Translations under genes and position numbers: made by a program | Source of the DNA: a virus | Taxonomy: Duplodnaviria; Caudoviricetes | Reading direction: 5' to 3' (one strand) | Length of the DNA: 64,000 bases | Virus record (IMG/VR): IMGVR_UViG_3300006201_000013 | Location: 6,905-70,904 of that record | Part shown: positions 1 through 64,000 of the stretch, piece after piece | Position numbering within the stretch: position 1 is the first letter of the stretch | How the letters are laid out: every line of letters starts with the position of its first letter | Notes under the pieces: generated by a model | What the model saw: only the letters and a program-made list of their open reading frames with translations | Told to the model about the DNA's origin: nothing | Database searches by the model: none

Positions 1-481
1 CACTCGTTTGGAGGACGCCGTAGACGTTCTTGTTAATGGAGATTGCAATAGCAAGGCCGCCGAGGTAGCATCTCTAAACGGGCGTATCTTCGGATACAAT
101 ACGCTGCTGGATTTTTGGGCCCAGTTCGACCCATACGAAATGAACATCGCCCTTGCATCCAACGATATAGCCCTCGATTTGTTGAAGATGCCTGAGTTTC
201 AAAACTCGTCTGCTGGATTCAGCTTTCAGCAACCGCATTGTGTCACCATGCCATTTGGGCCTATGCTGATTCGTTCTAACGCTGTGCCACAAAACACAGT
301 GATTGGAATCGACAAGCGCTTTGCTCTTGAGATGGGGCAAGTTGGAGATGTAACAACGGAATACGATAAGCTCATCAACCGTCAATTTGAGAGAACTGCC
401 ATCACTATTATCAGTGGATTCTCAAAAATCTATGATGAAGCAAGTCGAGTTTTAAGCACCTCATTGCAAAAGAAACGGTAA
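1..481 (+). CDS. Major capsid-like protein, C-terminal part (5' truncated by the window edge)
   Basis: Frame is open from base 2 (TRLEDAVDVLVNGD...). LLDFWAQFDPYEMN, LLKMPEFQN and GIDKRFALEM..GDV..EYDKLINRQFERTAIT.ISGFSKI resemble the C-terminus of a clostridial phage capsid family as I recall it. Confidence 0.55.
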   Translation, partial: TRLEDAVDVLVNGDCNSKAAEVASLNGRIFGYNTLLDFWAQFDPYEMNIALASNDIALDLLKMPEFQNSSAGFSFQQPHCVTMPFGPMLIRSNAVPQNTVIGIDKRFALEMGQVGDVTTEYDKLINRQFERTAITIISGFSKIYDEASRVLSTSLQKKR

Positions 482-647
482 CTCAGGTTGTAATGCGGAA
501 TATGGGATTGAAAGCGTCCATCATCTAAGGAGTGGGACGAAGCAGCATGGCTGTGGATAATGGGAAGGCACCCCGTAACTGGTAAGACTGCCCTCCCTTT
601 GGCGTAAAAACACACCATATCATTTATAAATCATACTGGAGGTACAT

Positions 648-998
648 ATGAAAAAGAAGTTTACTGCTGTGGCACTTTTTATCGTTCTGCTTATGGGACT
701 GGCGGCTTGTGCGTCCAAAGGCACAAAGGGGTACGAGTCAAACACGGGGCTGGTAGCTATCCCTGGTTTCAACGACTTGTACTACGATAGCCAGACCAAG
801 GTTGTGTATTTCGTGTTCAATGAGTGCTCTGGGTATCAGGGGTATGGGTATATGTCTGCCTACTACGCCCCGAATGGGCTCCCATATCTCTACGACCCAT
901 TCAATCAGGAATTGGCTGAAATTAGTTATGCACCGACCGAGCAGACCGAGAATCTCCAACCAAATTTTCTTTCAAGGGGAACGAATAGCGGATTATGA
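648..998 (+). CDS. Lipoprotein, unknown function
   Basis: GGAGG RBS; MKKK + hydrophobic stretch + lipobox LAAC. Confidence 0.75.
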   Translation: MKKKFTAVALFIVLLMGLAACASKGTKGYESNTGLVAIPGFNDLYYDSQTKVVYFVFNECSGYQGYGYMSAYYAPNGLPYLYDPFNQELAEISYAPTEQTENLQPNFLSRGTNSGL

Positions 999-1013
999 AG
1001 CTACGCTTTGGTG

Positions 1014-1193
1014 ATGAAAATGCAATATAAGTTCGGTGATGTTCTGATATACACCTCGCCGCAAGACTCCACTCGCAAAACTCCGTGTGTGTTCATACGG
1101 GATGAGAAAGGTCGAGCAGTCGTATGTTTTCGGCGTGCGGAGTGGGCGGCAAGAGTAAACTACCAGTTTCTGTCGAAACAGGAAGCAATATAA
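1014..1193 (+). CDS. Small hypothetical protein
   Basis: Short ORF in the same orientation as its neighbours; no recognised motif. Confidence 0.45.
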   Translation: MKMQYKFGDVLIYTSPQDSTRKTPCVFIRDEKGRAVVCFRRAEWAARVNYQFLSKQEAI

Positions 1194-1196
1194 TAA

Positions 1197-1358
1197 GTTA
1201 TGCGGTGGCGGAATAGGTAGACGCTAATGTCAGATAGGATGGCCTATCGGTTCGATTCCGACGGCTCTTAACCACGGTGAAATAGCCGACAGAGCAGGGG
1301 CTGATTTGGTACAAGGGAGTGGACATCCATGTAGGGTGCAAATCCTTGCCCGTATAAC
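1197..1358 (+). ncRNA. tRNA-like RNA with a 90-nt insertion replacing the anticodon loop
   Basis: Acceptor-like stem GTTATGCGG (1197-1205) / CCGTATAAC (1350-1358); Leu-type D arm TG-GCGGAATAGGTAGACGC; stem ATGTC (1227-1231) / GACAT (1322-1326); T-like arm GTAGGG-TGCAAAT-CCTTGC; no encoded CCA. Confidence 0.7.
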
Positions 1359-1376
1359 GATTCAAGGAGGCAGGCC

Positions 1377-1751
1377 ATGTTCCGTGTAATCATCGCTGGC
1401 GGTCGAGACTTCAAGGACTACGACCTGCTTGTTAAAACCATGAACCATCTTCTGTCCAATATCAAGGACGACATCACGGTAGTCTGCGGCAAAGCACGAG
1501 GAGCCGATACGCTTGGAGAGCAGTATGCCAAGGAGCAGGGTTATGCCGTGCAGTATTTTCCTGCAGATTGGGACAGGTATGGCAAGGCCGCTGGATACCT
1601 TCGCAATACGGAGATGGCCAAAAACGCTGATGCCTTAGTCGCATTTTGGGATGGAATGAGTTTGGGGACGCGGCACATGATTGAGACCGCAAAGGCACAC
1701 GGTCTAAAAGTTCGAGTGAAACGATACGATAAAGAAAGCGGGGTGCGTTGA
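1377..1751 (+). CDS. SLOG-superfamily (DUF2493/YspA-like) protein
   Basis: VIIAGGRDF, GKARGADTLGEQYA, FPADWDRYGKAAGYLRN, VAFWDG..GT.HMI. Confidence 0.85.
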   Translation: MFRVIIAGGRDFKDYDLLVKTMNHLLSNIKDDITVVCGKARGADTLGEQYAKEQGYAVQYFPADWDRYGKAAGYLRNTEMAKNADALVAFWDGMSLGTRHMIETAKAHGLKVRVKRYDKESGVR

Positions 1752-1754
1752 TAA

Positions 1755-2567
1755 ATGGAAGGGAAATTCGTCGTTTATGATTCTCAGGGGGAACTGAACC
1801 TGCGGCAAATCGCAGACTCTGGTCAGTGTTTCCGACTGAAAGAGTATGATGCAGACAAGTTTATTGCGGTCACGGGTTCTCACGCCGTTGACATCCACCG
1901 TCGTGGCGACGTTTACATCTTCTGGTGCGATACCAATGAGTTCCAGGAAGTTTGGACTCCATACTTTGACCTGGATACAGACTACAGAACGTTTAAGGCT
2001 CAGATGCAGGACGACCCGTTCCTGCAGGAAGCACTCAATAGCGGCGGCGGAATCCGTATCCTCCGGCAAGACCTGTGGGAAACGGCGGTTACATTCACCA
2101 TCTCCCAGCGCAATAATATCCCACGCATTGCCAAGTCGGTCGAGACATTATGCAGTAATTTCGGGACTTCACTGAAGGAAATCGGCGGACAACAGGTCTA
2201 CGCCTTCCCAACCCCCGACCAGCTTCTCTGGCCGGATTTGTCAGCCGCTGCACTTGGATATCGAGAGCCATACATCAAAGAGCTGTGTCGGAAAGGTGAC
2301 GACGTGTGGCAAAGTCTCCCCAACCTAAGCGATGCTCAAGCCAAGAAAACACTGATTGCCATGAAGGGTATCGGTGAGAAAGTGGCCAACTGCATTATGC
2401 TCTTTGGGCTCCATCGGATGGACAGCTATCCTCGGGACGTGTGGGTCAACCGCCTGATTGATGACGTGTATCATGGAGACTTCGACCCTGGCAAATACGC
2501 CGGGTTCGCCGGGTATGTCCAGCAGTTACAGTTCTACCACTATCGGAATAAGACGTTCAGCTTTTAG
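1755..2567 (+). CDS. ogg: 8-oxoguanine DNA glycosylase (Ogg, HhH-GPD family)
   Basis: LRQIADSGQCFR, ILRQDLWE..VTFTISQRNNIPRI, HhH motif GIGEKVANC with Lys, and PRDVW with the catalytic Asp. Confidence 0.88.
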   Translation: MEGKFVVYDSQGELNLRQIADSGQCFRLKEYDADKFIAVTGSHAVDIHRRGDVYIFWCDTNEFQEVWTPYFDLDTDYRTFKAQMQDDPFLQEALNSGGGIRILRQDLWETAVTFTISQRNNIPRIAKSVETLCSNFGTSLKEIGGQQVYAFPTPDQLLWPDLSAAALGYREPYIKELCRKGDDVWQSLPNLSDAQAKKTLIAMKGIGEKVANCIMLFGLHRMDSYPRDVWVNRLIDDVYHGDFDPGKYAGFAGYVQQLQFYHYRNKTFSF

Positions 2568-2577
2568 AAGCAGATTG

Positions 2578-2605
2578 AAGCCGCCGCAAGGCGGCTTTTT
2601 TATTT
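2578..2605 (+). terminator. Intrinsic terminator
   Basis: AAGCCGCC-GCAA-GGCGGCTT followed by a T run, just after the glycosylase stop. Confidence 0.85.
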
Positions 2606-2628
2606 TAATATTCGCCGGAGGTGAGGTC

Positions 2629-3603
2629 ATGATACAAATTCTGGAACTGTTCGGAGGCGTTGGCTCTCCACGCTGTGCCCTCCGTAATCTTGGCATTCCG
2701 ACAAAGGCAATCGACTATGTGGAGATTGATGAGAAGGCGGTCAGGACTTATAACAGTATGTTCCGTGAGGAGCTTCCATACAAGACTCAAAGCGTTGTTG
2801 GGTGGAACCTCAGACCCGATATCCTTATTCATGGAAGCCCGTGCCAGGATATGAGTATTTCGGGCCATCAGGGAAAGGCAACTGCCGTCAACGGACGAGT
2901 AAATCGCGGGCGTGGCGCAGACGAGGGAAGCGGAACTCGCTCCAGCCTAATGTGGGAAACCATCCACATCATCCAGCAAATGGGAGACTGGAAGCCGAAA
3001 TATGTCATCTGGGAGAATGTCAAGAATGTACTCACCAGATACAACCGCCACAACTTCGACCGATACATATCTGAACTTGAAAGGCTTGGGTATACGAGCA
3101 ACTATGCAGTTCTCGATGCAAGGGACTTCGGTCTGCCACAGGCCAGAGAGCGTGTGTTCACCATCTCCACTTTGAACGAGGGGGTGTTTGACTTCGATAG
3201 CCTAATTCACACCCCGATGCAAGATATCCGGTCGTTCCTGCTGGATAACGCTGAGGTTCCAAGCGTTTACGATGTAACCCAGCCAAGCGTTCTGAGTGTG
3301 ATTGGCGAAACGGGTATTAGGCGAGCGACAATCATTCGAGACTATGCTTTTACTGTGACAACCAGACAAGACAGAACACCGGCTCAGGTGGTGGACTGCG
3401 GAAATGGTCGTTACCGATATCTGACTGAGCTTGAATGCTGGCGTCTGCAAGGATATACCGACGAAGATTATCGAAGGGCCGAGCAGGCTCAGAAACGGGT
3501 CGGTCGTTACTATACAGCCTTGTATAAACAGGCTGGAAATTCTATTGCAGTTCCAATTTTCGAGAGCATCTTTCGCAAGATGCTACTCGGGGAAACAGCC
3601 TAA
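2629..3603 (+). CDS. DNA (cytosine-5) methyltransferase, orphan
   Basis: LELFGGVG (motif I), HGSPCQD (IV), WENVKNV (VI), QARERVF (VIII), GNSIAV (X); GGAGGTGAGG RBS before ATG 2629. Confidence 0.92.
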   Translation: MIQILELFGGVGSPRCALRNLGIPTKAIDYVEIDEKAVRTYNSMFREELPYKTQSVVGWNLRPDILIHGSPCQDMSISGHQGKATAVNGRVNRGRGADEGSGTRSSLMWETIHIIQQMGDWKPKYVIWENVKNVLTRYNRHNFDRYISELERLGYTSNYAVLDARDFGLPQARERVFTISTLNEGVFDFDSLIHTPMQDIRSFLLDNAEVPSVYDVTQPSVLSVIGETGIRRATIIRDYAFTVTTRQDRTPAQVVDCGNGRYRYLTELECWRLQGYTDEDYRRAEQAQKRVGRYYTALYKQAGNSIAVPIFESIFRKMLLGETA

Positions 3604-3610
3604 GCACAAC

Positions 3611-3863
3611 TCAGACCAGCCAGCCGCTTTGTAAATTTGTTGCAGTACATACCTCGTTTCCCTGCAACAGCTTTTCGCCCAAGGCAAAAGTAAGAATTTG
3701 GAGCTACGTTCCCATCGCCCAGCAGTCCGCTTCGCGGACGAGACTTTTCTCACTCGCATTGCCAAGCAATGCTCGTGAGTGCTGGGCTCGGGAACGACGC
3801 AATGCACATCGAGCGGCCCACTCACAATCGCCGCCCCGATGCGGAAAGCGGCTGGCTGTTTGA
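3611..3863. ncRNA. Highly structured intergenic element (candidate ncRNA or ssDNA structure)
   Basis: Perfect 14-bp closing inverted repeat 3617-3630 / 3845-3858 enclosing several nested perfect stems (3638-3645/3662-3669; 3707-3713/3790-3796; 3717-3724/3780-3787; 3725-3739; 3756-3772). Confidence 0.65.
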
Positions 3864-3884
3864 AATAAAATCGGAGGTGCCCAT

Positions 3885-4376
3885 ATGATTGATGTTGGAG
3901 CAAAGAGTGTGTGTTTCGCCTGCGACGAGTGCGGTATTCACGAGCAGATTGAACGCAGAATGCAGGTCGCCCGTGAGCTCGGGGAAAATCTCCAATACGA
4001 CCATTGTAGTTGCGACAAAGTCGGAGATGAGTTTTGGGCCGGAGGGTACTGCGAGGACGCTTTTGCTGAGAAACCCTCCAAAAGAAATGAAGTCAGGCGC
4101 AAAACGGGCCGTGCGTACAGGCGCAAAATGCGCCGCAAGACCATCAAAAAGTATCGCATCCGGGATGGTCAGGGGTGGTCGTTTGGGCCACACATCAACG
4201 GGCATTGGGAGGGCGATGAATATGTCCTTGGCAATTACGTTGAATATCCCAGAAGCTCAAAAAACAAGGTGTTCTTCAAGCGTGTGTCGAACAAGGCAGT
4301 CCGCCGGAGTGAAAGCCTCCCGCTCAAGGGGAACGGATACCGTAAGGTGTTCGACTACTGGTGGACGATTACTTAG
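3885..4376 (+). CDS. Hypothetical protein, Cys-rich N-terminus and Arg/Lys-rich C-terminus
   Basis: GGAGGT RBS; CFACDEC and HCSC..C motifs; strongly basic second half. Confidence 0.7.
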   Translation: MIDVGAKSVCFACDECGIHEQIERRMQVARELGENLQYDHCSCDKVGDEFWAGGYCEDAFAEKPSKRNEVRRKTGRAYRRKMRRKTIKKYRIRDGQGWSFGPHINGHWEGDEYVLGNYVEYPRSSKNKVFFKRVSNKAVRRSESLPLKGNGYRKVFDYWWTIT

Positions 4377-4388
4377 GGAGGCGATTCA

Positions 4389-4619
4389 TTGACTTCGTAC
4401 TACGTTACAACCACATCATCCACCGTCAATGATTGGTGGCACCGCTCTCCATACCTCTCACACTCATACTACCAGCCATTCAATGTCTGTACGCCAACAA
4501 AAGAGCGGACGGTTTGCATCCCAAAAGAGGAGATGCAGCAGATGAGTAACGAAGAGTTTGACGCTGCGTTCAAAGACCTGCTTTTTGGTGGCAGCAAACA
4601 GGAGGGAGAAAATGCCTAA
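4389..4619 (+). CDS. Small hypothetical protein
   Basis: GGAGG RBS before a TTG start; overlaps the next start codon. Confidence 0.5.
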   Translation: MTSYYVTTTSSTVNDWWHRSPYLSHSYYQPFNVCTPTKERTVCIPKEEMQQMSNEEFDAAFKDLLFGGSKQEGENA

Positions 4620-5196
4620 TTTCTACATCTCAGACTGGCACTACAACCACAAGAATTGCTTGGCATTTGACAACAGGCCGTTCACATCTATTGAGCAAAT
4701 GAACGAAGCGCTCGTAGAGCGCTGGAACAACGTGGTCAAGCCGGGCGACACAGTGTATGTGCTTGGCGATATGTTCTGGTGTGACTCAGAGATGGCAATC
4801 TCTGTGCTGGATTCTCTGTCTGGTAGGATTTTCCTGATTAAGGGGAACCACGACCGTTGTCACACTAAAAAGTTCACTGACAAGTTCGTAAAAGTCGCAG
4901 AATACATGGAGATTAAAGATAACGGACGCAATGTAGTGCTAAGTCACTATCCTATCCCATGTTTCAAAAATCATTTTTACGGATGGTATCATCTGTATGG
5001 TCATGTCCACAACTCATTCGAGTTCAACATGATGGAGCACGATAAATTTCTCATGCAGGAATTGTACTCCCGCCCATGCAATATGTTTAACGTTGGTGCC
5101 ATGATGCCATGGATGGACTACACACCACGGACGCTCGAACAGGTCGAATTGCTGTCCAATGGGTGGAAAATTGAATCTGTTGGAAAAAACGAGTAG
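4612..5196 (+). CDS. Calcineurin-like metallophosphoesterase
   Basis: ISDWH, LGDMF, KGNHD, LSHYP, LYGHVH motifs. Confidence 0.9.
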   Translation: MPNFYISDWHYNHKNCLAFDNRPFTSIEQMNEALVERWNNVVKPGDTVYVLGDMFWCDSEMAISVLDSLSGRIFLIKGNHDRCHTKKFTDKFVKVAEYMEIKDNGRNVVLSHYPIPCFKNHFYGWYHLYGHVHNSFEFNMMEHDKFLMQELYSRPCNMFNVGAMMPWMDYTPRTLEQVELLSNGWKIESVGKNE

Positions 5197-5249
5197 GTAT
5201 AAACCCCTGTCCGACAGCGGTTTCTCCTGTGCTTGATGGGGTGTTCTTA

Positions 5250-5258
5250 TGCTACAAT
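5250..5258 (+). promoter_or_regulatory. Extended -10 promoter candidate upstream of the desulfurase operon
   Basis: TGcTACAAT about 25 nt before the GGAGGG RBS region and ATG 5284; no clear -35. Confidence 0.45.
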
Positions 5259-5283
5259 TTATAAAGCTGCAAGGAGGGCGTCA

Positions 5284-6444
5284 ATGATTTATCTTGATGC
5301 AGCGGCTACGACCCCGATTGACCCAAGGGTCTTGGAATCTATGATGCCGTACCTGACGACCCAATACGGAAACGCCGGTACGCTCTACAGATTCGGACGG
5401 GCGGCCAACGAAGCGATTCAAGAATCGAGAGCACGGGTGGCCCGGTTTATCGGCGCAGACCCAAACAGCATCATTTTCACATCCGGCGGCAGCGAGGCCA
5501 ACAACCTTGTGTTCCACGGCGTAAGAGACTATCTCAAGCGCATTGGGCGCACACATATCCTCGTTTCTGCCGTGGAGCACGACAGTGTTCTCAGAGCCGC
5601 AGAGAGCCTTATGAAAGACGGATTTGATGTCGAGTATATTCCCGTACTCGGCAACGGAACCGTGCCTTCTGCGGCTGTTGAGCGGGCTTTACGGGCAGAT
5701 ACCGGGCTGGTGTCCGTCATGTATGTCAACAATGAAACCGGCGTAGAGAATCCGGTGGGCGATATTGGGAGCATCTGCTTGAAGCACGGCGTTCTGTTCC
5801 ATACGGACTGTGTACAGGCCGCCGGGTGCCACCCCATCGACACCACCAGTATCGGCTGTGATTTCCTGTCCATCTCGGCCCACAAAATCCATGGCCCCAA
5901 GGGCACGGGCGCTCTCTATGCCAAGGATTCCTCCATCCTATCTCCTCTCATCTATGGCGGACACGACCAGGAGTTTGGGCTACGGGGCGGAACGGAAAAC
6001 GTGGCCGGTATCGTTGGGTTTGGACGGGCGTGCGAGATTGCCAGCGCCCAGCAGAATGAGGACAGAACGACCGTCTCCATGCTCAAGCAACGGTTCGTGA
6101 CAGAGCTTCAGAGCCATCTCGGTGGCGATACCGTACATATCAACGGGACATCCCTTCTGGCTCCAGGGAAAACGGTCAATCTCCGAATTGACGGTGTTGA
6201 TAACGAGACCCTTATCCTGATGCTGGACAATGCGGATGTCTGCATTGCCGCCGGGTCTGCCTGTCAGAGCCACGAGTCCAAACCGAGCCATGTGCTCACG
6301 GCAATGGGGCTTACTACAGAAGAAGCAAGGAGTTCCATCCGTGTCTCGTTCTCCAGAATGAACACGGTGGATGAGGTTATGGACGCAGCCCACACTCTGG
6401 CATCTTTTGCCGATGTGCTGCGCTCACACAGAACGGAGGAATAG
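5284..6444 (+). CDS. iscS: Cysteine desulfurase, group I (IscS/NifS type)
   Basis: YLDAAATTP, FTSGGSEANN, HTDCVQA, SAHKIHGPKG (PLP Lys), GGTENVAG, AGSAC (catalytic Cys). Confidence 0.93.
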   Translation: MIYLDAAATTPIDPRVLESMMPYLTTQYGNAGTLYRFGRAANEAIQESRARVARFIGADPNSIIFTSGGSEANNLVFHGVRDYLKRIGRTHILVSAVEHDSVLRAAESLMKDGFDVEYIPVLGNGTVPSAAVERALRADTGLVSVMYVNNETGVENPVGDIGSICLKHGVLFHTDCVQAAGCHPIDTTSIGCDFLSISAHKIHGPKGTGALYAKDSSILSPLIYGGHDQEFGLRGGTENVAGIVGFGRACEIASAQQNEDRTTVSMLKQRFVTELQSHLGGDTVHINGTSLLAPGKTVNLRIDGVDNETLILMLDNADVCIAAGSACQSHESKPSHVLTAMGLTTEEARSSIRVSFSRMNTVDEVMDAAHTLASFADVLRSHRTEE

Positions 6445-6447
6445 GCT

Positions 6448-7470
6448 ATGACAATCGAGCAAATCAAAGAAATGGTGGCGGGTTCCGAGTACGATTTCCT
6501 CAGAACCAACCCACATCTGAAAGACAGAATCATCTTCCTGACGCTGGGCGGCAGCTACTCATACGGCACAAATGTGGAGACATCAGACGTGGATGTTCGT
6601 GGCTGTGCCTTAAACACTCCCTCTGATTTGCTCGGCCTTACCAATTTCGAGCAGGTCGTTCATACGCAGACCGACACCACGGTCTATTCCTTCAACAAGC
6701 TCATCAAGCTCCTGCTCAACTGCAATCCCAACACCATCGAAATGCTGGGGTGCAAACCGGAACACTACTTCCTGCTCACTGATACCGGCAGGATGATGAT
6801 TGAGAATCGGAAGCTGTTTATGTCCAAGCGTGCAGTCCACTCCTTCGGTGGGTATGCCACGCAGCAGCTCCGGCGGTTGGAGAACGCCCTTGCCAGAGAC
6901 AAAATGCCGCAGAGTCGGTGGGAGGAGCATATCCGTAACTCCATGGAGCGTGCAGTGCAGTCCTTCAAAAGTCGCTACACCAAGTTCGACAAGGGCAGCT
7001 TTATTCTCTACACTGACGATAGCCCACGAGAGGATTTAGACCGTGAGATTTTCGCCGACATTACCTTGAAGAAATTCCCGGCCAGGGAGTTCAACAGCAT
7101 GATTAACGACCTGACCAACGTGCTCAGCGACTATGAAAAGTTGAACCACAGGAACAATAAAAAGGACGACAACCACCTCAACAAGCACGCCATGCACCTC
7201 ATCCGGCTGTACCTGATGTGCCTGGACATCCTGGAGAAGGGCGACATCGTTACCTACAGGGGCAACGACCTCGACCTGCTCATGAGTATCCGGCATGGGG
7301 AGTACCAGAAAGAGGACGGGACGTACCGGCAGGAGTTCTTCGATATGGTTAGCGAGTTCGAGGCTCGACTGGCCTATGCCAAGGAGAACACGGCTCTACC
7401 GGAGAATCCCGACATGAAGCGTGTCGAGGAGTTCATCATAGAAGTGAACAGGAGGTCTTTGGATGGGTAG
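6448..7470 (+). CDS. DNA polymerase beta-superfamily nucleotidyltransferase (RlaP / T4 NrdC.11-like)
   Basis: GGSYSYGTN..TSDVDVRG (GS..DxD), LL.CNPNTIEML, FGGYA..QL, KHAMHLIRL. Confidence 0.82.
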   Translation: MTIEQIKEMVAGSEYDFLRTNPHLKDRIIFLTLGGSYSYGTNVETSDVDVRGCALNTPSDLLGLTNFEQVVHTQTDTTVYSFNKLIKLLLNCNPNTIEMLGCKPEHYFLLTDTGRMMIENRKLFMSKRAVHSFGGYATQQLRRLENALARDKMPQSRWEEHIRNSMERAVQSFKSRYTKFDKGSFILYTDDSPREDLDREIFADITLKKFPAREFNSMINDLTNVLSDYEKLNHRNNKKDDNHLNKHAMHLIRLYLMCLDILEKGDIVTYRGNDLDLLMSIRHGEYQKEDGTYRQEFFDMVSEFEARLAYAKENTALPENPDMKRVEEFIIEVNRRSLDG

Positions 7471-8827
7471 AATTCATATCCCTCGTGGCGCAAGCGATGT
7501 TATGACCGTACTGGCGCTGGATGGATTCGACTCATATGTGGTAGGCGGGTGCGTCCGAGACAGCCTGCTCGGCCTGGAGCCGCATGATTGGGACATCTGC
7601 ACCAACGCAACACCCGTGGAGGTTCTGGAAACTTTTGCGAGACGCAATATTAAGACTATCGAGACCGGTATTAAGCATGGCACAGTTACGGTCTGTCTGG
7701 GCGACGCCGGAGAACAGTACGAGGTCACGACGTTCCGTATTGACGGTGAGTATTCTGACAGCCGCCACCCGGACAGTGTGAGTTTCACACCAAGTCTTCG
7801 AGAGGATTTGGCGAGACGTGACTTCACCATGAACGCCATGGCCTACAACGAAGTCGATGGCCTGATTGACCCGTTCGGTGGTGAGAAATCCTTGCGGGAC
7901 AATGAAATTTCTTGTGTAGGCAATCCGGCGGACAGGTTCCAAGAGGATGCTCTGCGGGTTATGCGGGCTCTCAGGTTTGCTTCTACCTACGGATTCTCTA
8001 TCCAGGAGGGCACGGCCAAGGCGATTCGCCAATTTGCACCACGCCTGAGCAACATCGCCGCAGAACGTGTCCAGTCGGAATTGAACAAACTCCTCCTGGG
8101 TGGCGGTGTGCTCCAAGTTTTGCTGGACTACAGCGATGTCATGGCGGTCATCATCCCAGAGCTTGCTCCATGTATCGGATTCGACCAAAAGAACCGCTAT
8201 CATGAGTACACGATTTACGACCATATCGTTCATGCTGTCGCTAACTACACCGGGGACGACCTTTCAGTGAAGGTGGCGCTCCTGCTTCATGACATTGGGA
8301 AGCCTCAGTGTTACACCGAAGATGAACGGGGTGGGCACTTCCATGGCCATGGTGTTCCAAGCCATGACCTGGCCGACATCGTGACTAAGCGGCTGCGGTA
8401 TGACAATAAGACCAGGGACGAAGTGCTCACACTGGTTCTGTATCATGACTCCGTTATCGAGCCGACCTACAATGTGGTTCGCCGGTGGTTGAACAAGATT
8501 GGAGAAACGAACTTCCGCAAACTCCTCCAGGTTCGGATGGCCAATATCAAAGCTCACGCAAAGGATACTCAGGCGTCCCGAATCGAGCGGTGTTTGGCGC
8601 TCCACGATATTCTGGACGAAGTCATAGCGCAGGAGCAGTGTTTTTCCATGAAGGATTTGGCTATCCGAGGCAAAGATGTGATGTCGTTCGGCGTGCCGGA
8701 AGGTAAGCTGGTCGGAGATACGTTGCGGCACATCCTCGATACGGTTATCAACGGGGAAATCCCGAACGAAATCGAGCCTCAAATACAGGCCGTCCAGCAG
8801 TATTTGGCGGTGCGTGCTCATGAGTAG
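7463..8827 (+). CDS. cca: Class II CCA/tRNA nucleotidyltransferase with HD domain
   Basis: VGGCVRD, DWDICT, EVTTFR, EDLARRDFTMNAMA, EDALRVMRALRF, ERVQSEL, LLHDIGKP. Confidence 0.92.
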   Translation: MGRIHIPRGASDVMTVLALDGFDSYVVGGCVRDSLLGLEPHDWDICTNATPVEVLETFARRNIKTIETGIKHGTVTVCLGDAGEQYEVTTFRIDGEYSDSRHPDSVSFTPSLREDLARRDFTMNAMAYNEVDGLIDPFGGEKSLRDNEISCVGNPADRFQEDALRVMRALRFASTYGFSIQEGTAKAIRQFAPRLSNIAAERVQSELNKLLLGGGVLQVLLDYSDVMAVIIPELAPCIGFDQKNRYHEYTIYDHIVHAVANYTGDDLSVKVALLLHDIGKPQCYTEDERGGHFHGHGVPSHDLADIVTKRLRYDNKTRDEVLTLVLYHDSVIEPTYNVVRRWLNKIGETNFRKLLQVRMANIKAHAKDTQASRIERCLALHDILDEVIAQEQCFSMKDLAIRGKDVMSFGVPEGKLVGDTLRHILDTVINGEIPNEIEPQIQAVQQYLAVRAHE

Positions 8828-9041
8828 TCCTAAGTATCCAAAGGGCGAGCGAGTCTGGGTCGGCTATTACGATATCGGTCACGAGCTTCGCTTTATCCTG
8901 ACAAGTAAAGAGTCCTCCCGAGAATATTTCTTTCTGTATGAGCTGGTTGACGGCGCATTCAAGAAACTCGGGAGGGCTCGTTCTCCCAAGGAGCTTGAAG
9001 CGAAGTTCGATGTAAATAAGAAATTGGGGGTGGTGCGTTGA
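8820..9041 (+). CDS. Small hypothetical protein
   Basis: Start overlaps the cca stop; stop overlaps the next start. Confidence 0.65.
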   Translation: MSSPKYPKGERVWVGYYDIGHELRFILTSKESSREYFFLYELVDGAFKKLGRARSPKELEAKFDVNKKLGVVR

Positions 9042-9652
9042 CGGACTTTGCCTACGACTGTTTACAGAAAAAACGTCTCGCCCGTCAGGCATTACATAAA
9101 AAGAACGGCAGCAAAAGCCGCCGCTGTCCCATGTCTACAGACCATATGACCGAAAAACAGTGGAAGGAAAGGAATGGTAAAGTCGTGTCCGTGAGTTTTG
9201 ACAAGCCCACATCGTGGGATAACTTCAGAGAGCTGTCGAAGGGAGCGCAGGAGGAGTACCTGCGATGTCTTTCCACGACCTACGGGGCAAACGCCACAAA
9301 CCTCGCAGAGATGTTTGATGTGAGCGTGTCTACCATCCGACGCCACATCCAGTCTGCCAATTTGGACATCAAGTTCCATGTGGGACACTCAATGAACGCA
9401 GAGCAGCGTGCGGCCTGGGAGGCATTTCTGGGTGGCACAGCAGCCTCCCCTGTTCCTCAAACGGTCTGCGAGCCAAAACTGGAGGAACCGCCAAAACTTC
9501 ATGTCGATACATCTATGCGGATGAACCGGTTCTCTCTGAGCTTTTCCGGCGACATCAACGTCGATATGATTGCGAACTCTCTCAAGCACATCCTGGGAGG
9601 AAACGCTACAGGGCAGGTCGAAATCGTGTGCAGCCTCGTGGGAGGTTGTTGA
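9038..9652 (+). CDS. Hypothetical protein with possible HTH
   Basis: NATNLAEMFDVSVSTIRRH is HTH-like; start overlaps the upstream stop. Confidence 0.6.
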   Translation: MTDFAYDCLQKKRLARQALHKKNGSKSRRCPMSTDHMTEKQWKERNGKVVSVSFDKPTSWDNFRELSKGAQEEYLRCLSTTYGANATNLAEMFDVSVSTIRRHIQSANLDIKFHVGHSMNAEQRAAWEAFLGGTAASPVPQTVCEPKLEEPPKLHVDTSMRMNRFSLSFSGDINVDMIANSLKHILGGNATGQVEIVCSLVGGC

Positions 9653-9677
9653 AAAGCGAAATCCTGTGTGGTACAAT
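9649..9677 (+). promoter_or_regulatory. Sigma-A-type promoter
   Basis: TTGAAA-17 nt-TACAAT with an extended TG. Confidence 0.6.
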
Positions 9678-9700
9678 TATTAGAATGAAGGGGTGATTCA

Positions 9701-10090
9701 ATGGAGCAGAATTTTGACTTTCAGTTTACGTCCGAAGAGGATATTCAGCATCTGTTGGACGGATTTGTGGAAGGTATGCAGGATATGGTAGCCGAGGATG
9801 AAGGCAAGACTACCATCATCAACCCTCTGCGGCTGGCGCAAATCAAGTTCACATACTCGGTGATGAAGTATCTGACCAGGGACACCGATGCCGAGGTGAC
9901 GTATAAACTGAATGAGCCGTTCAAGACCATGGGCGGTGTGTCTGTGGAAGGCAAGGTGCTGGAGTTTGCGGGCTCCAAGTGGTTTGCAAGAGCGGCGGAG
10001 TTTGCAAGCAACACCGAGGTATATCCGCTGGCGAAGAACCGCGTCCGCCTGACATTCACATTTCACGGCCTCACTGCGCCGATTGAGTAA
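9701..10090 (+). CDS. Hypothetical protein
   Basis: GAAGGGGTG RBS; clean ORF in an operon. Confidence 0.75.
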   Translation: MEQNFDFQFTSEEDIQHLLDGFVEGMQDMVAEDEGKTTIINPLRLAQIKFTYSVMKYLTRDTDAEVTYKLNEPFKTMGGVSVEGKVLEFAGSKWFARAAEFASNTEVYPLAKNRVRLTFTFHGLTAPIE

Positions 10091-10104
10091 GGGAGGTGTA
10101 GCTG

Positions 10105-10470
10105 ATGGACTACCCTGGATGTAAAGGCTTCGTTGACGACCTGATTAACGAGGCCAGCGCCGAGTTTTCTCCGGCGTACACATTGCGTAAGAACGCACAG
10201 GAACGGCTTGACAAGGTGTGCGAGCTGGTGGATGCACTGGCTGAGGAGCTGGACTGCGAAAGTGTGGACGTGAGCGTCAACACCTCCAGCAAGCAGCTCA
10301 CCATCATGGTTCTCTGCGATGACATCATTTTGGAGGACAGAACGCATCCGTTCTTTGAACTCATCAAGATGCTGGACTCGTTTGCATTCTCCAAGTGTAA
10401 GGAGTTTCTGCGAATTGAGTTGAACATCGACGGACTATGGGAGAGGTCGAGTGGACAACAGAAGACGTGA
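10105..10470 (+). CDS. Hypothetical protein
   Basis: GGAGGTG RBS. Confidence 0.75.
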   Translation: MDYPGCKGFVDDLINEASAEFSPAYTLRKNAQERLDKVCELVDALAEELDCESVDVSVNTSSKQLTIMVLCDDIILEDRTHPFFELIKMLDSFAFSKCKEFLRIELNIDGLWERSSGQQKT

Positions 10471-10684
10471 CAGCCTTAAAGAGGCAATCCAGTTGCTGGG
10501 CAGGGTTTCGATGATGGTTGATACGGTCTGCAATAAGGAGCAGGACTGCGTAGATAACTATCCTGAAAACCTGCAGGGCACAGAACGGTTCGAGCGCATG
10601 GAGGATGCGGTCGATAACCTGAACGAAGCATTAGAAAAAATCGACGACGCAAAGAGCTGCATTCAGGCGGCAATCGTCAAGTGA
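10451..10684 (+). CDS. Small helical hypothetical protein
   Basis: GAGAGG RBS, GTG start, amphipathic helical composition. Confidence 0.7.
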   Translation: MDNRRRDSLKEAIQLLGRVSMMVDTVCNKEQDCVDNYPENLQGTERFERMEDAVDNLNEALEKIDDAKSCIQAAIVK

Positions 10685-10695
10685 GGTGTTCATAG

Positions 10696-11379
10696 TTGGA
10701 GCTGATTCTATTCCTGCTTTTGGGCGGTGTGTTGTTCACCCGTGTTGGGGTGGATAAAAGTGAGACAAAGAAGGCTAACCAAGCGGCCTGCCAACGGTTG
10801 GACTGGCATAGGGCCCGCCTTGAAGGGTGGCGTGAGCTTGTAGCCGATAAGGCGTTGGAGGAAGACCTTGCCGACCTCATCAATGACCCTGCGAACTATG
10901 AGGATGTCTGGGCCGAGGTTCACGACGCTTATCTTCGGATGCCTTCCTGCAAGTTATTCACCAGGATTCTTCTGTACTCCACGATGGTGAAGCAGCTTCG
11001 CGGCGCCACCTACACCAAGAAGCAGCAGGAAACGATTGCAGCCTCCAATCGCCAGGACGCTCTTGACATTATGCTGGCCCGCCGGGGAAAGGTGCGCTAT
11101 ATCAATACCTGCGACGGTTGGCATATTAAAGACCTGATGCCCGGTCACGGTGAAAGCTCAAAGCGTGCGTGGGACGAAGCCTTTGACCTGTGGGTCTACA
11201 TCCGAGACGAGCTGCGCAGAAACGGCGTTCCGGCCAAGCTCATCTTCCAGACCGGAGAGATTGAGGAGTTCAAGCGAACGGCATATGACGCCGATGATGT
11301 TGAGAAGTTCCGCTACATGAGCGGCTCGCTCACATGGCTCCCCCTCACGAACTTCGACCACAATCTGAACTATGTATAA
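10696..11379 (+). CDS. Hypothetical protein with N-terminal membrane anchor
   Basis: GAGGTG RBS, TTG start; hydrophobic N-terminus LILFLLLGGVLF. Confidence 0.7.
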   Translation: MELILFLLLGGVLFTRVGVDKSETKKANQAACQRLDWHRARLEGWRELVADKALEEDLADLINDPANYEDVWAEVHDAYLRMPSCKLFTRILLYSTMVKQLRGATYTKKQQETIAASNRQDALDIMLARRGKVRYINTCDGWHIKDLMPGHGESSKRAWDEAFDLWVYIRDELRRNGVPAKLIFQTGEIEEFKRTAYDADDVEKFRYMSGSLTWLPLTNFDHNLNYV

Positions 11380-11409
11380 AGCGGGGTGCTTTTCAGCGCC
11401 CCGCTAAAT

Positions 11410-12213
11410 TCAGTCCTCAAACAGGTAATCGGGCAGTTCCAGGCGCACATCGAGCAGAACCTTCCCGCAAGCCTGTACCGAATGCCCGCTGTCGGCGCTG
11501 ACAAAGACATTCGTGTCCCGCAGGTCGGGGTTCGCGGAAACCAGAATGAGATTTCTGTCCTCATCCAGGTAATACTGCTTGCAGTACATAGCGCCGTCAA
11601 CGCAGAAGATGCCGACATCTCCAATGGACAGCTCGGCATCTCTGCGGACATAGACGGTATCGCCATCGTGGATATACGGTTCCATACTGTTGCCCTGGAT
11701 GTCAACAGCAAAGTCTGCGGCATCCGGCACAGAGTCGTCCGCCAGCATCATTCCAAAGTCCGCCACATCAATCGGAGCCGCCACACCCGCAGCGGACGGC
11801 GACGTGAAGTGCGGAATATACCTTGCCGCCGCTCTCGCTTCTTCTATGTTGATAACTTTCCTCGGCGCAGGTCTTTGCTGGATGGAGACTCGCTCTGCTT
11901 CGATGGCGCACAGGGTATCTACGACTTTCTTCCCGTGGTCATCAAGTACCCGGTAGTTTTTCAGCAGTCCTTTCTCTGCCGAAGACAATACCAAACTTGA
12001 CTTTGATGCGTTGCCAAGCTGAAAGTCCAACAGCGTATCCATTGAAACACTGAGCGTCCGGCCCAACGATATCAGAGTATCCATCGCCGGTTTCTTCGCG
12101 TTCTTTTCCCAAGACCTGAGAGCGACAACAGAAACGCCCACGGCTGAACTGAGCTGCTGCTGTGTATATCCTCTTTCAAGGCGCAGACCTTTTAGTCTCT
12201 GCCCAAAGTCCAT
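11410..12213 (-). CDS. CI/LexA-like repressor (HTH XRE + S24 peptidase)
   Basis: RLKGLRLERGYTQQQLSSAVGVS HTH; IQGNSMEP (Ser) and MYCKQY (Lys) catalytic motifs; divergent from the rightward operon. Confidence 0.9.
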   Translation of the reverse strand: MDFGQRLKGLRLERGYTQQQLSSAVGVSVVALRSWEKNAKKPAMDTLISLGRTLSVSMDTLLDFQLGNASKSSLVLSSAEKGLLKNYRVLDDHGKKVVDTLCAIEAERVSIQQRPAPRKVINIEEARAAARYIPHFTSPSAAGVAAPIDVADFGMMLADDSVPDAADFAVDIQGNSMEPYIHDGDTVYVRRDAELSIGDVGIFCVDGAMYCKQYYLDEDRNLILVSANPDLRDTNVFVSADSGHSVQACGKVLLDVRLELPDYLFED

Positions 12214-12250
12214 TTAATATCCCTCCAAAAATCTACTCTATTTTTCCCTG

Positions 12251-12279
12251 TTGACAGGGGCTAAAATTTGTGATAGCAT
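12251..12279 (+). promoter_or_regulatory. Rightward early promoter
   Basis: TTGACA-17 nt-TAGCAT with an extended TG, divergent from the repressor gene. Confidence 0.65.
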
Positions 12280-12502
12280 AATCGGCACCGGCAAACGATT
12301 GTTTCCTTTTTCAGAATAACACAAACTTTAGTTTCTGTCAAGGAAAAAGAAAAGGCGCACCGCCCCATGAACGAAAACAAGACGACGGTGCGCCGCAACC
12401 CAGTATGACTACCAGGCGGGCCGGAAGTGACACCACTCACATCCAACCGCCTGTAGTATACCATGCTGAAACTTATAAATCAATGGAGGTTTTTACTACA
12501 GG

Positions 12503-12826
12503 ATGAGAAAACGGGTATCGGTCAAGGAACTGAAGGAATACTGTGAACAGAACCAGCCCAAACAGGTCACCTACTACTCAGAGAACCAAGATTGGTATCG
12601 CATCTCAGACCCATGCAAACTCAGGATGCACTTCCCAATTATGTTGATATGCGAAAACCCCAGCCTGATTTGCTTGAAGTCCGGGACGAGCACTCTTTGT
12701 TTCGACAGAGTTTGTTTCGTGGAAATTGATACCGAAACCACGGTTCTTGGTACGATTCTGACTGTGTATTGTGGCTGTTCTGGGGCGAAAGAACCTGAAA
12801 TCACATACAAACTCATCGCCGCATAA
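12503..12826 (+). CDS. Hypothetical protein, first gene of the rightward operon
   Basis: GGAGG upstream; clean ORF. Confidence 0.65.
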   Translation: MRKRVSVKELKEYCEQNQPKQVTYYSENQDWYRISDPCKLRMHFPIMLICENPSLICLKSGTSTLCFDRVCFVEIDTETTVLGTILTVYCGCSGAKEPEITYKLIAA

Positions 12827-12848
12827 AATTTTTTCATGTATTTTTTAT

Positions 12849-12885
12849 TATTGAGTTGACAGACGCGGCCTCAATATGCTATACT
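12849..12885 (+). promoter_or_regulatory. Promoter of the mazF-like gene with an overlapping inverted repeat
   Basis: TTGACA (12856-12861)-18 nt-TATACT (12880-12885); TATTGAG (12849-12855) / CTCAATA (12870-12876) flank the -35. Confidence 0.65.
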
Positions 12886-12923
12886 CCAGGCATCAACATA
12901 ATTGAAGCGAAGGAGTAAGTAGC

Positions 12924-13352
12924 ATGATGAGCAACACAACACATAACCGTCACCCCCTGATTGGCGAGGTCTACATGGTCAAGTTCGATGGAGCGGGCAG
13001 TGTCCAAAGGAAATACCGTCCAGCGCTGGTCTTCCAGAATAATGTCGGAAACAAATATAGCCCCAACGTTGTGGTCTTGCCCTTTACGAGCGTCCGCAAA
13101 AAGGCGAATCAGCCGACCCATGTCCTTGTTGACGCCAAGGGCAGCGGGATGAAGACCGACAGTATGGTGTTGTGTGAAAATCCCCAGAGCATCCCCAAGG
13201 AAATGCTCGGAGAATATGTGACTACGCTTCCCGAGAAGTACATGAAGCAGGTCGCCGCAGCCAGCCTGTTGGCGAACAGCGCCATCTCCTATCTGGACAT
13301 CTCCATGCTCGTGGCTTTGATGGAAAAGGCAGCTAAGCTGAACGCTGTGTAA
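12924..13352 (+). CDS. mazF: MazF/PemK-family endoribonuclease-like protein
   Basis: GSVQRKYRPALVFQNNVGNKYSPNVVVLPFTS and DSMVLCENPQSIPK match the MazF/NdoA pattern. Confidence 0.85.
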   Translation: MMSNTTHNRHPLIGEVYMVKFDGAGSVQRKYRPALVFQNNVGNKYSPNVVVLPFTSVRKKANQPTHVLVDAKGSGMKTDSMVLCENPQSIPKEMLGEYVTTLPEKYMKQVAAASLLANSAISYLDISMLVALMEKAAKLNAV

Positions 13353-13389
13353 GCGGGCAGCTCTACATATCAGTAGGAGGTTGTCTTTC

Positions 13390-14349
13390 ATGTATAACGA
13401 AGAACTGAAGACCAAGTTTATCAGAGATTATACGCAGAGCATTAACACGGCCAACGTCGCCACCACTATCTTCAACTCTTTTTCAGTGGATGAAGAGGGG
13501 TGGCAGGCCGACCTGTGTACCAAGTCCGCCGAGGAGCTGCAGCCGGTTATCGACCGGGTCATGGCGCTGCGTATGCGAAGTCAGTGGGTGGCCATGAACA
13601 TCCTCAAGGAGTACGTTCGGTGGTGCATCGCCAATAAGGTGCCCGATGCCTGCGACGGCATGCTCAACATCACCATGGTTGGGCTGGATAAGATTCGCAA
13701 GCAGATGGTGTCAAGCCCACTTCATCTCCAGAGGTGCTTGGATGAAGTTTTTGACCCGGAACAGGACGGAACGATAGACAACATCTACCGCTGTTACTAC
13801 TGGATGGCGTATGCCGGTATCAAAGAAGAGGATACGGTTCTGGTCAAGGCATCTGATGTCTCCTTCTCAGAGCAATGTATCAACTTCAAAGGCACAAGCT
13901 ATCCGCTTTACAGGGAGTCTCTTCCAGCCTTCCATCAGGCCGTGGAGTTGACCGAGTTTATGCACCGGCACCCCAACTATAAGAAGCCAGTCATGCGTCC
14001 CAGGGTAGACGGCGACAATATCATGCGCGGCATTCGAGCCAGCACGAAGCTGCTCACAGTCCGCACCACTCTGTCCAAAAGAATGAAAGAGGCGGAAGAC
14101 CGGGGTAAGAGCGAGGTCAAACTCAGCTACTTCCGGGTCTGGATATCCGGGCTTTTCTATCGGATGTATGAGCGGGAACGAGCTGGTCTTCCTGTGGACT
14201 TTTCCGAAGCAGCCGCAGATATGATGTCCGGGAAGACCTACCGCATCGAAGGGGTCAACAAGCGCATCAAAGTTTCGCACCTTCAGAACCGCAAAGAACT
14301 GGACTACACCGAGGACTACCAGCGCTGGAAGCTGGCGTTCTCCATCTGA
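13390..14349 (+). CDS. Tyrosine-recombinase-fold protein with degenerate catalytic motifs (SPbeta YopR/MrpR-like repressor candidate)
   Basis: MYNEELKTKF start; YWMAYAGIKEED where box I has G.R..E; YFRVWISG where box II has H.LRH; located in the switch region. Confidence 0.55.
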   Translation: MYNEELKTKFIRDYTQSINTANVATTIFNSFSVDEEGWQADLCTKSAEELQPVIDRVMALRMRSQWVAMNILKEYVRWCIANKVPDACDGMLNITMVGLDKIRKQMVSSPLHLQRCLDEVFDPEQDGTIDNIYRCYYWMAYAGIKEEDTVLVKASDVSFSEQCINFKGTSYPLYRESLPAFHQAVELTEFMHRHPNYKKPVMRPRVDGDNIMRGIRASTKLLTVRTTLSKRMKEAEDRGKSEVKLSYFRVWISGLFYRMYERERAGLPVDFSEAAADMMSGKTYRIEGVNKRIKVSHLQNRKELDYTEDYQRWKLAFSI

Positions 14350-14362
14350 ACAAGATAGTAAG

Positions 14363-14391
14363 GAGAGCTCGCTCAGGCGGGCCTCTCTTTT
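14363..14391 (+). terminator. Intrinsic terminator
   Basis: GAGAGCTCGC-TCAG-GCGGGCCTCTC followed by TTTT. Confidence 0.6.
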
Positions 14392-14468
14392 ACATATATA
14401 AACATAATTATAATAAATACAACACGCAAAAGCGTATCGTATAAGTCTGAAAGAAAGGAGGGTTGTCC

Positions 14469-15059
14469 TTGAATGCACCATTGGAAGAGTTAAAGGCGAG
14501 GTTTCTCAATGTGTATAGCGAGACTATTACGAGAGAGGGCGCAGATGGTTTGCTTCAGTGGCTGACTGAATCGGATTTCTTCGTTGCTCCAGCATCGACC
14601 CGGTTCCATGGAAGTCACGAAGGCGGTTTGCTCCAGCACTCTTTGAATGTCTACGACTGCTTAAAGAGGAATGTCGAGCAGGCTGGCCTGCAAGACACCT
14701 ACTCGCCGGAAACCATCGCTGTCTCCGCTCTGCTCCACGACGTTTGCAAGGTAAACTTCTACAAGAAGGGATACCGCAACGCCAAAGATGAGGAGACCGG
14801 GCAGTGGTACAAGAAGGAAGTCTACGAGATTGACGAGAAATTCCCATGTGGAGAGCACGCGGATAAGTCCATCATTATCGTTCAGAACTTCATACACCTG
14901 GAGCCGGAAGAGATTCTGGCAATCCGTGCCCATATGGGCGGCTGGGACACAGCCGTAAAAGGCGGAAACGGCTTTGTCGGCAAGATTTTTGAGCGCAGCA
15001 AGCTCGCTGTACTCCTGCATTTTGCCGACATGGAAGCCACATATTTCATGGAGGTGTGA
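14469..15059 (+). CDS. HD-domain phosphohydrolase
   Basis: PASTRFHG..EGGLLQHSLNVY, LLHDVCK, IRAHMG, LHFAD. Confidence 0.85.
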   Translation: MNAPLEELKARFLNVYSETITREGADGLLQWLTESDFFVAPASTRFHGSHEGGLLQHSLNVYDCLKRNVEQAGLQDTYSPETIAVSALLHDVCKVNFYKKGYRNAKDEETGQWYKKEVYEIDEKFPCGEHADKSIIIVQNFIHLEPEEILAIRAHMGGWDTAVKGGNGFVGKIFERSKLAVLLHFADMEATYFMEV

Positions 15060-15061
15060 CA

Positions 15062-15763
15062 ATGGCAGAACAAGAGCAACTGAATATCTACCAAAAGCTG
15101 GCGAAAATCAGGAAGCAGGTCGAAGTTATCCAGAAGAACAAGCGGGGCTACGGCTATACATATGTGTCCGAGGAGGAAATCCTGGCCAAGATTACCGTGT
15201 TCATGGACAAGTACCACCTGTCTCTGGTTCCCGGAATCGTCGGCGGCACGACAAAGGTAGAGCCCTATCCCTACAAGAAGACCAAGACCACCAAGGGCGG
15301 CGAAATCTACGAGGAGAACGTCAACGAGGTGCTGGTTAGCGCCGACATGACCTGGACGTGGGTCAACAACGACAACCCGGAGGAGAAGGTCGTGGTTGGC
15401 TGGACGCTGGTCGGCCAGCAGTCGGATGCCTCCCAGGCTTTTGGGTCTGGTCTGACATACTCTGACCGCTACTTCCTGCTCAAGTATTTCAACGTGGCAA
15501 CCACGGACGACGACCCCGATGCCCACCGCAGCAAGCAGCGTGCGGCAGAAGCAGCGGAGGACAAGATGATTGCCGAGCAGATTATCGGTACCTTCGACGA
15601 AGTGGTCAAGGCGTTCCTGAAGGCGAACGAGTCCAAGGCCGAGGACGTGAAGAAGTTTGTGTCCAAGTACGCAAAGGGCGGCAACTACTTCGCCATCACA
15701 GAGTCCACTCTGGCGGCCAAGCTGCTGGATGACTTCAAAGAGACTTTCAAGATTAAGGAGTGA
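15062..15763 (+). CDS. ERF-family single-strand annealing protein
   Basis: NIYQKLAKIR, GYGYTYV, SQAFGSGLTYSDRYFLLKYFNVAT.DDDPD. Confidence 0.82.
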   Translation: MAEQEQLNIYQKLAKIRKQVEVIQKNKRGYGYTYVSEEEILAKITVFMDKYHLSLVPGIVGGTTKVEPYPYKKTKTTKGGEIYEENVNEVLVSADMTWTWVNNDNPEEKVVVGWTLVGQQSDASQAFGSGLTYSDRYFLLKYFNVATTDDDPDAHRSKQRAAEAAEDKMIAEQIIGTFDEVVKAFLKANESKAEDVKKFVSKYAKGGNYFAITESTLAAKLLDDFKETFKIKE

Positions 15764-15769
15764 TACAGA

Positions 15770-16150
15770 ATGGGATTCCGTACCGGCGCATTTGCCAAAG
15801 TGTGGGAGGTTACTCCCATGAGCGACACCAGCACAAAGCTGCGTATGTCCATCAGTCGCAAGAACAAAAAGACAGATGAGTACGAGCAGGATTTCTCCGG
15901 TTTCGTGCTGGCCATCGGTACTGCCGCCGCCAGCAAAGCGGTCCGCCTAAAAGAGGGCGACCGCATCAAACTGGGCGACGTGGATGTGTCCACCAAGTAC
16001 GACAAGGACAAGAAGGTTACATATACCAACTTCAAGATGTTCTCCTTCGAGACCGATGGAGAGTCCTCTTCTTCCCGTCCTGCCCCGCCTGATGAGCCCA
16101 AGCCCGGCGTCGATGATGGCGAGCTCGACGACAACCGTCTCCCGTTTTAA
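15770..16150 (+). CDS. ssb: Single-stranded DNA-binding protein
   Basis: OB-fold-like body with an acidic tail ending DDGELDDNRLPF; lies between ERF and a nuclease. Confidence 0.75.
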   Translation: MGFRTGAFAKVWEVTPMSDTSTKLRMSISRKNKKTDEYEQDFSGFVLAIGTAAASKAVRLKEGDRIKLGDVDVSTKYDKDKKVTYTNFKMFSFETDGESSSSRPAPPDEPKPGVDDGELDDNRLPF

Positions 16151-16162
16151 GGGAGACGGCTC

Positions 16163-16951
16163 ATGGGAGAGATAAGCTACGCACCTCTGATAGAGGATAT
16201 GGTGTGGAGCTACTCCCGCATCAAGGCTTTTGATGACTGCCCGTACAGGTGGTATCTGAAATATATCCGACACCTTCACAGTAAGGATATGTTTTTCTCA
16301 GACTATGGCTCCTTCGTCCATAAGCTCATAGAGCTCTATTTCCTGGGCGAGAAGACACGGGATGAGCTGTGCGATATCTATCTGCGAGAGTTCAAAAGCC
16401 GTGTCAAAGGACGAGCTCCAAACCCCAAGGTTTTTGGGAACTACTTCAAGAGTGGTCTCAACTACATCAGAAACATCGCACCGTTCCCTTACCATATGGT
16501 TGCCGTTGAGAAACGTGTTGACTTCAATATGAACGGTATACCCTTTGTGGGTTATATTGACTACCTCGGCGAAAAAGACGGAGAGCTCTACGTTGTGGAT
16601 AACAAGTCCAGAACGTTAAAGCCGAGGAGTACCCGAACAAAACCGACCAAGACCGACGAAGAGCTCGACGCATACTTGAGACAGCTTTACATCTACTCCG
16701 CCGCAGTTGAACAGGAGTATGGCAAGACGCCGAGAAGCCTGTGCTTTAACTGTTTCCGGGCACCAGTCTTCGTTGAAGAGCCATTCCAGGAGCAGGCATA
16801 CGCCGAGTCCAAGAAGTGGCTGGAGGAAAGTGTGGCAAGGATAACGGCGGAGACGGATTTTAAGCCGGACATCGAGTATTTCAGATGTACACACCTCTGC
16901 GAGATGAACGGCCACTGTGAGTATTACAAGCTGTCCCAGAAGAAGAGGTGA
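16163..16951 (+). CDS. PD-(D/E)XK exonuclease (Cas4/AddB-like, 4-Cys staple)
   Basis: WSYSRIKAFDDCPY, VEKRVDF, GYIDYL, VVDNKS, QLYIYS, C-terminal CTHLCEMNGHC. Confidence 0.85.
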   Translation: MGEISYAPLIEDMVWSYSRIKAFDDCPYRWYLKYIRHLHSKDMFFSDYGSFVHKLIELYFLGEKTRDELCDIYLREFKSRVKGRAPNPKVFGNYFKSGLNYIRNIAPFPYHMVAVEKRVDFNMNGIPFVGYIDYLGEKDGELYVVDNKSRTLKPRSTRTKPTKTDEELDAYLRQLYIYSAAVEQEYGKTPRSLCFNCFRAPVFVEEPFQEQAYAESKKWLEESVARITAETDFKPDIEYFRCTHLCEMNGHCEYYKLSQKKR

Positions 16952-16957
16952 TGACGC

Positions 16958-18289
16958 ATGAGAGCGAGCGAAGACATCGCGAGAGTGGACTGCGAGGCCG
17001 GTATCATCGCCACGCTGTTCTATCACCCAGACTACTCCTTCTACTCCGAAGACCTGCTCCCAAACCACTTCACAAACATTGAGAATAGGTATATCTACCA
17101 AGCGATTTGTAGCTTAGCACGGAAGGATATCACGCAAATCGACCCTTACATCATCATTCAGGAGCTGGAGACCAACGAGGCGACCCGTCATCTGGCCGGT
17201 GAGATTACGCCGGAGCAGCTCTACACCATCGTGGACAACACGGATGCGCTGGTTCGCAACACGGTTGAGGGGTATCAGCTCTTGACAAAGGCCGTAAAAG
17301 ACGCAGCCTTTCGGCGTGATACTTTCCAGCAGTTGAGAGAGTGCCAGCAGTTGTGCCTCCAGAAGTCCAGCGACAACATTGAGCAGCGCATCTACCAGCT
17401 TCTGGATGATGTGATGATGGAGTTTTCAGCAGCCAACGATGTTCCACCGTATGCGGAGGTTGTAGATAAGTGCTGGGAGGAGATTGAAAACCGGCAGGGC
17501 AGCGGATACGCCGGTATTCCCTTCAAGTTCCCGGCTCTGAACGACTACGCCACCATTGAACGGGGAGAGCTGTTTATCTTCGGGGCGGAGCAGAAGCAGG
17601 GTAAGAGCATGATGCTCCTCAACTGTGCGGTTGACCTGCTCAAGCAGGATTACGCCGTTTTGTACCTGGACAGTGAGCTGAACACACGGCTTTTCACAGC
17701 CAGAATCCTCGCCCACCTGTCCGGTATTGAGTATAAGCGGCTGACATCCGGCAATTACACCGAGGATGAGAAGAACCGTATCATGCAGGCTAAGGAGTGG
17801 CTGAAAACCCGCAAGTTCACCCACATCTACATTCCAACTTTTGACCAGCAGAGCATCTACACCGCCGTTAAGAAGGTGAAACACACTCAGGGGCTTGACG
17901 TTCTGATTGTGGACTACTTCAAGGGCAAAGGCGAAGGCGACGCATTCGACAGCTATCAAGAGCTTGGGCGTTTCGTCGATATGGTGAAGAACCAGATTTG
18001 TGGCGAGATGAACATCGCAGGAATTGGGGCCGCACAGGCAACGGTGACAGGTAAACTTGCCGACAGCGCCAAAATTGCCCGCAACGCCTCCACGATTGCG
18101 ATGATAACCGACAAGACCCCGGAGGAAATCGAAGCCGACGGGGCGGAATGTGGCAACAAGAAGCTCCGAGTCACTGTAAACCGCAACGGAATGCAGATGA
18201 CACAGGATGAATACATAGACCTGCTCTTTGACGGCAACCACATCCGTTATGAGCAGGCTAAGCAGCACATCCCCCAGACCCCTTATTGA
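16958..18289 (+). CDS. dnaB: Replicative DnaB-family helicase
   Basis: EAGIIATL, Walker A GAEQKQGKS, YLDSEL, LIVDYFK, NRNG. Confidence 0.9.
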   Translation: MRASEDIARVDCEAGIIATLFYHPDYSFYSEDLLPNHFTNIENRYIYQAICSLARKDITQIDPYIIIQELETNEATRHLAGEITPEQLYTIVDNTDALVRNTVEGYQLLTKAVKDAAFRRDTFQQLRECQQLCLQKSSDNIEQRIYQLLDDVMMEFSAANDVPPYAEVVDKCWEEIENRQGSGYAGIPFKFPALNDYATIERGELFIFGAEQKQGKSMMLLNCAVDLLKQDYAVLYLDSELNTRLFTARILAHLSGIEYKRLTSGNYTEDEKNRIMQAKEWLKTRKFTHIYIPTFDQQSIYTAVKKVKHTQGLDVLIVDYFKGKGEGDAFDSYQELGRFVDMVKNQICGEMNIAGIGAAQATVTGKLADSAKIARNASTIAMITDKTPEEIEADGAECGNKKLRVTVNRNGMQMTQDEYIDLLFDGNHIRYEQAKQHIPQTPY

Positions 18290-18330
18290 TTATCAGGCTA
18301 ATTATAATTCATACGAAGGGAGGAGACGGC

Positions 18331-19311
18331 GTGGAACTGTCTGACCTGATAGAGTCGATTGATATCCTGGACTATATCTCGCAGTACACAGAGTTCACAG
18401 AGAAAAACGGTGAATATTGGGCTCTGTCGCCGTTTAAGGACGAGGACACGCCGTCTTTCTCCGTTCGTAGGGAGACAAATTCGTTTTACGATTTCTCTTC
18501 CGGCATCGGAGGCAATGTTTTGACCTTCGTTCGGTACTACGACAAGTGCGGATACACTGAAGCCATCGAAAAGCTGAAAAAATTCAGTGGTTTTGACGGA
18601 ACGGCGACATTCCGCAAGAAGCTGTCGGTGGCAGAGGTCGCAAAACGCTTCTCTCCGCCTAAAAAGAAGCCAAAACAGGCGAAAAGCACGGTTTTGAGCG
18701 ATGACTACATGGAGCGGTACGAGAAGCGGCCTGACAAATTGGCTGTTTGGGAGCAAGAAGGCATCTCCAGGGCGTCTTTGGATAAATTTCAGGTTCGTTA
18801 CGACAGTTTCTCCGACCGGCTGGTCTATCCGATACGGAGTCCAGAGGGCAAAATCGTCAATATAGGCGGCAGAACGTTGGACGAGCACTGGAAGGAGAAA
18901 AATCTCCGAAAATACACCTATTTCATGTCCTGGGGCGAACTGAAGACCATCTATGGGCTTGCTGAAAACATCGAAAACATCAAAAAACAGGGTGAAATCA
19001 TCCTTTTCGAGGGTTGCAAGTCAGTTTTGATGGCCGACACATGGGGAATCAACAACGCAGGGGCTATCTTAACCTCTCATTTGAACCCGAATCAGATGAA
19101 ATTGCTGATTGAATTGGGTTGTAGGGTGGTTTTTGCGTTAGACAAAGACGTTTCCATACGAAGCGACCACAATATAGCCCGTCTAAAGCAGTTTGTGAAT
19201 GTGGAATACATATGGGACGGTGCCGGGCTGCTCAATGAGAAGGACAGCCCGGTAGATAAGGGGCCGGAAGTGTGGAAGAAACTCTACGAAAGGAGGCTAT
19301 CATGGCGTTGA
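18331..19311 (+). CDS. dnaG: DNA primase (DnaG-like, Toprim)
   Basis: PF..EDTPSF N-domain, RLVYPI, GGRTL, LFEGCKSV, FALDKD. Confidence 0.85.
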   Translation: MELSDLIESIDILDYISQYTEFTEKNGEYWALSPFKDEDTPSFSVRRETNSFYDFSSGIGGNVLTFVRYYDKCGYTEAIEKLKKFSGFDGTATFRKKLSVAEVAKRFSPPKKKPKQAKSTVLSDDYMERYEKRPDKLAVWEQEGISRASLDKFQVRYDSFSDRLVYPIRSPEGKIVNIGGRTLDEHWKEKNLRKYTYFMSWGELKTIYGLAENIENIKKQGEIILFEGCKSVLMADTWGINNAGAILTSHLNPNQMKLLIELGCRVVFALDKDVSIRSDHNIARLKQFVNVEYIWDGAGLLNEKDSPVDKGPEVWKKLYERRLSWR

Positions 19312-22300
19312 CAAGACCAACATCAGTTTTTTTGTACCATGTACACTCGGACTACAGCCTGCTGGACTCTGCGACAGACTTCAAGGAGTATGTTGACCTG
19401 GTAAAAGAGTCCGGCGGTACAGCAATCGCCTCAACGGAGCATGGGCTCCCAAGAGGGTGGATTTCTAAAAAGCTGTATTGCGACAAAGTTCGGTGCTATA
19501 GGTGCGATACTTGTACCCGGTCGGAGTGTGCATACAGGGATGATGTAATCCGTCTGCCGAAAGATAAGGGCGGTAAAGACCTTTGCCCTGGTCATCTGAC
19601 GGGCGAAAGCATGGAGGCGACTCCGGCTGGGATAAAGTTCGTCCATGGAGTTGAGATTTACCTCACAGAGCAACTGGAGCCGAAGGTCAGAGACAACTAC
19701 CACACGGTTCTGCTTGCCAAAAACGAGGCCGGAATCCGAGAGTTGAACAAACTCGTCTCTATCTCCAGTGACAAAGCGCATTCCTACTACACCAACCGTA
19801 TCACCTTTGAGGAGTTCCTGGGGATTTCGGACAACATCATCAAGACCAGCGCCTGTTTGGCCAGTCCACTGAATAAGCTCAGCGAGGATAACCCCTGGTA
19901 TGAACGGCTGCTCCGCCACTACGACTATCTGGAGGTACAGCCGCACAACCACCCAGACCAGATTGCTTTCAATCAGAAGCTGGCGAGGTTCTCGAAGAAG
20001 TACGGTATCCCGCTGGTAGCTGGGACGGACACCCACAGCTCCTCCAAGTATAAAGCTGAGTGCCGCAATATCTTGCTCAAAGCGAAGCGGCAGTCTTACG
20101 GTGACGAGGACGCCTTTGACCTGTCTTATAAGACAGTTGATGAACTGCTGGATATGTTCGCCGTCCAGGGCGCTTTGACCGAAGAGGAGTATTTTGCCGC
20201 AATCCAGAACACCAATGAGATTGCGGCAGCCTGCGAGAACTTCTCTCTGGACGGCTCCATCAAGTATCCCATCCTATACGGTTCTCAGGAAGAGGACGAG
20301 AGGATTTTCGAGGCCAGAGCGTGGGAGTCACTTGATGAAAAGCTGGCGTCCGGCATTATTCCTGAGTCCCAGGAGCAGGCGTTCCGCACTGCCATCGCCG
20401 AAGAGCTCCGGGTTTTCAGCAAGCTGAAGATGAGCGGATTTATGCTCTCCATGTCAGACCTCATTCGCTGGTGTAAAGAGAACGGTATGGCCATCGGAAC
20501 AGCTCGTGGCTCTGTCGGCGGGTCGAGGGCGGCCTATGTGACAGACATTATCGACCTGAACCCCGAGACATGGCATACCGTGTTCTCCCGGTTCTGCAAC
20601 GAAGACCGTGAGGAAATCGGGGACATTGACGTAGACGTAGTTTACGATGACCGTCCCAGGATTTTTGAGTATATTACCAGCCGGTTTGGGGCGGACAAGA
20701 CCGCCCGTGTGGCGGCTTACGGCACTCTGGCGGATAAAAGCGTCATTGACGAGGTTTGCCGGGCGCTGGCGAACGGCGGCGAGAAGGATAAATACTCCAT
20801 CGAGAACACCAAGAAAATCAAAAAGGCTTTCGAGGAGAACCCGGAGGCCGCCAAGAAGAGTTTCCCCGAGGTTTTCTACTACTATGACGGTCTGGCTGGA
20901 ACAAAAATCTCTCAGTCTGTCCACCCTGCGGGCATGGTCATCAGTCCAATCACGCTGGATGACAACTATGGGGTTTTTGTCAAGGACGGCGAAACGTGCC
21001 TGCTCATGGACATGGAGGAGGCGCACGAGGTCGGCGTGGCGAAGTACGACTTCCTTGCGCTGAAGACAGTCAAGGTCATTCGTGACACCTGCAACTATAT
21101 CGGTATCCCGTATCCGAGCACCCACATGGTCAACTGGGACGACCAGGAAGTATGGAAGGATATGTGTTCCAACCTGACGGCAATCTTCCAGTTTGAAAGT
21201 GCGTTCGCCGCAGACTGCTTCAAGAAGTTCCAGCCGTCCAACATTTTTGATATGTCGCTGGTCACGGCCTGTATCCGCCCATCCGGCACGTCCTACCGTG
21301 ACCAACTGCTTTCCCGAAAACAGCACCACAACCCATCTGAGATTATCGACGAGCTTCTTGCCGACAACCTGGGTTACCTGATTTATCAGGAGGACACCAT
21401 CAAGTTCCTCCAGCAGATTTGCGGCCTGTCCGGCAGTGAAGCTGATAACGTCAGGCGTGCCATAGGCCGCAAGCAGAAGGACAGGCTGGATACCGCTCTG
21501 CCCTCTATCCTTGAAGGATATTGCTCCAAGTCATCCAGAGAGCGCAGCGTCGCCGAGAACGAGGCCAAGGAGTTCCTGCAAATCATTGAGGACAGCGCTT
21601 CGTACCAGTTCGGCTATAACCACAGCGTCGCCTACTGCCTGCTTGGATACCTATGCGGCTATTTCCGCCACTACTACCCCATGGAGTTCATCACAGCGTT
21701 TCTGAACAATGCTCAGAACGACGATGACATCTCCAACGGCACCGAACTGATGAAGGTCTATGGCGTAAAAATCGCCAATCCCAAATGGGGTGTGTCCCGT
21801 GGCGGCTACTTCTTCGACCGGGAGAATAAGACCGTCTACAAAGGTATGAGTTCTATCAAGTATGTGGGCGAGGCGGTTTCCAACGAACTGTTTGAACTGT
21901 CTCAGTCTAAGCAGTATACATACTTCATGGAGCTTTTGGCGGACATGGAGGAGCATACCAGTCTCGACTCCCGGCAGTTAGACCTGCTCATCAAGATTGA
22001 CTTCTTCAAGGAGTTCGGAAATCAGCGTGAGCTGTTCCGAATCGTGGAGATGTTTAATATGTTCAAGAAGGGTCAGGCCAAGCAGATTAAGAAGACGCTG
22101 GTTGACGGCACCCCGCTGGAGCCCATTGTGAAAAAGTATGCGGTGGGTGTGACCCGTTCCGGCGGCGAGGCAAAGAGCTACACACTCCTTGATGTTATGT
22201 CTATCCTCAGAGGGGCGGAGGAGGCGGTCAAGAGCCTCCATATGGAAGACCTGAACGACATCACGAAGGTTCGGAACTTCTACGATGTCATGGGGTACAT

Positions 22301-22562
22301 CGGGTACACGTCCGATAAGCCGGAAGACAGGAAAAAGCTGTATATCACCGGCATTAAGCCCCTACATAGAAAGCGTGACGACAAGCTGTTTGGATACAGC
22401 CTGTTCACAAAGTCCATCGGAAGCGGGAAAGAGAGCCGGTTCACTGTGTTTTGCAAGGTTTTTGATAAAGAGCCTGTTCAAAAGGGCGACATCATCTACT
22501 GCAAAGCCTGGGAGCGGGACGGAGCCTACTTCAGGATGCTGGACTATGAGAAAGTTTATTGA
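19302..22562 (+). CDS. dnaE: DNA polymerase III alpha subunit (C family)
   Basis: PHP motifs HVHSDYSLLDS, STEHG, HGVE; GTARGSVGGS, DIDVD, VHPAG, KYDFLAL, IFQFES, YQFGYNHSVAY. Confidence 0.95.
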   Translation: MALTRPTSVFLYHVHSDYSLLDSATDFKEYVDLVKESGGTAIASTEHGLPRGWISKKLYCDKVRCYRCDTCTRSECAYRDDVIRLPKDKGGKDLCPGHLTGESMEATPAGIKFVHGVEIYLTEQLEPKVRDNYHTVLLAKNEAGIRELNKLVSISSDKAHSYYTNRITFEEFLGISDNIIKTSACLASPLNKLSEDNPWYERLLRHYDYLEVQPHNHPDQIAFNQKLARFSKKYGIPLVAGTDTHSSSKYKAECRNILLKAKRQSYGDEDAFDLSYKTVDELLDMFAVQGALTEEEYFAAIQNTNEIAAACENFSLDGSIKYPILYGSQEEDERIFEARAWESLDEKLASGIIPESQEQAFRTAIAEELRVFSKLKMSGFMLSMSDLIRWCKENGMAIGTARGSVGGSRAAYVTDIIDLNPETWHTVFSRFCNEDREEIGDIDVDVVYDDRPRIFEYITSRFGADKTARVAAYGTLADKSVIDEVCRALANGGEKDKYSIENTKKIKKAFEENPEAAKKSFPEVFYYYDGLAGTKISQSVHPAGMVISPITLDDNYGVFVKDGETCLLMDMEEAHEVGVAKYDFLALKTVKVIRDTCNYIGIPYPSTHMVNWDDQEVWKDMCSNLTAIFQFESAFAADCFKKFQPSNIFDMSLVTACIRPSGTSYRDQLLSRKQHHNPSEIIDELLADNLGYLIYQEDTIKFLQQICGLSGSEADNVRRAIGRKQKDRLDTALPSILEGYCSKSSRERSVAENEAKEFLQIIEDSASYQFGYNHSVAYCLLGYLCGYFRHYYPMEFITAFLNNAQNDDDISNGTELMKVYGVKIANPKWGVSRGGYFFDRENKTVYKGMSSIKYVGEAVSNELFELSQSKQYTYFMELLADMEEHTSLDSRQLDLLIKIDFFKEFGNQRELFRIVEMFNMFKKGQAKQIKKTLVDGTPLEPIVKKYAVGVTRSGGEAKSYTLLDVMSILRGAEEAVKSLHMEDLNDITKVRNFYDVMGYIGYTSDKPEDRKKLYITGIKPLHRKRDDKLFGYSLFTKSIGSGKESRFTVFCKVFDKEPVQKGDIIYCKAWERDGAYFRMLDYEKVY

Positions 22563-22577
22563 GAAAGGAGCAACCCA

Positions 22578-22952
22578 ATGAAGTGTATCGTTTGTGACCG
22601 CTGTAAGACCATCATCGAGAACCCACGGCGGTGCCGGGTCATCACCTGTGCCCGGCCTCTGAAGCCCCGCACAGCGTGCGACAAGGGCGGCAAGGTTCCC
22701 TACCGTGGGAACGACCCTCAGCAGAACGACCTCCTCTGGGAGAAGGAAATCTGCGACAAGTGCCTGGACGAGCTGGAGGCTTTCTTCGAGGTCGGCGGAG
22801 ATGTCGAACCCCATCCACCTGAGCCTGTGGAGCCAGACCCCGATGTTCCCACCGACCCCGAGAATCCTGATGAGGGCGGTGGTGAAAATCCCGACCCTGG
22901 TGACGGCGGTGGCGAGAATCCTGATGCCGGGGAGGGCGAACCCCAACCCTAA
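22578..22952 (+). CDS. Small CxxC protein with a Pro/Gly/acidic repeat tail
   Basis: CDRC ... CDKC; tail with GGGENPD twice. Confidence 0.7.
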   Translation: MKCIVCDRCKTIIENPRRCRVITCARPLKPRTACDKGGKVPYRGNDPQQNDLLWEKEICDKCLDELEAFFEVGGDVEPHPPEPVEPDPDVPTDPENPDEGGGENPDPGDGGGENPDAGEGEPQP

Positions 22953-22997
22953 ACACATATAAAACCATGATTTGATTTTCGGGAGGAGGTATGTAAC

Positions 22998-23198
22998 TTG
23001 CAGGATGGCAAGATATGTAACCGATGCGGCAGGGAGCTTGACTTCTGGGATGTCCAAGAGGACTTCACAATACATAGACACATCGGTTATGGCAGCGTCC
23101 ACGATGGCGATATCGTCAATCTTCATCTCTGTTGCGACTGTTTCGACAAGATTGTGGATGAGTGCAAGGTTTCCCCTGTTGAGGAGGTGGGCGTATGA
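22998..23198 (+). CDS. Small zinc-finger-like protein
   Basis: CNRC ... CCDC; GGAGGAGG RBS, TTG start. Confidence 0.7.
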   Translation: MQDGKICNRCGRELDFWDVQEDFTIHRHIGYGSVHDGDIVNLHLCCDCFDKIVDECKVSPVEEVGV

Positions 23199-23941
23199 CA
23201 GCAGCAGAATATGGTTCAATGGAGAACCAGGCAATGGCCGCATTGCAGCAGCTTAGAGAGAAAGGCGTCAGCAGGGATGATATTGGAATCCTGATGAGCC
23301 GTGAGGTATACGACATGGCAAAAGCCGGGGGTAACTCGGCATATGCGGTCAGTGTCGAAAATTTCCGGGCAATCTATTGGGGATACGACATCTACGTCAT
23401 CGCCGAAGATTCTCCGCCGATATTCAGTCCAGTCATTACAAGGTTCTCAGACAACTTCGGCGTACTCCAATTCGATGCGGGGACGTTCCTTATCTCAGAG
23501 TCAGACGATGGGACGCTTCGCGTTTATACGAAACCAACACAGGAACACGCATTTTTCTGCGAAACTGAGTTCACCGTATGCCAAGCACATCAAATGGAGA
23601 GAGTTACCTTCGCAGACCGGATTCGTGCCGGACAGGAGCGGGAACGGGGGGAACGGGGGCAGAGGATGTATATGCCTTTGCACGAATGGTCTGACTGGAT
23701 GCCGTATACCGCACTTCAGCCTGATTTTCTCGCCAGTCAGCCAACCTGGAGCGAACTTGAGTGGCAGCTTGACGAGATAGTAGCTACTATGCAACGTGGA
23801 ACTGGGAGCGCAACTCCTAAAAAGAAGAAGGCCCCTCCCAAAAAGGATTGGGACGAGCGGCTCACCCCGGAAGACACCAAGGAACTTGATGAGTTCCTGA
23901 ACAGCCTTACAAGAAAGGGTACGCTGGAATCAGCAACGTAA
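23195..23941 (+). CDS. Hypothetical protein
   Basis: GGAGGTG RBS; start overlaps the upstream stop. Confidence 0.7.
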   Translation: MTAAEYGSMENQAMAALQQLREKGVSRDDIGILMSREVYDMAKAGGNSAYAVSVENFRAIYWGYDIYVIAEDSPPIFSPVITRFSDNFGVLQFDAGTFLISESDDGTLRVYTKPTQEHAFFCETEFTVCQAHQMERVTFADRIRAGQERERGERGQRMYMPLHEWSDWMPYTALQPDFLASQPTWSELEWQLDEIVATMQRGTGSATPKKKKAPPKKDWDERLTPEDTKELDEFLNSLTRKGTLESAT

Positions 23942-24022
23942 GAATCAACCAACAAACCATGGAGAGCCCGGAGCTGCAACAGCTTCTGGGCTCTTTCTCA
24001 TGGACAGTAGAGAGGTAGAACA

Positions 24023-24634
24023 ATGCAAAAAGTTTTCACTATCTTCCTGCTGGCAGCTATGATGTGCGTTTCGGTCTGCGGGTGCAGTAACGCACCTGCC
24101 AGCCCTGAGCCCACACCCACTGTCTTTAAGGTAGAGATTGAAGATGCGGAGCCTGTTGTGACAACACTGTTGTACACCGGCGATGCGGATGCGTTGGAGA
24201 CCGTTATGCCAACGGAGAGCACCACGGAGGTCATGTATTACACCGAGGACGAGGTCGTCATGGTTGCAAAGGTATTGCAGCGGGAATGCGGCGGCTTGCC
24301 AAGCGTCACAGAGCAAGCCTGTGTTGCCTGGACAATCTGTAACCGTGTAGACAGCGATAAGTTCAGCGGAGACACCATCACAGAAATCGTGACGGCACGC
24401 TATCAGTTCGCTTATTACTACGATACGCCAGTGGCCGACGAGTTGTATGACCTTGCGTTAGATGTTTTGACTCGATGGAATGCAGAACGAAATGGTGAAG
24501 TGTTGGTCGGCAGGGTACTACCGAAAGACTACACCTATTTTACAGGGGACGGAGTACATAACTACTTCCGCAACAAATATAAAGGCAGCTACTCCATATG
24601 GGATTACAGCCTTCCGTCCCCATATGAAAGTTGA
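24023..24634 (+). CDS. SleB-like cell wall hydrolase with a lipoprotein signal
   Basis: Signal peptide ending VCGC; MVAKVLQRECGG, VAWTICNRVDS, TITEIVTARYQF. Confidence 0.75.
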   Translation: MQKVFTIFLLAAMMCVSVCGCSNAPASPEPTPTVFKVEIEDAEPVVTTLLYTGDADALETVMPTESTTEVMYYTEDEVVMVAKVLQRECGGLPSVTEQACVAWTICNRVDSDKFSGDTITEIVTARYQFAYYYDTPVADELYDLALDVLTRWNAERNGEVLVGRVLPKDYTYFTGDGVHNYFRNKYKGSYSIWDYSLPSPYES

Positions 24635-24642
24635 GGGAACGT

Positions 24643-25335
24643 ATGGGAAAAGTAATTATCCAGAGCGAATACACCACCCAAAATCCTATCACGATGATTG
24701 GCAAAGAGGCCGGGATATGCTGGGGAGCCGACATTACGGATGACAACAAGAACTACAAGCGTGGGTTGGAGTGCCTTGAGAACGAGCATGGACGGACATT
24801 CGAGTTCCCAGACATCTACACCGTTCTGGATGGGTACTCCGCCAGAGTGATTCGTGAGTGGTATACGCATATCGGCGGAGCGCCTACCCGGCTCCAGGCC
24901 AGCACAAGGTACATCGACTACGAGCACGGGTTCGGATATGTCACACCGCCAAGTATTGCGGGCAACAGTGAGGCATCTGAGGTTTATGACGACCTCATGC
25001 ACTACATCTCCACATCCCTCCAGAGGCTGGACGAGCTCAAGATTCCAAGAGAGGACTCCGCACTTGGCTTGCCGCTGGGTATGGAAACGAAAATGGTGGA
25101 TAAGCGCAACCTACGCAACCTGATTGATATGTCCCACCAGCGTATGTGTACGAGGGCGTACCACGAATATCGCGGGCTGTTCGCTGACTACCGTGCGGCA
25201 CTTAGCGAGTATTCCAACGAGTGGAAATACATAGTTGACAACTACCTCATACCTAAATGCAGCTATATGGGCTTCTGCAAGGAGCGGTACACCTGCGGTA
25301 TGATGCCTCGCAGAGAGGTGGTTGCACATGGGTGA
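24643..25335 (+). CDS. thyX: Flavin-dependent thymidylate synthase, divergent
   Basis: SARVIREWYTH...QASTRYID, ARxxLP-like ALGLPLG, NLRNL, RMCTRAYHEYR. Confidence 0.8.
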   Translation: MGKVIIQSEYTTQNPITMIGKEAGICWGADITDDNKNYKRGLECLENEHGRTFEFPDIYTVLDGYSARVIREWYTHIGGAPTRLQASTRYIDYEHGFGYVTPPSIAGNSEASEVYDDLMHYISTSLQRLDELKIPREDSALGLPLGMETKMVDKRNLRNLIDMSHQRMCTRAYHEYRGLFADYRAALSEYSNEWKYIVDNYLIPKCSYMGFCKERYTCGMMPRREVVAHG

Positions 25336-25441
25336 GTTGGCGCAATACCTGTTCGCCGTGGTTTTGCTCCTGATGCTTCTCGTCTTCATGAGCGGCGGGC
25401 CTCCGAAGGCACAGCCTGAGTATGTTCGCATCAATATTTGA
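25328..25441 (+). CDS. 37-aa membrane peptide (not in the ORF track)
   Basis: MGELAQYLFAVVLLLMLLVFMSGGPPKAQPEYVRINI; GAGGTGG RBS; overlaps the thyX stop. Confidence 0.55.
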   Translation: MGELAQYLFAVVLLLMLLVFMSGGPPKAQPEYVRINI

Positions 25442-25450
25442 GGGTCGCTT

Positions 25451-25867
25451 ATGAAAAGCAGGATTTTGAATCCAAAGCGGATGAAACAGCTCATCGACTT
25501 CAAGGGGATTGAGCTGGATGGTGGGATATACCCAACCGATATCGACGGGATAATCGAGTACCGTGATTCTGAGTACATAATCCTGGAGGTCAAACACAGT
25601 AAAGCCAAAGTCCCATGGGGGCAACGGCTCTGCCTCCAGCGAATGGTGGATGACTTCACCAAAACAGGTAAAAAGGCGGTCGCTATTGTGTGCGAACACG
25701 AGGTGGACAACCCTGACAAACCCATCGTAGCGGCTTTCTGCAATGTCAGAGAGCTTTACTACGGCGGGGAGATGAAATGGCGGCCACCTGACGAGCCCAT
25801 GACTGTCCGGCAGGCGGTTCTCAGTTTTCGCAGGTACTCCAAGAAACAAAAGGGAGGTAAGAAGTGA
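25451..25867 (+). CDS. Small PD-(D/E)XK-fold protein
   Basis: YPTDIDGIIEY...IILEVKH. Confidence 0.6.
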   Translation: MKSRILNPKRMKQLIDFKGIELDGGIYPTDIDGIIEYRDSEYIILEVKHSKAKVPWGQRLCLQRMVDDFTKTGKKAVAIVCEHEVDNPDKPIVAAFCNVRELYYGGEMKWRPPDEPMTVRQAVLSFRRYSKKQKGGKK

Positions 25868-26421
25868 AAGTAATTCTGATTTCCGGTAAAGCAAGACACG
25901 GCAAAGACACCACGGCGGGGTTCCTCAAAAATGCTCTGGAGGCAGACGGCAGTTCTGTCCTGGTCGCCCACTATGGAGACTTGGTGAAATACGTCTGCAA
26001 GACATTCTTCGGTTGGGACGGAGAGAAAGATGAGAGGGGGCGGACGCTTCTGCAGAAGGTCGGCACGGACGCCATCCGGGCAAAGCGGCCCGACTACTGG
26101 GTGTCCTTCATCTCTGACATCATGAGCTTCTTCCCAGGAGAATGGGACTATGTTTTAGTTCCCGACTGCCGCTTCCCCAATGAGGTGGACTACATCAAAA
26201 ACGCCGGGTTCGATGCGGTGCATCTCCGTGTTGTTCGTGAGGGGTTCGTAAGCCCGCTCACATTGGAACAGCAGGCGCACCCATCCGAAACGGCGCTGGA
26301 CGATGTACGAGCCGACTACTACATAATCAACAACGGGTCTCTGAAAGACCTCCAGAACGCCGTGATTGAGTGGCTGGTCGAGTTGAACGGCCAGCACCAG
26401 ACTACTTTTGAGGAGATGTGA
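25864..26421 (+). CDS. P-loop nucleotide monophosphate kinase
   Basis: LISGKARHGKDT, LLQKVGT, PDCRFPNE, HPSETALD. Confidence 0.82.
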   Translation: MKVILISGKARHGKDTTAGFLKNALEADGSSVLVAHYGDLVKYVCKTFFGWDGEKDERGRTLLQKVGTDAIRAKRPDYWVSFISDIMSFFPGEWDYVLVPDCRFPNEVDYIKNAGFDAVHLRVVREGFVSPLTLEQQAHPSETALDDVRADYYIINNGSLKDLQNAVIEWLVELNGQHQTTFEEM

Positions 26422-26423
26422 AC

Positions 26424-27014
26424 ATGACCCGTCTGAGAATATTGTTCGATGCGGACGATGTGGCCGAAACACTCCTGGAGGGCTGGGTCAAGACCCTGAA
26501 CGAAAGGTATGGCACCACAACTTCGGTTGAGGACGTAACCGATTGGGATGTCTCGAAGGCATTTCCAACATTGACAAAGCAGCAGATTTACGGCGTGCTC
26601 CAGGAAGACGAGGTGTGGGCAAAGCTCACACCCATGCCTGGAGCACAAGAGTATCTGAAGCGGCTTCACGATGAAGGCCACGAGCTCTATATGGTTACGG
26701 CAACCGACTACCGCACTTGTCGTGTGAAAATCGAGCGTATCTTGGAGCTGTTCCCGTTCCTGAACGCAAACCACATCATCATCGCTCACAACAAACAGAT
26801 GGTGATGGGTGATGTTCTGATTGATGACGGGCCTCACAACCTCGTCAACGGCCCCTACTTCCGCATTCTCTTTGACCAGCCGCACAATCGAGGCATCAAC
26901 GAGAAGAAATACGGAATGTACCGGGCTGTTGGTTGGGAACAGGTTTATCAGCTCATCCATGAGAACCTCGTTTTCAAGCCGGACGACGATGTCTGGCGGA
27001 ACATTTCCCTATAA
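26424..27014 (+). CDS. HAD-family 5'(3')-deoxyribonucleotidase
   Basis: ILFDADDV, PMPGAQE, VTAT, LIDDGPHN, PHN. Confidence 0.82.
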   Translation: MTRLRILFDADDVAETLLEGWVKTLNERYGTTTSVEDVTDWDVSKAFPTLTKQQIYGVLQEDEVWAKLTPMPGAQEYLKRLHDEGHELYMVTATDYRTCRVKIERILELFPFLNANHIIIAHNKQMVMGDVLIDDGPHNLVNGPYFRILFDQPHNRGINEKKYGMYRAVGWEQVYQLIHENLVFKPDDDVWRNISL

Positions 27015-27029
27015 AGGAGGTCGAGCATT

Positions 27030-29237
27030 ATGGTCGTCATCAAAAGAGATGGCCGAGAGGTCAACTTCGACAAATCTAAGATTCGTGACGCTGCGTACAG
27101 AGCCTTGTGCGAGGTTGACCACCTGCATCCCATCGAAAACAAGGAGAATCTGGCTGAGCGTGTAGCCAACAGGCTTGCGTTCAAGTATAAGAATCTCCAT
27201 CGGGCGATTTCTGTGGAGGAAATCCAGGATGATGTCGAGAACAGGCTGATGGAGGAGGGCGTCTATGAGGTCGCCAAGGCGTATATCAAATACCGCTATG
27301 AACATGAGCTTCTGCGGAATATGAGCACGCTGGACGGAAAGGTTCTCTCCATCGCTGATAACGTTAATGAGACCGTCATTCAGGAGAACTCCAACAAGAA
27401 CCCCGCAATCCTGTCTACCCAGCGTGACTACATAGCAGGCGAGCTGAGCCGTGACATCACAAACCGGCTCCTTCTGCCGGAGGAAATCACCAAAGCCCAT
27501 GAGGAAGGTATCATCCACTTCCACGACAGCGACTACTATCTCCAGCGTATGCACAACTGCTGTCTGGTCAACCTGGAGGATATGCTCCAGAACGGCACCG
27601 TTATCTCTGGCACCCTGATTGAGAAGCCCCACAGCTTCTCCACCGCCTGCAACATTGCCACCCAAATCATCGCCCAGGTGGCCTCCAACCAGTACGGCGG
27701 CCAGTCTATCTCTCTGGCGCACCTCGCTCCCTTTGTGGACGTGTCCCGGCGGAAGATTCGCAAGGAAGTTGAGGAGGAGTTCAAGACCATCCCTCTGGAC
27801 GCGGGCTGTGACGATGTAGAGTCCGTCATCTTCGATATTGTCGAAGGCCGCGTTCGGGAGGAGGTTAAGCGTGGCGTCCAGACTATCCAATATCAGGTCA
27901 TCACATTGATGACCACCAACGGACAGGCCCCATTCATCACCGTGTTCATGTACCTCAACGAGGTCAACGACCCTCAGACCAAGCATGACCTCGCCATGAT
28001 TATTGAGGAGGTCGTGAAGCAGCGCATGGAGGGCGTGAAGAATGAGAAGGGTATCTGGGTCACCCCGGCCTTCCCTAAGCTCATCTATGTACTGGAGGAC
28101 GACAACATTGAGCCCGGCACTCCCTACTACTATCTGACCGAACTGTGCGCCAAGTGCTCCGTCAAGCGTCTGGTTCCTGACTACATCTCCGAGAAGAAGA
28201 TGCTTGAGAACAAGGTAGACGCCAACGGCGATGGCCACTGCTACACCTGCATGGGATGCCGCTCCTTCCTGACCCCCTATCTGGACGGGAACGGCAAACC
28301 CAAGTATTATGGCCGCTTCAACCAGGGTGTGGTCACTATCAATCTCCCGGATGTCGGGTTGTCCGCTGGCGGCGACTTCGACAGGTTCTGGGAGATTTTT
28401 GATGAGCGCCTGGAGCTATGCCATCGTGCGTTGCAGCTCCGTCATGAGCGGCTGGTCGGTACTCTCTCCGATGCCTCTCCCATCCACTGGCAGCATGGCG
28501 CTTTGGCCCGGCTGGAGAAGGGCGAGACCATCGACAAGCTCCTCTACGGTGGGTACTCCACCATCTCTCTGGGCTACGCCGGTCTGTATGAGTGCGTCAA
28601 GGCCATGACCGGGAAGAGCCACACCGACCCAGAGGCCAAGCAGTTTGCACTGGATGTCATGCAGTACATGAATGACAAATGCAAGCAGTGGAAGGCCGCT
28701 GAGAACATGGACTACAGCCTGTATGGCACGCCCATCGAGTCCACCACCTACAAGTTCGCCAAGTGCCTCCAGAAGCGCTTTGGCGTCATCGAGGGCATTA
28801 CAGACAAGGGATACATCACCAACAGCTACCATGTCCACGTCACCGAGGAGATTGACGCCTTCACCAAATTGAAGTTTGAAGCGGAGTTCCAGCAGCTCTC
28901 TCCCGGCGGCGCTATCAGTTACATCGAGATTGCCAACCTCTCCGACAACATCCCGGCGGTCATGACCGTGTTGCGGTACATCTACGACAACATCATGTAC
29001 GCCGAGCTCAACACCAAGTCCGACTACTGCCAGTGCTGTGGTTGGGATAAGGAAATTGAGGTTGTCCAAAATGAGCATGGCAAGCTGATTTGGCGCTGTC
29101 CCAACTGCGGCAACACAGACAAGAGCAAAATGAATATTGCTCGTCGAACCTGCGGCTACATCGGTCTGAATGACTGGAACCAGGGTCGGACGCAGGAAAT
29201 CAAGGAACGGTACGTCCACTTGGGCAGCGCAGAATAA
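27030..29237 (+). CDS. nrdD: Anaerobic (class III) ribonucleotide reductase with ATP cone
   Basis: VIKRDG ATP cone, HNCCLVN, GQAPF, MGCRSFL, CQCC/CPNC Zn site, glycyl radical RRTCGYIG. Confidence 0.96.
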   Translation: MVVIKRDGREVNFDKSKIRDAAYRALCEVDHLHPIENKENLAERVANRLAFKYKNLHRAISVEEIQDDVENRLMEEGVYEVAKAYIKYRYEHELLRNMSTLDGKVLSIADNVNETVIQENSNKNPAILSTQRDYIAGELSRDITNRLLLPEEITKAHEEGIIHFHDSDYYLQRMHNCCLVNLEDMLQNGTVISGTLIEKPHSFSTACNIATQIIAQVASNQYGGQSISLAHLAPFVDVSRRKIRKEVEEEFKTIPLDAGCDDVESVIFDIVEGRVREEVKRGVQTIQYQVITLMTTNGQAPFITVFMYLNEVNDPQTKHDLAMIIEEVVKQRMEGVKNEKGIWVTPAFPKLIYVLEDDNIEPGTPYYYLTELCAKCSVKRLVPDYISEKKMLENKVDANGDGHCYTCMGCRSFLTPYLDGNGKPKYYGRFNQGVVTINLPDVGLSAGGDFDRFWEIFDERLELCHRALQLRHERLVGTLSDASPIHWQHGALARLEKGETIDKLLYGGYSTISLGYAGLYECVKAMTGKSHTDPEAKQFALDVMQYMNDKCKQWKAAENMDYSLYGTPIESTTYKFAKCLQKRFGVIEGITDKGYITNSYHVHVTEEIDAFTKLKFEAEFQQLSPGGAISYIEIANLSDNIPAVMTVLRYIYDNIMYAELNTKSDYCQCCGWDKEIEVVQNEHGKLIWRCPNCGNTDKSKMNIARRTCGYIGLNDWNQGRTQEIKERYVHLGSAE

Positions 29238-29250
29238 GGAGGTGAAGACC

Positions 29251-29364
29251 ATGGTCAAGAGAAGCGTTGAAGACCCCAACACCATCTATGTCACTCTTCC
29301 TGGCGAGGAGGACATCCGGCACATCTTCTACGAGGGAGAGTATGTCGGGTGGTATAGGCCGTGA
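29251..29364 (+). CDS. 37-aa hypothetical protein
   Basis: AAGGAGGTG RBS; stop overlaps the nrdG start. Confidence 0.55.
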   Translation: MVKRSVEDPNTIYVTLPGEEDIRHIFYEGEYVGWYRP

Positions 29365-29885
29365 GATATGCATCCATCCGCAACAATGACATCGCAAACG
29401 GAGAGGGAGTTCGAGTCTCCCTCTTCGTGAGCGGTTGCGACTTCCATTGTCCAGGATGTTTCAACCCGGAGGCACAGAGCTTTGAGTATGGCAAGAAGTT
29501 TGATTCCGAGGTAGCAGAGAGGATTATGAAAATGGTGTCAGAGCCGACTATTTCTGGATTGTCAATCCTCGGAGGAGACCCGCTGTGCCAAGATGTTGCT
29601 GGCTTGATAACTCTGTCGATGCTGTGCAACCGAGTACGATATAGGGGCAAGACCGTATGGCTGTGGACTGGGTTCACATGGGAGGACGTGTTCGCTCTAC
29701 CTTGCCGGGACACACAACACCAGTACCAGAAATTTTTGGTAGCCGATTGCAACGTGGTTGTGGACGGCCCATTCAAGCAGGAGCTGGCCGACCGGAAGCT
29801 GGTCTGGCGAGGCTCCGCAAACCAGCGTGTTATCGACGTACAGGCCAGCCTTCGGGCTGGCGCTGTCGTTACATATCAAAATTAG
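29361..29885 (+). CDS. nrdG: Anaerobic RNR activating enzyme (radical SAM)
   Basis: DIANGEGVRVSLFVSGCDFHCPGCFN, LGGDP, VDGPF, WRGSANQRVID. Confidence 0.95.
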   Translation: MRYASIRNNDIANGEGVRVSLFVSGCDFHCPGCFNPEAQSFEYGKKFDSEVAERIMKMVSEPTISGLSILGGDPLCQDVAGLITLSMLCNRVRYRGKTVWLWTGFTWEDVFALPCRDTQHQYQKFLVADCNVVVDGPFKQELADRKLVWRGSANQRVIDVQASLRAGAVVTYQN

Positions 29886-29898
29886 AAGGAGAACCACT

Positions 29899-30159
29899 AT
29901 GGATAACAAAGAGACTATCGTTCGTGATACCCACTATGAGTATGACGAGAAGGGCAATCTGACCAGCATGACCATCAACGAGACCATCACGAACCCCCGC
30001 ATTGACCTATGCGAAAGCTGCCCCTGCGAAGATGGTGGGCTGCTGACCAGCGAGATTGACTTCACTGCGGACGGGCCGACTTTCGCTGACGCTGCCCTGG
30101 CTCTGGCTGGTCTTGGCCTGTGTCTCACCGCTGTGGCCGCTATCTTCAAGCGCCGCTGA
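29899..30159 (+). CDS. Small protein with C-terminal membrane anchor
   Basis: AAGGAG RBS; hydrophobic tail ending FKRR. Confidence 0.6.
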   Translation: MDNKETIVRDTHYEYDEKGNLTSMTINETITNPRIDLCESCPCEDGGLLTSEIDFTADGPTFADAALALAGLGLCLTAVAAIFKRR

Positions 30160-30192
30160 CCCAGCGGCAATCCGAATCAAAGGAGTGTGCAT

Positions 30193-30678
30193 ATGCCAAA
30201 TCAGTTTGCAGAAATCGAGCGGAAATTCCTGCTCAAATCCTTCCCGACCGACCTTCCTCTGAAAGAGGAGAAAGCGGTTTATCAAGCATACCTGTCCATC
30301 GACCCCGAGGTAAGAATCCGGCGTAATGTAGTGGATGGTCGAGACGCTACACACTTCCTCGCCATCAAGTCCAATGGGGATTTGGTTCGGCAGGAGGTCG
30401 AAATCCCCATTACCACAGAGCACTTCTATGCCCTGGCAGAGATGGTTGTACAGCCCTTCATCACGAAGGAGTTTCGTATCTATCAGCTCCCTGGCGGATT
30501 AGAGCTGGAATGCTCTCACGTTGACAAGGGACGTGATACCGAGTTCATGTATGCAGAGGTCGAGTTCCCGAGCGTAGAAGCCGCTGAGAATTTTGAACCA
30601 CTCCCGTGTTTCACGGCGGATGTTACGAAAGACTCCTCTTACAAGATGAAGAACTTCTGGAAACGGACTCGGAGTTAA
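30193..30678 (+). CDS. CYTH-domain protein
   Basis: EIERKFLL, QAYL, VRIR, RQEVE, ITKEFR, YAEVEF. Confidence 0.85.
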   Translation: MPNQFAEIERKFLLKSFPTDLPLKEEKAVYQAYLSIDPEVRIRRNVVDGRDATHFLAIKSNGDLVRQEVEIPITTEHFYALAEMVVQPFITKEFRIYQLPGGLELECSHVDKGRDTEFMYAEVEFPSVEAAENFEPLPCFTADVTKDSSYKMKNFWKRTRS

Positions 30679-30687
30679 GGAGAGCGC

Positions 30688-31500
30688 ATGGTAATTGATT
30701 GCAAGGCGATTTCTCAGGCCAAACGGGATGCAATCAAGAGGAAAGCCGCAGAGCTTGACATCACGCCAACTCTTGCGGTAATCCTCGCCGTTGACGACCC
30801 AGCCTCTCGGGTGTATGTCCGCAACAAGCGCAGGGCTTGTGAGGAGGTTGGGTTTGGCTTCGAGATGTATTCCGATATCAATGCGGTCGGTGAACTTGTG
30901 ACACGACAGGATGTGCATGGTGTTCTTGTTCAGCTTCCGCTCCCCTCTGACATCGACACAAACAAAGTCATTGCTCAAATCCCGCCGGAGAAAGATGTGG
31001 ATGCGCTGACTGCCACCAATCTTGGCAGGCTTGTGCTTGGCGCATACGACTTTGCCCCATGTACCCCGAGCGGCATCATGACCATCTTGGATAATGTCTG
31101 CGGCTCTGTGTCTGGCGCAAACTGCGTCGTCATTGGCAGGAGCAATATTGTGGGGAAACCCATGTCAATTATGCTTACTCAAAAGAACGCCACGGTCACA
31201 CTGTGCCATTCTCACACCGAAGACCTCGCAGGCATCACAAGCCGTGCGGATATCCTGATTTCTGCCGTTGGAAAGGCTGGATTTGTAACGGCGAACATGG
31301 TGAAGCAGGATACAATCGTCATTGATGTGGGCATCAACCGGAATAGAGAGGGGAAGCTCGTTGGGGATGTGTGCTTCGATGATGTTGTCAGGAAGGCTGA
31401 CGCCATCACCCCTGTTCCGGGCGGCGTTGGAATTATGACCGTCACATCCCTTTTGGAAAACACGTTAAAGGCCGCCGAGCTGGCGGTCGGGAAGAGATAA
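30688..31500 (+). CDS. folD: Methylenetetrahydrofolate dehydrogenase/cyclohydrolase
   Basis: [52 protein letters not shown]. Confidence 0.95.
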
Positions 31501-31517
31501 TAAGGAGGATTTTCTAT

Positions 31518-31955
31518 ATGACTGAGACAATCAAGGTTCGCTATCTGAGCGATAAGGTGGGTAAGCTGGAATACATCGGCGGCAAGTCCGACTGGATTGA
31601 CCTGCGGGCCGCTGAGGACGTGGAACTGAAGCAGGGTGAGTTCAAACTCATTCCACTGGGCGTCGCCATGCAGCTCCCTGCTGGCTACGAAGCACACATG
31701 ATTCCCCGTAGCTCTACATACAAGAATTTCGGCGTCATCCAGGCCAACCATATGGGGATGTTTGACGAGAGCTACTGTGGGGACAATGACCAGTGGTACT
31801 TCCCGGCCATCGCCATGAGGAACACGGTCATTCACGCTGGTGACCGCATCTGCCAGTTCCGCATCGTGGAGCATCAGCCCACCCTGAACTTCGTTGCCGT
31901 TGAGACTCTGGGTAACAGCGACCGGGGCGGCATTGGCAGCACGGGGACGAGGTGA
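31518..31955 (+). CDS. dut: Trimeric dUTPase
   Basis: [30 protein letters not shown]. Confidence 0.92.
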
Positions 31956-31959
31956 GGAC

Positions 31960-32142
31960 ATGAGCAGATATGACAGCTCCAGCCGTTCTGGTCTGAGCAC
32001 TTGGGACGTTCTCCTCATTGTTTTCATCGTGCTGAAACTCATCGGGGTTATCAACTGGGGATGGGGCTGGGTTCTGGCCCCGCTGTGGATTCCGGTTCTG
32101 CTTGTTGTTATCGGATTCCTGGTATCTTTGATTTTCGACTGA
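31960..32142 (+). CDS. Small two-helix membrane protein
   Basis: LLIVFIVLKLIGVINWGWGWVLAPLWI. Confidence 0.75.
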   Translation: MSRYDSSSRSGLSTWDVLLIVFIVLKLIGVINWGWGWVLAPLWIPVLLVVIGFLVSLIFD

Positions 32143-32146
32143 GTAT

Positions 32147-32175
32147 AGGGCTGGCTTCGTGCCAGCCCTTTTTTT
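32147..32175 (+). terminator. Intrinsic terminator
   Basis: AGGGCTGGC-TTCGT-GCCAGCCCT followed by a T run. Confidence 0.88.
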
Positions 32176-32198
32176 GTTTTTCTGCCTATGGGTAGGAG

Positions 32199-32372
32199 GT
32201 GATTTCCATTAAATATTCGACAGAAAAAATCAACGCTGTCTACTACGGCAATGAGTACGCCATCACCAATCATACCCCCATCATACATAAAGACGACCGG
32301 CAGGAACTCAAGAACTATATAGAGAAAGTGCTGTACGCCGTCTTTAGCAAGTACCAGTCCAAGAAGAAATAG
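32199..32372 (+). CDS. 57-aa protein upstream of the recombinase (not in the ORF track)
   Basis: AGGAGG RBS, GTG start; VISIKYSTEKINAVYYGNEYAITNHTPIIHKDDRQELKNYIEKVLYAVFSKYQSKKK. Confidence 0.6.
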   Translation: MISIKYSTEKINAVYYGNEYAITNHTPIIHKDDRQELKNYIEKVLYAVFSKYQSKKK

Positions 32373-32386
32373 TGGAGGTATGTAAG

Positions 32387-33901
32387 ATGGTAGATTTCAT
32401 TTATGCCCGCCAGTCTGTAGACAAGGAGGACAGCATCTCTATCGAGAGCCAAATCGAGTTGTGTCTGCGTGAGGTTGGCAACAACCAGCACAAGGTATTT
32501 CGTGACAAGGGTTATAGCGGCAAGAACACAGAGCGTCCAGACTTTCAGGAGATGATGGCCGAGGTCAGGGCTGGTGGTGTTGGTCGTATTATCGTGTACC
32601 GACTCGACCGTATCAGCCGGTCTGTGCTCGACTTCGCCAACGTCATCAGCGAGCTCCAGAAGTATGGCGTCGAGTTTGTGTCCATCACAGAACGGTTCGA
32701 TACCTCAACCCCCATCGGAAAGGCTATGCTGATGATAGTCATGGTTTTCGCCCAGCTTGAACGCGAGACCATCCAGCAGCGTGTCATCGACGCATATCGC
32801 TCTCGCAGCCGAAAGGGGTTCTACATGGGCGGCAGAGTGCCGTATGGATATGAGCTTGAGAACATCGTTATGGACGGAATCAAGACCTGTATGTATCGCC
32901 CCATCCCAGAGCAGATACAGATTGTCAAGCTCATCTATGCTCTGTACTCGCAGCCGCAGACATCCTTCTCCGACGTTATCAAATACTTGAGCACTCACGG
33001 GATAAAGAACCAGTCGGGCCACAACTTCAGTCGGATGAGAGTGCGTGACATCATCACTAACCCGGTATATGTTAAGGCCGATGCAGATGTATACGAGTTC
33101 TTCCGAGCCCAGGGAACCGAGGTGGTCAACGATGTTTCTCAGTTCATTGGCACTAATGGTGCCTACCTCTACACCGGGGACAAGGCTACACAAAGGAAAG
33201 CCATTTGCCTTGATGGTCAGGTGCTGGTCATCGCTCCGCATGAGGGGTGTATTGACTCGGATACATGGCTTCGGTGCCGGAGGAAATGCTTGAATGTGCG
33301 CCAGATTGCAAAGCCGGTCAAGGCCAAAAACACCTGGCTCGCCGGGAAGATAAAGTGTATTCACTGTGGGCACGCTCTGTCTCTGAGAGCATACCCCCGG
33401 AAACGCACTGTTCCGGCTCGGTACTATGTATGCAGCACCAAGTATGTCTCCGCTTCCTGTGACGGCATTGGAGCTGTCCAAGCCTCGGATATTGAGGACA
33501 TCGTGTTCGACGAGATGCGGAGAAAGCTGGCTGAGTTCACCGAACTCTCGGTAAAGGAGCGGCAGGGAGACCCCATTGAGTTGACCAAGTTGAAGGTTCG
33601 GGCTGATGAGATTGAAAAAGAAATCGCCACACTCATCGACAAAATCGTGTCAGCGAGTCCAGCGACCATGGAATATATCAACAAGCGGATTGACGCCCTC
33701 GACGAGGAGAAGAAAGCCGTCCGGGAGCAAATCGCTCAAATGTCAGCAGAGATGTATGGCAAACGGAACATGGGGACTATCAGTGGGTATATAAACGACT
33801 GGGAGAGAATCGACATGGACGACAAACTGACAGTCGTAGATGCGCTGATTGATAATATTCGGGTAGGCCGAGGAGACGTGCAGATTACCTGGAAAATCTG
33901 A
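32387..33901 (+). CDS. Large serine recombinase (integrase)
   Basis: YARQS (catalytic Ser), SIESQ, DKGYSG, YRLDRISRS, GGRVPYGY, Zn ribbon CIHCG...YYVC, C-terminal coiled coil. Confidence 0.95.
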   Translation: MVDFIYARQSVDKEDSISIESQIELCLREVGNNQHKVFRDKGYSGKNTERPDFQEMMAEVRAGGVGRIIVYRLDRISRSVLDFANVISELQKYGVEFVSITERFDTSTPIGKAMLMIVMVFAQLERETIQQRVIDAYRSRSRKGFYMGGRVPYGYELENIVMDGIKTCMYRPIPEQIQIVKLIYALYSQPQTSFSDVIKYLSTHGIKNQSGHNFSRMRVRDIITNPVYVKADADVYEFFRAQGTEVVNDVSQFIGTNGAYLYTGDKATQRKAICLDGQVLVIAPHEGCIDSDTWLRCRRKCLNVRQIAKPVKAKNTWLAGKIKCIHCGHALSLRAYPRKRTVPARYYVCSTKYVSASCDGIGAVQASDIEDIVFDEMRRKLAEFTELSVKERQGDPIELTKLKVRADEIEKEIATLIDKIVSASPATMEYINKRIDALDEEKKAVREQIAQMSAEMYGKRNMGTISGYINDWERIDMDDKLTVVDALIDNIRVGRGDVQITWKI

Positions 33902-33902
33902 C

Positions 33903-33948
33903 GTTGTAAGCTGATTGTTTTGCTAAAGCTATACAATCAACCTACCAC
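33903..33948. other. Candidate attP: imperfect palindrome directly after the integrase
   Basis: TGATTGT (33912-33918) / ACAATCA (33933-33939) arms with partial symmetry extending both inward and outward. Confidence 0.45.
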
Positions 33949-34004
33949 GACTTTTACGCCCTTGGAAACGGTTCAAACTGGGGCGTGTACATATAAAATA
34001 TTTG

Positions 34005-34033
34005 TTTACAAGAGCGCTGATATAAGCTATAAT
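34005..34033 (+). promoter_or_regulatory. Sigma-A-type promoter of a stand-alone gene
   Basis: TTTACA-17 nt-TATAAT. Confidence 0.7.
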
Positions 34034-34076
34034 GAATCAGCGATGTTGTAAGCAAATATTCGGGAAGGAGACCACT

Positions 34077-34406
34077 ATGGTAGAAAAATACATCGAGGCC
34101 ATTAACGCAGGGAAGATTATTTCGGTAAACTGGCGTTCCATTGAGGAAATGCTCGGAGAAAACGCTGGGCGTACCCATGCCTGCTCTATTTATATAGACG
34201 ACGGTGCTTTCCCTCCCAAAGGAGAAACGTATACTGACCAGCTCACAGAGGAGCAGATTGCCGAGGTTCTCCACCAGACCAACGTCAGATTCATGGCCGA
34301 GACCCACAAAGACGGAGTGCCTTACCTCCCCATAGAGACCAGATACTTTTCTTCCACGAAGCCTGTGTCTGGCCCGTGGATTGAAAACCCCAATTATAAA
34401 GCGTAA
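34077..34406 (+). CDS. Hypothetical moron-like protein
   Basis: Own promoter, AAGGAG RBS and a downstream hairpin. Confidence 0.7.
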   Translation: MVEKYIEAINAGKIISVNWRSIEEMLGENAGRTHACSIYIDDGAFPPKGETYTDQLTEEQIAEVLHQTNVRFMAETHKDGVPYLPIETRYFSSTKPVSGPWIENPNYKA

Positions 34407-34455
34407 AAAGAAGGAGAGCTACCTGCAATCGCAAGTAACTCTCCTATTTTTATTT
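34405..34455. terminator. Probable bidirectional terminator between convergent modules
   Basis: AGGAGAG...CTCTCCT stem flanked by A-rich and T-rich runs. Confidence 0.6.
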
Positions 34456-34886
34456 CAGGCATTACCAAAATCGTGCTTTTCCAGCCTTTCGCTGTACACC
34501 CGCTCGATATTCTGAATCGCCAGCACCGCCCGGTTGTTCTCATACTCTGGGTGCTCTTTGCAGTAACGCTCATAGAAGTCAATTTCAGAAAGGGCTTCGA
34601 TGAAATCCTCCTGAGTATGGGGGATATTGTCCTGCAAAAGTTCCCGGTTGAAACGCAGGATTTGAACTCGGTGCGCATCCGCATTACGCTCATCGTCGAT
34701 GCGGATATGTTCGTCCAGACGGCCCTGCACCTCATTCAACTTCGCAATCACGTCACCGTTCAGTGCCTTCCCAATCATCTTCCCGATAGCAGACCACGGA
34801 TTGACCTTGATAGGCGCAATCTGCACCAGCGTCATCAGGATGACCAGAGCGCCGCCGGAGCTTGCCAGAATTTCCTGAATGCTCAT
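34455..34886 (-). CDS. Lysis-cassette membrane protein (holin-associated)
   Basis: N-terminal hydrophobic segment with QIAPIKVNPWS; last gene of the lysis cluster. Confidence 0.65.
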   Translation of the reverse strand: MSIQEILASSGGALVILMTLVQIAPIKVNPWSAIGKMIGKALNGDVIAKLNEVQGRLDEHIRIDDERNADAHRVQILRFNRELLQDNIPHTQEDFIEALSEIDFYERYCKEHPEYENNRAVLAIQNIERVYSERLEKHDFGNA

Positions 34887-34889
34887 AGC

Positions 34890-35228
34890 TTACTCACCTG
34901 CCTCTCCGGTTTCCGCAGGTGCATTAACCTTCTTGCTCATGTTGCACAGGTCGTCGATGAGCTTGCTGATAACTTCCATGTCGATGTCGTAATCAACAGT
35001 GTCCGCAGATGCCTTGACCATAGCCAGCACCCACTCCTTACGGTCTGCGCCGTTATCGAACTTCTCCTCAGCAGTTGCCATGTACTTCATCACCATGTCC
35101 AGCACCTTCCCCCAATTCTTCTCTTTTACAGCCTTCTGGACATACTCCACCAGCTTGATAGCCAGAGGGATGGCAGTAGCCAGACCGGCGAGAACGGACA
35201 CAATAAGCTGCAGCCACTCCATGTTCAT
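34890..35228 (-). CDS. Holin (LL-H-like)
   Basis: One N-terminal TM helix, then AEEKFDNGADRKEWV; next to the endolysin. Confidence 0.7.
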   Translation of the reverse strand: MNMEWLQLIVSVLAGLATAIPLAIKLVEYVQKAVKEKNWGKVLDMVMKYMATAEEKFDNGADRKEWVLAMVKASADTVDYDIDMEVISKLIDDLCNMSKKVNAPAETGEAGE

Positions 35229-35242
35229 AGTCACTCCTCCTC

Positions 35243-35602
35243 TCAAATTGCGGGGCTCTCTTCGACCCCATCATCCGTTTGTGCAAATCCCGCCGCCTTT
35301 GCAGCAGCGAACTTGATTCCCTCGCCCTCAGCACTCGTGTTCTCATGTTCGCTCTTGCGCACAATGCTGTTCAGCACGATGCCGATGGCGGTGCCCACCG
35401 GGGTGAACACCACGGTGAAGCACGCCAGAGCGCCCATATACTGGAACTCGATACTCTTCCAAGCGAGAATGAATCCACCCGCAAGCCCTGCTGCCAGAAA
35501 CAGCATGAGGTAGAGGGCGAGTTTGTTCGTAAACCCGATAGATTGGCGCTTCTTCTTGCGCCGTCTGGGTTTCTTCCGCCCTCGCTCAATCTTGATGGTC
35601 AT
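35243..35602 (-). CDS. Two-helix membrane protein of the lysis cassette
   Basis: Basic N-terminus followed by two hydrophobic helices. Confidence 0.65.
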   Translation of the reverse strand: MTIKIERGRKKPRRRKKKRQSIGFTNKLALYLMLFLAAGLAGGFILAWKSIEFQYMGALACFTVVFTPVGTAIGIVLNSIVRKSEHENTSAEGEGIKFAAAKAAGFAQTDDGVEESPAI

Positions 35603-35728
35603 TTTTACAAATCATCTCTTTATCCGCACTATCCAATGAAACTCCGCCGATGATTAAAACTTCTGGCAGCTCACTCCATATGAGCAGACCAGAAGCAGTA
35701 AATTTGCAGTGCGACATACTTAGTCTCC

Positions 35729-37165
35729 TTACGCCCTGCCCATCAGCTTCGCAAAGCGGTACAACACGGTGACGAATTGCTCTCTCGTGAGCACATCAGC
35801 CCACATATAGTTGGGTTCGCCATTGATTTCTGTGCCGTTGCCTGCAATCAGGCCGGTGGAAGTCGCCCAGGCACGGGCCTCCTCGCTGTACTTGCTGCTG
35901 TCATTGTCCTGAAGTTCCTTGCGCATCTCACCCCAGAGCTCCTTGAAACGTGCCACATCCATGTCGTCATCCTCCTCTTTGTTGGTATTCGCCCCCACCA
36001 GTAGAGCGGAGACATCATCACGCACAGTCTGCATACTCTTCCCGTACTTCGGGAGCCAGTGCAGAACGTCGCCATGATTGGAACCAAGGCCAAGCTGGTA
36101 GCTATCCTGGTGGCACAGAATAACTGGCACCCTGACACCGCTATATGTGACCGTGCCCTGCGGGTCAAGGTTGTAGAGCTTACACAGATAGGCTGTCAAC
36201 TCAACCGCTTCCCGGTAAACCTTTTCAAAGTAAACCGGGTCGCTCAGGTTATCCTCGCAGATTTCAAATTGAATCCAGCCATTGTTGCAGGAGCCCTTCT
36301 TGCCAGAGCCACAGCCCCATGCCTTCTTGTCCCAATCGCCAACCTGAACGGAAGCTACCTCGCCGCTGGCGAGCTTACCGACCCAAGCATGGACACCGGC
36401 CTCCCTGGAAATGTGGTTCCAGTCGTTCCCGCTCTTGTTCACGCCCAGCAGCTCCAACATCCTGGCTCGGTCTACGGCATTATCATCGGGCTGGACATAT
36501 CGTTTCAGATTGGGGTTATTTGCACCGGTGGAATGCCACAGCACACCCCGGATGGTGGTTTTCCCAGCTCCCTTATACCAGGAACTCTGCCGCATGAAAC
36601 ACTTCATGGGCGGGTTTGCGGAAGTATACTTCATCGTCCCGCCATCTCCTTTCTCCGCCGCCGCTCCGGCGAACTGGTTGTAATAGTTCTGTCCGTACCC
36701 AGCACGCTTCTGCTGGACAGCCGGGTCGTTCATCTTTGCCGGACGCTCAAACTGGAGCAGCACAGCGTCAGACGCCTCCCGCACGGATGTCGTAGTCATA
36801 AGCACCCCCAGGACGCTCTTGAAGCTCTCTGTAAGCTCTTTCATGAGGAACCTGAGCTGGGCATCAAGGTCTCCGATGGACGCTCCTATGGCCTTACAGA
36901 AGGAATACAAAGCCTGTTTCCGAGACCAATACGTCCACTGGCACAGGCCGTAGCCTGCGCTGTCCCGAACAAAGTTTGTGTATTTGCCGTTGTCTACAGC
37001 AGCGGTGTAGGTTACGTCTGTGTACCCGAGTTTCTTTTCATATGTGTTCTGGAGGTTCTTCGGATTGAGCCCACTCTCAGCAAACAGATTTCCCATCAGG
37101 CCAGCGACGCCAGCGTCGGTCATGCCTTGGGATTTCAGGAACCTCCAGATAGTAGCTTCGTTCAC
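35729..37165 (-). CDS. Endolysin: phage-lysozyme-2 domain + amidase-2 domain + SLH-like tail
   Basis: AGLMGNLFAESGLNP / GYGLCQWT / FERPA; WHSTGANN / IQFEICED / ILCHQD; TREQFVTVLYRF. Confidence 0.85.
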   Translation of the reverse strand: MNEATIWRFLKSQGMTDAGVAGLMGNLFAESGLNPKNLQNTYEKKLGYTDVTYTAAVDNGKYTNFVRDSAGYGLCQWTYWSRKQALYSFCKAIGASIGDLDAQLRFLMKELTESFKSVLGVLMTTTSVREASDAVLLQFERPAKMNDPAVQQKRAGYGQNYYNQFAGAAAEKGDGGTMKYTSANPPMKCFMRQSSWYKGAGKTTIRGVLWHSTGANNPNLKRYVQPDDNAVDRARMLELLGVNKSGNDWNHISREAGVHAWVGKLASGEVASVQVGDWDKKAWGCGSGKKGSCNNGWIQFEICEDNLSDPVYFEKVYREAVELTAYLCKLYNLDPQGTVTYSGVRVPVILCHQDSYQLGLGSNHGDVLHWLPKYGKSMQTVRDDVSALLVGANTNKEEDDDMDVARFKELWGEMRKELQDNDSSKYSEEARAWATSTGLIAGNGTEINGEPNYMWADVLTREQFVTVLYRFAKLMGRA

Positions 37166-37267
37166 GAAACCACCCCCTTATAAAACATCACTTTTATAAC
37201 CGCACATAGCAGATGGGAGCCGCCGTAATTGGCGAGCTCCCATTTTTTCTGCCCATTTCGGCCCTAT

Positions 37268-37732
37268 TTAGGAACGTGTTCTCCAGAGCGTGTAGCGAGG
37301 CTTTTCTCCGCCCTCAACGCCATACCGCATCCAGTCCAGCATCACAATGCCGACTGCCGCCAGTATCATCCACATCGCCAGGAACTGCGGGCACACCTGT
37401 CCCATGATGTTCCCAGGCATAGCGGAGTAATCCCATACGCCCATACCGAGCCACACATTGATAATGAGTCCGGCCACAAACTCAACCACTGTGATAGCAA
37501 CTCCGCACACAGCGGACTGTACCATCAACGGCATTTCCCATGGCAGCTCAGCTCCGAACCGTTCTAACGGCACCGCCAGAATAATAGCCAGCAAGAGCAT
37601 CGTCCAGCTAATCATCTCCGGTCTGCCGTGCGAGGTCTTCCATATGACCTCAATGAAGAAGTAGAGCGTGCCAGTCCAGACCCACAGGAGCACGCTCAGA
37701 AGCCACTTCCCGGCACGTTCTCTGTTCCCCAT
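37268..37732 (-). CDS. Multi-pass membrane protein (putative ABC-transporter-permease / TMEM229-like)
   Basis: GTLYFFIE..W, ITVVEFVAGLIIN.WLG..VWDYS.MPGNI.GQVCP.F. Confidence 0.7.
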   Translation of the reverse strand: MGNRERAGKWLLSVLLWVWTGTLYFFIEVIWKTSHGRPEMISWTMLLLAIILAVPLERFGAELPWEMPLMVQSAVCGVAITVVEFVAGLIINVWLGMGVWDYSAMPGNIMGQVCPQFLAMWMILAAVGIVMLDWMRYGVEGGEKPRYTLWRTRS

Positions 37733-37735
37733 ATG

Positions 37736-38314
37736 TTACCTCTCTTGACCGTTCAGACGGGCCACAATGGCCTCCATCTGCGCCTGTGCGACCGCCAGCT
37801 TCTCATTCATCTCAGCGGAATACTTTTTCGGAAGATTCATGCCATAAGTGACAGCGGAAATCTTCTCCACATCGGTCAGAGACTGCACATACGCCTTGAG
37901 AGCGTTGTGGTATGTGGTCTGGGAGGTGATAGCGGTCTGGGCCGCAATGTAGATTTGCGCGATTTCCAGAGCGGTGTAGATGCGGCACTTGCCGCCGTCC
38001 GCCTGATAGGGAAACTCAGTGCCGCCCAGCTCCACCACCCGGAACAGGTTGGCGATATTGCTCTGGTCTTTGATGTCCAGGTTGAAATGCTCCGTCTCAC
38101 CGTTCAGCTCGATGTCAACCCCCGCCTCGATAGCGGCGTTGCAGGCGGCGGAGATTTCCGCAACCTTGGCGTTGAGGATAACCGCAGTTGCGTTGTCCTC
38201 GCCCACAATCTCCACCACGTCGGTAACGGTCAGCCAGCCCTTTGCCACGGCGGACAGAAGACGCTGCGGGGCAAGTTCCCTGTTCTGATACAGATTTTTC
38301 AGTCTCTCTTTCAT
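37736..38314 (-). CDS. DUF4376-like tail-associated protein
   Basis: KVAEISAACNAAI..G.D, HFNL...DQ.NI, YQADG..CR.Y, TYHNALKAYV. Confidence 0.65.
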   Translation of the reverse strand: MKERLKNLYQNRELAPQRLLSAVAKGWLTVTDVVEIVGEDNATAVILNAKVAEISAACNAAIEAGVDIELNGETEHFNLDIKDQSNIANLFRVVELGGTEFPYQADGGKCRIYTALEIAQIYIAAQTAITSQTTYHNALKAYVQSLTDVEKISAVTYGMNLPKKYSAEMNEKLAVAQAQMEAIVARLNGQER

Positions 38315-38318
38315 ATCC

Positions 38319-38591
38319 TTAACCCTCCAGTGCGCTGATGAGCAGGCTGTCGATGATTCTCTGCTGTTCGGCGACCAGCGCTCCGCCGTCGAACTCAGAC
38401 ACAACCACCGTGTCCACTCCCTTAATTTCGTTGTGGCCAGCCAGATTGTAGGCCACGCTATTCAGAGCGACCCCGATGGCTTCGCTCTCAGTGGTGGGGG
38501 TATAATCCCCGCTCTCACCAATCTTGATGTAGACCACTTTGTCAACGGCCCCCAGGTTCGCCCCGGTGTTGATGTTCGTAATCCGATACAT
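38319..38591 (-). CDS. Small hypothetical protein
   Basis: AGAGGAGG RBS; co-oriented with its neighbours. Confidence 0.7.
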   Translation of the reverse strand: MYRITNINTGANLGAVDKVVYIKIGESGDYTPTTESEAIGVALNSVAYNLAGHNEIKGVDTVVVSEFDGGALVAEQQRIIDSLLISALEG

Positions 38592-38608
38592 TGTCTGTCC
38601 TCCTCTAC

Positions 38609-39016
38609 TTATGCTTTCGCTCCAACCAACTTGGCGATATGCCGGAGCACGCCAATGTCTGCGTTGAAGAACGCATGGTTCCAGAGCCAGTATTCGTCGT
38701 CATCAGCACGCTTATATGGCTGACAGGCCGGGTCGTTCCACACCCTGTCCCAGCGTTCCTGATGCGCCTCATCGCCCCTGCCGTTGGTCTTGGCAAGGGT
38801 TTTCATGATGGCCTGGGTCAGCCGCCCACGCTCCATCCCGTGCCCATCATCATTCCTGGTAAAGAACTGGTGGGCAGTCTCGCAATCCTCGTAACACACG
38901 ATGCCGTTATTGTAGATGATGATACCGTCCTCACACTCCAGCTCAGTCATAGCCGGGATGTTGACCGGGCCGCAGAGAACATCTTTCTTGAGACGCCTAT
39001 GCGCGATGTACTTCAT
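38609..39016 (-). CDS. Hypothetical protein downstream of the RT
   Basis: Start overlaps the 3' end of the RT gene. Confidence 0.7.
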   Translation of the reverse strand: MKYIAHRRLKKDVLCGPVNIPAMTELECEDGIIIYNNGIVCYEDCETAHQFFTRNDDGHGMERGRLTQAIMKTLAKTNGRGDEAHQERWDRVWNDPACQPYKRADDDEYWLWNHAFFNADIGVLRHIAKLVGAKA

Positions 39017-40166
39017 GGGTTTCTCCTCTCATTCTGAAATTCTCGATGCGCTCCGGCGAGAAGCCGAAGATGGCATAGAAAAGCCGCCGAAGTTTCAGAA
39101 CCCGGCGGTGGTCGTTGTAGCCTCCGAAGTAGGCCAATATTCCATTAACGGAAGTCCAGAGGTCTTCGTAGGTCATCTCGCCTCTTTCAATCTTACCGTA
39201 AAACGCTTTGATTTTCCTACGGGCCCGCTTGATTCCGTCACGGTTGCCGCACATGACAACCTTGCCAGTCTCGGTCAAAGTGAACTTAGCCTTGCAGTAT
39301 TTGAAGGGCTTGGTCAACGGAATAATCTTTGACTTTGCAACGCTCACCGTCAGCTTCAAGCTGGTCGCTTTGGCAACGACAAGCGCCATCACTTCTTTCG
39401 GGTCTTGCCCCGGAGGCACGATGATGTAATAGTCGTCCATGTAATGTCCGGCGCACTCCATACCAAGCTGACATTTGATGTAGTTGTCCAATGCAGATGG
39501 GAAGGCTATCATTTCAGCCTGGCTCGGCTCAACGCCAAGCGGCAGACCTTTGTCTCCCGGCACAGTCTTAATCACATCGTCGCCTATCTTCTTGATATCG
39601 GGATGTAGCAGTAGTTGCTCATGCCGTTTGAACAATTCCTCATGCGACACAGACGGGAAGAACTGCTTGAAGTCAATCAAGATGATATAGCCCTCACGGC
39701 CATAATGGCGGAAATGCCAACGCAAATCTTCTTTGAGTACCCGCTTGGAAAACTCAAATCCCTTTCCGGGTAGGCTGGCTCCATTGTTGTAAATCATACT
39801 CGGGCGGTATAATGGGAGCAAAACCTTTTGGGTGAAGACCTTATGGATTTGGCGGTCTTGGATTCTCGGTGCGTCGATGGGGCGTATTTTGCCTCGCTCA
39901 TGTAGTGTGAAATGAACATAGGGTGCTGGCTCCCATCTGTATTCCATCAAAAGCCTTCTTCTCTTAGCCGTCCCAGAAAACAGATGAAGCTCAAATCTCT
40001 GTGCGCTGTTCTTCCAGCGCACACCGTTACAGCATTGCTTCCCGGCCCGGTACATATCATTAAATCCAAACACATCTTGGATTCCGCCGACTTCAATGCT
40101 GCGCCGGATTCTCTGTTCAATTCTCTTGGCTACCCTCCTTTGGTAGCGTCCTTTTCGTCTTGACAT
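38997..40166 (-). CDS. DGR reverse transcriptase
   Basis: GKIRPI, DRQIHK, IDFKQFFPSV, GLPLGVEPSQ, YMDD; no intron maturase or endonuclease domain; adjacent to TR and avd. Confidence 0.95.
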   Translation of the reverse strand: MSRRKGRYQRRVAKRIEQRIRRSIEVGGIQDVFGFNDMYRAGKQCCNGVRWKNSAQRFELHLFSGTAKRRRLLMEYRWEPAPYVHFTLHERGKIRPIDAPRIQDRQIHKVFTQKVLLPLYRPSMIYNNGASLPGKGFEFSKRVLKEDLRWHFRHYGREGYIILIDFKQFFPSVSHEELFKRHEQLLLHPDIKKIGDDVIKTVPGDKGLPLGVEPSQAEMIAFPSALDNYIKCQLGMECAGHYMDDYYIIVPPGQDPKEVMALVVAKATSLKLTVSVAKSKIIPLTKPFKYCKAKFTLTETGKVVMCGNRDGIKRARRKIKAFYGKIERGEMTYEDLWTSVNGILAYFGGYNDHRRVLKLRRLFYAIFGFSPERIENFRMRGETHEVHRA

Positions 40167-40419
40167 AATAGTGTTGTTCGCCCTCCGTACAGATGTCTTG
40201 TAGGGTGCCGTCTAATCTGCTTGACCACTACACATGAAACGGGGTAAGGCACGTTGCCCGCCATGCACGCTACTGTTGTCCAGTGCGGCGTTCGTGCAGA
40301 GGTATCAGAGGGACAGTTTTGGACTTTCGTCACGGGAAGTGTTTCTCCTTTCGTAAAGGTCGTGTTTCACCCTACTTTGGGCTACTGTCTGTTGACCCAT
40401 AAGCCATTGCTGGCCTTAC

Positions 40420-40545
40420 GAAATCCGGGGCGAGCCCATTGGAATTACTCGCATTGTTGTTGTTCGCGTTGCCGTTCGTGTTCACATTGCAGAAGTTGTT
40501 GTTGTTGTTGTAATTAGGAGAACGCTCCCACCAAATCGCAGTGGA
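40420..40545 (-). repeat. DGR template repeat (TR)
   Basis: 126-nt ungapped match to 41301-41426; AAC-codon rich; all 19 differences are at TR adenines (coding strand). Confidence 0.97.
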
Positions 40546-40610
40546 CACGAGAGTGAGAAACTCCAACCGACAGGTTTTACAGAAGCACACCCATAAAAGT
40601 CAAAACTTAT

Positions 40611-41066
40611 TTACCTCCCTTTGTCGCTCTTGAGAACATTGGTCAACAGGCTATTTTCAATGTCAATGAGTTCACCGAGTTCCTGCGCCATATGCTCTAA
40701 CTTCTTCTTTGCATCCGATGAGTTGATGCTGTCGCCATTGGACTTTGTAAAACAGCCTGCGGGGTTCAACATCATCAGTTCATAGCAATGCGAAAGATGG
40801 ACATCGAGCGCCATGAGAGAGGCTCTCGACTCAAGAAGGTGCCGCTTGCGAAGCTCCTTCCGAGTTTCATCCGACGGATAAATGCTGTTAGCCTTTTCGG
40901 CCTCATCTACCACTTCGGACGCAAGCTCAGCTACGGAGTCCGCAACGAGCCTGGAGTATCGAGACGACAGCCTCGACAGGAAATTGATGGTCTGAACGTA
41001 GATTTTGTTTGCCGTGTTCACATATTCGGCTCGACTTTCAGACCTGTGGGCTTTGAGAACTGACAT
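40611..41066 (-). CDS. avd: DGR accessory variability determinant (Avd, four-helix bundle)
   Basis: 151-aa helical protein beginning MSVLKAHRSES, located between the target gene and TR. Confidence 0.8.
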   Translation of the reverse strand: MSVLKAHRSESRAEYVNTANKIYVQTINFLSRLSSRYSRLVADSVAELASEVVDEAEKANSIYPSDETRKELRKRHLLESRASLMALDVHLSHCYELMMLNPAGCFTKSNGDSINSSDAKKKLEHMAQELGELIDIENSLLTNVLKSDKGR

Positions 41067-41255
41067 GAGACACATCCTTTCATTCAATTTTCGTTCTGGA
41101 CGAATTTACCCCTCCTACAATCAGCACAAGAGGGCACCCCTTACCACAAAGGGGGTACCCTCCTGCGCTCATAGATTGTATAGGGGAGGGGGATGGGGCC
41201 CATCCCTAACCGCAAAGGGGGTACCCTCCCTTATTAGCCGACATTGTTTGAACCC

Positions 41256-41271
41256 GCTCACTTCCGTGAGC
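41256..41271 (-). other. DGR homing hairpin candidate downstream of VR
   Basis: Minus strand GCTCAC-GGAA-GTGAGC, about 20 nt after the target stop codon. Confidence 0.6.
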
Positions 41272-41291
41272 TCGCTTCTTTTGATTCAGGA

Positions 41292-43409
41292 TTAGACCAT
41301 GAAAGCCGGGGCGAGCCCACGGGAAATACTCGCACTGGTGTAGTTCGCGCCGCCGCCCGTGGTCACAAAGCAGAAGCTGATGTTGGTGTAGTAATAAGGA
41401 GAACGCTCCCACCAAATCGCAGTGGAGCCCGTGGAGCTGTGGCGGTACTTGACCTTGCTGTTTCCAGACTTGTAGTAGTCATACTGCACCTGGGAGTTCT
41501 GCTCGTACTGGTTCGCATAGCTACGAGTGCCGAAAATCTCAAATTCGGCCAGAAGCGGGAGATAATCGACAGATGCTGTGACGTTTCCAGCGACATTGGA
41601 GCTGTTACCCACGCTGTCCGTGTACTTGGTAATGGGCTTCATCACCGCACGCAGGTCGGAGGGCAACGCAGCCATCAGAGTGTTCGCCACAGGGCTGGTA
41701 GCCGTGTTGGTAGGGGCGTCGTATCCAACAACGGAGGTTGTCTTCTGTGCGCCGTACCCGCTCGGTGCCTTGTTCGTCGAACCAAGGATGTCGTAACGCA
41801 TATCGCAAGCCTTCCAGCCGCCATAGTTGGTGTTGTAGTTGCTGGAGGTGCCCCAGTGGTTCATCTGGAAATACTTCGTGCCATTGTAGCTCTGGTAGCT
41901 ACCATAGTAGCTGTCAATCAGGCACACATCGGCTCCGTTGGTCAGCGCAGACTTGAACGTACCGAAGTGGATACCGGCGCCCTCCTTGGCACTGTTGTGG
42001 TTGAAGCCCAGGATGTAGACATACAGTGTAGTGTTGACAGCCAGCGTTCCCACAGTGCCTTTTACCAGGACGCCCTTCCGGTCGCCAACATTCCAATACT
42101 CGCTGCCCTTGCCAGCGTCGGAGACCTGCCGGATTTCAGCCCAGGTCTGGTCATTCAACGCCTTCTTGGTTGGCATAAACTGGGCGGTCACAGCCACAGT
42201 CTTATTGGCAGGAGCGGTATGATTGGTGCCAGCCGCCACCTTGATGGTGATAGTAGCGGTGCCAGTAGTCTGGTTGACGTGCTTGATGGTCACAGTTGTA
42301 CCAGAGACAGACACGGTTGCCACGCTGATATTGCTGGAAGTAGCGGTAACAGCGCCGTCGCCGGGGCGTGTAACGGTCACTGTCTTTGTCAGATTGGATG
42401 CGTTCAACGTTACAGAGCTTGCGCTCAGGGTCATGCTACCAGCGGCCTTGCCGATGCTCCAGGACACGGTCTTGTCCGTGGTAGAGCCATCAGACCACAT
42501 ATAATCAGCTTTGGGAGTGAAGGTAGCGTTGTAGCTGGTGGCATTGGTGCCAGTGGTCGTACCGCCCAGGGTAAGCTGTGCGCTGTTGTAGTTGCTCCAG
42601 GATGGAGTCTGGGAGTTCCCGTTGTAGGTCAGCGTACCGCTCTGAGCGGGAACGTTTGAAATTGTGATTTTGTTCGCAACGCCAGTCTTACGGTTGGCGG
42701 CGTTGGTGTTCGCCTTGCCGTCAGTGGACATGGGGAACAGGGAGACGTAATAGGTCGTCCCGTTGGTCAGCCCGGTCGCAACCAGAGGATTGGCCGCATA
42801 GGCGTTGCGGGTCGTGCTGGTGAAGGTGTAGGCTGTGTCAGGGTCGGTGGGAGAGGTGGCATAGCCGCCAGCCTTCACGACCACAACGGTGGATGCCCAG
42901 GTTGCCAGAGTCACGCCGTCGTTGACGACCGTAGCGGCAGGGTCAGTCCACTTGATGGACAGCTTGCCGTTACCGGCAGCCGCCAGCGTAATGCCGGACA
43001 CATCGCCCACGGCCACGGCCACGGCGTTGGGGGTGGCGGAGAACTCGTCCTCTGTGCTGTCTGTGTATGTATTCGAGGTGGAATACGGGAACAGCTTGTA
43101 GAAATACTCGACCCCGTTTGTCAGCCCGCTGTCGCAGAAATAGGCGGCCTTATACTTGTCTCGCTCTTTGCTGTCAAGGACGATGGTGCCGTCTCTGCGG
43201 CTGGTGGGCTTGGAGCCCGCCTTGCGGACAAGCACAGTACCAGCCCAGGTCGCCAGCGTTGCATCGCCGACTACCATATCCTCCGGGTCAGTCCACTTCA
43301 CATAGACCTTACCGGATGCCGTAAGCACCTTGATATTGCTGGCAGCCGCCAAGGCCAGACCGCCGCCGCCACTGCCGCTCCCGCCAGGGAAGTTAGAAAT
43401 AATAGGCAT
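41292..43409 (-). CDS. DGR target: tail fibre / receptor-binding protein (2 FN3-like + Ig-like + DUF6273/CLec-type C-terminus)
   Basis: Duplicated KWTDP...TLATWA..GLTNG module; Thr/Ser-rich Ig-like region; WAEIRQVS and WWERSP C-terminal domain containing VR. Confidence 0.88.
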   Translation of the reverse strand: MPIISNFPGGSGSGGGGLALAAASNIKVLTASGKVYVKWTDPEDMVVGDATLATWAGTVLVRKAGSKPTSRRDGTIVLDSKERDKYKAAYFCDSGLTNGVEYFYKLFPYSTSNTYTDSTEDEFSATPNAVAVAVGDVSGITLAAAGNGKLSIKWTDPAATVVNDGVTLATWASTVVVVKAGGYATSPTDPDTAYTFTSTTRNAYAANPLVATGLTNGTTYYVSLFPMSTDGKANTNAANRKTGVANKITISNVPAQSGTLTYNGNSQTPSWSNYNSAQLTLGGTTTGTNATSYNATFTPKADYMWSDGSTTDKTVSWSIGKAAGSMTLSASSVTLNASNLTKTVTVTRPGDGAVTATSSNISVATVSVSGTTVTIKHVNQTTGTATITIKVAAGTNHTAPANKTVAVTAQFMPTKKALNDQTWAEIRQVSDAGKGSEYWNVGDRKGVLVKGTVGTLAVNTTLYVYILGFNHNSAKEGAGIHFGTFKSALTNGADVCLIDSYYGSYQSYNGTKYFQMNHWGTSSNYNTNYGGWKACDMRYDILGSTNKAPSGYGAQKTTSVVGYDAPTNTATSPVANTLMAALPSDLRAVMKPITKYTDSVGNSSNVAGNVTASVDYLPLLAEFEIFGTRSYANQYEQNSQVQYDYYKSGNSKVKYRHSSTGSTAIWWERSPYYYTNISFCFVTTGGGANYTSASISRGLAPAFMV
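41301..41426 (-). repeat. DGR variable repeat (VR)
   Basis: Encodes the C-terminal TAIWWERSPYYYTNISFCFVTTGGGANYTSASISRGLAPAF of the tail-fibre gene. Confidence 0.97.
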
Positions 43410-43424
43410 ACTTTGTTCCTCCTT

Positions 43425-43829
43425 TTACCCGAGAAGAATGAGTACAACTGGGATGTTGCACGGGGGCGTCTCGCCATCCGATGCAATCGTCAGCGCCCCT
43501 TCTTTCTGTTCATTGATGTAAAGACCCGCCGCCCGAACAGCTTCCAGCTCTTCTGCTGTAAGATTCTGCGCAGCGCCGATAACGCCGTTCTGTTCCACGG
43601 TCAGTCCTTCAATCAAAAGCTCCTGCGTAAAGATGGTGCCTTCGTTCACCCACTTATCCGCATAGAGCGTAATGGTAATCGCCCGGCTGTTGTCGGCCTT
43701 CTCAGACAGCACGGTGTCGATTTTTTTCATAGCTGAATCGCCGGGGCCGTTGATGGAGTTTCTCCAATCAAGGAACCTCGTCTGGTCATCATCCGTCAAA
43801 GGCAGATGATAATTTGTGGTTTCGCTCAC
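43425..43829 (-). CDS. Small tail-fibre-associated protein
   Basis: C-terminal module GLT..QNGVIG...GLY..EQ.EG.L.IA..G.TPPC.IPVV.ILL shared with the next gene. Confidence 0.75.
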   Translation of the reverse strand: MSETTNYHLPLTDDDQTRFLDWRNSINGPGDSAMKKIDTVLSEKADNSRAITITLYADKWVNEGTIFTQELLIEGLTVEQNGVIGAAQNLTAEELEAVRAAGLYINEQKEGALTIASDGETPPCNIPVVLILLG

Positions 43830-43845
43830 GGCTCACCACCTCCTT

Positions 43846-44274
43846 TTAATCAAGCAGAATCACCACGACCGGAATGTCACAAGGCGGCGTGTCTCCGCTT
43901 AGGGCAATCATCAGATACCCTTCGCCCTGTTCGCAGACGTACAGTCCACCATTCCCGCAGGCCAGCAACTGTTCGTCTGTGATGTCGTGAGTGACGCCGA
44001 TGACACCATTCTGATTTGCAGTAAGCCCATCGACGCTAAGCCTCTGCTGGCTGTTCTCCCATGCGTTGGCACGCAGCGTGCCGTAGACAGCGTTGCTTGC
44101 GCCGCCCCCAGAGCCTGGGGACTTCACACGCACACGCCTCTGCTCTCCATCGACCTCGCAGTCAATGTAAAACCCACCGTTGTCCGGGGTGAAGTACGCC
44201 CACCCATCGTGGAACGGCGTAACATCCAGGGAAATCCTTGAACTGTCTCCCTTCAGTGGTTTGAACAAACTCAT
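43846..44274 (-). CDS. Small tail-fibre-associated protein, paralog of 43425-43829
   Basis: Same C-terminal module; N-terminus G.AYFT.D.G.FYID. Confidence 0.75.
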   Translation of the reverse strand: MSLFKPLKGDSSRISLDVTPFHDGWAYFTPDNGGFYIDCEVDGEQRRVRVKSPGSGGGASNAVYGTLRANAWENSQQRLSVDGLTANQNGVIGVTHDITDEQLLACGNGGLYVCEQGEGYLMIALSGDTPPCDIPVVVILLD

Positions 44275-44360
44275 TAAAACCCTCCTCATCTTGAGTCCGA
44301 GTATGAGAAGAGGGGCAGGCCCGCAGGCCCACCCCTCTATTCGCTATTGGTTGTTTGGAA

Positions 44361-45191
44361 TTAGAACGTGCCCCAGGTCAGCGCCTCGTCGGAATACTCC
44401 TGGATATACGCTACAACATCGGTTGCGGTAACGCCCTCGGGCAGAGTGCCCACCAGAGCTGCCAGGTCGGTAATCGCCTTGTTCATAGCGGTGGCATCTT
44501 CGGGATGCGCCTGAATCCATGCGGCAATCTCAGCCAGGGTATCCAGAGACTCCTTGGCGTTTTCTGGGATGAGCTGTTTCGCCAACTCCTCGTTGGCAAT
44601 GGCACGGGCCGACTTATCAGTATCGTCGCCAATCAGTGTGCCAATCTTGGTTTCGGCGGTAGTCACACGTCCGGTTAGAGTCTCCAGAGCGGTGTCGGTG
44701 GCAATACCGTCGGTCTTCTTGTCCACATACGCTTTGACGGTGGCGAAGGTCTCATCGCCAATCTTCAGCTCGCCCACTTTGGCCGCAATCTTGGCGTCCA
44801 CGTCGCCAGCAGTGGTGAAAGCTGCGGTCTTGGTAAAGGTCAGCTTGCGGGTAGCGGGGTCATAGGTCACACCGTCCAGGGCATTTCCATCGCCAGTGAC
44901 CTCAACGCTGGTGGCGCCGGTATCCAGGTTAATCTGGACATACTTGGTGCCGTCCCATTTGGCGAGGCAATTCAGCTCTGTCACATAGTACAGAGCGGTG
45001 GTGCTGGGATTGGAGTTAGCCTGCAGTGCGGTCAGTGTGGCAAACTCCTGAAAATCACCAATGCGAACACGGGTAGTGCCATCCACATCCAGATACAGCG
45101 CCCGTTCGTCCGTGGTGATATAGAAAGTGCCCTCAGCAATAGCAGCAGGCAGATTAGCCAGCAAGCCCTTCTTAAAAGCAACTTTTGCCAT
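44361..45191 (-). CDS. Tail-fibre-like protein
   Basis: N-terminal FKKG...EGTFYITTDERALYLD, repeated internally; coiled-coil C-terminus. Confidence 0.7.
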   Translation of the reverse strand: MAKVAFKKGLLANLPAAIAEGTFYITTDERALYLDVDGTTRVRIGDFQEFATLTALQANSNPSTTALYYVTELNCLAKWDGTKYVQINLDTGATSVEVTGDGNALDGVTYDPATRKLTFTKTAAFTTAGDVDAKIAAKVGELKIGDETFATVKAYVDKKTDGIATDTALETLTGRVTTAETKIGTLIGDDTDKSARAIANEELAKQLIPENAKESLDTLAEIAAWIQAHPEDATAMNKAITDLAALVGTLPEGVTATDVVAYIQEYSDEALTWGTF

Positions 45192-45260
45192 ATCGTTTCC
45201 TCCTTATTTTGTTTTGCCCGTAGCGGGAATCTCCGCTACGGGCTTTTTCTTTACCTGAAA

Positions 45261-46115
45261 TCAGGCAGTTGCCTCATCGCCCAGGTCGCCCCAGACAATA
45301 CTGGACATAACAGCGTCCAGGTTGGCCTTATCCTCGGCGCTCATCGCACCGGCGGAAGTGGCAGTGGCGACAGCCATGCTAATGCCATCAGCGCCAACGG
45401 CCAGACCGTTTGCGTTTGCCTCATCCACCTTGACAGAGACGGTGTTGTTGGTCACACTGATGCCGTCACCGGCCTTGACAGTGTCAACCAGACCCTTCAG
45501 AGGGATGTAGATGTGGCTCTCCTCTGCGTTGGCCACAACAAGGTCAACATAGGGGTCGCCCACCGCAGCACCGGCGTAGGGGGTATTGGCGGTCTCAACA
45601 ATCTCATAGGTGCCGCCGCTCAACACAGCGTCCTTGGGAATGTTGATAGCGTCGCCGACATAGGTGTCAGCGCCCTCGGCAGTCCGCTTCAGCTTGTAGG
45701 TGGCGGAGAAGCCATCCTCCGGTGTTGCCTGCTTCTCAATGGCGAACTCAACAGCGCCGGAAGCCGCAGCAGGGGACACAAACAGGCCGTCCTCCTTCAG
45801 CTCCAGGGCGTTGCCCTCGCTCTTGGAAACCTGTACGCCGATGGTAGTGCCGTTGTCATCGGAACCAAGAATGACGCTGGCATCCACAGCAGTCAGGCCG
45901 ATTGCGCCGCCGGACGCCAGACTGTCCAGCTTCGCCTTGTCGGCGGCGGACATCAGGCCAGACGCCAGGGCGGTCGCTTCGGTGCCCTTGCCATAAAGCA
46001 CCTCGCCCTTGAAGAGCTCCTGCGTGTCGGTCAGCCAATACAGGGTATTGACATCCTTAGTGGCAATGGCGTCATACTGAGCACGAGTACCCTGCTTGAA
46101 AATCACATTTGCCAT
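45261..46115 (-). CDS. Tail-fibre-like protein
   Basis: N-terminal FKQGTRAQYDA...TLYWLTDTQELFKG; ASGLMSAADKAKLD and AGAMSAEDKANLD repeats. Confidence 0.7.
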   Translation of the reverse strand: MANVIFKQGTRAQYDAIATKDVNTLYWLTDTQELFKGEVLYGKGTEATALASGLMSAADKAKLDSLASGGAIGLTAVDASVILGSDDNGTTIGVQVSKSEGNALELKEDGLFVSPAAASGAVEFAIEKQATPEDGFSATYKLKRTAEGADTYVGDAINIPKDAVLSGGTYEIVETANTPYAGAAVGDPYVDLVVANAEESHIYIPLKGLVDTVKAGDGISVTNNTVSVKVDEANANGLAVGADGISMAVATATSAGAMSAEDKANLDAVMSSIVWGDLGDEATA

Positions 46116-46174
46116 AACACAATTCCTCCTTGTATGTTGTTCTCTATATAAACGCTATCTAAGCGCCTATATCG

Positions 46175-47110
46175 TTACATATCCTCCCAGACGTAGCCAG
46201 TCTCTACGCCCGGAGAATCCATGCCCCCTTCGCCAATGTCACTCCACTCATCATTGGGGTTGAGGTCAACCGGCTCGGGCACTTCGCCAGGCTCGGTTTC
46301 CACAGTAAAGGTGAGCACCTTGTGGGCATCAACGTGCGGCACATAGACAGAGCCATCCTTGCCCACAACTTTGCCAAGGTTCTGCGTTTCTTCATCATCG
46401 AAAGTGACGATGAGGTCGCCGTCTTCGTTGATTTCCATGTTGATAATGCCACGAGCGGTATCCGCACGGACAAAGATGGGGTCGCCCAGAGGAACCTGCG
46501 TAGTATCCACAATGTTGCCCTCCTCGTCCAGAATGGGGATGGTAGACACCAACTGAATGGTGCTGTCCTCCTCGTTGAAGACGATGTTATCCGCCTTGGC
46601 CGCCACAACCTCATCAGTCTTGTCGATACGCTCATGCAGCTCTTTCTCGGCCTTCTCAACCTTATCCTCCATGTACCGCTGCATCTCATAAATGAGTCTC
46701 AGGTTGCGGTCTGTAATGTACTCATCCATATTCTTAGAGTCAATGACCTGCAAGAAGCACTCGCTGCTCTTTGCGATGGTGGGATGCCGGGGAGGGCCGG
46801 AGAAGATTTGCAGGAATGTGCAGATTTCACCGGCATACCGGGACAGGGTGCAGGTGATAGGGAGATGATACTTATAGTACCGGTCGTTGTATGGCTCGTC
46901 CTCCCGCACCAGCAGAGCAATGTCCGCCGTACCGTCTGCACGGATATAGCTCAGATATACGGTGGCCCGCTCCATATCAATATTGCCTACCGTCATGGGA
47001 ATCAGGTAGGTAATCGTTCTGTTGAGGTGGTCGCCCCTATAGATGGGTTCTCTTTTTGTCATGCAAAGATTCATGCTCTCATCGAGCTTAATGTAAATCA
47101 CCCGTTTCAC
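46175..47110 (-). CDS. Baseplate upper (BppU-like) protein
   Basis: IYRGDHL..TITYLIP, YIRADG; position in the tail-tip module. Confidence 0.55.
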   Translation of the reverse strand: MKRVIYIKLDESMNLCMTKREPIYRGDHLNRTITYLIPMTVGNIDMERATVYLSYIRADGTADIALLVREDEPYNDRYYKYHLPITCTLSRYAGEICTFLQIFSGPPRHPTIAKSSECFLQVIDSKNMDEYITDRNLRLIYEMQRYMEDKVEKAEKELHERIDKTDEVVAAKADNIVFNEEDSTIQLVSTIPILDEEGNIVDTTQVPLGDPIFVRADTARGIINMEINEDGDLIVTFDDEETQNLGKVVGKDGSVYVPHVDAHKVLTFTVETEPGEVPEPVDLNPNDEWSDIGEGGMDSPGVETGYVWEDM

Positions 47111-47119
47111 CTCCGTTTC

Positions 47120-48055
47120 TTATAGGATGACGTAATCAACGTCGTTGAGCGACATATCGTCATAGGCAGAGAGTGTGTCGGCATCCATTTCATAAAGGAG
47201 CCTGTGGCGCTTGACAATGGCCTCTACCTCAAAAGGCACAATCTCCAAAGCATTCTCTCCTGGAACGAAGAATTGCTTCAAAGTTCCTACCATGGGCAAT
47301 GGCTGGATTTCAATGGCGCTCTCTGCCGCCAAATACTTTGTCATCTGCCCACCAAGCACCTGGCTACCCAACGTAATCGGGAAGGTGCATCGCCCCAGTG
47401 AGAATCGAATCTCTGTCTCAGCGGCCTCGCCGACAATCTGGATTGCCGAAGGGGCTGCTGTACAGCACAACCGATAGAAAAGGTCGGTTGGCTCTGCGCT
47501 GACAACGATAGCGGACTCCGCTTTCTCGGAAGCCTTCTTTTTCGTCCGCAGCGCTTCTGCCTCCAACACAAGCTGGGAGGACGCTCGTTCCAAGTCACGC
47601 TTGAATGTCGCCTCGACACTGGATACGACTTCTACTCCAGACTGTCCTCGGCCAAACGGCTTTTTTACATATGCGCTGACTGGGAATGTTTTAATCTGCA
47701 AGCCATTCTCAACGGTTGTGTAGGAATGGGCCAGCAGACTGAGCCTTTCCGCATTTACCTCCAAGGCAGAAATATCGGGGTAAGAGGAGTAATGCACCTG
47801 AAACTCTGCGTTTGCGCCGAGCACAACGCCGTTGTTCAGTCGCTCCAGGCAGGTCTTAATCATCTCGTCAATATGAGAGACCAGCACGGAGCCGGACTGA
47901 GCAGCGGCAAATTTTTGCAAGGTATAGCTTTCAAGACAGGTTTCAAGAATCAAGCGCTCCATAACTGTCAAGCCGTCACGATACGGAATGGAATAGACGA
48001 TGATGTCGCACTGGTGAAGACGTTCGTTCAGGTAGATGTCAAACTCTTTTGCCAT
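47120..48055 (-). CDS. Tail-module structural protein, unknown
   Basis: Clean ORF with RBS in the operon. Confidence 0.7.
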   Translation of the reverse strand: MAKEFDIYLNERLHQCDIIVYSIPYRDGLTVMERLILETCLESYTLQKFAAAQSGSVLVSHIDEMIKTCLERLNNGVVLGANAEFQVHYSSYPDISALEVNAERLSLLAHSYTTVENGLQIKTFPVSAYVKKPFGRGQSGVEVVSSVEATFKRDLERASSQLVLEAEALRTKKKASEKAESAIVVSAEPTDLFYRLCCTAAPSAIQIVGEAAETEIRFSLGRCTFPITLGSQVLGGQMTKYLAAESAIEIQPLPMVGTLKQFFVPGENALEIVPFEVEAIVKRHRLLYEMDADTLSAYDDMSLNDVDYVIL

Positions 48056-48075
48056 ATGCGACCTCGCTCTCTACG

Positions 48076-48483
48076 TTACGCCGGGTTCTGAACCAGCAGT
48101 TTCAGATAGCCGGACTTGATGGTCATGATGGTTGCCGTCTCAACACCTCTGGGCGTGGACAGCTCACCGAACATCAGCAGGTTGCCATCGTCGGCGGTGG
48201 GGGAGTCATAAATCACATAGTGTGTGATGGTGCCCCAGTTAGCGGTGGACTCATCGAAGTTGATATCCTGCTCATTGGAAACCAGACCGTCAACGGGCTC
48301 GCTCAGGTTGGTCAGCAGCAGGCGCTGATAACCGGCATCGGTGGAAGGCTCATTCACGCCGGAACCGTCAATGGCCGGAGTAGAAGAACTAAGGCCGATG
48401 TAATACTGTGTGGGAATGGCGGGGGCCTCCTTAGTGTGGAACAGATTGCCCGCCACGCAGTTCAGGAAGTATGTGGTATTCAT
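48076..48483 (-). CDS. Tail-module protein
   Basis: YYIGLSSSTP...EPS...GYQR...WGTITHYVIYDS. Confidence 0.7.
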   Translation of the reverse strand: MNTTYFLNCVAGNLFHTKEAPAIPTQYYIGLSSSTPAIDGSGVNEPSTDAGYQRLLLTNLSEPVDGLVSNEQDINFDESTANWGTITHYVIYDSPTADDGNLLMFGELSTPRGVETATIMTIKSGYLKLLVQNPA

Positions 48484-48543
48484 ATCTTCGTTTCCTCCTT
48501 AATCGAAAATGGGCAAAATAATAGCCAGTTGCGTGGCAACTGG

Positions 48544-48936
48544 TTACTGAATGAAGCCCTTATTGATGTTGTTCACGATATACAAAAGACCCTGCTTGGG
48601 AATCTCAACGTCACCGCCGATATCCTGGATTTGGATTTGATAGATGTATTTCCCCGACAATCCAACCGTTTCCTTCGGTTCGAGGGTGACTGTCAACACA
48701 TTGTTGATGGTGGTGTCCTCGTTGAAAATAGCCTCCATCGGCTTCGTCAGAATTGGCGTTCCCATCTTGTTTGTGAAGCTGACGATAGCAAAGTTTGCGG
48801 CGCAGCCTGTCAAACTGAAAGGGCGGTGATTCTTGTAGAAGTAGACGTTGAACATAAGGTCTTGCGTCTCGCCGCCAACAAAGTCGATGGTAGGCAATGT
48901 ATATGGGGTAAGCATAGCCACGCCGGGCATATACAT
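48544..48936 (-). CDS. Tail-module protein (BppU-N-like)
   Basis: FVGGETQDL.F, TVTLEPKET.GL.GKYIYQI. Confidence 0.65.
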   Translation of the reverse strand: MYMPGVAMLTPYTLPTIDFVGGETQDLMFNVYFYKNHRPFSLTGCAANFAIVSFTNKMGTPILTKPMEAIFNEDTTINNVLTVTLEPKETVGLSGKYIYQIQIQDIGGDVEIPKQGLLYIVNNINKGFIQ

Positions 48937-48954
48937 CACCTGCCTTTCTTCATG

Positions 48955-49143
48955 TTATTTGCCCTTTGCCTTCTCCGCAGCCTTCTGAACGATATCGGCA
49001 CCGTCCAACATACCCAGGACTTCCTCGATAACGTTGATACTGCCGCTCAGATTGGCGAGATTCTGCTTCCCACTTACGGGGATAGTGTTCAGCGCATTGG
49101 CTGCGGCAATCAGCCGCTGCATGATTTCGTCTTTCATGTTCAA
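48955..49143 (-). CDS. Small hypothetical protein
   Basis: LNTIPVSGKQNLANLSG; AAGGAG RBS. Confidence 0.65.
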   Translation of the reverse strand: MNMKDEIMQRLIAAANALNTIPVSGKQNLANLSGSINVIEEVLGMLDGADIVQKAAEKAKGK

Positions 49144-49149
49144 TCTCCT

Positions 49150-52100
49150 TTAGCTCATAAAATTCAACTTTGATTCAAACTCTACAATCCGGCTGTTGAG
49201 TTCGTCAACAGTGCGGTAGAGCTTTTGAATCATAAAGGTGTTCAGTGCAATGAAGTTCTCGTACCGCAGGTAGCACTGGTCTTCATACTCCCCATGCACA
49301 TCGTTCAGCCCGGCGGAACGGACGAATCCGGCAAAGTCGCTTGTGCTCATACCGGAATCCAGCAAAGCCCGCTCAACATCCTGGGCGACAAATCCAAGGT
49401 GGAACCTGCCGCTGTGGCCGTTATTCATGCGGTAGGGCGTGGGTTTCAGCCCAAGGAAGAACGAGCTGTACCTGTCCATGTCATAGGTGATGCTGTTCTT
49501 GATTCTGCGGTCGGAACCTCTCGCCATTTCCTCGCTGGAATAGCACCCATTCGCAGTGACGAAAATGTCGTTGCCGCCTGCGGTCATACGAGTGCCGCCA
49601 TTTGTGGCGATAACATAGTTATTGGGGTCGGAACCATACATCATGGAGCCATATGTATAACGAATACCATCGTTCCCTCTCGCACAGCAGAAACCGCCGT
49701 AGCTGTTGCTAAGCGTAACCTGGGTGGCGTCAATGGTGCCCGCTCGAATATAGTTTGCGTTGATGTACAGCCGGTTGTTGGTGGAGTCACTAAAGATGCC
49801 GAACATAGTTCCGCCGTTTGTCAGGATATTGAAGATATCCCGGTCGGTCACAGCCATGTTCATTGCTTCCTGAATGGCGTCCCACGCAAGGTCATACGCC
49901 TGGTCTGCGTAGCTATACGCAGAGTTAGCACGGTTATAGGCATCGTTCGCATAGCTATATGCAGAGTTCTGCCACACGTTGGACTCCGAGACATTCGCCC
50001 AGTTGATGGAGGAGCCCCATGCCATGGTGATGCTACCTTTGACCGACACATTCCCGTTCCTGTCCACAACAAAATTTCCGTTGCCCACGTTCAGACCATT
50101 CAGGTTCAGGTAATCCGCTGTGAACTCATAGTTGCCGTTCATCATGGAGTTGCCGTATCTGTCCTGGAACGATGCGCCGGATACCACGCCTTTGAATGTA
50201 CCATTTTTGGCAAAGATATCGCCGTTCTTCTTCACCCAGAACGGAGCGCTTGCTGGATTGGTTGCCCCACACCAGAAAGCGTACAAAGAATTGTTGTTGG
50301 TGCCGGAGCCGTTCATGGCGACATAGTTGCTTCCGCTCCCTGCATACAGGTAGTCATCCGCAATCGTAAACCCGCCAATCTTGCCAGAAGTAGCCTTCAC
50401 CGCTCCACGGAAGTAGGCGCTGCCATCCCGAATATCCAGAAAGAAATTGGAGTTTACCGGCATACCATCGGAGTCAAACGTGATGTTCCCGCTGCTGTTG
50501 ATAAAGGATGGAGTGACGGTCGTACCGCTGGTGGTGAAAAGGTTACCTTTTCCGGCCACAATTCCATAGTCCGGGTCGAGGATAATCTTGCCGCCGGTAA
50601 CAGCACGGGCAGAGAACGCCGATGCGTTCCCACTTTGGAGGATGAATGTGGCGTTATAGAGCCAAGCCCCGGTCGCATCGACACGGAACTGCATAACCCC
50701 TCGGTCATTGGTGTTCTCAATGATGAGGTTGTTGCCCACAATCAGCTTGCCTCCAATGACCTCCGCATTTACCCCGAAGTATTCTCCAATCTCAGGGGAG
50801 GCGAAGTGCCCAATAGCCAGCTTGCAGGTGCCCCAGTTGTCATCCGACATGGCAATCATGCTGTCCACAATACGGATTTGATACTTGGAGTCCCCGCCCA
50901 CATGGATACCAGCGCCGTTGATGATAACGCTCTGATTGGCGGCGGCCAGAATGGTGTTCTTGGCGGCGTCCAGCGAATCGGACATGAACTTTGACACCAT
51001 GGACGCCTGCCCGACAGTCTGATTGTAGATGTACTTGCTTGCGTCAAAGCTCCGGCTTGTGGAATAGCTGGACTCAATCATATCTTTCAAGGTATTCACG
51101 TTGTCATGACGCTTAAACCTATTGGAAAATACGATTGAAAACTGGTTCCGCTCCTCGAAGTCAAGCTCGAACTCAATGATATACGGGGTAATCGTGTATT
51201 TCCCCCGCCTGCCGCCCACGTTCAGGTATACACCCTTGCCAAGCTCCAGTTGGTTTCGGAAGGGTGCAAACTCCTGCGCAAAAATGAAGTTTGCGGAATC
51301 AACCGAGAACTCATAGGTCGGCGTTGCAACATCGTCGAGCGTATCCACCGCCCACTCATACAGCTCCATCTCGACCGAATACCGCTGATAGTCGCTGACA
51401 TTCGCCGTTAAATACATAGAACCGGACGCATTGAAGCTGAGGGCTGTCCCCTCGTCTGTCGTGATGTAGATATCCTCTCCCAGGTCTGTCGGGTATCTCG
51501 TGGTCGTGGGGCTAACATTGGTCGAAAAGCCGGACAATGTCCCGGACATCGTGACCATGCCGCTTGCCGCCGTTTTGTTGTTCACACGAAGCGTCCCTGC
51601 ATAGAAGCTCAGAACATAGCTGTTCCCGCCTACTTCGAGCGTACCACGGATGATGTCGCCAGAGATAGCGTTAGAACCGGATAGAGAGAACGTGCCGCCG
51701 GACATCGTATACATCCTCTTGCCAAATTGGGCGCTCAGGTCGATGCCGGAGATATCCGAGCCGGATACAGCCAGCCTGTTGTTTGACAGGGGATAGGACT
51801 GCCCAGAAACTGTGGTATCCACATCCGTCGCAACAAATGTGTCCTCCGTGATGTCCTGCTCAATGAAAAAATTAGAGAGCTCCCGATATTCAGCCTCTGT
51901 GAAGTAGTTGGAGATGGAGAGTTCGTTTGCGATGGCCTGAATTTGCCCCGCATAGGAAGATGGAACAGTCGGGTCAAGCTCCCGCTCAATAGAAGCGATG
52001 GTACTCTCCTGTGCCCTGACCTCGCTGGTTTTGGCGGCAATTTTTCTGTTGATATCGTCCAGCAGAGATTGCTGGTATGTCTTTCCTGCAGACGTGATTT

Positions 52101-53097
52101 CCATAGCGTGTGCCTGGATAGTCACGCTCTGCTGAGCGGTCAGTGTTTCAAGCTCGCCCTTCAAATCGGCAAGCGCGGCCTGGGCGGTCATCAGTCTTGC
52201 GGTTGCAGACGCACGAAGGCCGGTCAGGCCACGGTAGTATTCCTGCCGGTTCAGAATACTTCGCTGCCACGATACCCACTTGGAGGCCAGAGGCTCCCGA
52301 ATGTCCCCGTTGGCAATAAAGTACGACAGGTCGTAAATCCAGTTGGTTCCAATGGGGTTCACATTGCGGATACTTAGCTCATCCGAACCATAAGGCCGAA
52401 TCGCCGTGACCAGCTCGTCACTCTTCTCCTCGATGCCAAGAGACTCAATCAGGTTGTCAAAGTCCAGATAGACGGGCAGCGTGGGCCGCTCTTCGTCTGC
52501 ATCGTAAACATTGATGGTCTTCTTGTAGGTGTCGAATACAAACACGCACCGGTACTTTTCGGGGGCGTGGTTGTACATAAACGAGAGCAGATAGTCATCG
52601 TACTGGTCGAATGTTCGGTACTTACCAATCAGAGACGGGGAGACGTACCCGACGCTCCACCCGATAGCCACCTCCAGAATCCGGCCAAGCACGGTATCGG
52701 TTTGGGAGCCGGGGTTCCAGAAGTTGAATGTGCCTTCTTCCAGAAACAGCTTCTTACTCTCCAAGGTCTTCTCATAAGAGTAGCCCTTGACGTGCTTGAC
52801 CTCCATGATGCCGTCGGCTTCGGTCTCCGGGTTCATCGTCTCGTACACACCGTAACACTTGGTGTAGATTTGTTTGTACCCTGTCACATCGTCATAGAGT
52901 GGGTTCGGTTCGCCGTCGATAACCGCAGGAATATCGAAAGAGATTTCGCTGGGTTCGGAGAACTTGATGTTTAGCTTGAGATTGTGGACGCCGGGGATGA
53001 TACCGACCATCTTGTCGCCAAGGGTTTTCAGCACAAGCTGGGGCGTCTCCGGCAGACCATTAACGTCAAACTCCAGTTTGGAGTAATCAAGATACAT
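49150..53097 (-). CDS. Tail spike / Tal-like protein with a C-terminal intramolecular chaperone (peptidase S74)
   Basis: Follows Dit; prophage-tail-type N-terminus (LVTAIRPYG); C-terminal GSDRRIKNSI...LKP..Y...HLGFVAQDVE...LRYENFIAL. Confidence 0.85.
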   Translation of the reverse strand: MYLDYSKLEFDVNGLPETPQLVLKTLGDKMVGIIPGVHNLKLNIKFSEPSEISFDIPAVIDGEPNPLYDDVTGYKQIYTKCYGVYETMNPETEADGIMEVKHVKGYSYEKTLESKKLFLEEGTFNFWNPGSQTDTVLGRILEVAIGWSVGYVSPSLIGKYRTFDQYDDYLLSFMYNHAPEKYRCVFVFDTYKKTINVYDADEERPTLPVYLDFDNLIESLGIEEKSDELVTAIRPYGSDELSIRNVNPIGTNWIYDLSYFIANGDIREPLASKWVSWQRSILNRQEYYRGLTGLRASATARLMTAQAALADLKGELETLTAQQSVTIQAHAMEITSAGKTYQQSLLDDINRKIAAKTSEVRAQESTIASIERELDPTVPSSYAGQIQAIANELSISNYFTEAEYRELSNFFIEQDITEDTFVATDVDTTVSGQSYPLSNNRLAVSGSDISGIDLSAQFGKRMYTMSGGTFSLSGSNAISGDIIRGTLEVGGNSYVLSFYAGTLRVNNKTAASGMVTMSGTLSGFSTNVSPTTTRYPTDLGEDIYITTDEGTALSFNASGSMYLTANVSDYQRYSVEMELYEWAVDTLDDVATPTYEFSVDSANFIFAQEFAPFRNQLELGKGVYLNVGGRRGKYTITPYIIEFELDFEERNQFSIVFSNRFKRHDNVNTLKDMIESSYSTSRSFDASKYIYNQTVGQASMVSKFMSDSLDAAKNTILAAANQSVIINGAGIHVGGDSKYQIRIVDSMIAMSDDNWGTCKLAIGHFASPEIGEYFGVNAEVIGGKLIVGNNLIIENTNDRGVMQFRVDATGAWLYNATFILQSGNASAFSARAVTGGKIILDPDYGIVAGKGNLFTTSGTTVTPSFINSSGNITFDSDGMPVNSNFFLDIRDGSAYFRGAVKATSGKIGGFTIADDYLYAGSGSNYVAMNGSGTNNNSLYAFWCGATNPASAPFWVKKNGDIFAKNGTFKGVVSGASFQDRYGNSMMNGNYEFTADYLNLNGLNVGNGNFVVDRNGNVSVKGSITMAWGSSINWANVSESNVWQNSAYSYANDAYNRANSAYSYADQAYDLAWDAIQEAMNMAVTDRDIFNILTNGGTMFGIFSDSTNNRLYINANYIRAGTIDATQVTLSNSYGGFCCARGNDGIRYTYGSMMYGSDPNNYVIATNGGTRMTAGGNDIFVTANGCYSSEEMARGSDRRIKNSITYDMDRYSSFFLGLKPTPYRMNNGHSGRFHLGFVAQDVERALLDSGMSTSDFAGFVRSAGLNDVHGEYEDQCYLRYENFIALNTFMIQKLYRTVDELNSRIVEFESKLNFMS

Positions 53098-53111
53098 TTC
53101 GCTCCCTCCCT

Positions 53112-53903
53112 TTACCCTGCGACGTTATACAGCAACCGGCCAGAGATAATCAGCGGCCCCTTCCCGGTCACGGTCAGGTTGTTATCTCCGTGAACAAACC
53201 GGAAGAAATTCAGATTGAATCCGTCATACAGATTGACATTAGACGTGGTATCCTGGATGATGCCATTGTCGTTGTCAATCACCGCCGTAATGGACGATGG
53301 GATTCCAGTCAACTTGAACTCCCGGTCGTTGTCGTTGTGGTTTACAATACTCAAAGTACCGCCGGAAGTGGGCACATAGGTAAGTATTGGCTTGACATAC
53401 TCCCGGACGGAGCTGTCGTTTCGGAACAGGATGTCTGCCGCTCCATTGATATCATACCTGTATTCAAACGGAAATCCGTAAGCATACGGGCAGTCACACA
53501 CAACCGTTGCCTCAAACGCATAGGGAATCCATCCGTCTGTGATGGGCTGCAACTGTGTGATAAGGCATCTGAATTGCACCCGCTCCAAGTCGGGTTGGTC
53601 GATAGAGAGCCATTGGTAATCCTGATGGCCGGTCAGCCAAAAGGCGATGTTCTCCATCTCATATCTGTCCAGCGGTTCCAGCGACCCGAACACCAACTTG
53701 AATTGTAGCGGGGAGCTGTGATAGTTGACGCCATAGTGGATGGGCCGGATACGGTTGTTCGTTCTGGTCTCAACAATTTTTGCGATATTCCCAAACGGGA
53801 CATCGCTCTGCGTATGACTGCCGATGTCGTAAATCATCAGACCGTACATGAGCGAAGATTCGCCCGCAAAAGAAAACTCATAACTATTGAACAGCTTCCT
53901 CAC
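53112..53903 (-). CDS. Distal tail protein (Dit)
   Basis: Directly downstream of the tape measure; FSFAGESS..YGL, CDCPYAY, FFRFVHGDN.L. Confidence 0.75.
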   Translation of the reverse strand: MRKLFNSYEFSFAGESSLMYGLMIYDIGSHTQSDVPFGNIAKIVETRTNNRIRPIHYGVNYHSSPLQFKLVFGSLEPLDRYEMENIAFWLTGHQDYQWLSIDQPDLERVQFRCLITQLQPITDGWIPYAFEATVVCDCPYAYGFPFEYRYDINGAADILFRNDSSVREYVKPILTYVPTSGGTLSIVNHNDNDREFKLTGIPSSITAVIDNDNGIIQDTTSNVNLYDGFNLNFFRFVHGDNNLTVTGKGPLIISGRLLYNVAG

Positions 53904-53959
53904 TTCCTCTCCGTTTGAAATAGCGTAGAGGGAGGCTCTTGCGGCCTCCCTCTAAACGC

Positions 53960-56900
53960 TTATCGTTTGATGTTGAGCTGGTCAAGCAGCTCGTTGGCCT
54001 GCTGCCGGGTGATGGCACGGTGCTTCTCCACGGTCTCCTCATTGGTGCCGGTGATATAGGTGTCACCGAACTCAATACGAATCTCGTGGTTGTCAGAGAT
54101 GTTGGCCGGAACATCGGCCTTTGCATCTGTCAAGCCGCCAGTGCCCGCCAGAGTCTGCCGCATATCTGTGGACTTCATCAGTTCCGCGAACTTATCCGAC
54201 AGCGTAGTGGCAAACTCGACCAGCCGGTACAACCCCTTCTCCTTCTGCTCATCCAGCACAGCTTCGCCCTTTTCGAGCACTGCCATGATTTCATTCTGCT
54301 TTAGGGTGGGGTTATCGCCAGCAATACCGCCCTTGTGGTAGATGTACTTGCGGTACTTATCGTAGAGCAGTTGACTGGAACCGTCCATATACCAAGTGCC
54401 GTTGTCACGGTGGGTCTTGACGCCATACTGGGAAAGCATCGTGCCGAGCTGCAAGTTACGGTTATCAAGCCATTTCTTGCGCTCCTGGGTGGCTGTGTGA
54501 TGCTCTTGGCTGTTGGCGTACATCTCCTTGATAATGGCGTGGATAGAGTCCTCACTGGAGCTGGAGCTGTGATTGCCGGTGGTGCCGACGACCCTGTTGT
54601 TGGTGGTTCCGCCCGTGCTGGTAGTGCCACCACTGGTGGAGGCTGCGATATCAGCGTCGATGTTGTTGAGTGCGGAGACGTAGCTGCCATACCGCTGTGC
54701 AGCAGCTAAACAATTTTCCCATGCAGTAGTGATTTCAGAGTTGAGCACAGAACCATATTCTGTGTTCCATGCAATCAGCTCGTCATACAGCGTGTTCCAA
54801 TGCTCCTCAATATAGGCAATGGCCATATCATACAACTTCTGATAGCTACTGATGGTCTCCTCCAAAGCCTTAATCTCGGCGTCTTTCTCGTTCTCATATG
54901 CCGTCTGCATATCGTCAAGCGCTTCCTTCTGCGCATCAACGGCGTAATCAGACTGGTCGTCGGCAAGCTCCTTCTGAAGCTCTGCCATCTCTTCCTCCAA
55001 CTTGATTTTCTTCGCCTGCGCATCACGGCTGTCATCCAGGGAGAGTGCATTGATTTGCTCCTGGAGCTTGGCGATTTGCTTCACCTTATCTGCAACCTTA
55101 TCCTCGTACTCAGCCTCCTTCTTGGCGGCGTCGAGAGCCTCTTTACGAAGGTCGATGATATCGGCATAGGCATCTTTCAGCCCCTCAAGTGCGTCAATCT
55201 GCTGCTGAATACGATGTTTCAGCATATCCATAACATACTTGAGAATGTCATCCAGACCGGCCTTCATATTCTCAAGTTCTTTCTTGAGGTTCTCGCTATA
55301 CTCACCGGATACCTTGCCGATACCGGCCACCGTGGTATTTGCCAAATCCTCAATAGCCTGAATGTTGTGGAGTGCCGCCGCATACTGGCTGTCGTTCAAG
55401 TCGCCCATACTGTGCATAAGCTCCAGCTCCGCATAGGCAAGGCCGAATGTGGCGTCTGTAGCTTTGGTGGTTGCAAACAGCAGAGTGTCGAGGTTCTCGA
55501 TAGCCCCCTCCTGAAGAGCGAGCCGGATGCGCTCCACATAGGTCAGGGCCTGCTCTGCGGCCAGTTGCCGAACCTTGGCCTCAATGACCCGGTTGATACT
55601 CTCTTCGTTGATGACCAACAAACCATTTTCATCTCGGAGGTACTGCATATACTGCGGGCCGAGCTCGATAATTTTCTGGAATGCGTCAACGGAAATAAAG
55701 CCGCCGTTGTCAGCAAACTCATCGGCGGCAGCCTTCAGCACATCAAAGACATTCTGAATCTCATCGACGGCATCGCTCGCCGTGGTGACCAGGTCTTTCA
55801 GATAGTCAATGACATTCTGTTTTGCCTTCTGAATCTCGGCGTTGAAATCCCGCAGAGAGTCTGCCCCCTCCTGATTGGCGGTGTTCAGGTCATCCAACGT
55901 ATTGATGAGGTCTTCGGTACTCTCACGCAGCTCATTGGTCTGCTCCTGCGTATCGCCCTCAAGCTCGTTGAGGTGCTCCATGTTGCGCACCATGAACTCA
56001 TTGGTCTCAGAGTTGTAGTCAATCTCAAAACCAAGTGCCTCCAGCTCCTTGATGCCATTGCGGATGGTGTCGCTCCTCAAGGAATTCAGCACTTCAAGGG
56101 CGTCGATTTCGTCACGGTACACATTGATGAGCTGCTGGGTCAAAGCAATCTTTTCCCGTTCAGACCCGGCATTTTCGATGCCGAACTGCAAGGAACTCAG
56201 CCGAATCTGAATTGCCTCCAGCCGCTTTAGCGCCTCGTAGTAAGCATCAATATCGGCAAGATACTCCTCAAGCTCGTCCTTGTCCTCATCGCTCGTCTTC
56301 CCATTCTTTGAGGACGAACCGCTTCCACCATAGAGAGATTTCAGGTCGAGACCCTTCATCTTCTCCAGGTTACTGATGATTGTCTGGTTGGCGGTTATCT
56401 GGTCTGTGAGCGTCTGGACTCTCTTTTCGATGTTGTCCTTGTATTCTGCAGACCAGTCGTCAACCGACTTCCCGTCAATGGTGTAGTCGCCCTCAATCTG
56501 CGTCTCAATCGTTACATTCCCGACAGACACTTGCCCAAGGTTCTGGATGCCGTCGGTCAGGCCGACAAAGCTGGTGTCGCCCGCGAGTGCCTTACCAATA
56601 TTGGTTCCAATATTAGACAGCAGCGTTTTCAGAGAACTTCCTGCCCAGCTTTTGAGTTTTGTCAGATACTGCGGGAAGGTCTTCAGCGCCCCGGTCAGAC
56701 CATCGGAGTGACCCTCGATAATCATATCACCGAGCGCTCCCCAAATTGGCTTAGAGGAATCGACCTCATCACCCTGCTGCTCCAGCATCTTCCCAAGCAT
56801 TTCCTCGTTGACATCCAGTACCCCATCGCTGTATGTCACGAAGTTCTGTCCTTCAAGGTCATGCAACTCATTCAAAAGGCGCTGATATGCAGCCTCAGAG

Positions 56901-59900
56901 TCCAGCTTGCCATTGGCCTGAAGGTCTGCAATCTCCACGACCTTGTTCTTCTTCTCGTTCTCCAGCTCAATTTGTTTTTGGATAAGCTCATTGGTTGCGG
57001 TAAGCTCCGCAATTTTCGTGTCAATAAGCGCATCATATTCGGCCTCGTAGGAGCCGAGAACAGAGTTGAGAAGTTCCTGCTGATTGGAGATAGATGTGTC
57101 TGTGAAAAGGTCGGACGCTTTCAGGAGGTCTGGGTACTTCATGGCGAGCTTCGCCAGCTCCGCAACAGTCAGTGCCGTGCCGGACTGCAGCGTGTTCATA
57201 GCGCTTGCCACATCAGATACGCCGCTTTCAATGTCGCTCAGCCCATCGACTACGGAAGAGAAGTCCCAAACGTTAATCGTCTTAGACCAGTCAACATTGA
57301 GGTACTCCAGTTTCTCCTGAAGCTCCTCAAAGGTCATGCTGTTCTTGCTCGCAGAAATATTGTAATAAATCTGCAAGACCTCGCTGATAGAGAGATTGCT
57401 GACCTCGTCATCGAATTCGTCCTGCAACAAATTCTTTGCGTGCTGAACAGCTTTCTCAATATCATTGTTCAGAGTTGTGGAGTCCTCGTCAATACCGAGG
57501 GATGTGCGGATATAGAGCTGTAAATCCTCGTCCTCCACATCGTCAATCGCATCAAGAAGCTCCTCGACTTTGCGCCGGTACTCCTCGACAGACAGCTCGC
57601 TGCCGTCAACATCCAAGCCAAGCTGAAGGGAGAAACCTGTATCAACAAGCTCCTGGATTTCTGGCGTGAATTTCTCGACAAATTCGTTGATTTCAACCTT
57701 AATTCGGTTGATTGCGTCTTCGTCAATAACCTTTCCGCCAAACCACCCAGCCTTTGTGATGTCATCCACCCCAAAGGAGTTGACAAAATTGGAAATGATT
57801 TCCCTCGCATTGGAACTGAGGTCTGCGTACTGCTGGTTGCTCTCGGCCACAAGTTTCAGTTGGTCGGCGATATCCTTGTTGGCCTGGGCAAGCTCACTCT
57901 GAACATCGGAGTATTCGCTGGCGGCGCTTTTGACCTCCTCAACCGCATTTACAAAGTCATCGCTGGATTCAAATCCGGCGGCTTCAAAGTCAATACGGGG
58001 AAGAATCAGGCTGCGGCTGCTTCCGATATCTTCGGCAATCTGGTCGATATAGTCGTCAAAGAACCAGCCCGACTGCCAATATCCATGCTCGTTGAAATAC
58101 TTCTCCAGCTCCTTATCGACGTTCTCAACGCCAAGCGCCTCCATGATTTGCCGCGCCAGGAACTCGCCGCTCTCCATCTCTTTTGGGATATCCTTGCGCT
58201 CATTCACATTGAACAGCCTGTAAATGGCATTCGTCAAAGAGGTCTCTGTCTTGAGGGCATCTCCAAACTCCAGGTCAGAGTAGGTAGCGACCGACCCGGC
58301 AACGGCGGTGGAAATATTGGAGGTCGTTGTCATGCGGCGCAGTTCGTTCCGATACTCCTGCTCCTGCAGTTCAATGGCCCGCTCCAGCAGGCTGTTCTTG
58401 TCTACGAGGTAGCCGTTCTCCTTGTCGTACCCCTCAATGAGTTCTGGCGAGATGCCGACAATCTGTTCGATAATCTCCTTATATCGCTCATAGTCGTTGG
58501 CTGACAGAGAGACATTACGGCCATATCGGTCAACCCCATCTGCCAAACGGACAAACTCCTCAGACAGTCCTTGCAGAGTCGTGATGTTGTCCTCGGCCTG
58601 TTCTTTGACAGCCCGGAAGGACTCTTTGAGCTCGTTGGAACTCTCAATCAGCTCTTCAGTCGATTTGTGAAGATTACAATAAACAGCTACTGCACCTGCA
58701 ATAGCGGCAGCGGCAAGAACAAATACACCCATAGCTACCTGCGCAGAGGTCGCCGCAATACCGGCGGCGTTTAATGCTGTGGTGAGTCTACCGATAACCG
58801 TTGTGGATTGCCCATATACAGCGATTGCAGTAGTTGTGCTGGATGCCGAAGCCTTCATCATGGCGGAGAAAATCTGGACTGCAGAAATCAGCTTTGGGAA
58901 TATACCAACCAATCCAGTGATAATCCCCTGAACTTTTGCGATTGCTCCGAAGATGGCCCCGCGAATTGCATCAGCCTTGATGATAGCGATAATGGCCGCT
59001 GTCTTCACCAAGACTCCATTCAGACCACCCAACACATCGGTCAAACGCATCAGTGTTTCCAAAACACCCAAGATGCCAGTTCCAAAGTCAATGATTCCGT
59101 TCAGGAAATCAGAAGAGAATGTTGTCTGGCTCAGACTCTGGAAGGCCGCTTTGAACTGATTGATGTGCGCGGTAACGCTATCTATATATGTTGCATAGGA
59201 CTCCTGGAGGGTGCCTGCGCTGTTAGCCATATCCTCCATGGCCCCAGATGCTTCCTGGAACTGCTCCACCATAGAGAAAAACACAGACTGCTGGCGTACA
59301 CCGGCGATGGCGTTAGCCAAAGCGGCCTGTTCCATGGTGTTCAGGTCGTTCCAAATGGCGGCAATATCGGCGACGATATCATATGTACTTCTGAACTCTC
59401 CGTTAATATCAGTCAGAGCGACGTGATACTTCGTCAATGCCGCAACAAGCTCGCCATATTGTGCCTCAGTCATAGATTCGCCGAGTTCGTCAAGCTCAGT
59501 TGTTGTGCTGCGCAGACGGGCGGCAATCGTCCTCAAACCTGTGGAAGACTTTGATGCGTTCTGAATGGTAGTGTTTGCCGCTGTCAGCAAGGCCACAGAC
59601 TGGTCGAATGTATTGCCAGCAGCAGCCAAAGCAGAAGATGCGTTGTTCATGCCCTCAGCAATCTGGGACACGGAAATGGGGAAATTGTTACCCGTGATGA
59701 CCAGCTTGTCCATAATGGATTCAATCTCGTCAACACTTACTCCAAACGCTTTGACGATAGCTGTGATAGCGTCCTGCGCATCGGACACATCAATATCGCC
59801 GACGTTCTGCAGCATAGCCGTAAATTCTGCGAGAGCGGTTGATTCTTCAAGAGAGTAGCCCAAACGGGCAAATGTCGTTGTGGAGTCAACCAGGTCTGGA

Positions 59901-61177
59901 ACCGCCGAGCCAATCTTGGTAGCAATCTGAGTAATCTTTCCCAGATATTCCTCATAGGCTTTCGATGTGTCACGGGTGACAATCTTGAGCTGGGTCATTG
60001 CATCGTCCAGCTCGATGGTTGCAGACACCATCCGCCGGATAGACCGAACGCCAAGCATAATAACCTGAGACACGCTGAGCCATGCGCTGAACTTCTGCGC
60101 AAGACTTCCCAGGCGGGCGCTCAGGGTTCTCATGTTTTCGCCCGTGCCCTTGATTGCGTTCGAGTTTGCAGAGAAAGAAGCCTGAAGCTCACTCAACCTC
60201 TTGCGGAACTCCTCTACTGAAATCTTGTTACTCTCAAGCTGATGCTTCAGCTCCTTCAGGCTTGCAATATCGGACTGAATACTCGCATAATTCTTGCTGG
60301 ACGAGCCAGTCTGTGCGGCAGCCCAATCTCGTTCCGCTTTTTCCATTTGAGTAAGAAGCGTAAGTCCCGCTCTCAAAGCGGAATTCTTTTGCTCCTGAGA
60401 GGCTGTCGCCTTATTATCTGCGCTAACCTTCCTACGCTCGGTTTCCTCTGCCGTTCGAGCTGCGGCCTCCCTTGTGGCACGTTCTGTATTGATGCGGTCA
60501 ATGTTGGTTAGGATAGCAGCACCTTCGGCTTCGATTGCAGCCCTCTGGTCGGTCGGAATGGCCTTTTTGGCCGCCCGTACCTTCTCAATTTCGATTGCCC
60601 ACTTCTCATAACGGGCAGCAATCTCAGCAACCTGGGCCTTTTCCTCTTCGGTTGTGGCGCTCTTGCCCAGCGCATCAATCGACTTCTTAACGGTGTTCTT
60701 TTGACCGCCAAGAGCCTCCATCTGAACCTTGAATTCGGCAATCTTTCTCGACGCTTCGTCAGCGTCAGTGCCGGTCTTTTTGATTGCGTCTTGTGCGTCT
60801 TTGAGCTTGCTCTTAATTTCGCCGATTCCGGCAGCGGAAATTGTAATTTGCGTCCCTGTTGAGAGCCCAACCGTGTTGACGACGGCAGCCAACTGTTTCT
60901 TGAAGTCACTAACAGCGGCGGGGCTCAGCTTGAGGGTAGATATCTGCGCAGAGAACTTGCCGCTTGCGCTAATCTGGTCCAACTTCTGTTGAAGCTGGCC
61001 GCTCCAAGACCTTCCCCCTCCAGATGCAGTGTCGATTCCAACCTTGACCTTGAGTGGAGTCTTGTTCAGCTCGGCCATAATCTGTGTAAGCTGAGTCTGA
61101 ATCAGCTTTCCGCTGTCTCCGCTCAGAGAGCCTTCGCCCAATACACCAAACAGAAGGGAAATATCTGCATTCGCCAT
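53960..61177 (-). CDS. Tape measure protein (2405 aa)
   Basis: Very long helical Ala/Leu/Glu-rich ORF; TP901-type core ELDDAMTQLKIVT...FARLGY...SKSSTGLRTI. Confidence 0.93.
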   Translation of the reverse strand: MANADISLLFGVLGEGSLSGDSGKLIQTQLTQIMAELNKTPLKVKVGIDTASGGGRSWSGQLQQKLDQISASGKFSAQISTLKLSPAAVSDFKKQLAAVVNTVGLSTGTQITISAAGIGEIKSKLKDAQDAIKKTGTDADEASRKIAEFKVQMEALGGQKNTVKKSIDALGKSATTEEEKAQVAEIAARYEKWAIEIEKVRAAKKAIPTDQRAAIEAEGAAILTNIDRINTERATREAAARTAEETERRKVSADNKATASQEQKNSALRAGLTLLTQMEKAERDWAAAQTGSSSKNYASIQSDIASLKELKHQLESNKISVEEFRKRLSELQASFSANSNAIKGTGENMRTLSARLGSLAQKFSAWLSVSQVIMLGVRSIRRMVSATIELDDAMTQLKIVTRDTSKAYEEYLGKITQIATKIGSAVPDLVDSTTTFARLGYSLEESTALAEFTAMLQNVGDIDVSDAQDAITAIVKAFGVSVDEIESIMDKLVITGNNFPISVSQIAEGMNNASSALAAAGNTFDQSVALLTAANTTIQNASKSSTGLRTIAARLRSTTTELDELGESMTEAQYGELVAALTKYHVALTDINGEFRSTYDIVADIAAIWNDLNTMEQAALANAIAGVRQQSVFFSMVEQFQEASGAMEDMANSAGTLQESYATYIDSVTAHINQFKAAFQSLSQTTFSSDFLNGIIDFGTGILGVLETLMRLTDVLGGLNGVLVKTAAIIAIIKADAIRGAIFGAIAKVQGIITGLVGIFPKLISAVQIFSAMMKASASSTTTAIAVYGQSTTVIGRLTTALNAAGIAATSAQVAMGVFVLAAAAIAGAVAVYCNLHKSTEELIESSNELKESFRAVKEQAEDNITTLQGLSEEFVRLADGVDRYGRNVSLSANDYERYKEIIEQIVGISPELIEGYDKENGYLVDKNSLLERAIELQEQEYRNELRRMTTTSNISTAVAGSVATYSDLEFGDALKTETSLTNAIYRLFNVNERKDIPKEMESGEFLARQIMEALGVENVDKELEKYFNEHGYWQSGWFFDDYIDQIAEDIGSSRSLILPRIDFEAAGFESSDDFVNAVEEVKSAASEYSDVQSELAQANKDIADQLKLVAESNQQYADLSSNAREIISNFVNSFGVDDITKAGWFGGKVIDEDAINRIKVEINEFVEKFTPEIQELVDTGFSLQLGLDVDGSELSVEEYRRKVEELLDAIDDVEDEDLQLYIRTSLGIDEDSTTLNNDIEKAVQHAKNLLQDEFDDEVSNLSISEVLQIYYNISASKNSMTFEELQEKLEYLNVDWSKTINVWDFSSVVDGLSDIESGVSDVASAMNTLQSGTALTVAELAKLAMKYPDLLKASDLFTDTSISNQQELLNSVLGSYEAEYDALIDTKIAELTATNELIQKQIELENEKKNKVVEIADLQANGKLDSEAAYQRLLNELHDLEGQNFVTYSDGVLDVNEEMLGKMLEQQGDEVDSSKPIWGALGDMIIEGHSDGLTGALKTFPQYLTKLKSWAGSSLKTLLSNIGTNIGKALAGDTSFVGLTDGIQNLGQVSVGNVTIETQIEGDYTIDGKSVDDWSAEYKDNIEKRVQTLTDQITANQTIISNLEKMKGLDLKSLYGGSGSSSKNGKTSDEDKDELEEYLADIDAYYEALKRLEAIQIRLSSLQFGIENAGSEREKIALTQQLINVYRDEIDALEVLNSLRSDTIRNGIKELEALGFEIDYNSETNEFMVRNMEHLNELEGDTQEQTNELRESTEDLINTLDDLNTANQEGADSLRDFNAEIQKAKQNVIDYLKDLVTTASDAVDEIQNVFDVLKAAADEFADNGGFISVDAFQKIIELGPQYMQYLRDENGLLVINEESINRVIEAKVRQLAAEQALTYVERIRLALQEGAIENLDTLLFATTKATDATFGLAYAELELMHSMGDLNDSQYAAALHNIQAIEDLANTTVAGIGKVSGEYSENLKKELENMKAGLDDILKYVMDMLKHRIQQQIDALEGLKDAYADIIDLRKEALDAAKKEAEYEDKVADKVKQIAKLQEQINALSLDDSRDAQAKKIKLEEEMAELQKELADDQSDYAVDAQKEALDDMQTAYENEKDAEIKALEETISSYQKLYDMAIAYIEEHWNTLYDELIAWNTEYGSVLNSEITTAWENCLAAAQRYGSYVSALNNIDADIAASTSGGTTSTGGTTNNRVVGTTGNHSSSSSEDSIHAIIKEMYANSQEHHTATQERKKWLDNRNLQLGTMLSQYGVKTHRDNGTWYMDGSSQLLYDKYRKYIYHKGGIAGDNPTLKQNEIMAVLEKGEAVLDEQKEKGLYRLVEFATTLSDKFAELMKSTDMRQTLAGTGGLTDAKADVPANISDNHEIRIEFGDTYITGTNEETVEKHRAITRQQANELLDQLNIKR

Positions 61178-61205
61178 CGTTTCTCACCGTCCTTTAAGTT
61201 GAAGA

Positions 61206-61232
61206 AAAGGCTTGGCACAAAGCCAAGCCTTT
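61206..61232. terminator. Perfect 11-bp hairpin, probable bidirectional terminator
   Basis: AAAGGCTTGGC-ACAAA-GCCAAGCCTTT with T-rich tails on both strands. Confidence 0.7.
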
Positions 61233-61250
61233 CATTTTTGTGTTATTGTA

Positions 61251-61279
61251 TTGAATCCACAATCCGTTTCTGCTAATAT
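61251..61279 (+). promoter_or_regulatory. Promoter of the antisense moron
   Basis: TTGAAT-17 nt-TAATAT with an extended TG. Confidence 0.55.
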
Positions 61280-61319
61280 CTGTATGAACACCAATAATCA
61301 CACCCAAGGAGGATATAAG

Positions 61320-61673
61320 ATGGCATTATTCAACTGTCCAAACTGCGGTAAGGAAATCAGCGATAGGGGTGCGATATGTCCGTACTGCAGAAATTGGATT
61401 GACACCGAAGCCTACCGTCAAATAAGTTCACAGAAAAAGCAGGAGTTGATGGAAGAGGGAGAGCGGGAATATAGACAGACCGCCGAATACAAGCGCCAAA
61501 AACAGAAGGAGGAAAAACTTGCAAAGCTCCCGCCGTGCCCGCTCTGTGGCTCCAAAGAAAACGTAAAGCGGATTGGAACGCTTAATAGGGCTGTATCTGT
61601 ATGTGCTTGGGGACTGGCGTCTTCCAAAATCGGGAAGGCATACGAATGCACATCCTGTAAGCACCGCTGGTAA
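61320..61673 (+). CDS. Double zinc-ribbon protein (moron inserted against the tail operon)
   Basis: CPNC..CPYC and CPLC..CTSC; AAGGAGG RBS. Confidence 0.8.
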   Translation: MALFNCPNCGKEISDRGAICPYCRNWIDTEAYRQISSQKKQELMEEGEREYRQTAEYKRQKQKEEKLAKLPPCPLCGSKENVKRIGTLNRAVSVCAWGLASSKIGKAYECTSCKHRW

Positions 61674-61688
61674 CTTTCCCGGACAGAC

Positions 61689-62324
61689 TTATTGGTATAT
61701 TGCCCCCTCAGTAGCAGTCACGCCATACACTGCACCATAGCTTGTGTTGAAATCCATGACGGCCTGCTGGATAAAATGCAAAGCCTCTCGTTCTTTTTTG
61801 CTTCGTGTCCATGCGAAATCATTGTCATATCCGCTTCTGAGGACACCATCTCCAGTAGCATGATGCCCGTTCCACCAGCCATATGTATAGTCTTTTGCGT
61901 TAGCGCCATTGTTGAAGAGGGCGATAATATTGTTGATACCTTCGCCAGTGTATCCGCCGAATTTCCCTCCGTAATAGTCCGAACCATCTTCCAGAGAATC
62001 ACGGTGTAGGTCATCCTCAAAATATATATATATGACCGTAGCGCCGTCGTTCAGCTTAACTGGAGCGGAACATTTCAGGCTGTCAAAATGCTTCATAACA
62101 GACTCTGGAAGGTTGTAGCTGGCGGCAGTGGTCTTCATCATATGGATGAGTTTCGACGCCGCCTCCAACATCATCTTTTCGGTTATCAGCTTGTCCCCGG
62201 CTCCCGTAGAAGTCCGACCTTCCTTTTCGTACTTTTCAAGGCACGCCTTCATACGTCTTTTCCCCTCCGGGGACTCGCTGAATGCCTTTGCTTTACTCAT
62301 GATGGAACTCATGTTGATATTCAT
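61689..62324 (-). CDS. Tail-module hypothetical protein
   Basis: Start overlaps the upstream stop; RDSL motif. Confidence 0.7.
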   Translation of the reverse strand: MNINMSSIMSKAKAFSESPEGKRRMKACLEKYEKEGRTSTGAGDKLITEKMMLEAASKLIHMMKTTAASYNLPESVMKHFDSLKCSAPVKLNDGATVIYIYFEDDLHRDSLEDGSDYYGGKFGGYTGEGINNIIALFNNGANAKDYTYGWWNGHHATGDGVLRSGYDNDFAWTRSKKEREALHFIQQAVMDFNTSYGAVYGVTATEGAIYQ

Positions 62325-62971
62325 GTAGCGTCCGATTCCTTTGTCACAGGCCCGTCATGTCCAGCCGCAGCGGCTTCTTCAGCAACCCGCTCAGCCGTCT
62401 TCTGCTCCAGATACGCTTCGACAATCTTCTTTTCATCCAGGCCATGCTCGGTGATGGCGCTCATCAGAGCGGCCAGGTCGTTCTGAGAAAGCCCACCAAA
62501 GACATCTTTGGTGCTGTTGCTCATCTCTTCCATGGTCTCCAGAACAGCGTTAATGCGCTCCTGAATCAGATTCGCCTTGCTGTCGCAAAGGAACCGAATC
62601 TTGTCGTTGATGGAGTTGACGATTTCCTGCAACTGGGTGGTGTCGATGACGGCGCAGACAGCATCCACCGCATCCGTACCATAGACCATCTGGTAGCGGT
62701 GCTCCAGGTTATCCGGCACAGAGAAGTTGGCGTAACGGGTCAGGATGTTACTCTTGATGGCGAAGTCTTTGACCTCCGGCATATATCCCAACTCATCGTG
62801 GAAGCAACTGCCGACAACCTCGTCAACAAAGCTCAGCATCTCCTTGAGAGAGAGGGTTCGTTTCACACGCACCTCAGCCTCATGCCACTGAATGGTGGCC
62901 TCATTCTGAAAATGCTCCTTCGCAATCTTGTCGAACAGAGCGATAGATACTTTCTTTTCGGTCTTTGCCAT
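62321..62971 (-). CDS. Putative tail assembly chaperone
   Basis: Position between the tail tube and tape measure; helical acidic protein. Confidence 0.5.
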   Translation of the reverse strand: MAKTEKKVSIALFDKIAKEHFQNEATIQWHEAEVRVKRTLSLKEMLSFVDEVVGSCFHDELGYMPEVKDFAIKSNILTRYANFSVPDNLEHRYQMVYGTDAVDAVCAVIDTTQLQEIVNSINDKIRFLCDSKANLIQERINAVLETMEEMSNSTKDVFGGLSQNDLAALMSAITEHGLDEKKIVEAYLEQKTAERVAEEAAAAGHDGPVTKESDAT

Positions 62972-63428
62972 TTGTGATATCCTCCTTTTTGTCCTGTTTG
63001 ATGTAGACATCAATTACTGTTCGTGGATGTTTAGTATCAACAAAGCATCGCATAGTCAGTTTGGAAATATGCTCACTGTCGTCGTCTACAATGAATCCAC
63101 TCTCGACCAATCCATCCAGAATGAACTTGGGGCAGCTATTATCCACGTCATGCCTGCGATGGTTCGGATAGTATGTAGAAAAACTCAAGTCGCATTTTTC
63201 AATGCGTAGGTTAGAATAACCTTGGTTGTCAACGAACCAAACGATGAAGTCTTTCCACCTCTGCTTCAACGCATTCATAGGGGCCCTTTTCATAATCATC
63301 CAAACATTGATAGACTCATGATAGGGTCGTGCTATCGGTTTCTTCTTTGCTCTTGTGTGAATAGAAAAGTAATGCTTCTCATACTCCTCCAGAGTGCGGT
63401 CATCTATGACCATTCTGATACGCTGCAT
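62901..63428 (-). CDS. rusA: RusA-like Holliday junction resolvase
   Basis: RRHDVDNSCPKFILDGLVESGFIVDDD. Confidence 0.75.
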   Translation of the reverse strand: MQRIRMVIDDRTLEEYEKHYFSIHTRAKKKPIARPYHESINVWMIMKRAPMNALKQRWKDFIVWFVDNQGYSNLRIEKCDLSFSTYYPNHRRHDVDNSCPKFILDGLVESGFIVDDDSEHISKLTMRCFVDTKHPRTVIDVYIKQDKKEDITNGKDRKESIYRSVRQDCEGAFSE

Positions 63429-63481
63429 ATACACCTCCGAAAGGAAACGGGGAGGGCGGACTACTCCACCCTCCCACTTGG

Positions 63482-63787
63482 TTACTCGTTTTCCACAGGC
63501 GTTTCGGCAGGTGCCTCAGCCGGAGCCTGATTTTCGGGCTCAGCCACCGGCTCATCTGCCGGTTTGGCCGCCTCCACTGCGGGAGCCGCCCTGCGTCTTG
63601 CCTTACCGGCCTTAGACACAGGAGGGGCAGGATTGCGGGCCTCTGTCACTTGGCGCAGATACTCAGCGCCGCACTCTGGAGAGCACGCAACCTCCTGCCA
63701 ACGGAATACGCCTGCGGCTTTGCTCATCGTGCGGCAGGCTGCATAGCTTTTGCCGCACACACGGCACGTCTTTACCGCAGTTGGCAT
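63482..63787 (-). CDS. Small Cys-motif protein with an Ala/Pro/Glu-rich tail
   Basis: CRVCGKSY.AC...VACSPECG. Confidence 0.7.
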   Translation of the reverse strand: MPTAVKTCRVCGKSYAACRTMSKAAGVFRWQEVACSPECGAEYLRQVTEARNPAPPVSKAGKARRRAAPAVEAAKPADEPVAEPENQAPAEAPAETPVENE

Positions 63788-63802
63788 ACTCCATTCGCCT
63801 CC

Positions 63803-64000
63803 TTACTCAACGTCCTCGGCGTTGACGCCAAAGATGGTATACGTCCACAGAGCGGTGGCGGAGCCAACCTTGCCGCAAGCGCCAGACAGGGACTCGGCCT
63901 CAAAAGCATGGACAGCCTGGTTGTCGCCCATCTCGATGGAGAAGTCGCCGTTGAAGTCGGCCTTGGGGATGTAGAACTGGATACGGAACACGTTGGCGCA
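63803..64000 (-). CDS. Major tail (tube) protein, C-terminal end (truncated by the window edge)
   Basis: Frame open to the window end; IQFYIPKADFNGDFSIEMGD..AVHAFEAESL. Confidence 0.55.
   Translation of the reverse strand, partial: CANVFRIQFYIPKADFNGDFSIEMGDNQAVHAFEAESLSGACGKVGSATALWTYTIFGVNAEDVE

Follow-up and report, generated by a model that had tools for sequence, protein, structure and literature searches.

The window (the whole stretch of 64,000 nucleotides analysed here, part of a 70.9-kb IMG/VR phage record) harbors an intergenic element of ~255 nt at 3611-3864, located between a gene for a C5 DNA methyltransferase and a gene of 163 amino acids. The element folds into five helices arranged round one junction and is paired almost end to end. 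Its parts, together with the downstream neighbor, are listed below; all are on the plus strand, and 'type 4' designates the class of RNA to which the element is assigned further on.

3611-3630, plus strand: 5' strand of the closing helix P1 (a1-like), with an inner CTTT kept family-wide and a variable outer part
3631, plus strand: unpaired G directly 3' of the P1 5' strand, present in 31 of 31 type-4 sequences; candidate priming (branching) guanosine
3632-3637, plus strand: conserved linker J1/2, (U/A)A(N)AU(U/A), defined by alignment
3638-3669, plus strand: P2 hairpin, with an 8-bp stem (3638-3645/3662-3669) and a 16-nt loop, defined by fold and alignment
3670-3691, plus strand: P3 signature hairpin, GCUUnnCGCC-MAA-GGCnnAAGU, with a bulged C and a basal G.U, defined by fold and alignment
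3692-3706, plus strand: A/U-rich linker J3/4, starting with a conserved AAGAAU, defined by alignment; candidate termination region
3707-3796, plus strand: P4, a long variable arm with sub-hairpins at 3725-3739 (TTC loop) and 3749-3779 (CAA loop); candidate payload or template
3805-3843, plus strand: P5 hairpin with a conserved base, CACAU/AUGCG, defined by fold and alignment
3844, plus strand: invariant lone G between P5 and the P1 3' strand, at the end of the AUGYRG junction; candidate first templated base
3845-3863, plus strand: 3' strand of P1 (a2-like), defined by fold and alignment
3885-4376, plus strand: gene of 163 amino acids, outside the element, with a ribosome-binding site (GGAGG) at 3875-3879

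A sequence-only reading of this DNA had described a 14-bp terminal helix, extendable to about 19 bp with one bulge and a G-T pair, that encloses several inner helices. The inner helices it named (P2, P3, the long arm with its two hairpins, and P5) are all in the sequence, and the terminal helix is as described: P1 forms a perfect 14 bp at 3617-3630/3845-3858, with an alternative in the minimum-energy fold in which C3617 is bulged and one G.U pair is included, giving 19 bp with a span of 3611/3863. The heptamer GCGAAGC, to which the same reading had drawn attention, is present on the minus strand of the element.

This fold is not a product of chance. As plus-strand RNA, 3611-3864 has a minimum free energy of -117.1 kcal/mol, as compared with -77.3 +/- 5.1 kcal/mol for 200 dinucleotide shuffles (z -7.85), none of which folded as well, and the outcome of this comparison with shuffled sequence, which had been proposed along with the fold, bears the fold out. 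The minus strand of the same stretch yields a z of -7.62 in the dinucleotide-shuffle comparison; as both strands fold about equally well, the energy rules out chance and leaves the strand undecided. The Rfam search proposed at the same time returned no family match: in Rfam 15 the best hit of the element is Ms_IGR-8, which scores 17.8 bits on the opposite strand (E 0.59; gathering score, 44), and the element is an RNA family absent from Rfam.

Three other accounts of the stretch were considered and rejected. An antisense open reading frame (ORF) at 3583-3903 of the window might suggest coding sequence, but clades B and D of the homologues described below contain stops in all six frames. The sequence TAnnTTTG in J1/2, a candidate for a Bacteroidota -7 promoter box, is lost in clade C, and tblastn gave no match that would identify the element as the decayed remnant of a 175-amino-acid gene that fills the site in relatives. 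A scan for promoters and terminators before and after the element found nothing, and the element probably lies within a long rightward transcript, from which it is cut or inside which it folds. Contigs from RNA libraries (four mouse-gut metatranscriptome studies) cross the element, one of them unbroken from 2931 to 4802; these contigs are not counted as evidence of transcription, since they say nothing about strand, ends or level and may stem from carried-over DNA.

The portion of the record upstream of the window (record positions 1-6904) encodes a Macro-domain protein (834-1289), an RtcB ligase (3183-4406) and a PAPS-reductase-like protein (5444-6424), so that the RNA-repair neighborhood reaches beyond the window. 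Within the window, 1197-1358 (L336 8101-8262) has no Rfam match at the gathering threshold, and ARAGORN calls no tRNA or tmRNA in record positions 1-8500.

Homologues, covariation and strand

Motif scans in conjunction with a covariance model (248 positions, built from 31 distinct sequences) identified 31 distinct homologues, which form six clades (A-F). The match of this model to the window covers 3611-3864, thereby confirming the boundaries of the element independently of its fold, and at the 5' boundary homology to relatives with another upstream gene begins abruptly at ~3609, close to the start of the fold. The close relatives L002 and L003 are 95% identical across the element and carry a different upstream gene. 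A divergent copy, located between tyrosine integrase and serine recombinase genes in L008-L011, has the same five-helix shape, with z values of -6.8 and -7.7. Wide 3'-motif scans of metagenome and genome contigs listed at least 240 further matches, nearly all due to chance, with L021 real among them; the candidate homologue L015 proved to be a chance match within an HNH gene. Elsewhere in the window, 17052-17118 on the minus strand gives a weak match to the covariance model (13.3 bits, E ~0.003-0.02), which is probably noise.

The gene 5' of the element is the C5 DNA methyltransferase gene in the window, a 241-amino-acid ORF in L002 and a gene for a CxxCxxCC protein in L257, and the breakpoint of homology lies exactly at the 5' edge of the element (window 3604-3610, L002 ~10455, L257 ~9716). 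This position suggests that the breakpoint is a recombination junction of phage mosaicism. On the 3' side, clades D and E have a gene for an HNH/AP2 protein that separates the RNA from the serine recombinase gene and is missing in clades A and B; an example is the HNH/AP2 homing-endonuclease-like gene at 4866-5414 of L338 (G012), just 3' of its distal type-4 RNA.

The proposed check of whether homologues conserve the structure was answered clearly by the alignment. RNAalifold assigns 46 consensus pairs to the 31 homologues, and compensatory double changes are found in 24 of them. Paired cells amount to 96.1% in the 31-sequence alignment, vs. 35-49% with the partners slid by 1-3 columns, while double-change cells number 112 vs. 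7-25 in these slid controls; the observed covariation score was reached by none of 500 column shuffles. Double changes affect 15 of the 22 consensus pairs in P4 and two of the five in P2, which also has several G.U variants, and they extend to motifs that scarcely vary otherwise: CTTT/AAAG in P1 becomes CCTT/AAGG in L268, a compensatory change within an otherwise invariant motif, and in seven clade E sequences a C-G pair at the base of P5 (alignment columns 216/255) is replaced by U-A (TGCACAT...ATGCGG to TGCATAT...ATACGG). Wobble pairs are strongly asymmetric, with G.U in 44 cells of 12 columns and A.C in six cells of four columns, indicating that the folded molecule is plus-sense, as are all surrounding genes. 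Among the interpretations offered by the sequence-only reading, that of an undescribed phage ncRNA is the one that agrees with the lack of an Rfam match, the strong covariation and the plus-strand wobble bias.

Conservation is unevenly distributed along the molecule. Mean identity between clades is 0.80 for the inner part of P1 together with J1/2, 0.85 for P3 (the loop of which reads CAA in the window copy, and the basal G.U of which is kept in 29 of 31 sequences) and 0.81 for the 3' junction, as against ~0.5 for P2, P4 and P5 (type 4), a pattern that corresponds to a conserved platform with a variable payload. In clade A, P1 has 14-20 bp, compared with 8-9 bp in C, D and E, and the first sub-hairpin of P4 is missing in L323. 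The recurring 3-nt loops that had been singled out in the window are real there and are not a constant of the family, as the P3 loop has 5 nt in clade C and that of P4a varies between 3 and 4 nt and is sometimes flipped. Between relatives, loops have been exchanged for their reverse complement (window 3763-3765 vs. L002; P4a in L287 vs. L305; CAA/TTG and TTC/GAA), and such swaps at perfect palindromes are, as read from these alignments, the signature of small inversions. In L002, a change of TC to GA makes P4b a perfect 14-bp stem.

Paralogous RNAs around a retron-like reverse transcriptase

Weak profile matches in a clade C contig (L016) led to three more P3 hairpins, which flank a reverse transcriptase (RT) of 378 amino acids.

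L016 (IMGVR_UViG_3300045988_104993), 442-1578: RT with a YADD active site; three RNAs lie around it, within 61-2179

The three RNAs of L016 are 260-340 nt long, with type 1 upstream of the RT and types 2 and 3 downstream. This layout recurs in about 30 other contigs, and the RNA triplet flanking the RT keeps a fixed spacing of ~1525 and 283 nt. The RT matches the PADLOC RT_II-A model over its full length (E 5.6e-46); against the NCBIfam model retron_St85_RT it scores 175.6 bits, below the cut-off of 235, and against the Drt2 model 42 bits. Judged by these models, it is a retron-like enzyme that is closest to the St85 family and is not a curated member of it. No effector gene was recognised beside the RT, the neighbors being ThiF-like, DUF6273-like and metallophosphoesterase genes.

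The same P3 hairpin is found in all three RT-flanking RNA types, and a scan of IMG/VR with the 23-nt P3 motif returned 73 stretches in ~45 phage contigs of 50-130 kb. Four RNA types, including that of the element, share a common frame consisting of a closing helix, G-nAUA, P2, P3, a variable middle part, AUGYRG and the other strand of the closing helix; within this frame P1 covaries between clades, types 1-3 also have a G at the position equivalent to 3631, and a GUAACAA-like sequence follows P3 in all four types. Like the element, the RT-flanking paralogs have no match in Rfam 15. The payloads of types 1-3 (e.g., L016 133-408) are strongly A+C-rich on the RNA strand, with 14-18% T, and in several clades fold no better than shuffled sequence; the type-4 payload is highly structured.

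Of 40 P3-bearing records, 32 encode the RT, among them all eight with a CheckV completeness of at least 90%. In seven of these eight complete genomes, the covariance model detects a pair of type-4 copies that lie on the strand of the RT and downstream of it: a proximal copy at a distance of ~4 kb, beyond a tRNA array, and a high-scoring distal copy at 15.2-21.6 kb. In the eighth (G027), the RT and a proximal copy are present, with a P3-level match only farther downstream. Downstream of the distal copy, L272 and L312 have genes for a metallophosphoesterase, IscS, RlaP and a CCA-enzyme, which are 66-77% identical to the corresponding cassette in the window; serine recombinase and Thg1 genes are common to the contexts of clades B and D. 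By this gene order, the element corresponds in position to the distal type-4 copy and, by its shared frame, is the distal type-4 member of a set of about five paralogous RNAs in gut phages of ~120 kb. Taken as a whole, 3611-3864 is very probably a real plus-strand RNA gene, conserved and belonging to a phage family associated with the RT.

The 70.9-kb record itself contains no retron-type RT, its sole RT being that of a diversity-generating retroelement (DGR). Only 10.5 kb of the record, which is 58% complete and occurs at 100% of words in mouse-gut sequencing runs, precede the element. The RtcB gene of the record (3183-4406) shares 79% identity with one located 6.1 kb downstream of the RT in L016, and from this synteny and the contig start the RT module would be expected ~3 kb beyond the start of the contig. 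In two other long RT-less records (G035 and G002), the distal copy likewise lies 3-9 kb from the contig end on the RT side; with contig ends so close to the element on that side, the absence of an RT here is uninformative and does not count as evidence for an orphan RNA.

A candidate template RNA and competing explanations

Retrons are bacterial defence units that comprise one RT, one adjacent RNA and an effector. The retron ncRNA usually lies within ~500 bp of the RT gene, and its priming guanosine, at the end of a1, forms a 2'-5' branch. The parts of the element suggest a comparable role, that of a retron-like primer and template RNA used in trans, a reading that we consider about evenly balanced between right and wrong. 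The RT would bind the conserved 5' module, P2/P3, and P1 would set the invariant G3631 opposite the first template base, G3844, with priming at G3631. From ~3844 back to ~3700, the RT would then copy P5 and P4, as retrons do with msd, to give a minus-sense hairpin DNA of ~140-145 nt made up of the complements of P5 and P4; in the phage to which the window belongs, the RT would act in trans on a remote RNA. This trans arrangement rests on synteny with relatives, given that the 58%-complete record has no retron-type RT.

By published criteria, a retron ncRNA contains several hairpins, an a1/a2 pairing of >8 bp and, close to its start, a priming G; copying mostly begins at a G and stops ahead of A/U-rich sequence (PMC10849725). 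With P1, G3631, G3844 and the A/U-rich segment 3692-3706, the geometry of the element matches this definition of a retron template (PMC10849725). Folded as DNA, the predicted cDNA has a free energy of -44.3 kcal/mol (z -5.5). The complement of the payload folds better than the payload itself in 79 of 79 paralog copies, which is a hint of a minus-sense product; shuffles attribute this advantage mainly to base composition (the plus strand having more C than G and more A than T), and z is equal on both strands.

The loops offer a second hint of a DNA product. C-GNA-G is a stable DNA triloop, and on the complement the P4a loop reads GAA, GTA or GCA in most clades (TTC, TAC or TGC on the plus strand), while the conserved A.C juxtaposition at the base of P5 (columns 215/256) becomes G.T on the complement. 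These GNA triloops and the G.T pair slightly favor DNA; independent changes are scarce, and some loops depart from the pattern (GAA, TTT and 4-nt loops). The suggestion in the sequence-only reading that the structure works as single-stranded DNA would survive in altered form only: an origin or a protein decoy formed from genomic DNA is not what the data point to, and a hairpin cDNA copied from the RNA by a retron-like RT is possible, as the paralogs flank one.

Several observations argue against a template function. At 15-22 kb, the RT of relatives is well outside the ~500 bp usual for retrons; P5 and part of P4 vary less than a free payload could; and the RT scores below the retron cut-off, with no recognised effector and no retron RT in the record.

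The alternative that survives best is a stand-alone structured RNA that functions without reverse transcription, for example as a scaffold, sponge or regulator for the neighboring tRNA- or RNA-repair enzymes; it would then have its ancestry and a protein-binding hairpin (P3) in common with the RT-flanking RNAs but serve a different purpose. It is encouraged by the 15-22 kb that separate RNA and RT in complete relatives and the lack of a retron-type RT in this record, by a location that is always in the RNA-repair region (before metallophosphoesterase-IscS-RlaP-CCA, near Thg1 and RtcB), by a type-4 payload more structured (z -5 to -8) than those of several RT-flanking types (z +1 to -2), and by the fairly conserved sequence of P5 and hairpin P4b. 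However, the element keeps all junction features of the RT-flanking RNAs (the G after P1, P3 and AUGYRG), which is hard to explain if the RT platform is unused, and every relative of at least 90% completeness that has the family also has the RT. We regard this explanation as unlikely, though still worth weighing against that of a template.

A cis-acting 5' leader that governs translation or transcription of the downstream gene is improbable. The element ends 11 nt before the ribosome-binding site of the 163-amino-acid gene, and no promoter or terminator of its own was found in the scan, as would suit a leader; in clade B, the P1 3' strand overlaps the ribosome-binding site and the ATG of the serine recombinase gene, and in the L016 type 3 paralog this strand contains the ATG of the next gene, which encodes the metallophosphoesterase. 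In the window, by contrast, the ribosome-binding site lies outside the fold, and the genes 3' of the element are unrelated between clades (the 163-amino-acid protein, a serine recombinase, a 52-amino-acid ORF and an HNH/AP2 protein), with no conserved downstream partner protein found across clades. The 163-amino-acid gene has >130 homologues, most of which are not immediately preceded by the element; the one in L272 is itself located 5' of the element, at a distance of 4 kb. As downstream genes are unrelated and most of these homologues occur without it, the element is not the leader of a particular gene.

Least probable is an element that acts at the DNA level (a MITE or other palindromic insertion, a recombination hotspot or an ssDNA origin). 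In its favor, P1 resembles terminal inverted repeats, close relatives carry different upstream genes with a breakpoint exactly at the 5' edge, the flipping of loops to their complement is a DNA-level event, and some relatives share the flanking genes without the element (L262 vs. L257). Against it, the element is single-copy in the 70.9-kb record (BLAST, motif and covariance-model searches), has neither target-site duplications at its edges nor a linked transposase, holds a syntenic position across clades, and has conserved unpaired junction nucleotides, strand-asymmetric wobble and compensatory changes in its internal helices, so that the MITE-like insertion once proposed for it can be set aside.

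Relation to known reverse transcriptase systems

The likeness of the element to retron msr-msd RNAs lies in its closing repeat (P1, 8-20 bp), in the G right after the 5' strand and the G beside the 3' strand, in conserved 5' hairpins followed by a variable 3' hairpin region, and in paralogs that adjoin a retron-like RT. In contrast to retrons, the element is located 15-22 kb from the RT in relatives (paralog types 1-3 do lie close to it), and the system is phage-borne, with about five RNAs for one RT and no recognised effector. We therefore do not class the element as a retron member, given its distance from the RT, an RT score below the curated cut-off and an msDNA that is a prediction.

The UG27 RTs of gut phages and prophages provide a second comparison, in which ncRNA arrays are copied into short hairpin cDNAs (bioRxiv 10.64898/2026.09.22.753630). 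The UG27 units, some of them in neighboring intergenic regions, are 135-167 nt long and form single interrupted hairpins with an AUCN7UANAG...UUYA motif, and they are associated with a YSDD RT plus sORF and bORF partners (bioRxiv 10.64898/2026.09.22.753630). Both systems combine a phage RT with several RNA units that are conserved in structure and diverse in sequence, cDNA templating having been demonstrated for UG27. In the family described here, however, the units are multi-branched, 250-340 nt in length and marked by the P3 hairpin and the AUGYRG junction, the RT has a YADD active site and retron types as its best models, and element and RT are separated by 15-22 kb. The motif AUCN7UANAG/UUYA has eight matches in the window, none of them within 3611-3864.

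The DRT2 ncRNA is a rolling-circle template for the Neo gene. It resembles the element in being a structured RNA of ~250 nt, the template ends of which are joined by a terminal helix, and in its compact RT; unlike it, the element has no stop-free frame conserved in any of the six frames, and the Drt2 score of the RT is 42 bits. A catalogue of viral retron-like RTs exists that does not cover the RNAs belonging to them (PMC13681634).

A phage RT with several template RNAs is already known from UG27 (bioRxiv 10.64898/2026.09.22.753630); new here is a retron-like phage RT tied to about five paralogous RNAs, one of them remote and beside tRNA-repair genes. Should the RT indeed copy the remote RNA, retron-type enzymes could use several RNAs, including distant ones, and phages would be seen to turn the products of such RTs to their own ends. 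A more specific proposal, which we advance tentatively and think rather doubtful, is that one phage RT serves about five dispersed template RNAs, each giving rise to a different hairpin DNA, with the hairpin of the distal copy, which heads the tRNA-repair cassette, acting in counter-defence against host immunity that targets tRNA or RNA. In any case, the element defines a clean RNA family missing from Rfam, for which the predicted priming G, first template base and cDNA extent are open to experiment.

The window also contains a DGR on the minus strand at 39297-40545, the RT gene of which (~39297-39896) is the only RVT_1 gene of the record. The associated Rfam RT-2 RNA at 40160-40400 (128 bits) is the only gathering-level Rfam match in the window, and an AAC-rich repeat lies just upstream of it on the minus strand.

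Follow-up and report, generated by a model that had tools for sequence, protein, structure and literature searches.

Gene organization of the locus

We analyzed a stretch of 64,000 nucleotides (the window; positions 6,905 to 70,904) of the IMG/VR contig IMGVR_UViG_3300006201_000013, a 70.9-kb fragment that is 58% complete by CheckV. The window encodes a DnaE-type polymerase, DnaB, a primase, NrdD, a serine integrase, an endolysin, tail proteins and a DGR reverse transcriptase, and these phage genes, together with the IMG/VR and CheckV record, bear out the initial assignment of the element to a phage. The parent of the fragment is a temperate phage of gut Clostridia with a genome of about 120 kb, and its nucleotide similarity to GenBank phages is essentially nil. 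The hosts are probably Oscillospiraceae-like gut Clostridia, and the genes described here probably sit in the variable early region of the phage. The following open reading frames were found at the locus (window coordinates):

4612-5196, plus strand: PE, metallophosphoesterase, 194 aa, ATG start at 4612, with Pfam and PHROG matches
5284-6444, plus strand: CD, class I (IscS/NifS-type) cysteine desulfurase, 386 aa, ATG start at 5284
6448-7470, plus strand: RlaP-family Pol-beta nucleotidyltransferase, 340 aa (PF10127, phrog_388)
7463-8827, plus strand: CCA, predicted class II CCA-adding enzyme, 454 aa, with an HD phosphohydrolase domain at its C terminus
8820-9041, plus strand: small ORF of about 73 aa, cysteine-free and without a family, which opens the conserved backbone block
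9038-9652, plus strand: 204-aa ORF weakly matching an HTH, second gene of the backbone block, TTG start uncertain

The ATG of PE at 4612 is preceded by an AGGAGG ribosome-binding site. PE and CD lie 87 nt apart, CD and RlaP are separated by 3 nt, and RlaP and CCA overlap by 8 nt. The ORFs thus confirm the four co-oriented genes, with the 3-nt gap and the 8-nt overlap, from which an earlier note on this DNA had proposed a tRNA rescue cassette. Co-orientation as such is unremarkable because essentially all genes from position 1 to about 34 kb are on the plus strand. The close packing also extends beyond the four genes: the small ORF overlaps the stop of CCA, and the 204-aa ORF (TTG 9038) overlaps the small ORF. 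In relatives, the backbone block that begins with these two ORFs comes after CD or CCA.

Predicted functions of the four proteins

PE scored 29.9 bits with the Pfam Metallophos model (cut-off 21.5) and also matched phrog_547. Its five metal-binding motifs (DxH, GD, GNH[DE], H, GHxH), seen here as D8/H10, G52-D53, G78-N79-H80-D81, H112 and G130-H131-x-H133, were all invariant when 17 PE relatives were aligned. The top PDB sequence match was 1xm7 (E 9e-12), and the AF2 model (pLDDT 88) matched 1xm7 first and then LpxH, Mre11 and Vps29, with YfcE and MJ0936 as further matches. Judged by its sequence, PE is a small calcineurin-like metallophosphoesterase of the Aquifex aq_1665/phrog_547 family. 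PDB sequence and fold searches showed no specific similarity to characterized RNA 3'-phosphatases or cyclic phosphodiesterases, and with the matches listed above the earlier view of PE as an RNA end healer was not borne out. The one RNA-related hint from gene context came from Vibrio phage Cody, where the family has genes for an RNA ligase and an ATPase as neighbours.

CD scored 262 bits with the Pfam Aminotran_5 model, matched phrog_12787, and aligned end to end with PDB 4r5f (IscS2; E 8e-83). The PLP lysine K201 and the catalytic C327 (in a G-S-A-C loop) were invariant in aligned relatives. With its PLP lysine, cysteine loop and fold-type I core, CD is predicted to be a class I cysteine desulfurase of the IscS/NifS group; it scored under every NCBIfam equivalog cut-off (NifS, 387 against 530.75; DndA, 352.6 against 480; IscS, 327.7 against 643.2). 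The phage copies of CD formed one clade with an SH-aLRT of 100. A placement of CD beside a cellular paralogue was dropped, since the phage clade was solid and the branching of the sister groups was without support. The nearest cellular homologues (40-46% identity) were in Firmicute loci with Rrf2, NifU_N and MnmA neighbours, and the nearest cellular relatives included MnmA-adjacent desulfurases (21 loci) or IscU-MnmA loci; 11 of the nearest homologues adjoin PAPS_reduct and helicase genes in Bacteroidota. A profile search of five genomes for a sulfur acceptor or thiouridylase, using MnmA and NifU_N, gave nothing over the cut-off.

RlaP scored 67 bits with PF10127 (cut-off 23) and matched phrog_388 across its full length, and its Pol-beta signature (G34-G35-S36, D47-x-D49, D76) was invariant in 36 relatives. 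Its AF2 model (pLDDT 86) has a beta/alpha nucleotidyltransferase core at residues 28-101 and long helices at 128-339. The fold matched kanamycin-nucleotidyltransferase-like structures in a PDB set that did not contain the PfRlaP structure, and the sequence had no detectable match among the solved chains of that set. RlaP proteins consist of an N-terminal nucleotidyltransferase and a C-terminal helical domain with a cleft between them (PMC12776372), and the model of the phage protein fits this two-domain build. The nearest annotated relatives of RlaP come from a faecal contig from Mexico, Clostridioides phage AR1086-1 and Bacillus phage 0524phi7-1; in the fetched loci, which extend 6 to 9 kb on each side, none of the other three genes is present.

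The CCA protein contains PolyA_pol, PolyA_pol_RNAbd, tRNA_NucTran2_2 and HD domains and matched phrog_2244. Head motifs A (GGCVRD, G28-D33, with D42-x-D44), B (RRDF, R118-F121) and D (EDxxR, E161-R165) were invariant in 30 relatives. The HD domain (30.8 bits; Pfam cut-off 22) has the metal-binding motif H254, H276-D277, H328-D329, which was at least 90% conserved in the same relatives. Residues 13-214 aligned to the CCA-adding enzyme 1miv with an E value of 4e-58, and the match to the poly(A) polymerase 3aqm was much weaker (7e-29). Among the NCBI equivalogs, NF009814 came just under its cut-off (279.1 against 290), whereas PcnB (160.9 against 305.65), the A-adding model (75 against 1440) and the E. 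coli-type CCA model (126 against 451) were further below theirs. This ranking favours a putative CCA-adding enzyme over a poly(A) polymerase, while CCA addition and CC-only or A-only addition are not distinguishable from sequence. With 1miv far ahead of 3aqm and PcnB far below its cut-off, the earlier reading of the enzyme as something other than a poly(A) polymerase is supported. The description of the catalytic motifs of the locus as intact holds, and they were conserved in alignments with relatives.

Conserved pairing of RlaP with CCA

We examined 42 related phage genomes, which were recruited via these same four proteins; the Fisher tests ignore phylogeny and this ascertainment. RlaP was present in 25/25 CCA-positive genomes and CCA in 0/8 RlaP-negative genomes (p 2e-4), and the two genes were at most 3 kb apart in 24 of the 25. 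Among 33 CCA lineages, RlaP lay within 10 kb of CCA in 30 and adjacent to it in 24. Two unrelated phages, GAP31 of Cronobacter and D181 of Vibrio, also have RlaP and CCA at a distance of about 2 kb. Both surveys thus support RlaP and CCA as a conserved pair.

Among the 42 genomes, CD was not associated with CCA (odds ratio 0.76, p 0.76) or with RlaP, and four genomes that are 91-100% complete (G017, G018, G019, G039) carry CD and have no RlaP, CCA, RtcB or Thg1. CD was associated with PE (odds ratio 5.3, p 0.02), at a distance of at most 3 kb in 15 of the 19 genomes having both. The PE-CD pair is placed after RlaP-CCA at loci L040 and L117 and 13 genes ahead of it at L103, and RlaP-CCA is absent at L046 and L160. 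CD is always directly ahead of the backbone block, and RlaP-CCA stands between CD and the block only in some lineages; CD is the edge of the variable region and RlaP-CCA an optional insert behind it. The four-gene order therefore probably reflects lineage synteny and not a functional unit. Variation in CD and PE was independent of that in RlaP-CCA, and the co-conserved four-gene cassette put forward earlier was contradicted by the 42 genomes and the gene-order survey alike. Many contigs of the clade to which the window belongs retain the order PE-CD-RlaP-CCA, with protein identities of 60-80%, and co-function within this clade would be consistent with that.

P0113 and P0115 (539 aa) are true in-frame PE-CD fusions with RlaP and CCA downstream. 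The fusion junction is a short motif common to both genes (MMP), and the tail of PE and residues 1-20 of CD are lost. In P0105, CD is joined to the C-terminal half of RlaP and the RlaP catalytic domain is missing. We gave the PE-CD fusions little weight as "Rosetta stone" evidence, since the junction at MMP and the truncations resemble deletion derivatives. A prediction of a CD-PE complex scored 0.00 and was given no weight as evidence.

RNA-repair genes around the pair in the phage and its relatives

Because no RNA ligase was visible in the window, 3'-end repair had been favoured over religation. This argument did not stand: RtcB is encoded at contig 3183-4406, 3.7 kb ahead of the window and about 9 kb upstream of RlaP on the same strand, and the ligase had seemed absent because the window edge excluded it. 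The proposed search of the rest of the genome for tRNAs and Rnl/RtcB was thus answered for RtcB; for tRNA genes, ARAGORN found none in the contig, with introns allowed or not, and Rfam gave no tRNA-like match close to the four genes. A Macro domain is encoded at contig 834-1289. The gene-neighbourhood survey that the earlier note had suggested revealed an RNA-repair island in the wider region of the relatives, with RtcB, Thg1, Macro, and NAMPT-like and Prs-like NAD reconstitution genes as neighbours. In the main clade of relatives, Thg1 lies three genes ahead of PE, and its co-occurrence with CCA had an odds ratio of 5.1 (42 genomes). Relatives also carry an Rnl-type ligase near the four genes; the PF09511 (Rnl1) profile matched neither the genomes nor the controls. 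RlaP adjoins RtcB at locus L101, and RtcB was found in just 8 of 34 RlaP-positive relatives.

Relatives have 15-20 tRNA genes close to the island. The complete relative G001 has 15 tRNA genes, including those for tRNA-Lys(UUU), Glu(UUC) and Gln(UUG), and CCA is encoded in all 15, which suggests repair rather than synthesis of the tail. In the 42-genome survey, CCA-positive genomes had more tRNA genes than CCA-negative ones (median 12 vs 4, p 0.02). The presence of CD showed no link with tRNA gene number (12 vs 7, p 0.9).

A probable juxtaposition of two modules, and alternative explanations

We think it probable that the stretch holds two independent modules side by side, RlaP-CCA and PE-CD. 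The biochemical steps of the first are predicted from what these protein families are known to do, and any link to host defence is likewise inferred. RlaP adds one or two NMPs to an RNA 3'-OH and prefers damaged tRNA, and over-damaged tRNA, once repaired, regains aminoacylation via RlaP (PMC12776372). The RlaP-CCA module would rebuild tRNA 3' ends: the HD domain, perhaps along with a further phosphoesterase, would remove a 2',3'-cyclic phosphate, 3'-phosphate or pyrophosphate block; RlaP would add 1 or 2 untemplated nucleotides to a 3' end trimmed beyond the reach of the CCA enzyme; and the CCA enzyme would then finish the tail. With RtcB in the phage and Thg1 and an Rnl-type ligase in relatives, RlaP-CCA would thus be one tool in a broader RNA-repair kit. 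Since RlaP has been studied with ligases that act on anticodon-loop damage and not with CCA enzymes, its partner here could be RtcB instead of CCA.

PE-CD would be a separate and looser pair, kept in phages without any of the RNA-repair genes tested. CD would most likely supply sulfur to host pathways. It may, tentatively, serve Fe-S clusters of phage radical-SAM enzymes such as NrdG; tRNA thiouridine formation is a still more tentative prediction, and the remaining probability lies with other roles. That PE-CD is a phage-specific two-enzyme module of undescribed function, for example in sulfur-dependent modification or repair of tRNA or another nucleic acid for infection or for evading defence, we regard as unlikely. 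In that reading, CD would belong to one old clade of class I desulfurases maintained in many phages of gut Clostridia, mostly encoded directly behind an aq_1665-type phosphoesterase and in some cases joined to it in frame.

A different reading of RlaP-CCA is that it maintains the 3' ends of a large phage tRNA set against exonuclease turnover, with no link to defence. The higher tRNA gene number in CCA-positive genomes and the tRNA genes by the island in relatives agree with this, and in E. coli the tRNA genes encode CCA and Cca serves end repair. However, a CCA enzyme must already exist in the host, ordinary CCA turnover works without RlaP, two relatives (G008 and G010, both 78% complete) carry CCA with just 2 tRNA genes each, and the RtcB, Thg1, Macro, NAMPT-like and Prs-like neighbours are typical counter-defence cargo, so that we consider simple maintenance somewhat unlikely. 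The single rescue cassette first proposed, in which PE and the HD domain heal, RlaP and CCA rebuild and CD re-thiolates (s2U34 or s4U8) against tRNA-targeting abortive defences, would account for the gene order kept in the window's clade and for the MnmA or IscU-MnmA genes beside CD's nearest cellular relatives. It would also fit the tRNA-Lys, Glu and Gln genes of G001, as the classes with these anticodons carry s2U34, and an RlaP that replaced an excised wobble base would leave a new U needing re-thiolation. We nevertheless judge it very unlikely, because CD is unassociated with CCA and RlaP and occurs in near-complete genomes without the RNA-repair genes tested, its presence is unlinked to tRNA gene number, the phage CD clade does not group with the MnmA-linked clade in a tree whose branching between these clades lacks support, MnmA and NifU_N were below threshold in the five genomes, and the PE fold had no RNA-specific match.

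Least likely of all is a phosphorothioation module, DndA/DndC-like or SspA/SspD-like, in which CD and a PAPS-reductase-like PP-loop protein protect the phage DNA. Such a PP-loop protein is encoded at contig 5444-6424, PAPS_reduct adjoins CD at locus L140, G002 and G024 have a second copy of CD some 4 kb away from PAPS_reduct, and the DndA score of CD (353 bits) and its 11 Bacteroidota homologues beside PAPS_reduct and helicase genes point the same way. But PAPS_reduct occurs in just 6 of 23 CD-positive genomes, the DndA score does not reach its cut-off (480), partners of the DndD/E or SspB/C type were not observed, and the phage CD clade is apart from the Dnd-linked clade in the tree. This reading treats PE and RlaP-CCA as unrelated neighbours.

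Comparison with known RNA-repair systems

Phage RNA-repair toolkits were reportedly covered by the comparative genomics of Burroughs and Aravind in 2016 (NAR 44:8525). Phage T4 uses Pnkp and Rnl1 to repair PrrC-cut tRNA-Lys. The present phage is similar in encoding a predicted healing and sealing reply to tRNA damage, but its ligase is RtcB, Pnkp was not detected, and the Rnl1 profile PF09511 was silent in controls too. T4 NrdC.11 is also a member of the RlaP family (PMC12776372). Pseudomonas RtcB-RlaP-RtcA operons (PMC12776372) share with our phage PF10127, the catalytic aspartates, the two-domain build and RtcB in the same genome; unlike in these operons, RlaP here overlaps the CCA gene and RtcB is about 9 kb off. 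The parts for restoring RNA ends described in jumbo phages are RlaP, the CCA-adding enzyme, Thg1, RtcB/Rnl ligases and calcineurin-like/HD phosphatases (Iyer et al. 2021, PMC7824862), and each of them occurs in the present phage or its close relatives. Those toolkits are in jumbo phages and tie RlaP to ligases, whereas the present RlaP has its translational coupling with CCA, in a temperate Clostridia phage of about 120 kb, and the cysteine desulfurase present here has 0 mentions in that study.

The Firmicute iscR/cymR - iscS/yrvO - (iscU) - mnmA operons house the nearest cellular homologues of CD, but the phage CD is without Rrf2, NifU_N and MnmA, forms its own clade and has a metallophosphoesterase as partner. 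E. coli Cca is a class II CCA enzyme whose HD domain acts both as a phosphatase and as a 2',3'-cyclic phosphodiesterase. The phage enzyme resembles it in the head domain, in the intact H...HD...D motif and in that the tRNA genes (of G001) already encode CCA; it differs in that its head domain is nearest to Firmicute CCA enzymes (1miv; NF009814). To our knowledge, no phage answer to 3'-end toxins of the MenT/toxSAS type has been demonstrated experimentally. MenT-family (DUF1814) nucleotidyltransferases extend tRNA acceptor ends (PMC10435456). AbiEii, a toxin of abortive infection, shares a superfamily with MenT, and its mechanism is still reported as unknown. The toxSAS enzymes pyrophosphorylate the CCA end (bioRxiv 10.1101/2021.04.30.441581, 10.1101/2024.07.05.602228).

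The four-enzyme model of healing, rebuilding and re-thiolation should not be carried on as a unit, and the desulfurase is a separate question. The RlaP-CCA tail-rebuilding pair is of a kind already described, and PE-CD probably stands apart from it. A repair kit with RlaP and CCA has been predicted in the literature, so that the locus is a gut Clostridia example and not a new principle; with RlaP beside the CCA enzyme, it offers a concrete, testable working order for tails trimmed past the reach of the CCA enzyme.

Results

Four genes with the same orientation make up the locus:

4612-5196 (+), metallophosphoesterase (PE)
5284-6444 (+), class I cysteine desulfurase (CD)
6448-7470 (+), PF10127 Pol-beta nucleotidyltransferase (RlaP)
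7463-8827 (+), class II CCA-adding enzyme with an HD domain (CCA)

All four reading frames were present as the earlier note had claimed, and the gene spacings reported in it were correct. The tight same-strand packing that it emphasized was also real but is not special, because the first ~34 kb of the window has essentially no genes on the (-) strand and overlapping starts go on into the next two ORFs after CCA, as called. PE is a small calcineurin-like enzyme. In structure it is close to one protein only, Aquifex aq_1665 (1xm7), which has no assigned function; the next structural matches were LpxH, Mre11, Vps29 and YfcE. None of these matches has a specific tie to RNA ends, so the proposal that PE heals RNA ends found no backing. 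CD has the full length of a class I desulfurase, with its PLP lysine and catalytic cysteine loop preserved. RlaP scored above the Pfam threshold and keeps its three catalytic aspartates, and its structure model consists of an NTase domain and a helical domain. As had been claimed, every class II head motif was found in CCA and its HD motif is intact; judged by sequence, the enzyme is probably not of the poly(A) polymerase type, being much nearer to the Geobacillus CCA enzyme.

The IMG/VR contig is 70,904 bases long (the window being bases 6905-70904) and was 58% complete according to CheckV; complete close relatives measure 123-133 kb. The window encodes replication genes (DnaE-type polymerase, DnaB helicase, primase, Erf and exonuclease), NrdD with its radical-SAM activase NrdG, a serine integrase, an endolysin, tail proteins and a DGR reverse transcriptase with an RT-2 RNA, and the virus was therefore regarded as a large temperate phage. 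In the cellular database, CD matched best to phage-like contigs from Oscillospiraceae or Clostridia MAG bins, and one of these matches is a prophage within a 426-kb Eubacteriales contig; thus, the host is most likely a member of the gut Clostridia.

Several other features of the window were recorded. The DGR reverse transcriptase (phrog_1423; 38997-40400, (-)) adjoins the Rfam RT-2 RNA at 40160-40400, a strong match of 128 bits. The C-terminal portion of an ORF of 311 aa, at 2-481 (+), resembles the end of the 'major head protein' phrog_3922 (E 6e-32), in an early region distant from the structural genes. At 1755-3603 (+), a C-5 cytosine methyltransferase comes immediately after a gene for an OGG-like glycosylase N-terminal domain; the OGG-like gene was found again 3' of CCA in one other lineage (L014-L017). 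An RNA of tRNA shape, interrupted by a 90-nt insert, had been separately proposed at 1197-1358 but was not recovered: neither ARAGORN with introns allowed nor Rfam at E up to 1 gave any match there.

We mapped the four genes on 160 IMG/VR loci collected with each of the four proteins as query. The order PE-CD-RlaP-CCA was preserved within the window's own clade. Beyond it, PE-CD lay 3' of RlaP-CCA at two loci (L040 and L117), 13 genes ahead of it at another (L103), and at two more (L046 and L160) ahead of the same downstream genes without RlaP-CCA; many lineages have RlaP-CCA without PE-CD. Gene-order strings placed CD as the last gene of a variable region, immediately 5' of a conserved backbone block (ORFs of 75, 204, 129, 121 and 77 aa, then the repressor region). 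RlaP-CCA can be inserted between CD and this block but need not be.

We then scored each gene as present or absent along the full length of 42 related genomes, among them 25 that are at least 90% complete. CCA was found in 25 of the 42, always with RlaP, and in none of the 8 RlaP-negative genomes (p 2e-4, in a test that, like the others on this set, ignores shared ancestry and the way the genomes were found); the two genes lay no more than 3 kb apart in 24 of the 25. CD was found in 23 of the 42 genomes, showed no relation to CCA (odds ratio 0.76), and its relation to RlaP was negative, if any. Four genomes that are 91-100% complete (G017, G018, G019 and G039) carried CD and mostly PE, with RlaP, CCA, RtcB and Thg1 all absent. 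CD and PE co-occurred (odds ratio 5.3, p 0.02) and lay within 3 kb of each other in 15 of the 19 genomes having both. Though kinship and ascertainment are uncorrected, the direction is clear: the four genes are two modules, RlaP-CCA and PE-CD, which separate both in order and in presence. The earlier note had joined all four into one cassette that heals, rebuilds and re-thiolates tRNA, and had itself held that a lack of co-conservation would count against it; that cassette does not survive this comparison, and the note's interpretation is supported only in part.

Natural fusions were also seen. In-frame PE-CD proteins of 539 aa, joined at a shared MMP motif (P0113 and P0115; locus L274, 1438-3057), occur on at least three contigs, with several substitutions separating the copies, and in P0105 (577 aa) CD is fused to the C-terminal half of RlaP. 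Both kinds look like deletion derivatives inside the cassette.

The phage copies of CD grouped in a single clade with strong support (SH-aLRT 100); CD is therefore an old phage gene, not a series of recent captures from hosts. Its closest cellular relatives, at 40-46% identity, occur in three settings, namely Rrf2-desulfurase-MnmA, desulfurase-IscU(-MnmA), and Dnd/Ssp-like loci of Bacteroidota with a PAPS-reductase-like gene, and the tree gives no choice among them as sister group. MnmA and NifU were not found in the five genomes searched, and CD presence showed no relation to tRNA gene number. Radical-SAM (Fe-S) enzymes were encoded in every genome checked, including NrdG in this phage, and equally in many phages without CD. 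Fe-S supply and tRNA thiolation are candidate roles for CD, about equally likely. DNA phosphorothioation is unlikely as a general role; the PAPS-reductase-like gene was present in only 6 of the 23 CD-positive genomes. Two relatives, G002 (18235-19329 and 23365-23976) and G024, carry a second, more divergent desulfurase ~4 kb from such a gene, possibly a Dnd-like module apart from the cassette copy. Among GenBank phages, the CD gene is nearly absent except in uncultured faecal contigs; the PE family, by contrast, has members in over 1,500 phage records, and in Vibrio phage Cody one of them adjoins RNA ligase, ATPase and NAD-reconstitution-type genes.

Discussion

The earlier note saw no RNA ligase, which holds inside the window; the same contig, however, encodes RtcB upstream of it, among these genes 0.5-6 kb ahead of the window's first base (contig positions):

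834-1289, Macro-domain gene
3183-4406, RtcB, 3.7 kb before the window
4687-5076, DUF3307 gene
5444-6424, PAPS-reductase-like PP-loop gene

In relatives, Thg1 (tRNA 5'-end repair) lies three genes ahead of PE, and farther upstream are an Rnl-type ligase with a PHA02142 OB domain, Band-7, an ATP-dependent DNA ligase, RtcB, and NAMPT-like, Prs-like and isochorismatase genes, with tRNA arrays beyond. Bases 29,000-50,000 of the complete relative G001 (L185, L186) show the Thg1, Rnl-type ligase, Band-7, DNA ligase, NAMPT-like, Prs-like and isochorismatase genes around RtcB, resembling the published phage NAD reconstitution pathway with RNA repair. The relatives' island corresponds to the counter-defence kit, centred on RNA repair and NAD, that has been described for jumbo phages; RlaP, CCA enzymes, Thg1 and calcineurin-like phosphatases are named there (PMC7824862). 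The locus is a new instance, from a gut phage, of an already known kind of tRNA/RNA repair kit, adjoining an unexplained PE-CD pair.

RlaP extends RNA 3'-OH ends by one or two nucleotides, preferring damaged tRNA, and aminoacylation of over-damaged tRNA was recovered after repair only with RlaP (PMC12776372, a 2025 preprint). In two unrelated phages, Cronobacter phage GAP31 and Vibrio phage D181, RlaP and CCA are likewise separated by about 2 kb. From the activities of the families we infer that the pair may rebuild tRNA 3' ends sequentially: the HD domain, or another phosphatase, would free a blocked end, RlaP would lengthen overly short ends, and CCA would complete the tail. All 15 tRNA genes of G001 already encode CCA, suggesting that the phage enzyme is needed for mending tails, not making them. 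A reasonable alternative is that the pair does housekeeping for the tRNAs of the phage itself, and CCA-positive genomes do have more tRNA genes than CCA-negative ones (median 12 vs 4, p 0.02). Nucleotidyltransferases of the MenT family (DUF1814) are toxins acting at tRNA 3' ends (PMC10435456); AbiEii belongs to the same superfamily, its own mechanism being not yet known. The toxSAS enzymes, implicated in anti-phage immunity, also act at tRNA 3' ends (bioRxiv 10.1101/2021.04.30.441581, 10.1101/2024.07.05.602228). Toxins of these two kinds, MenT family and toxSAS, are plausible targets of RlaP-CCA.
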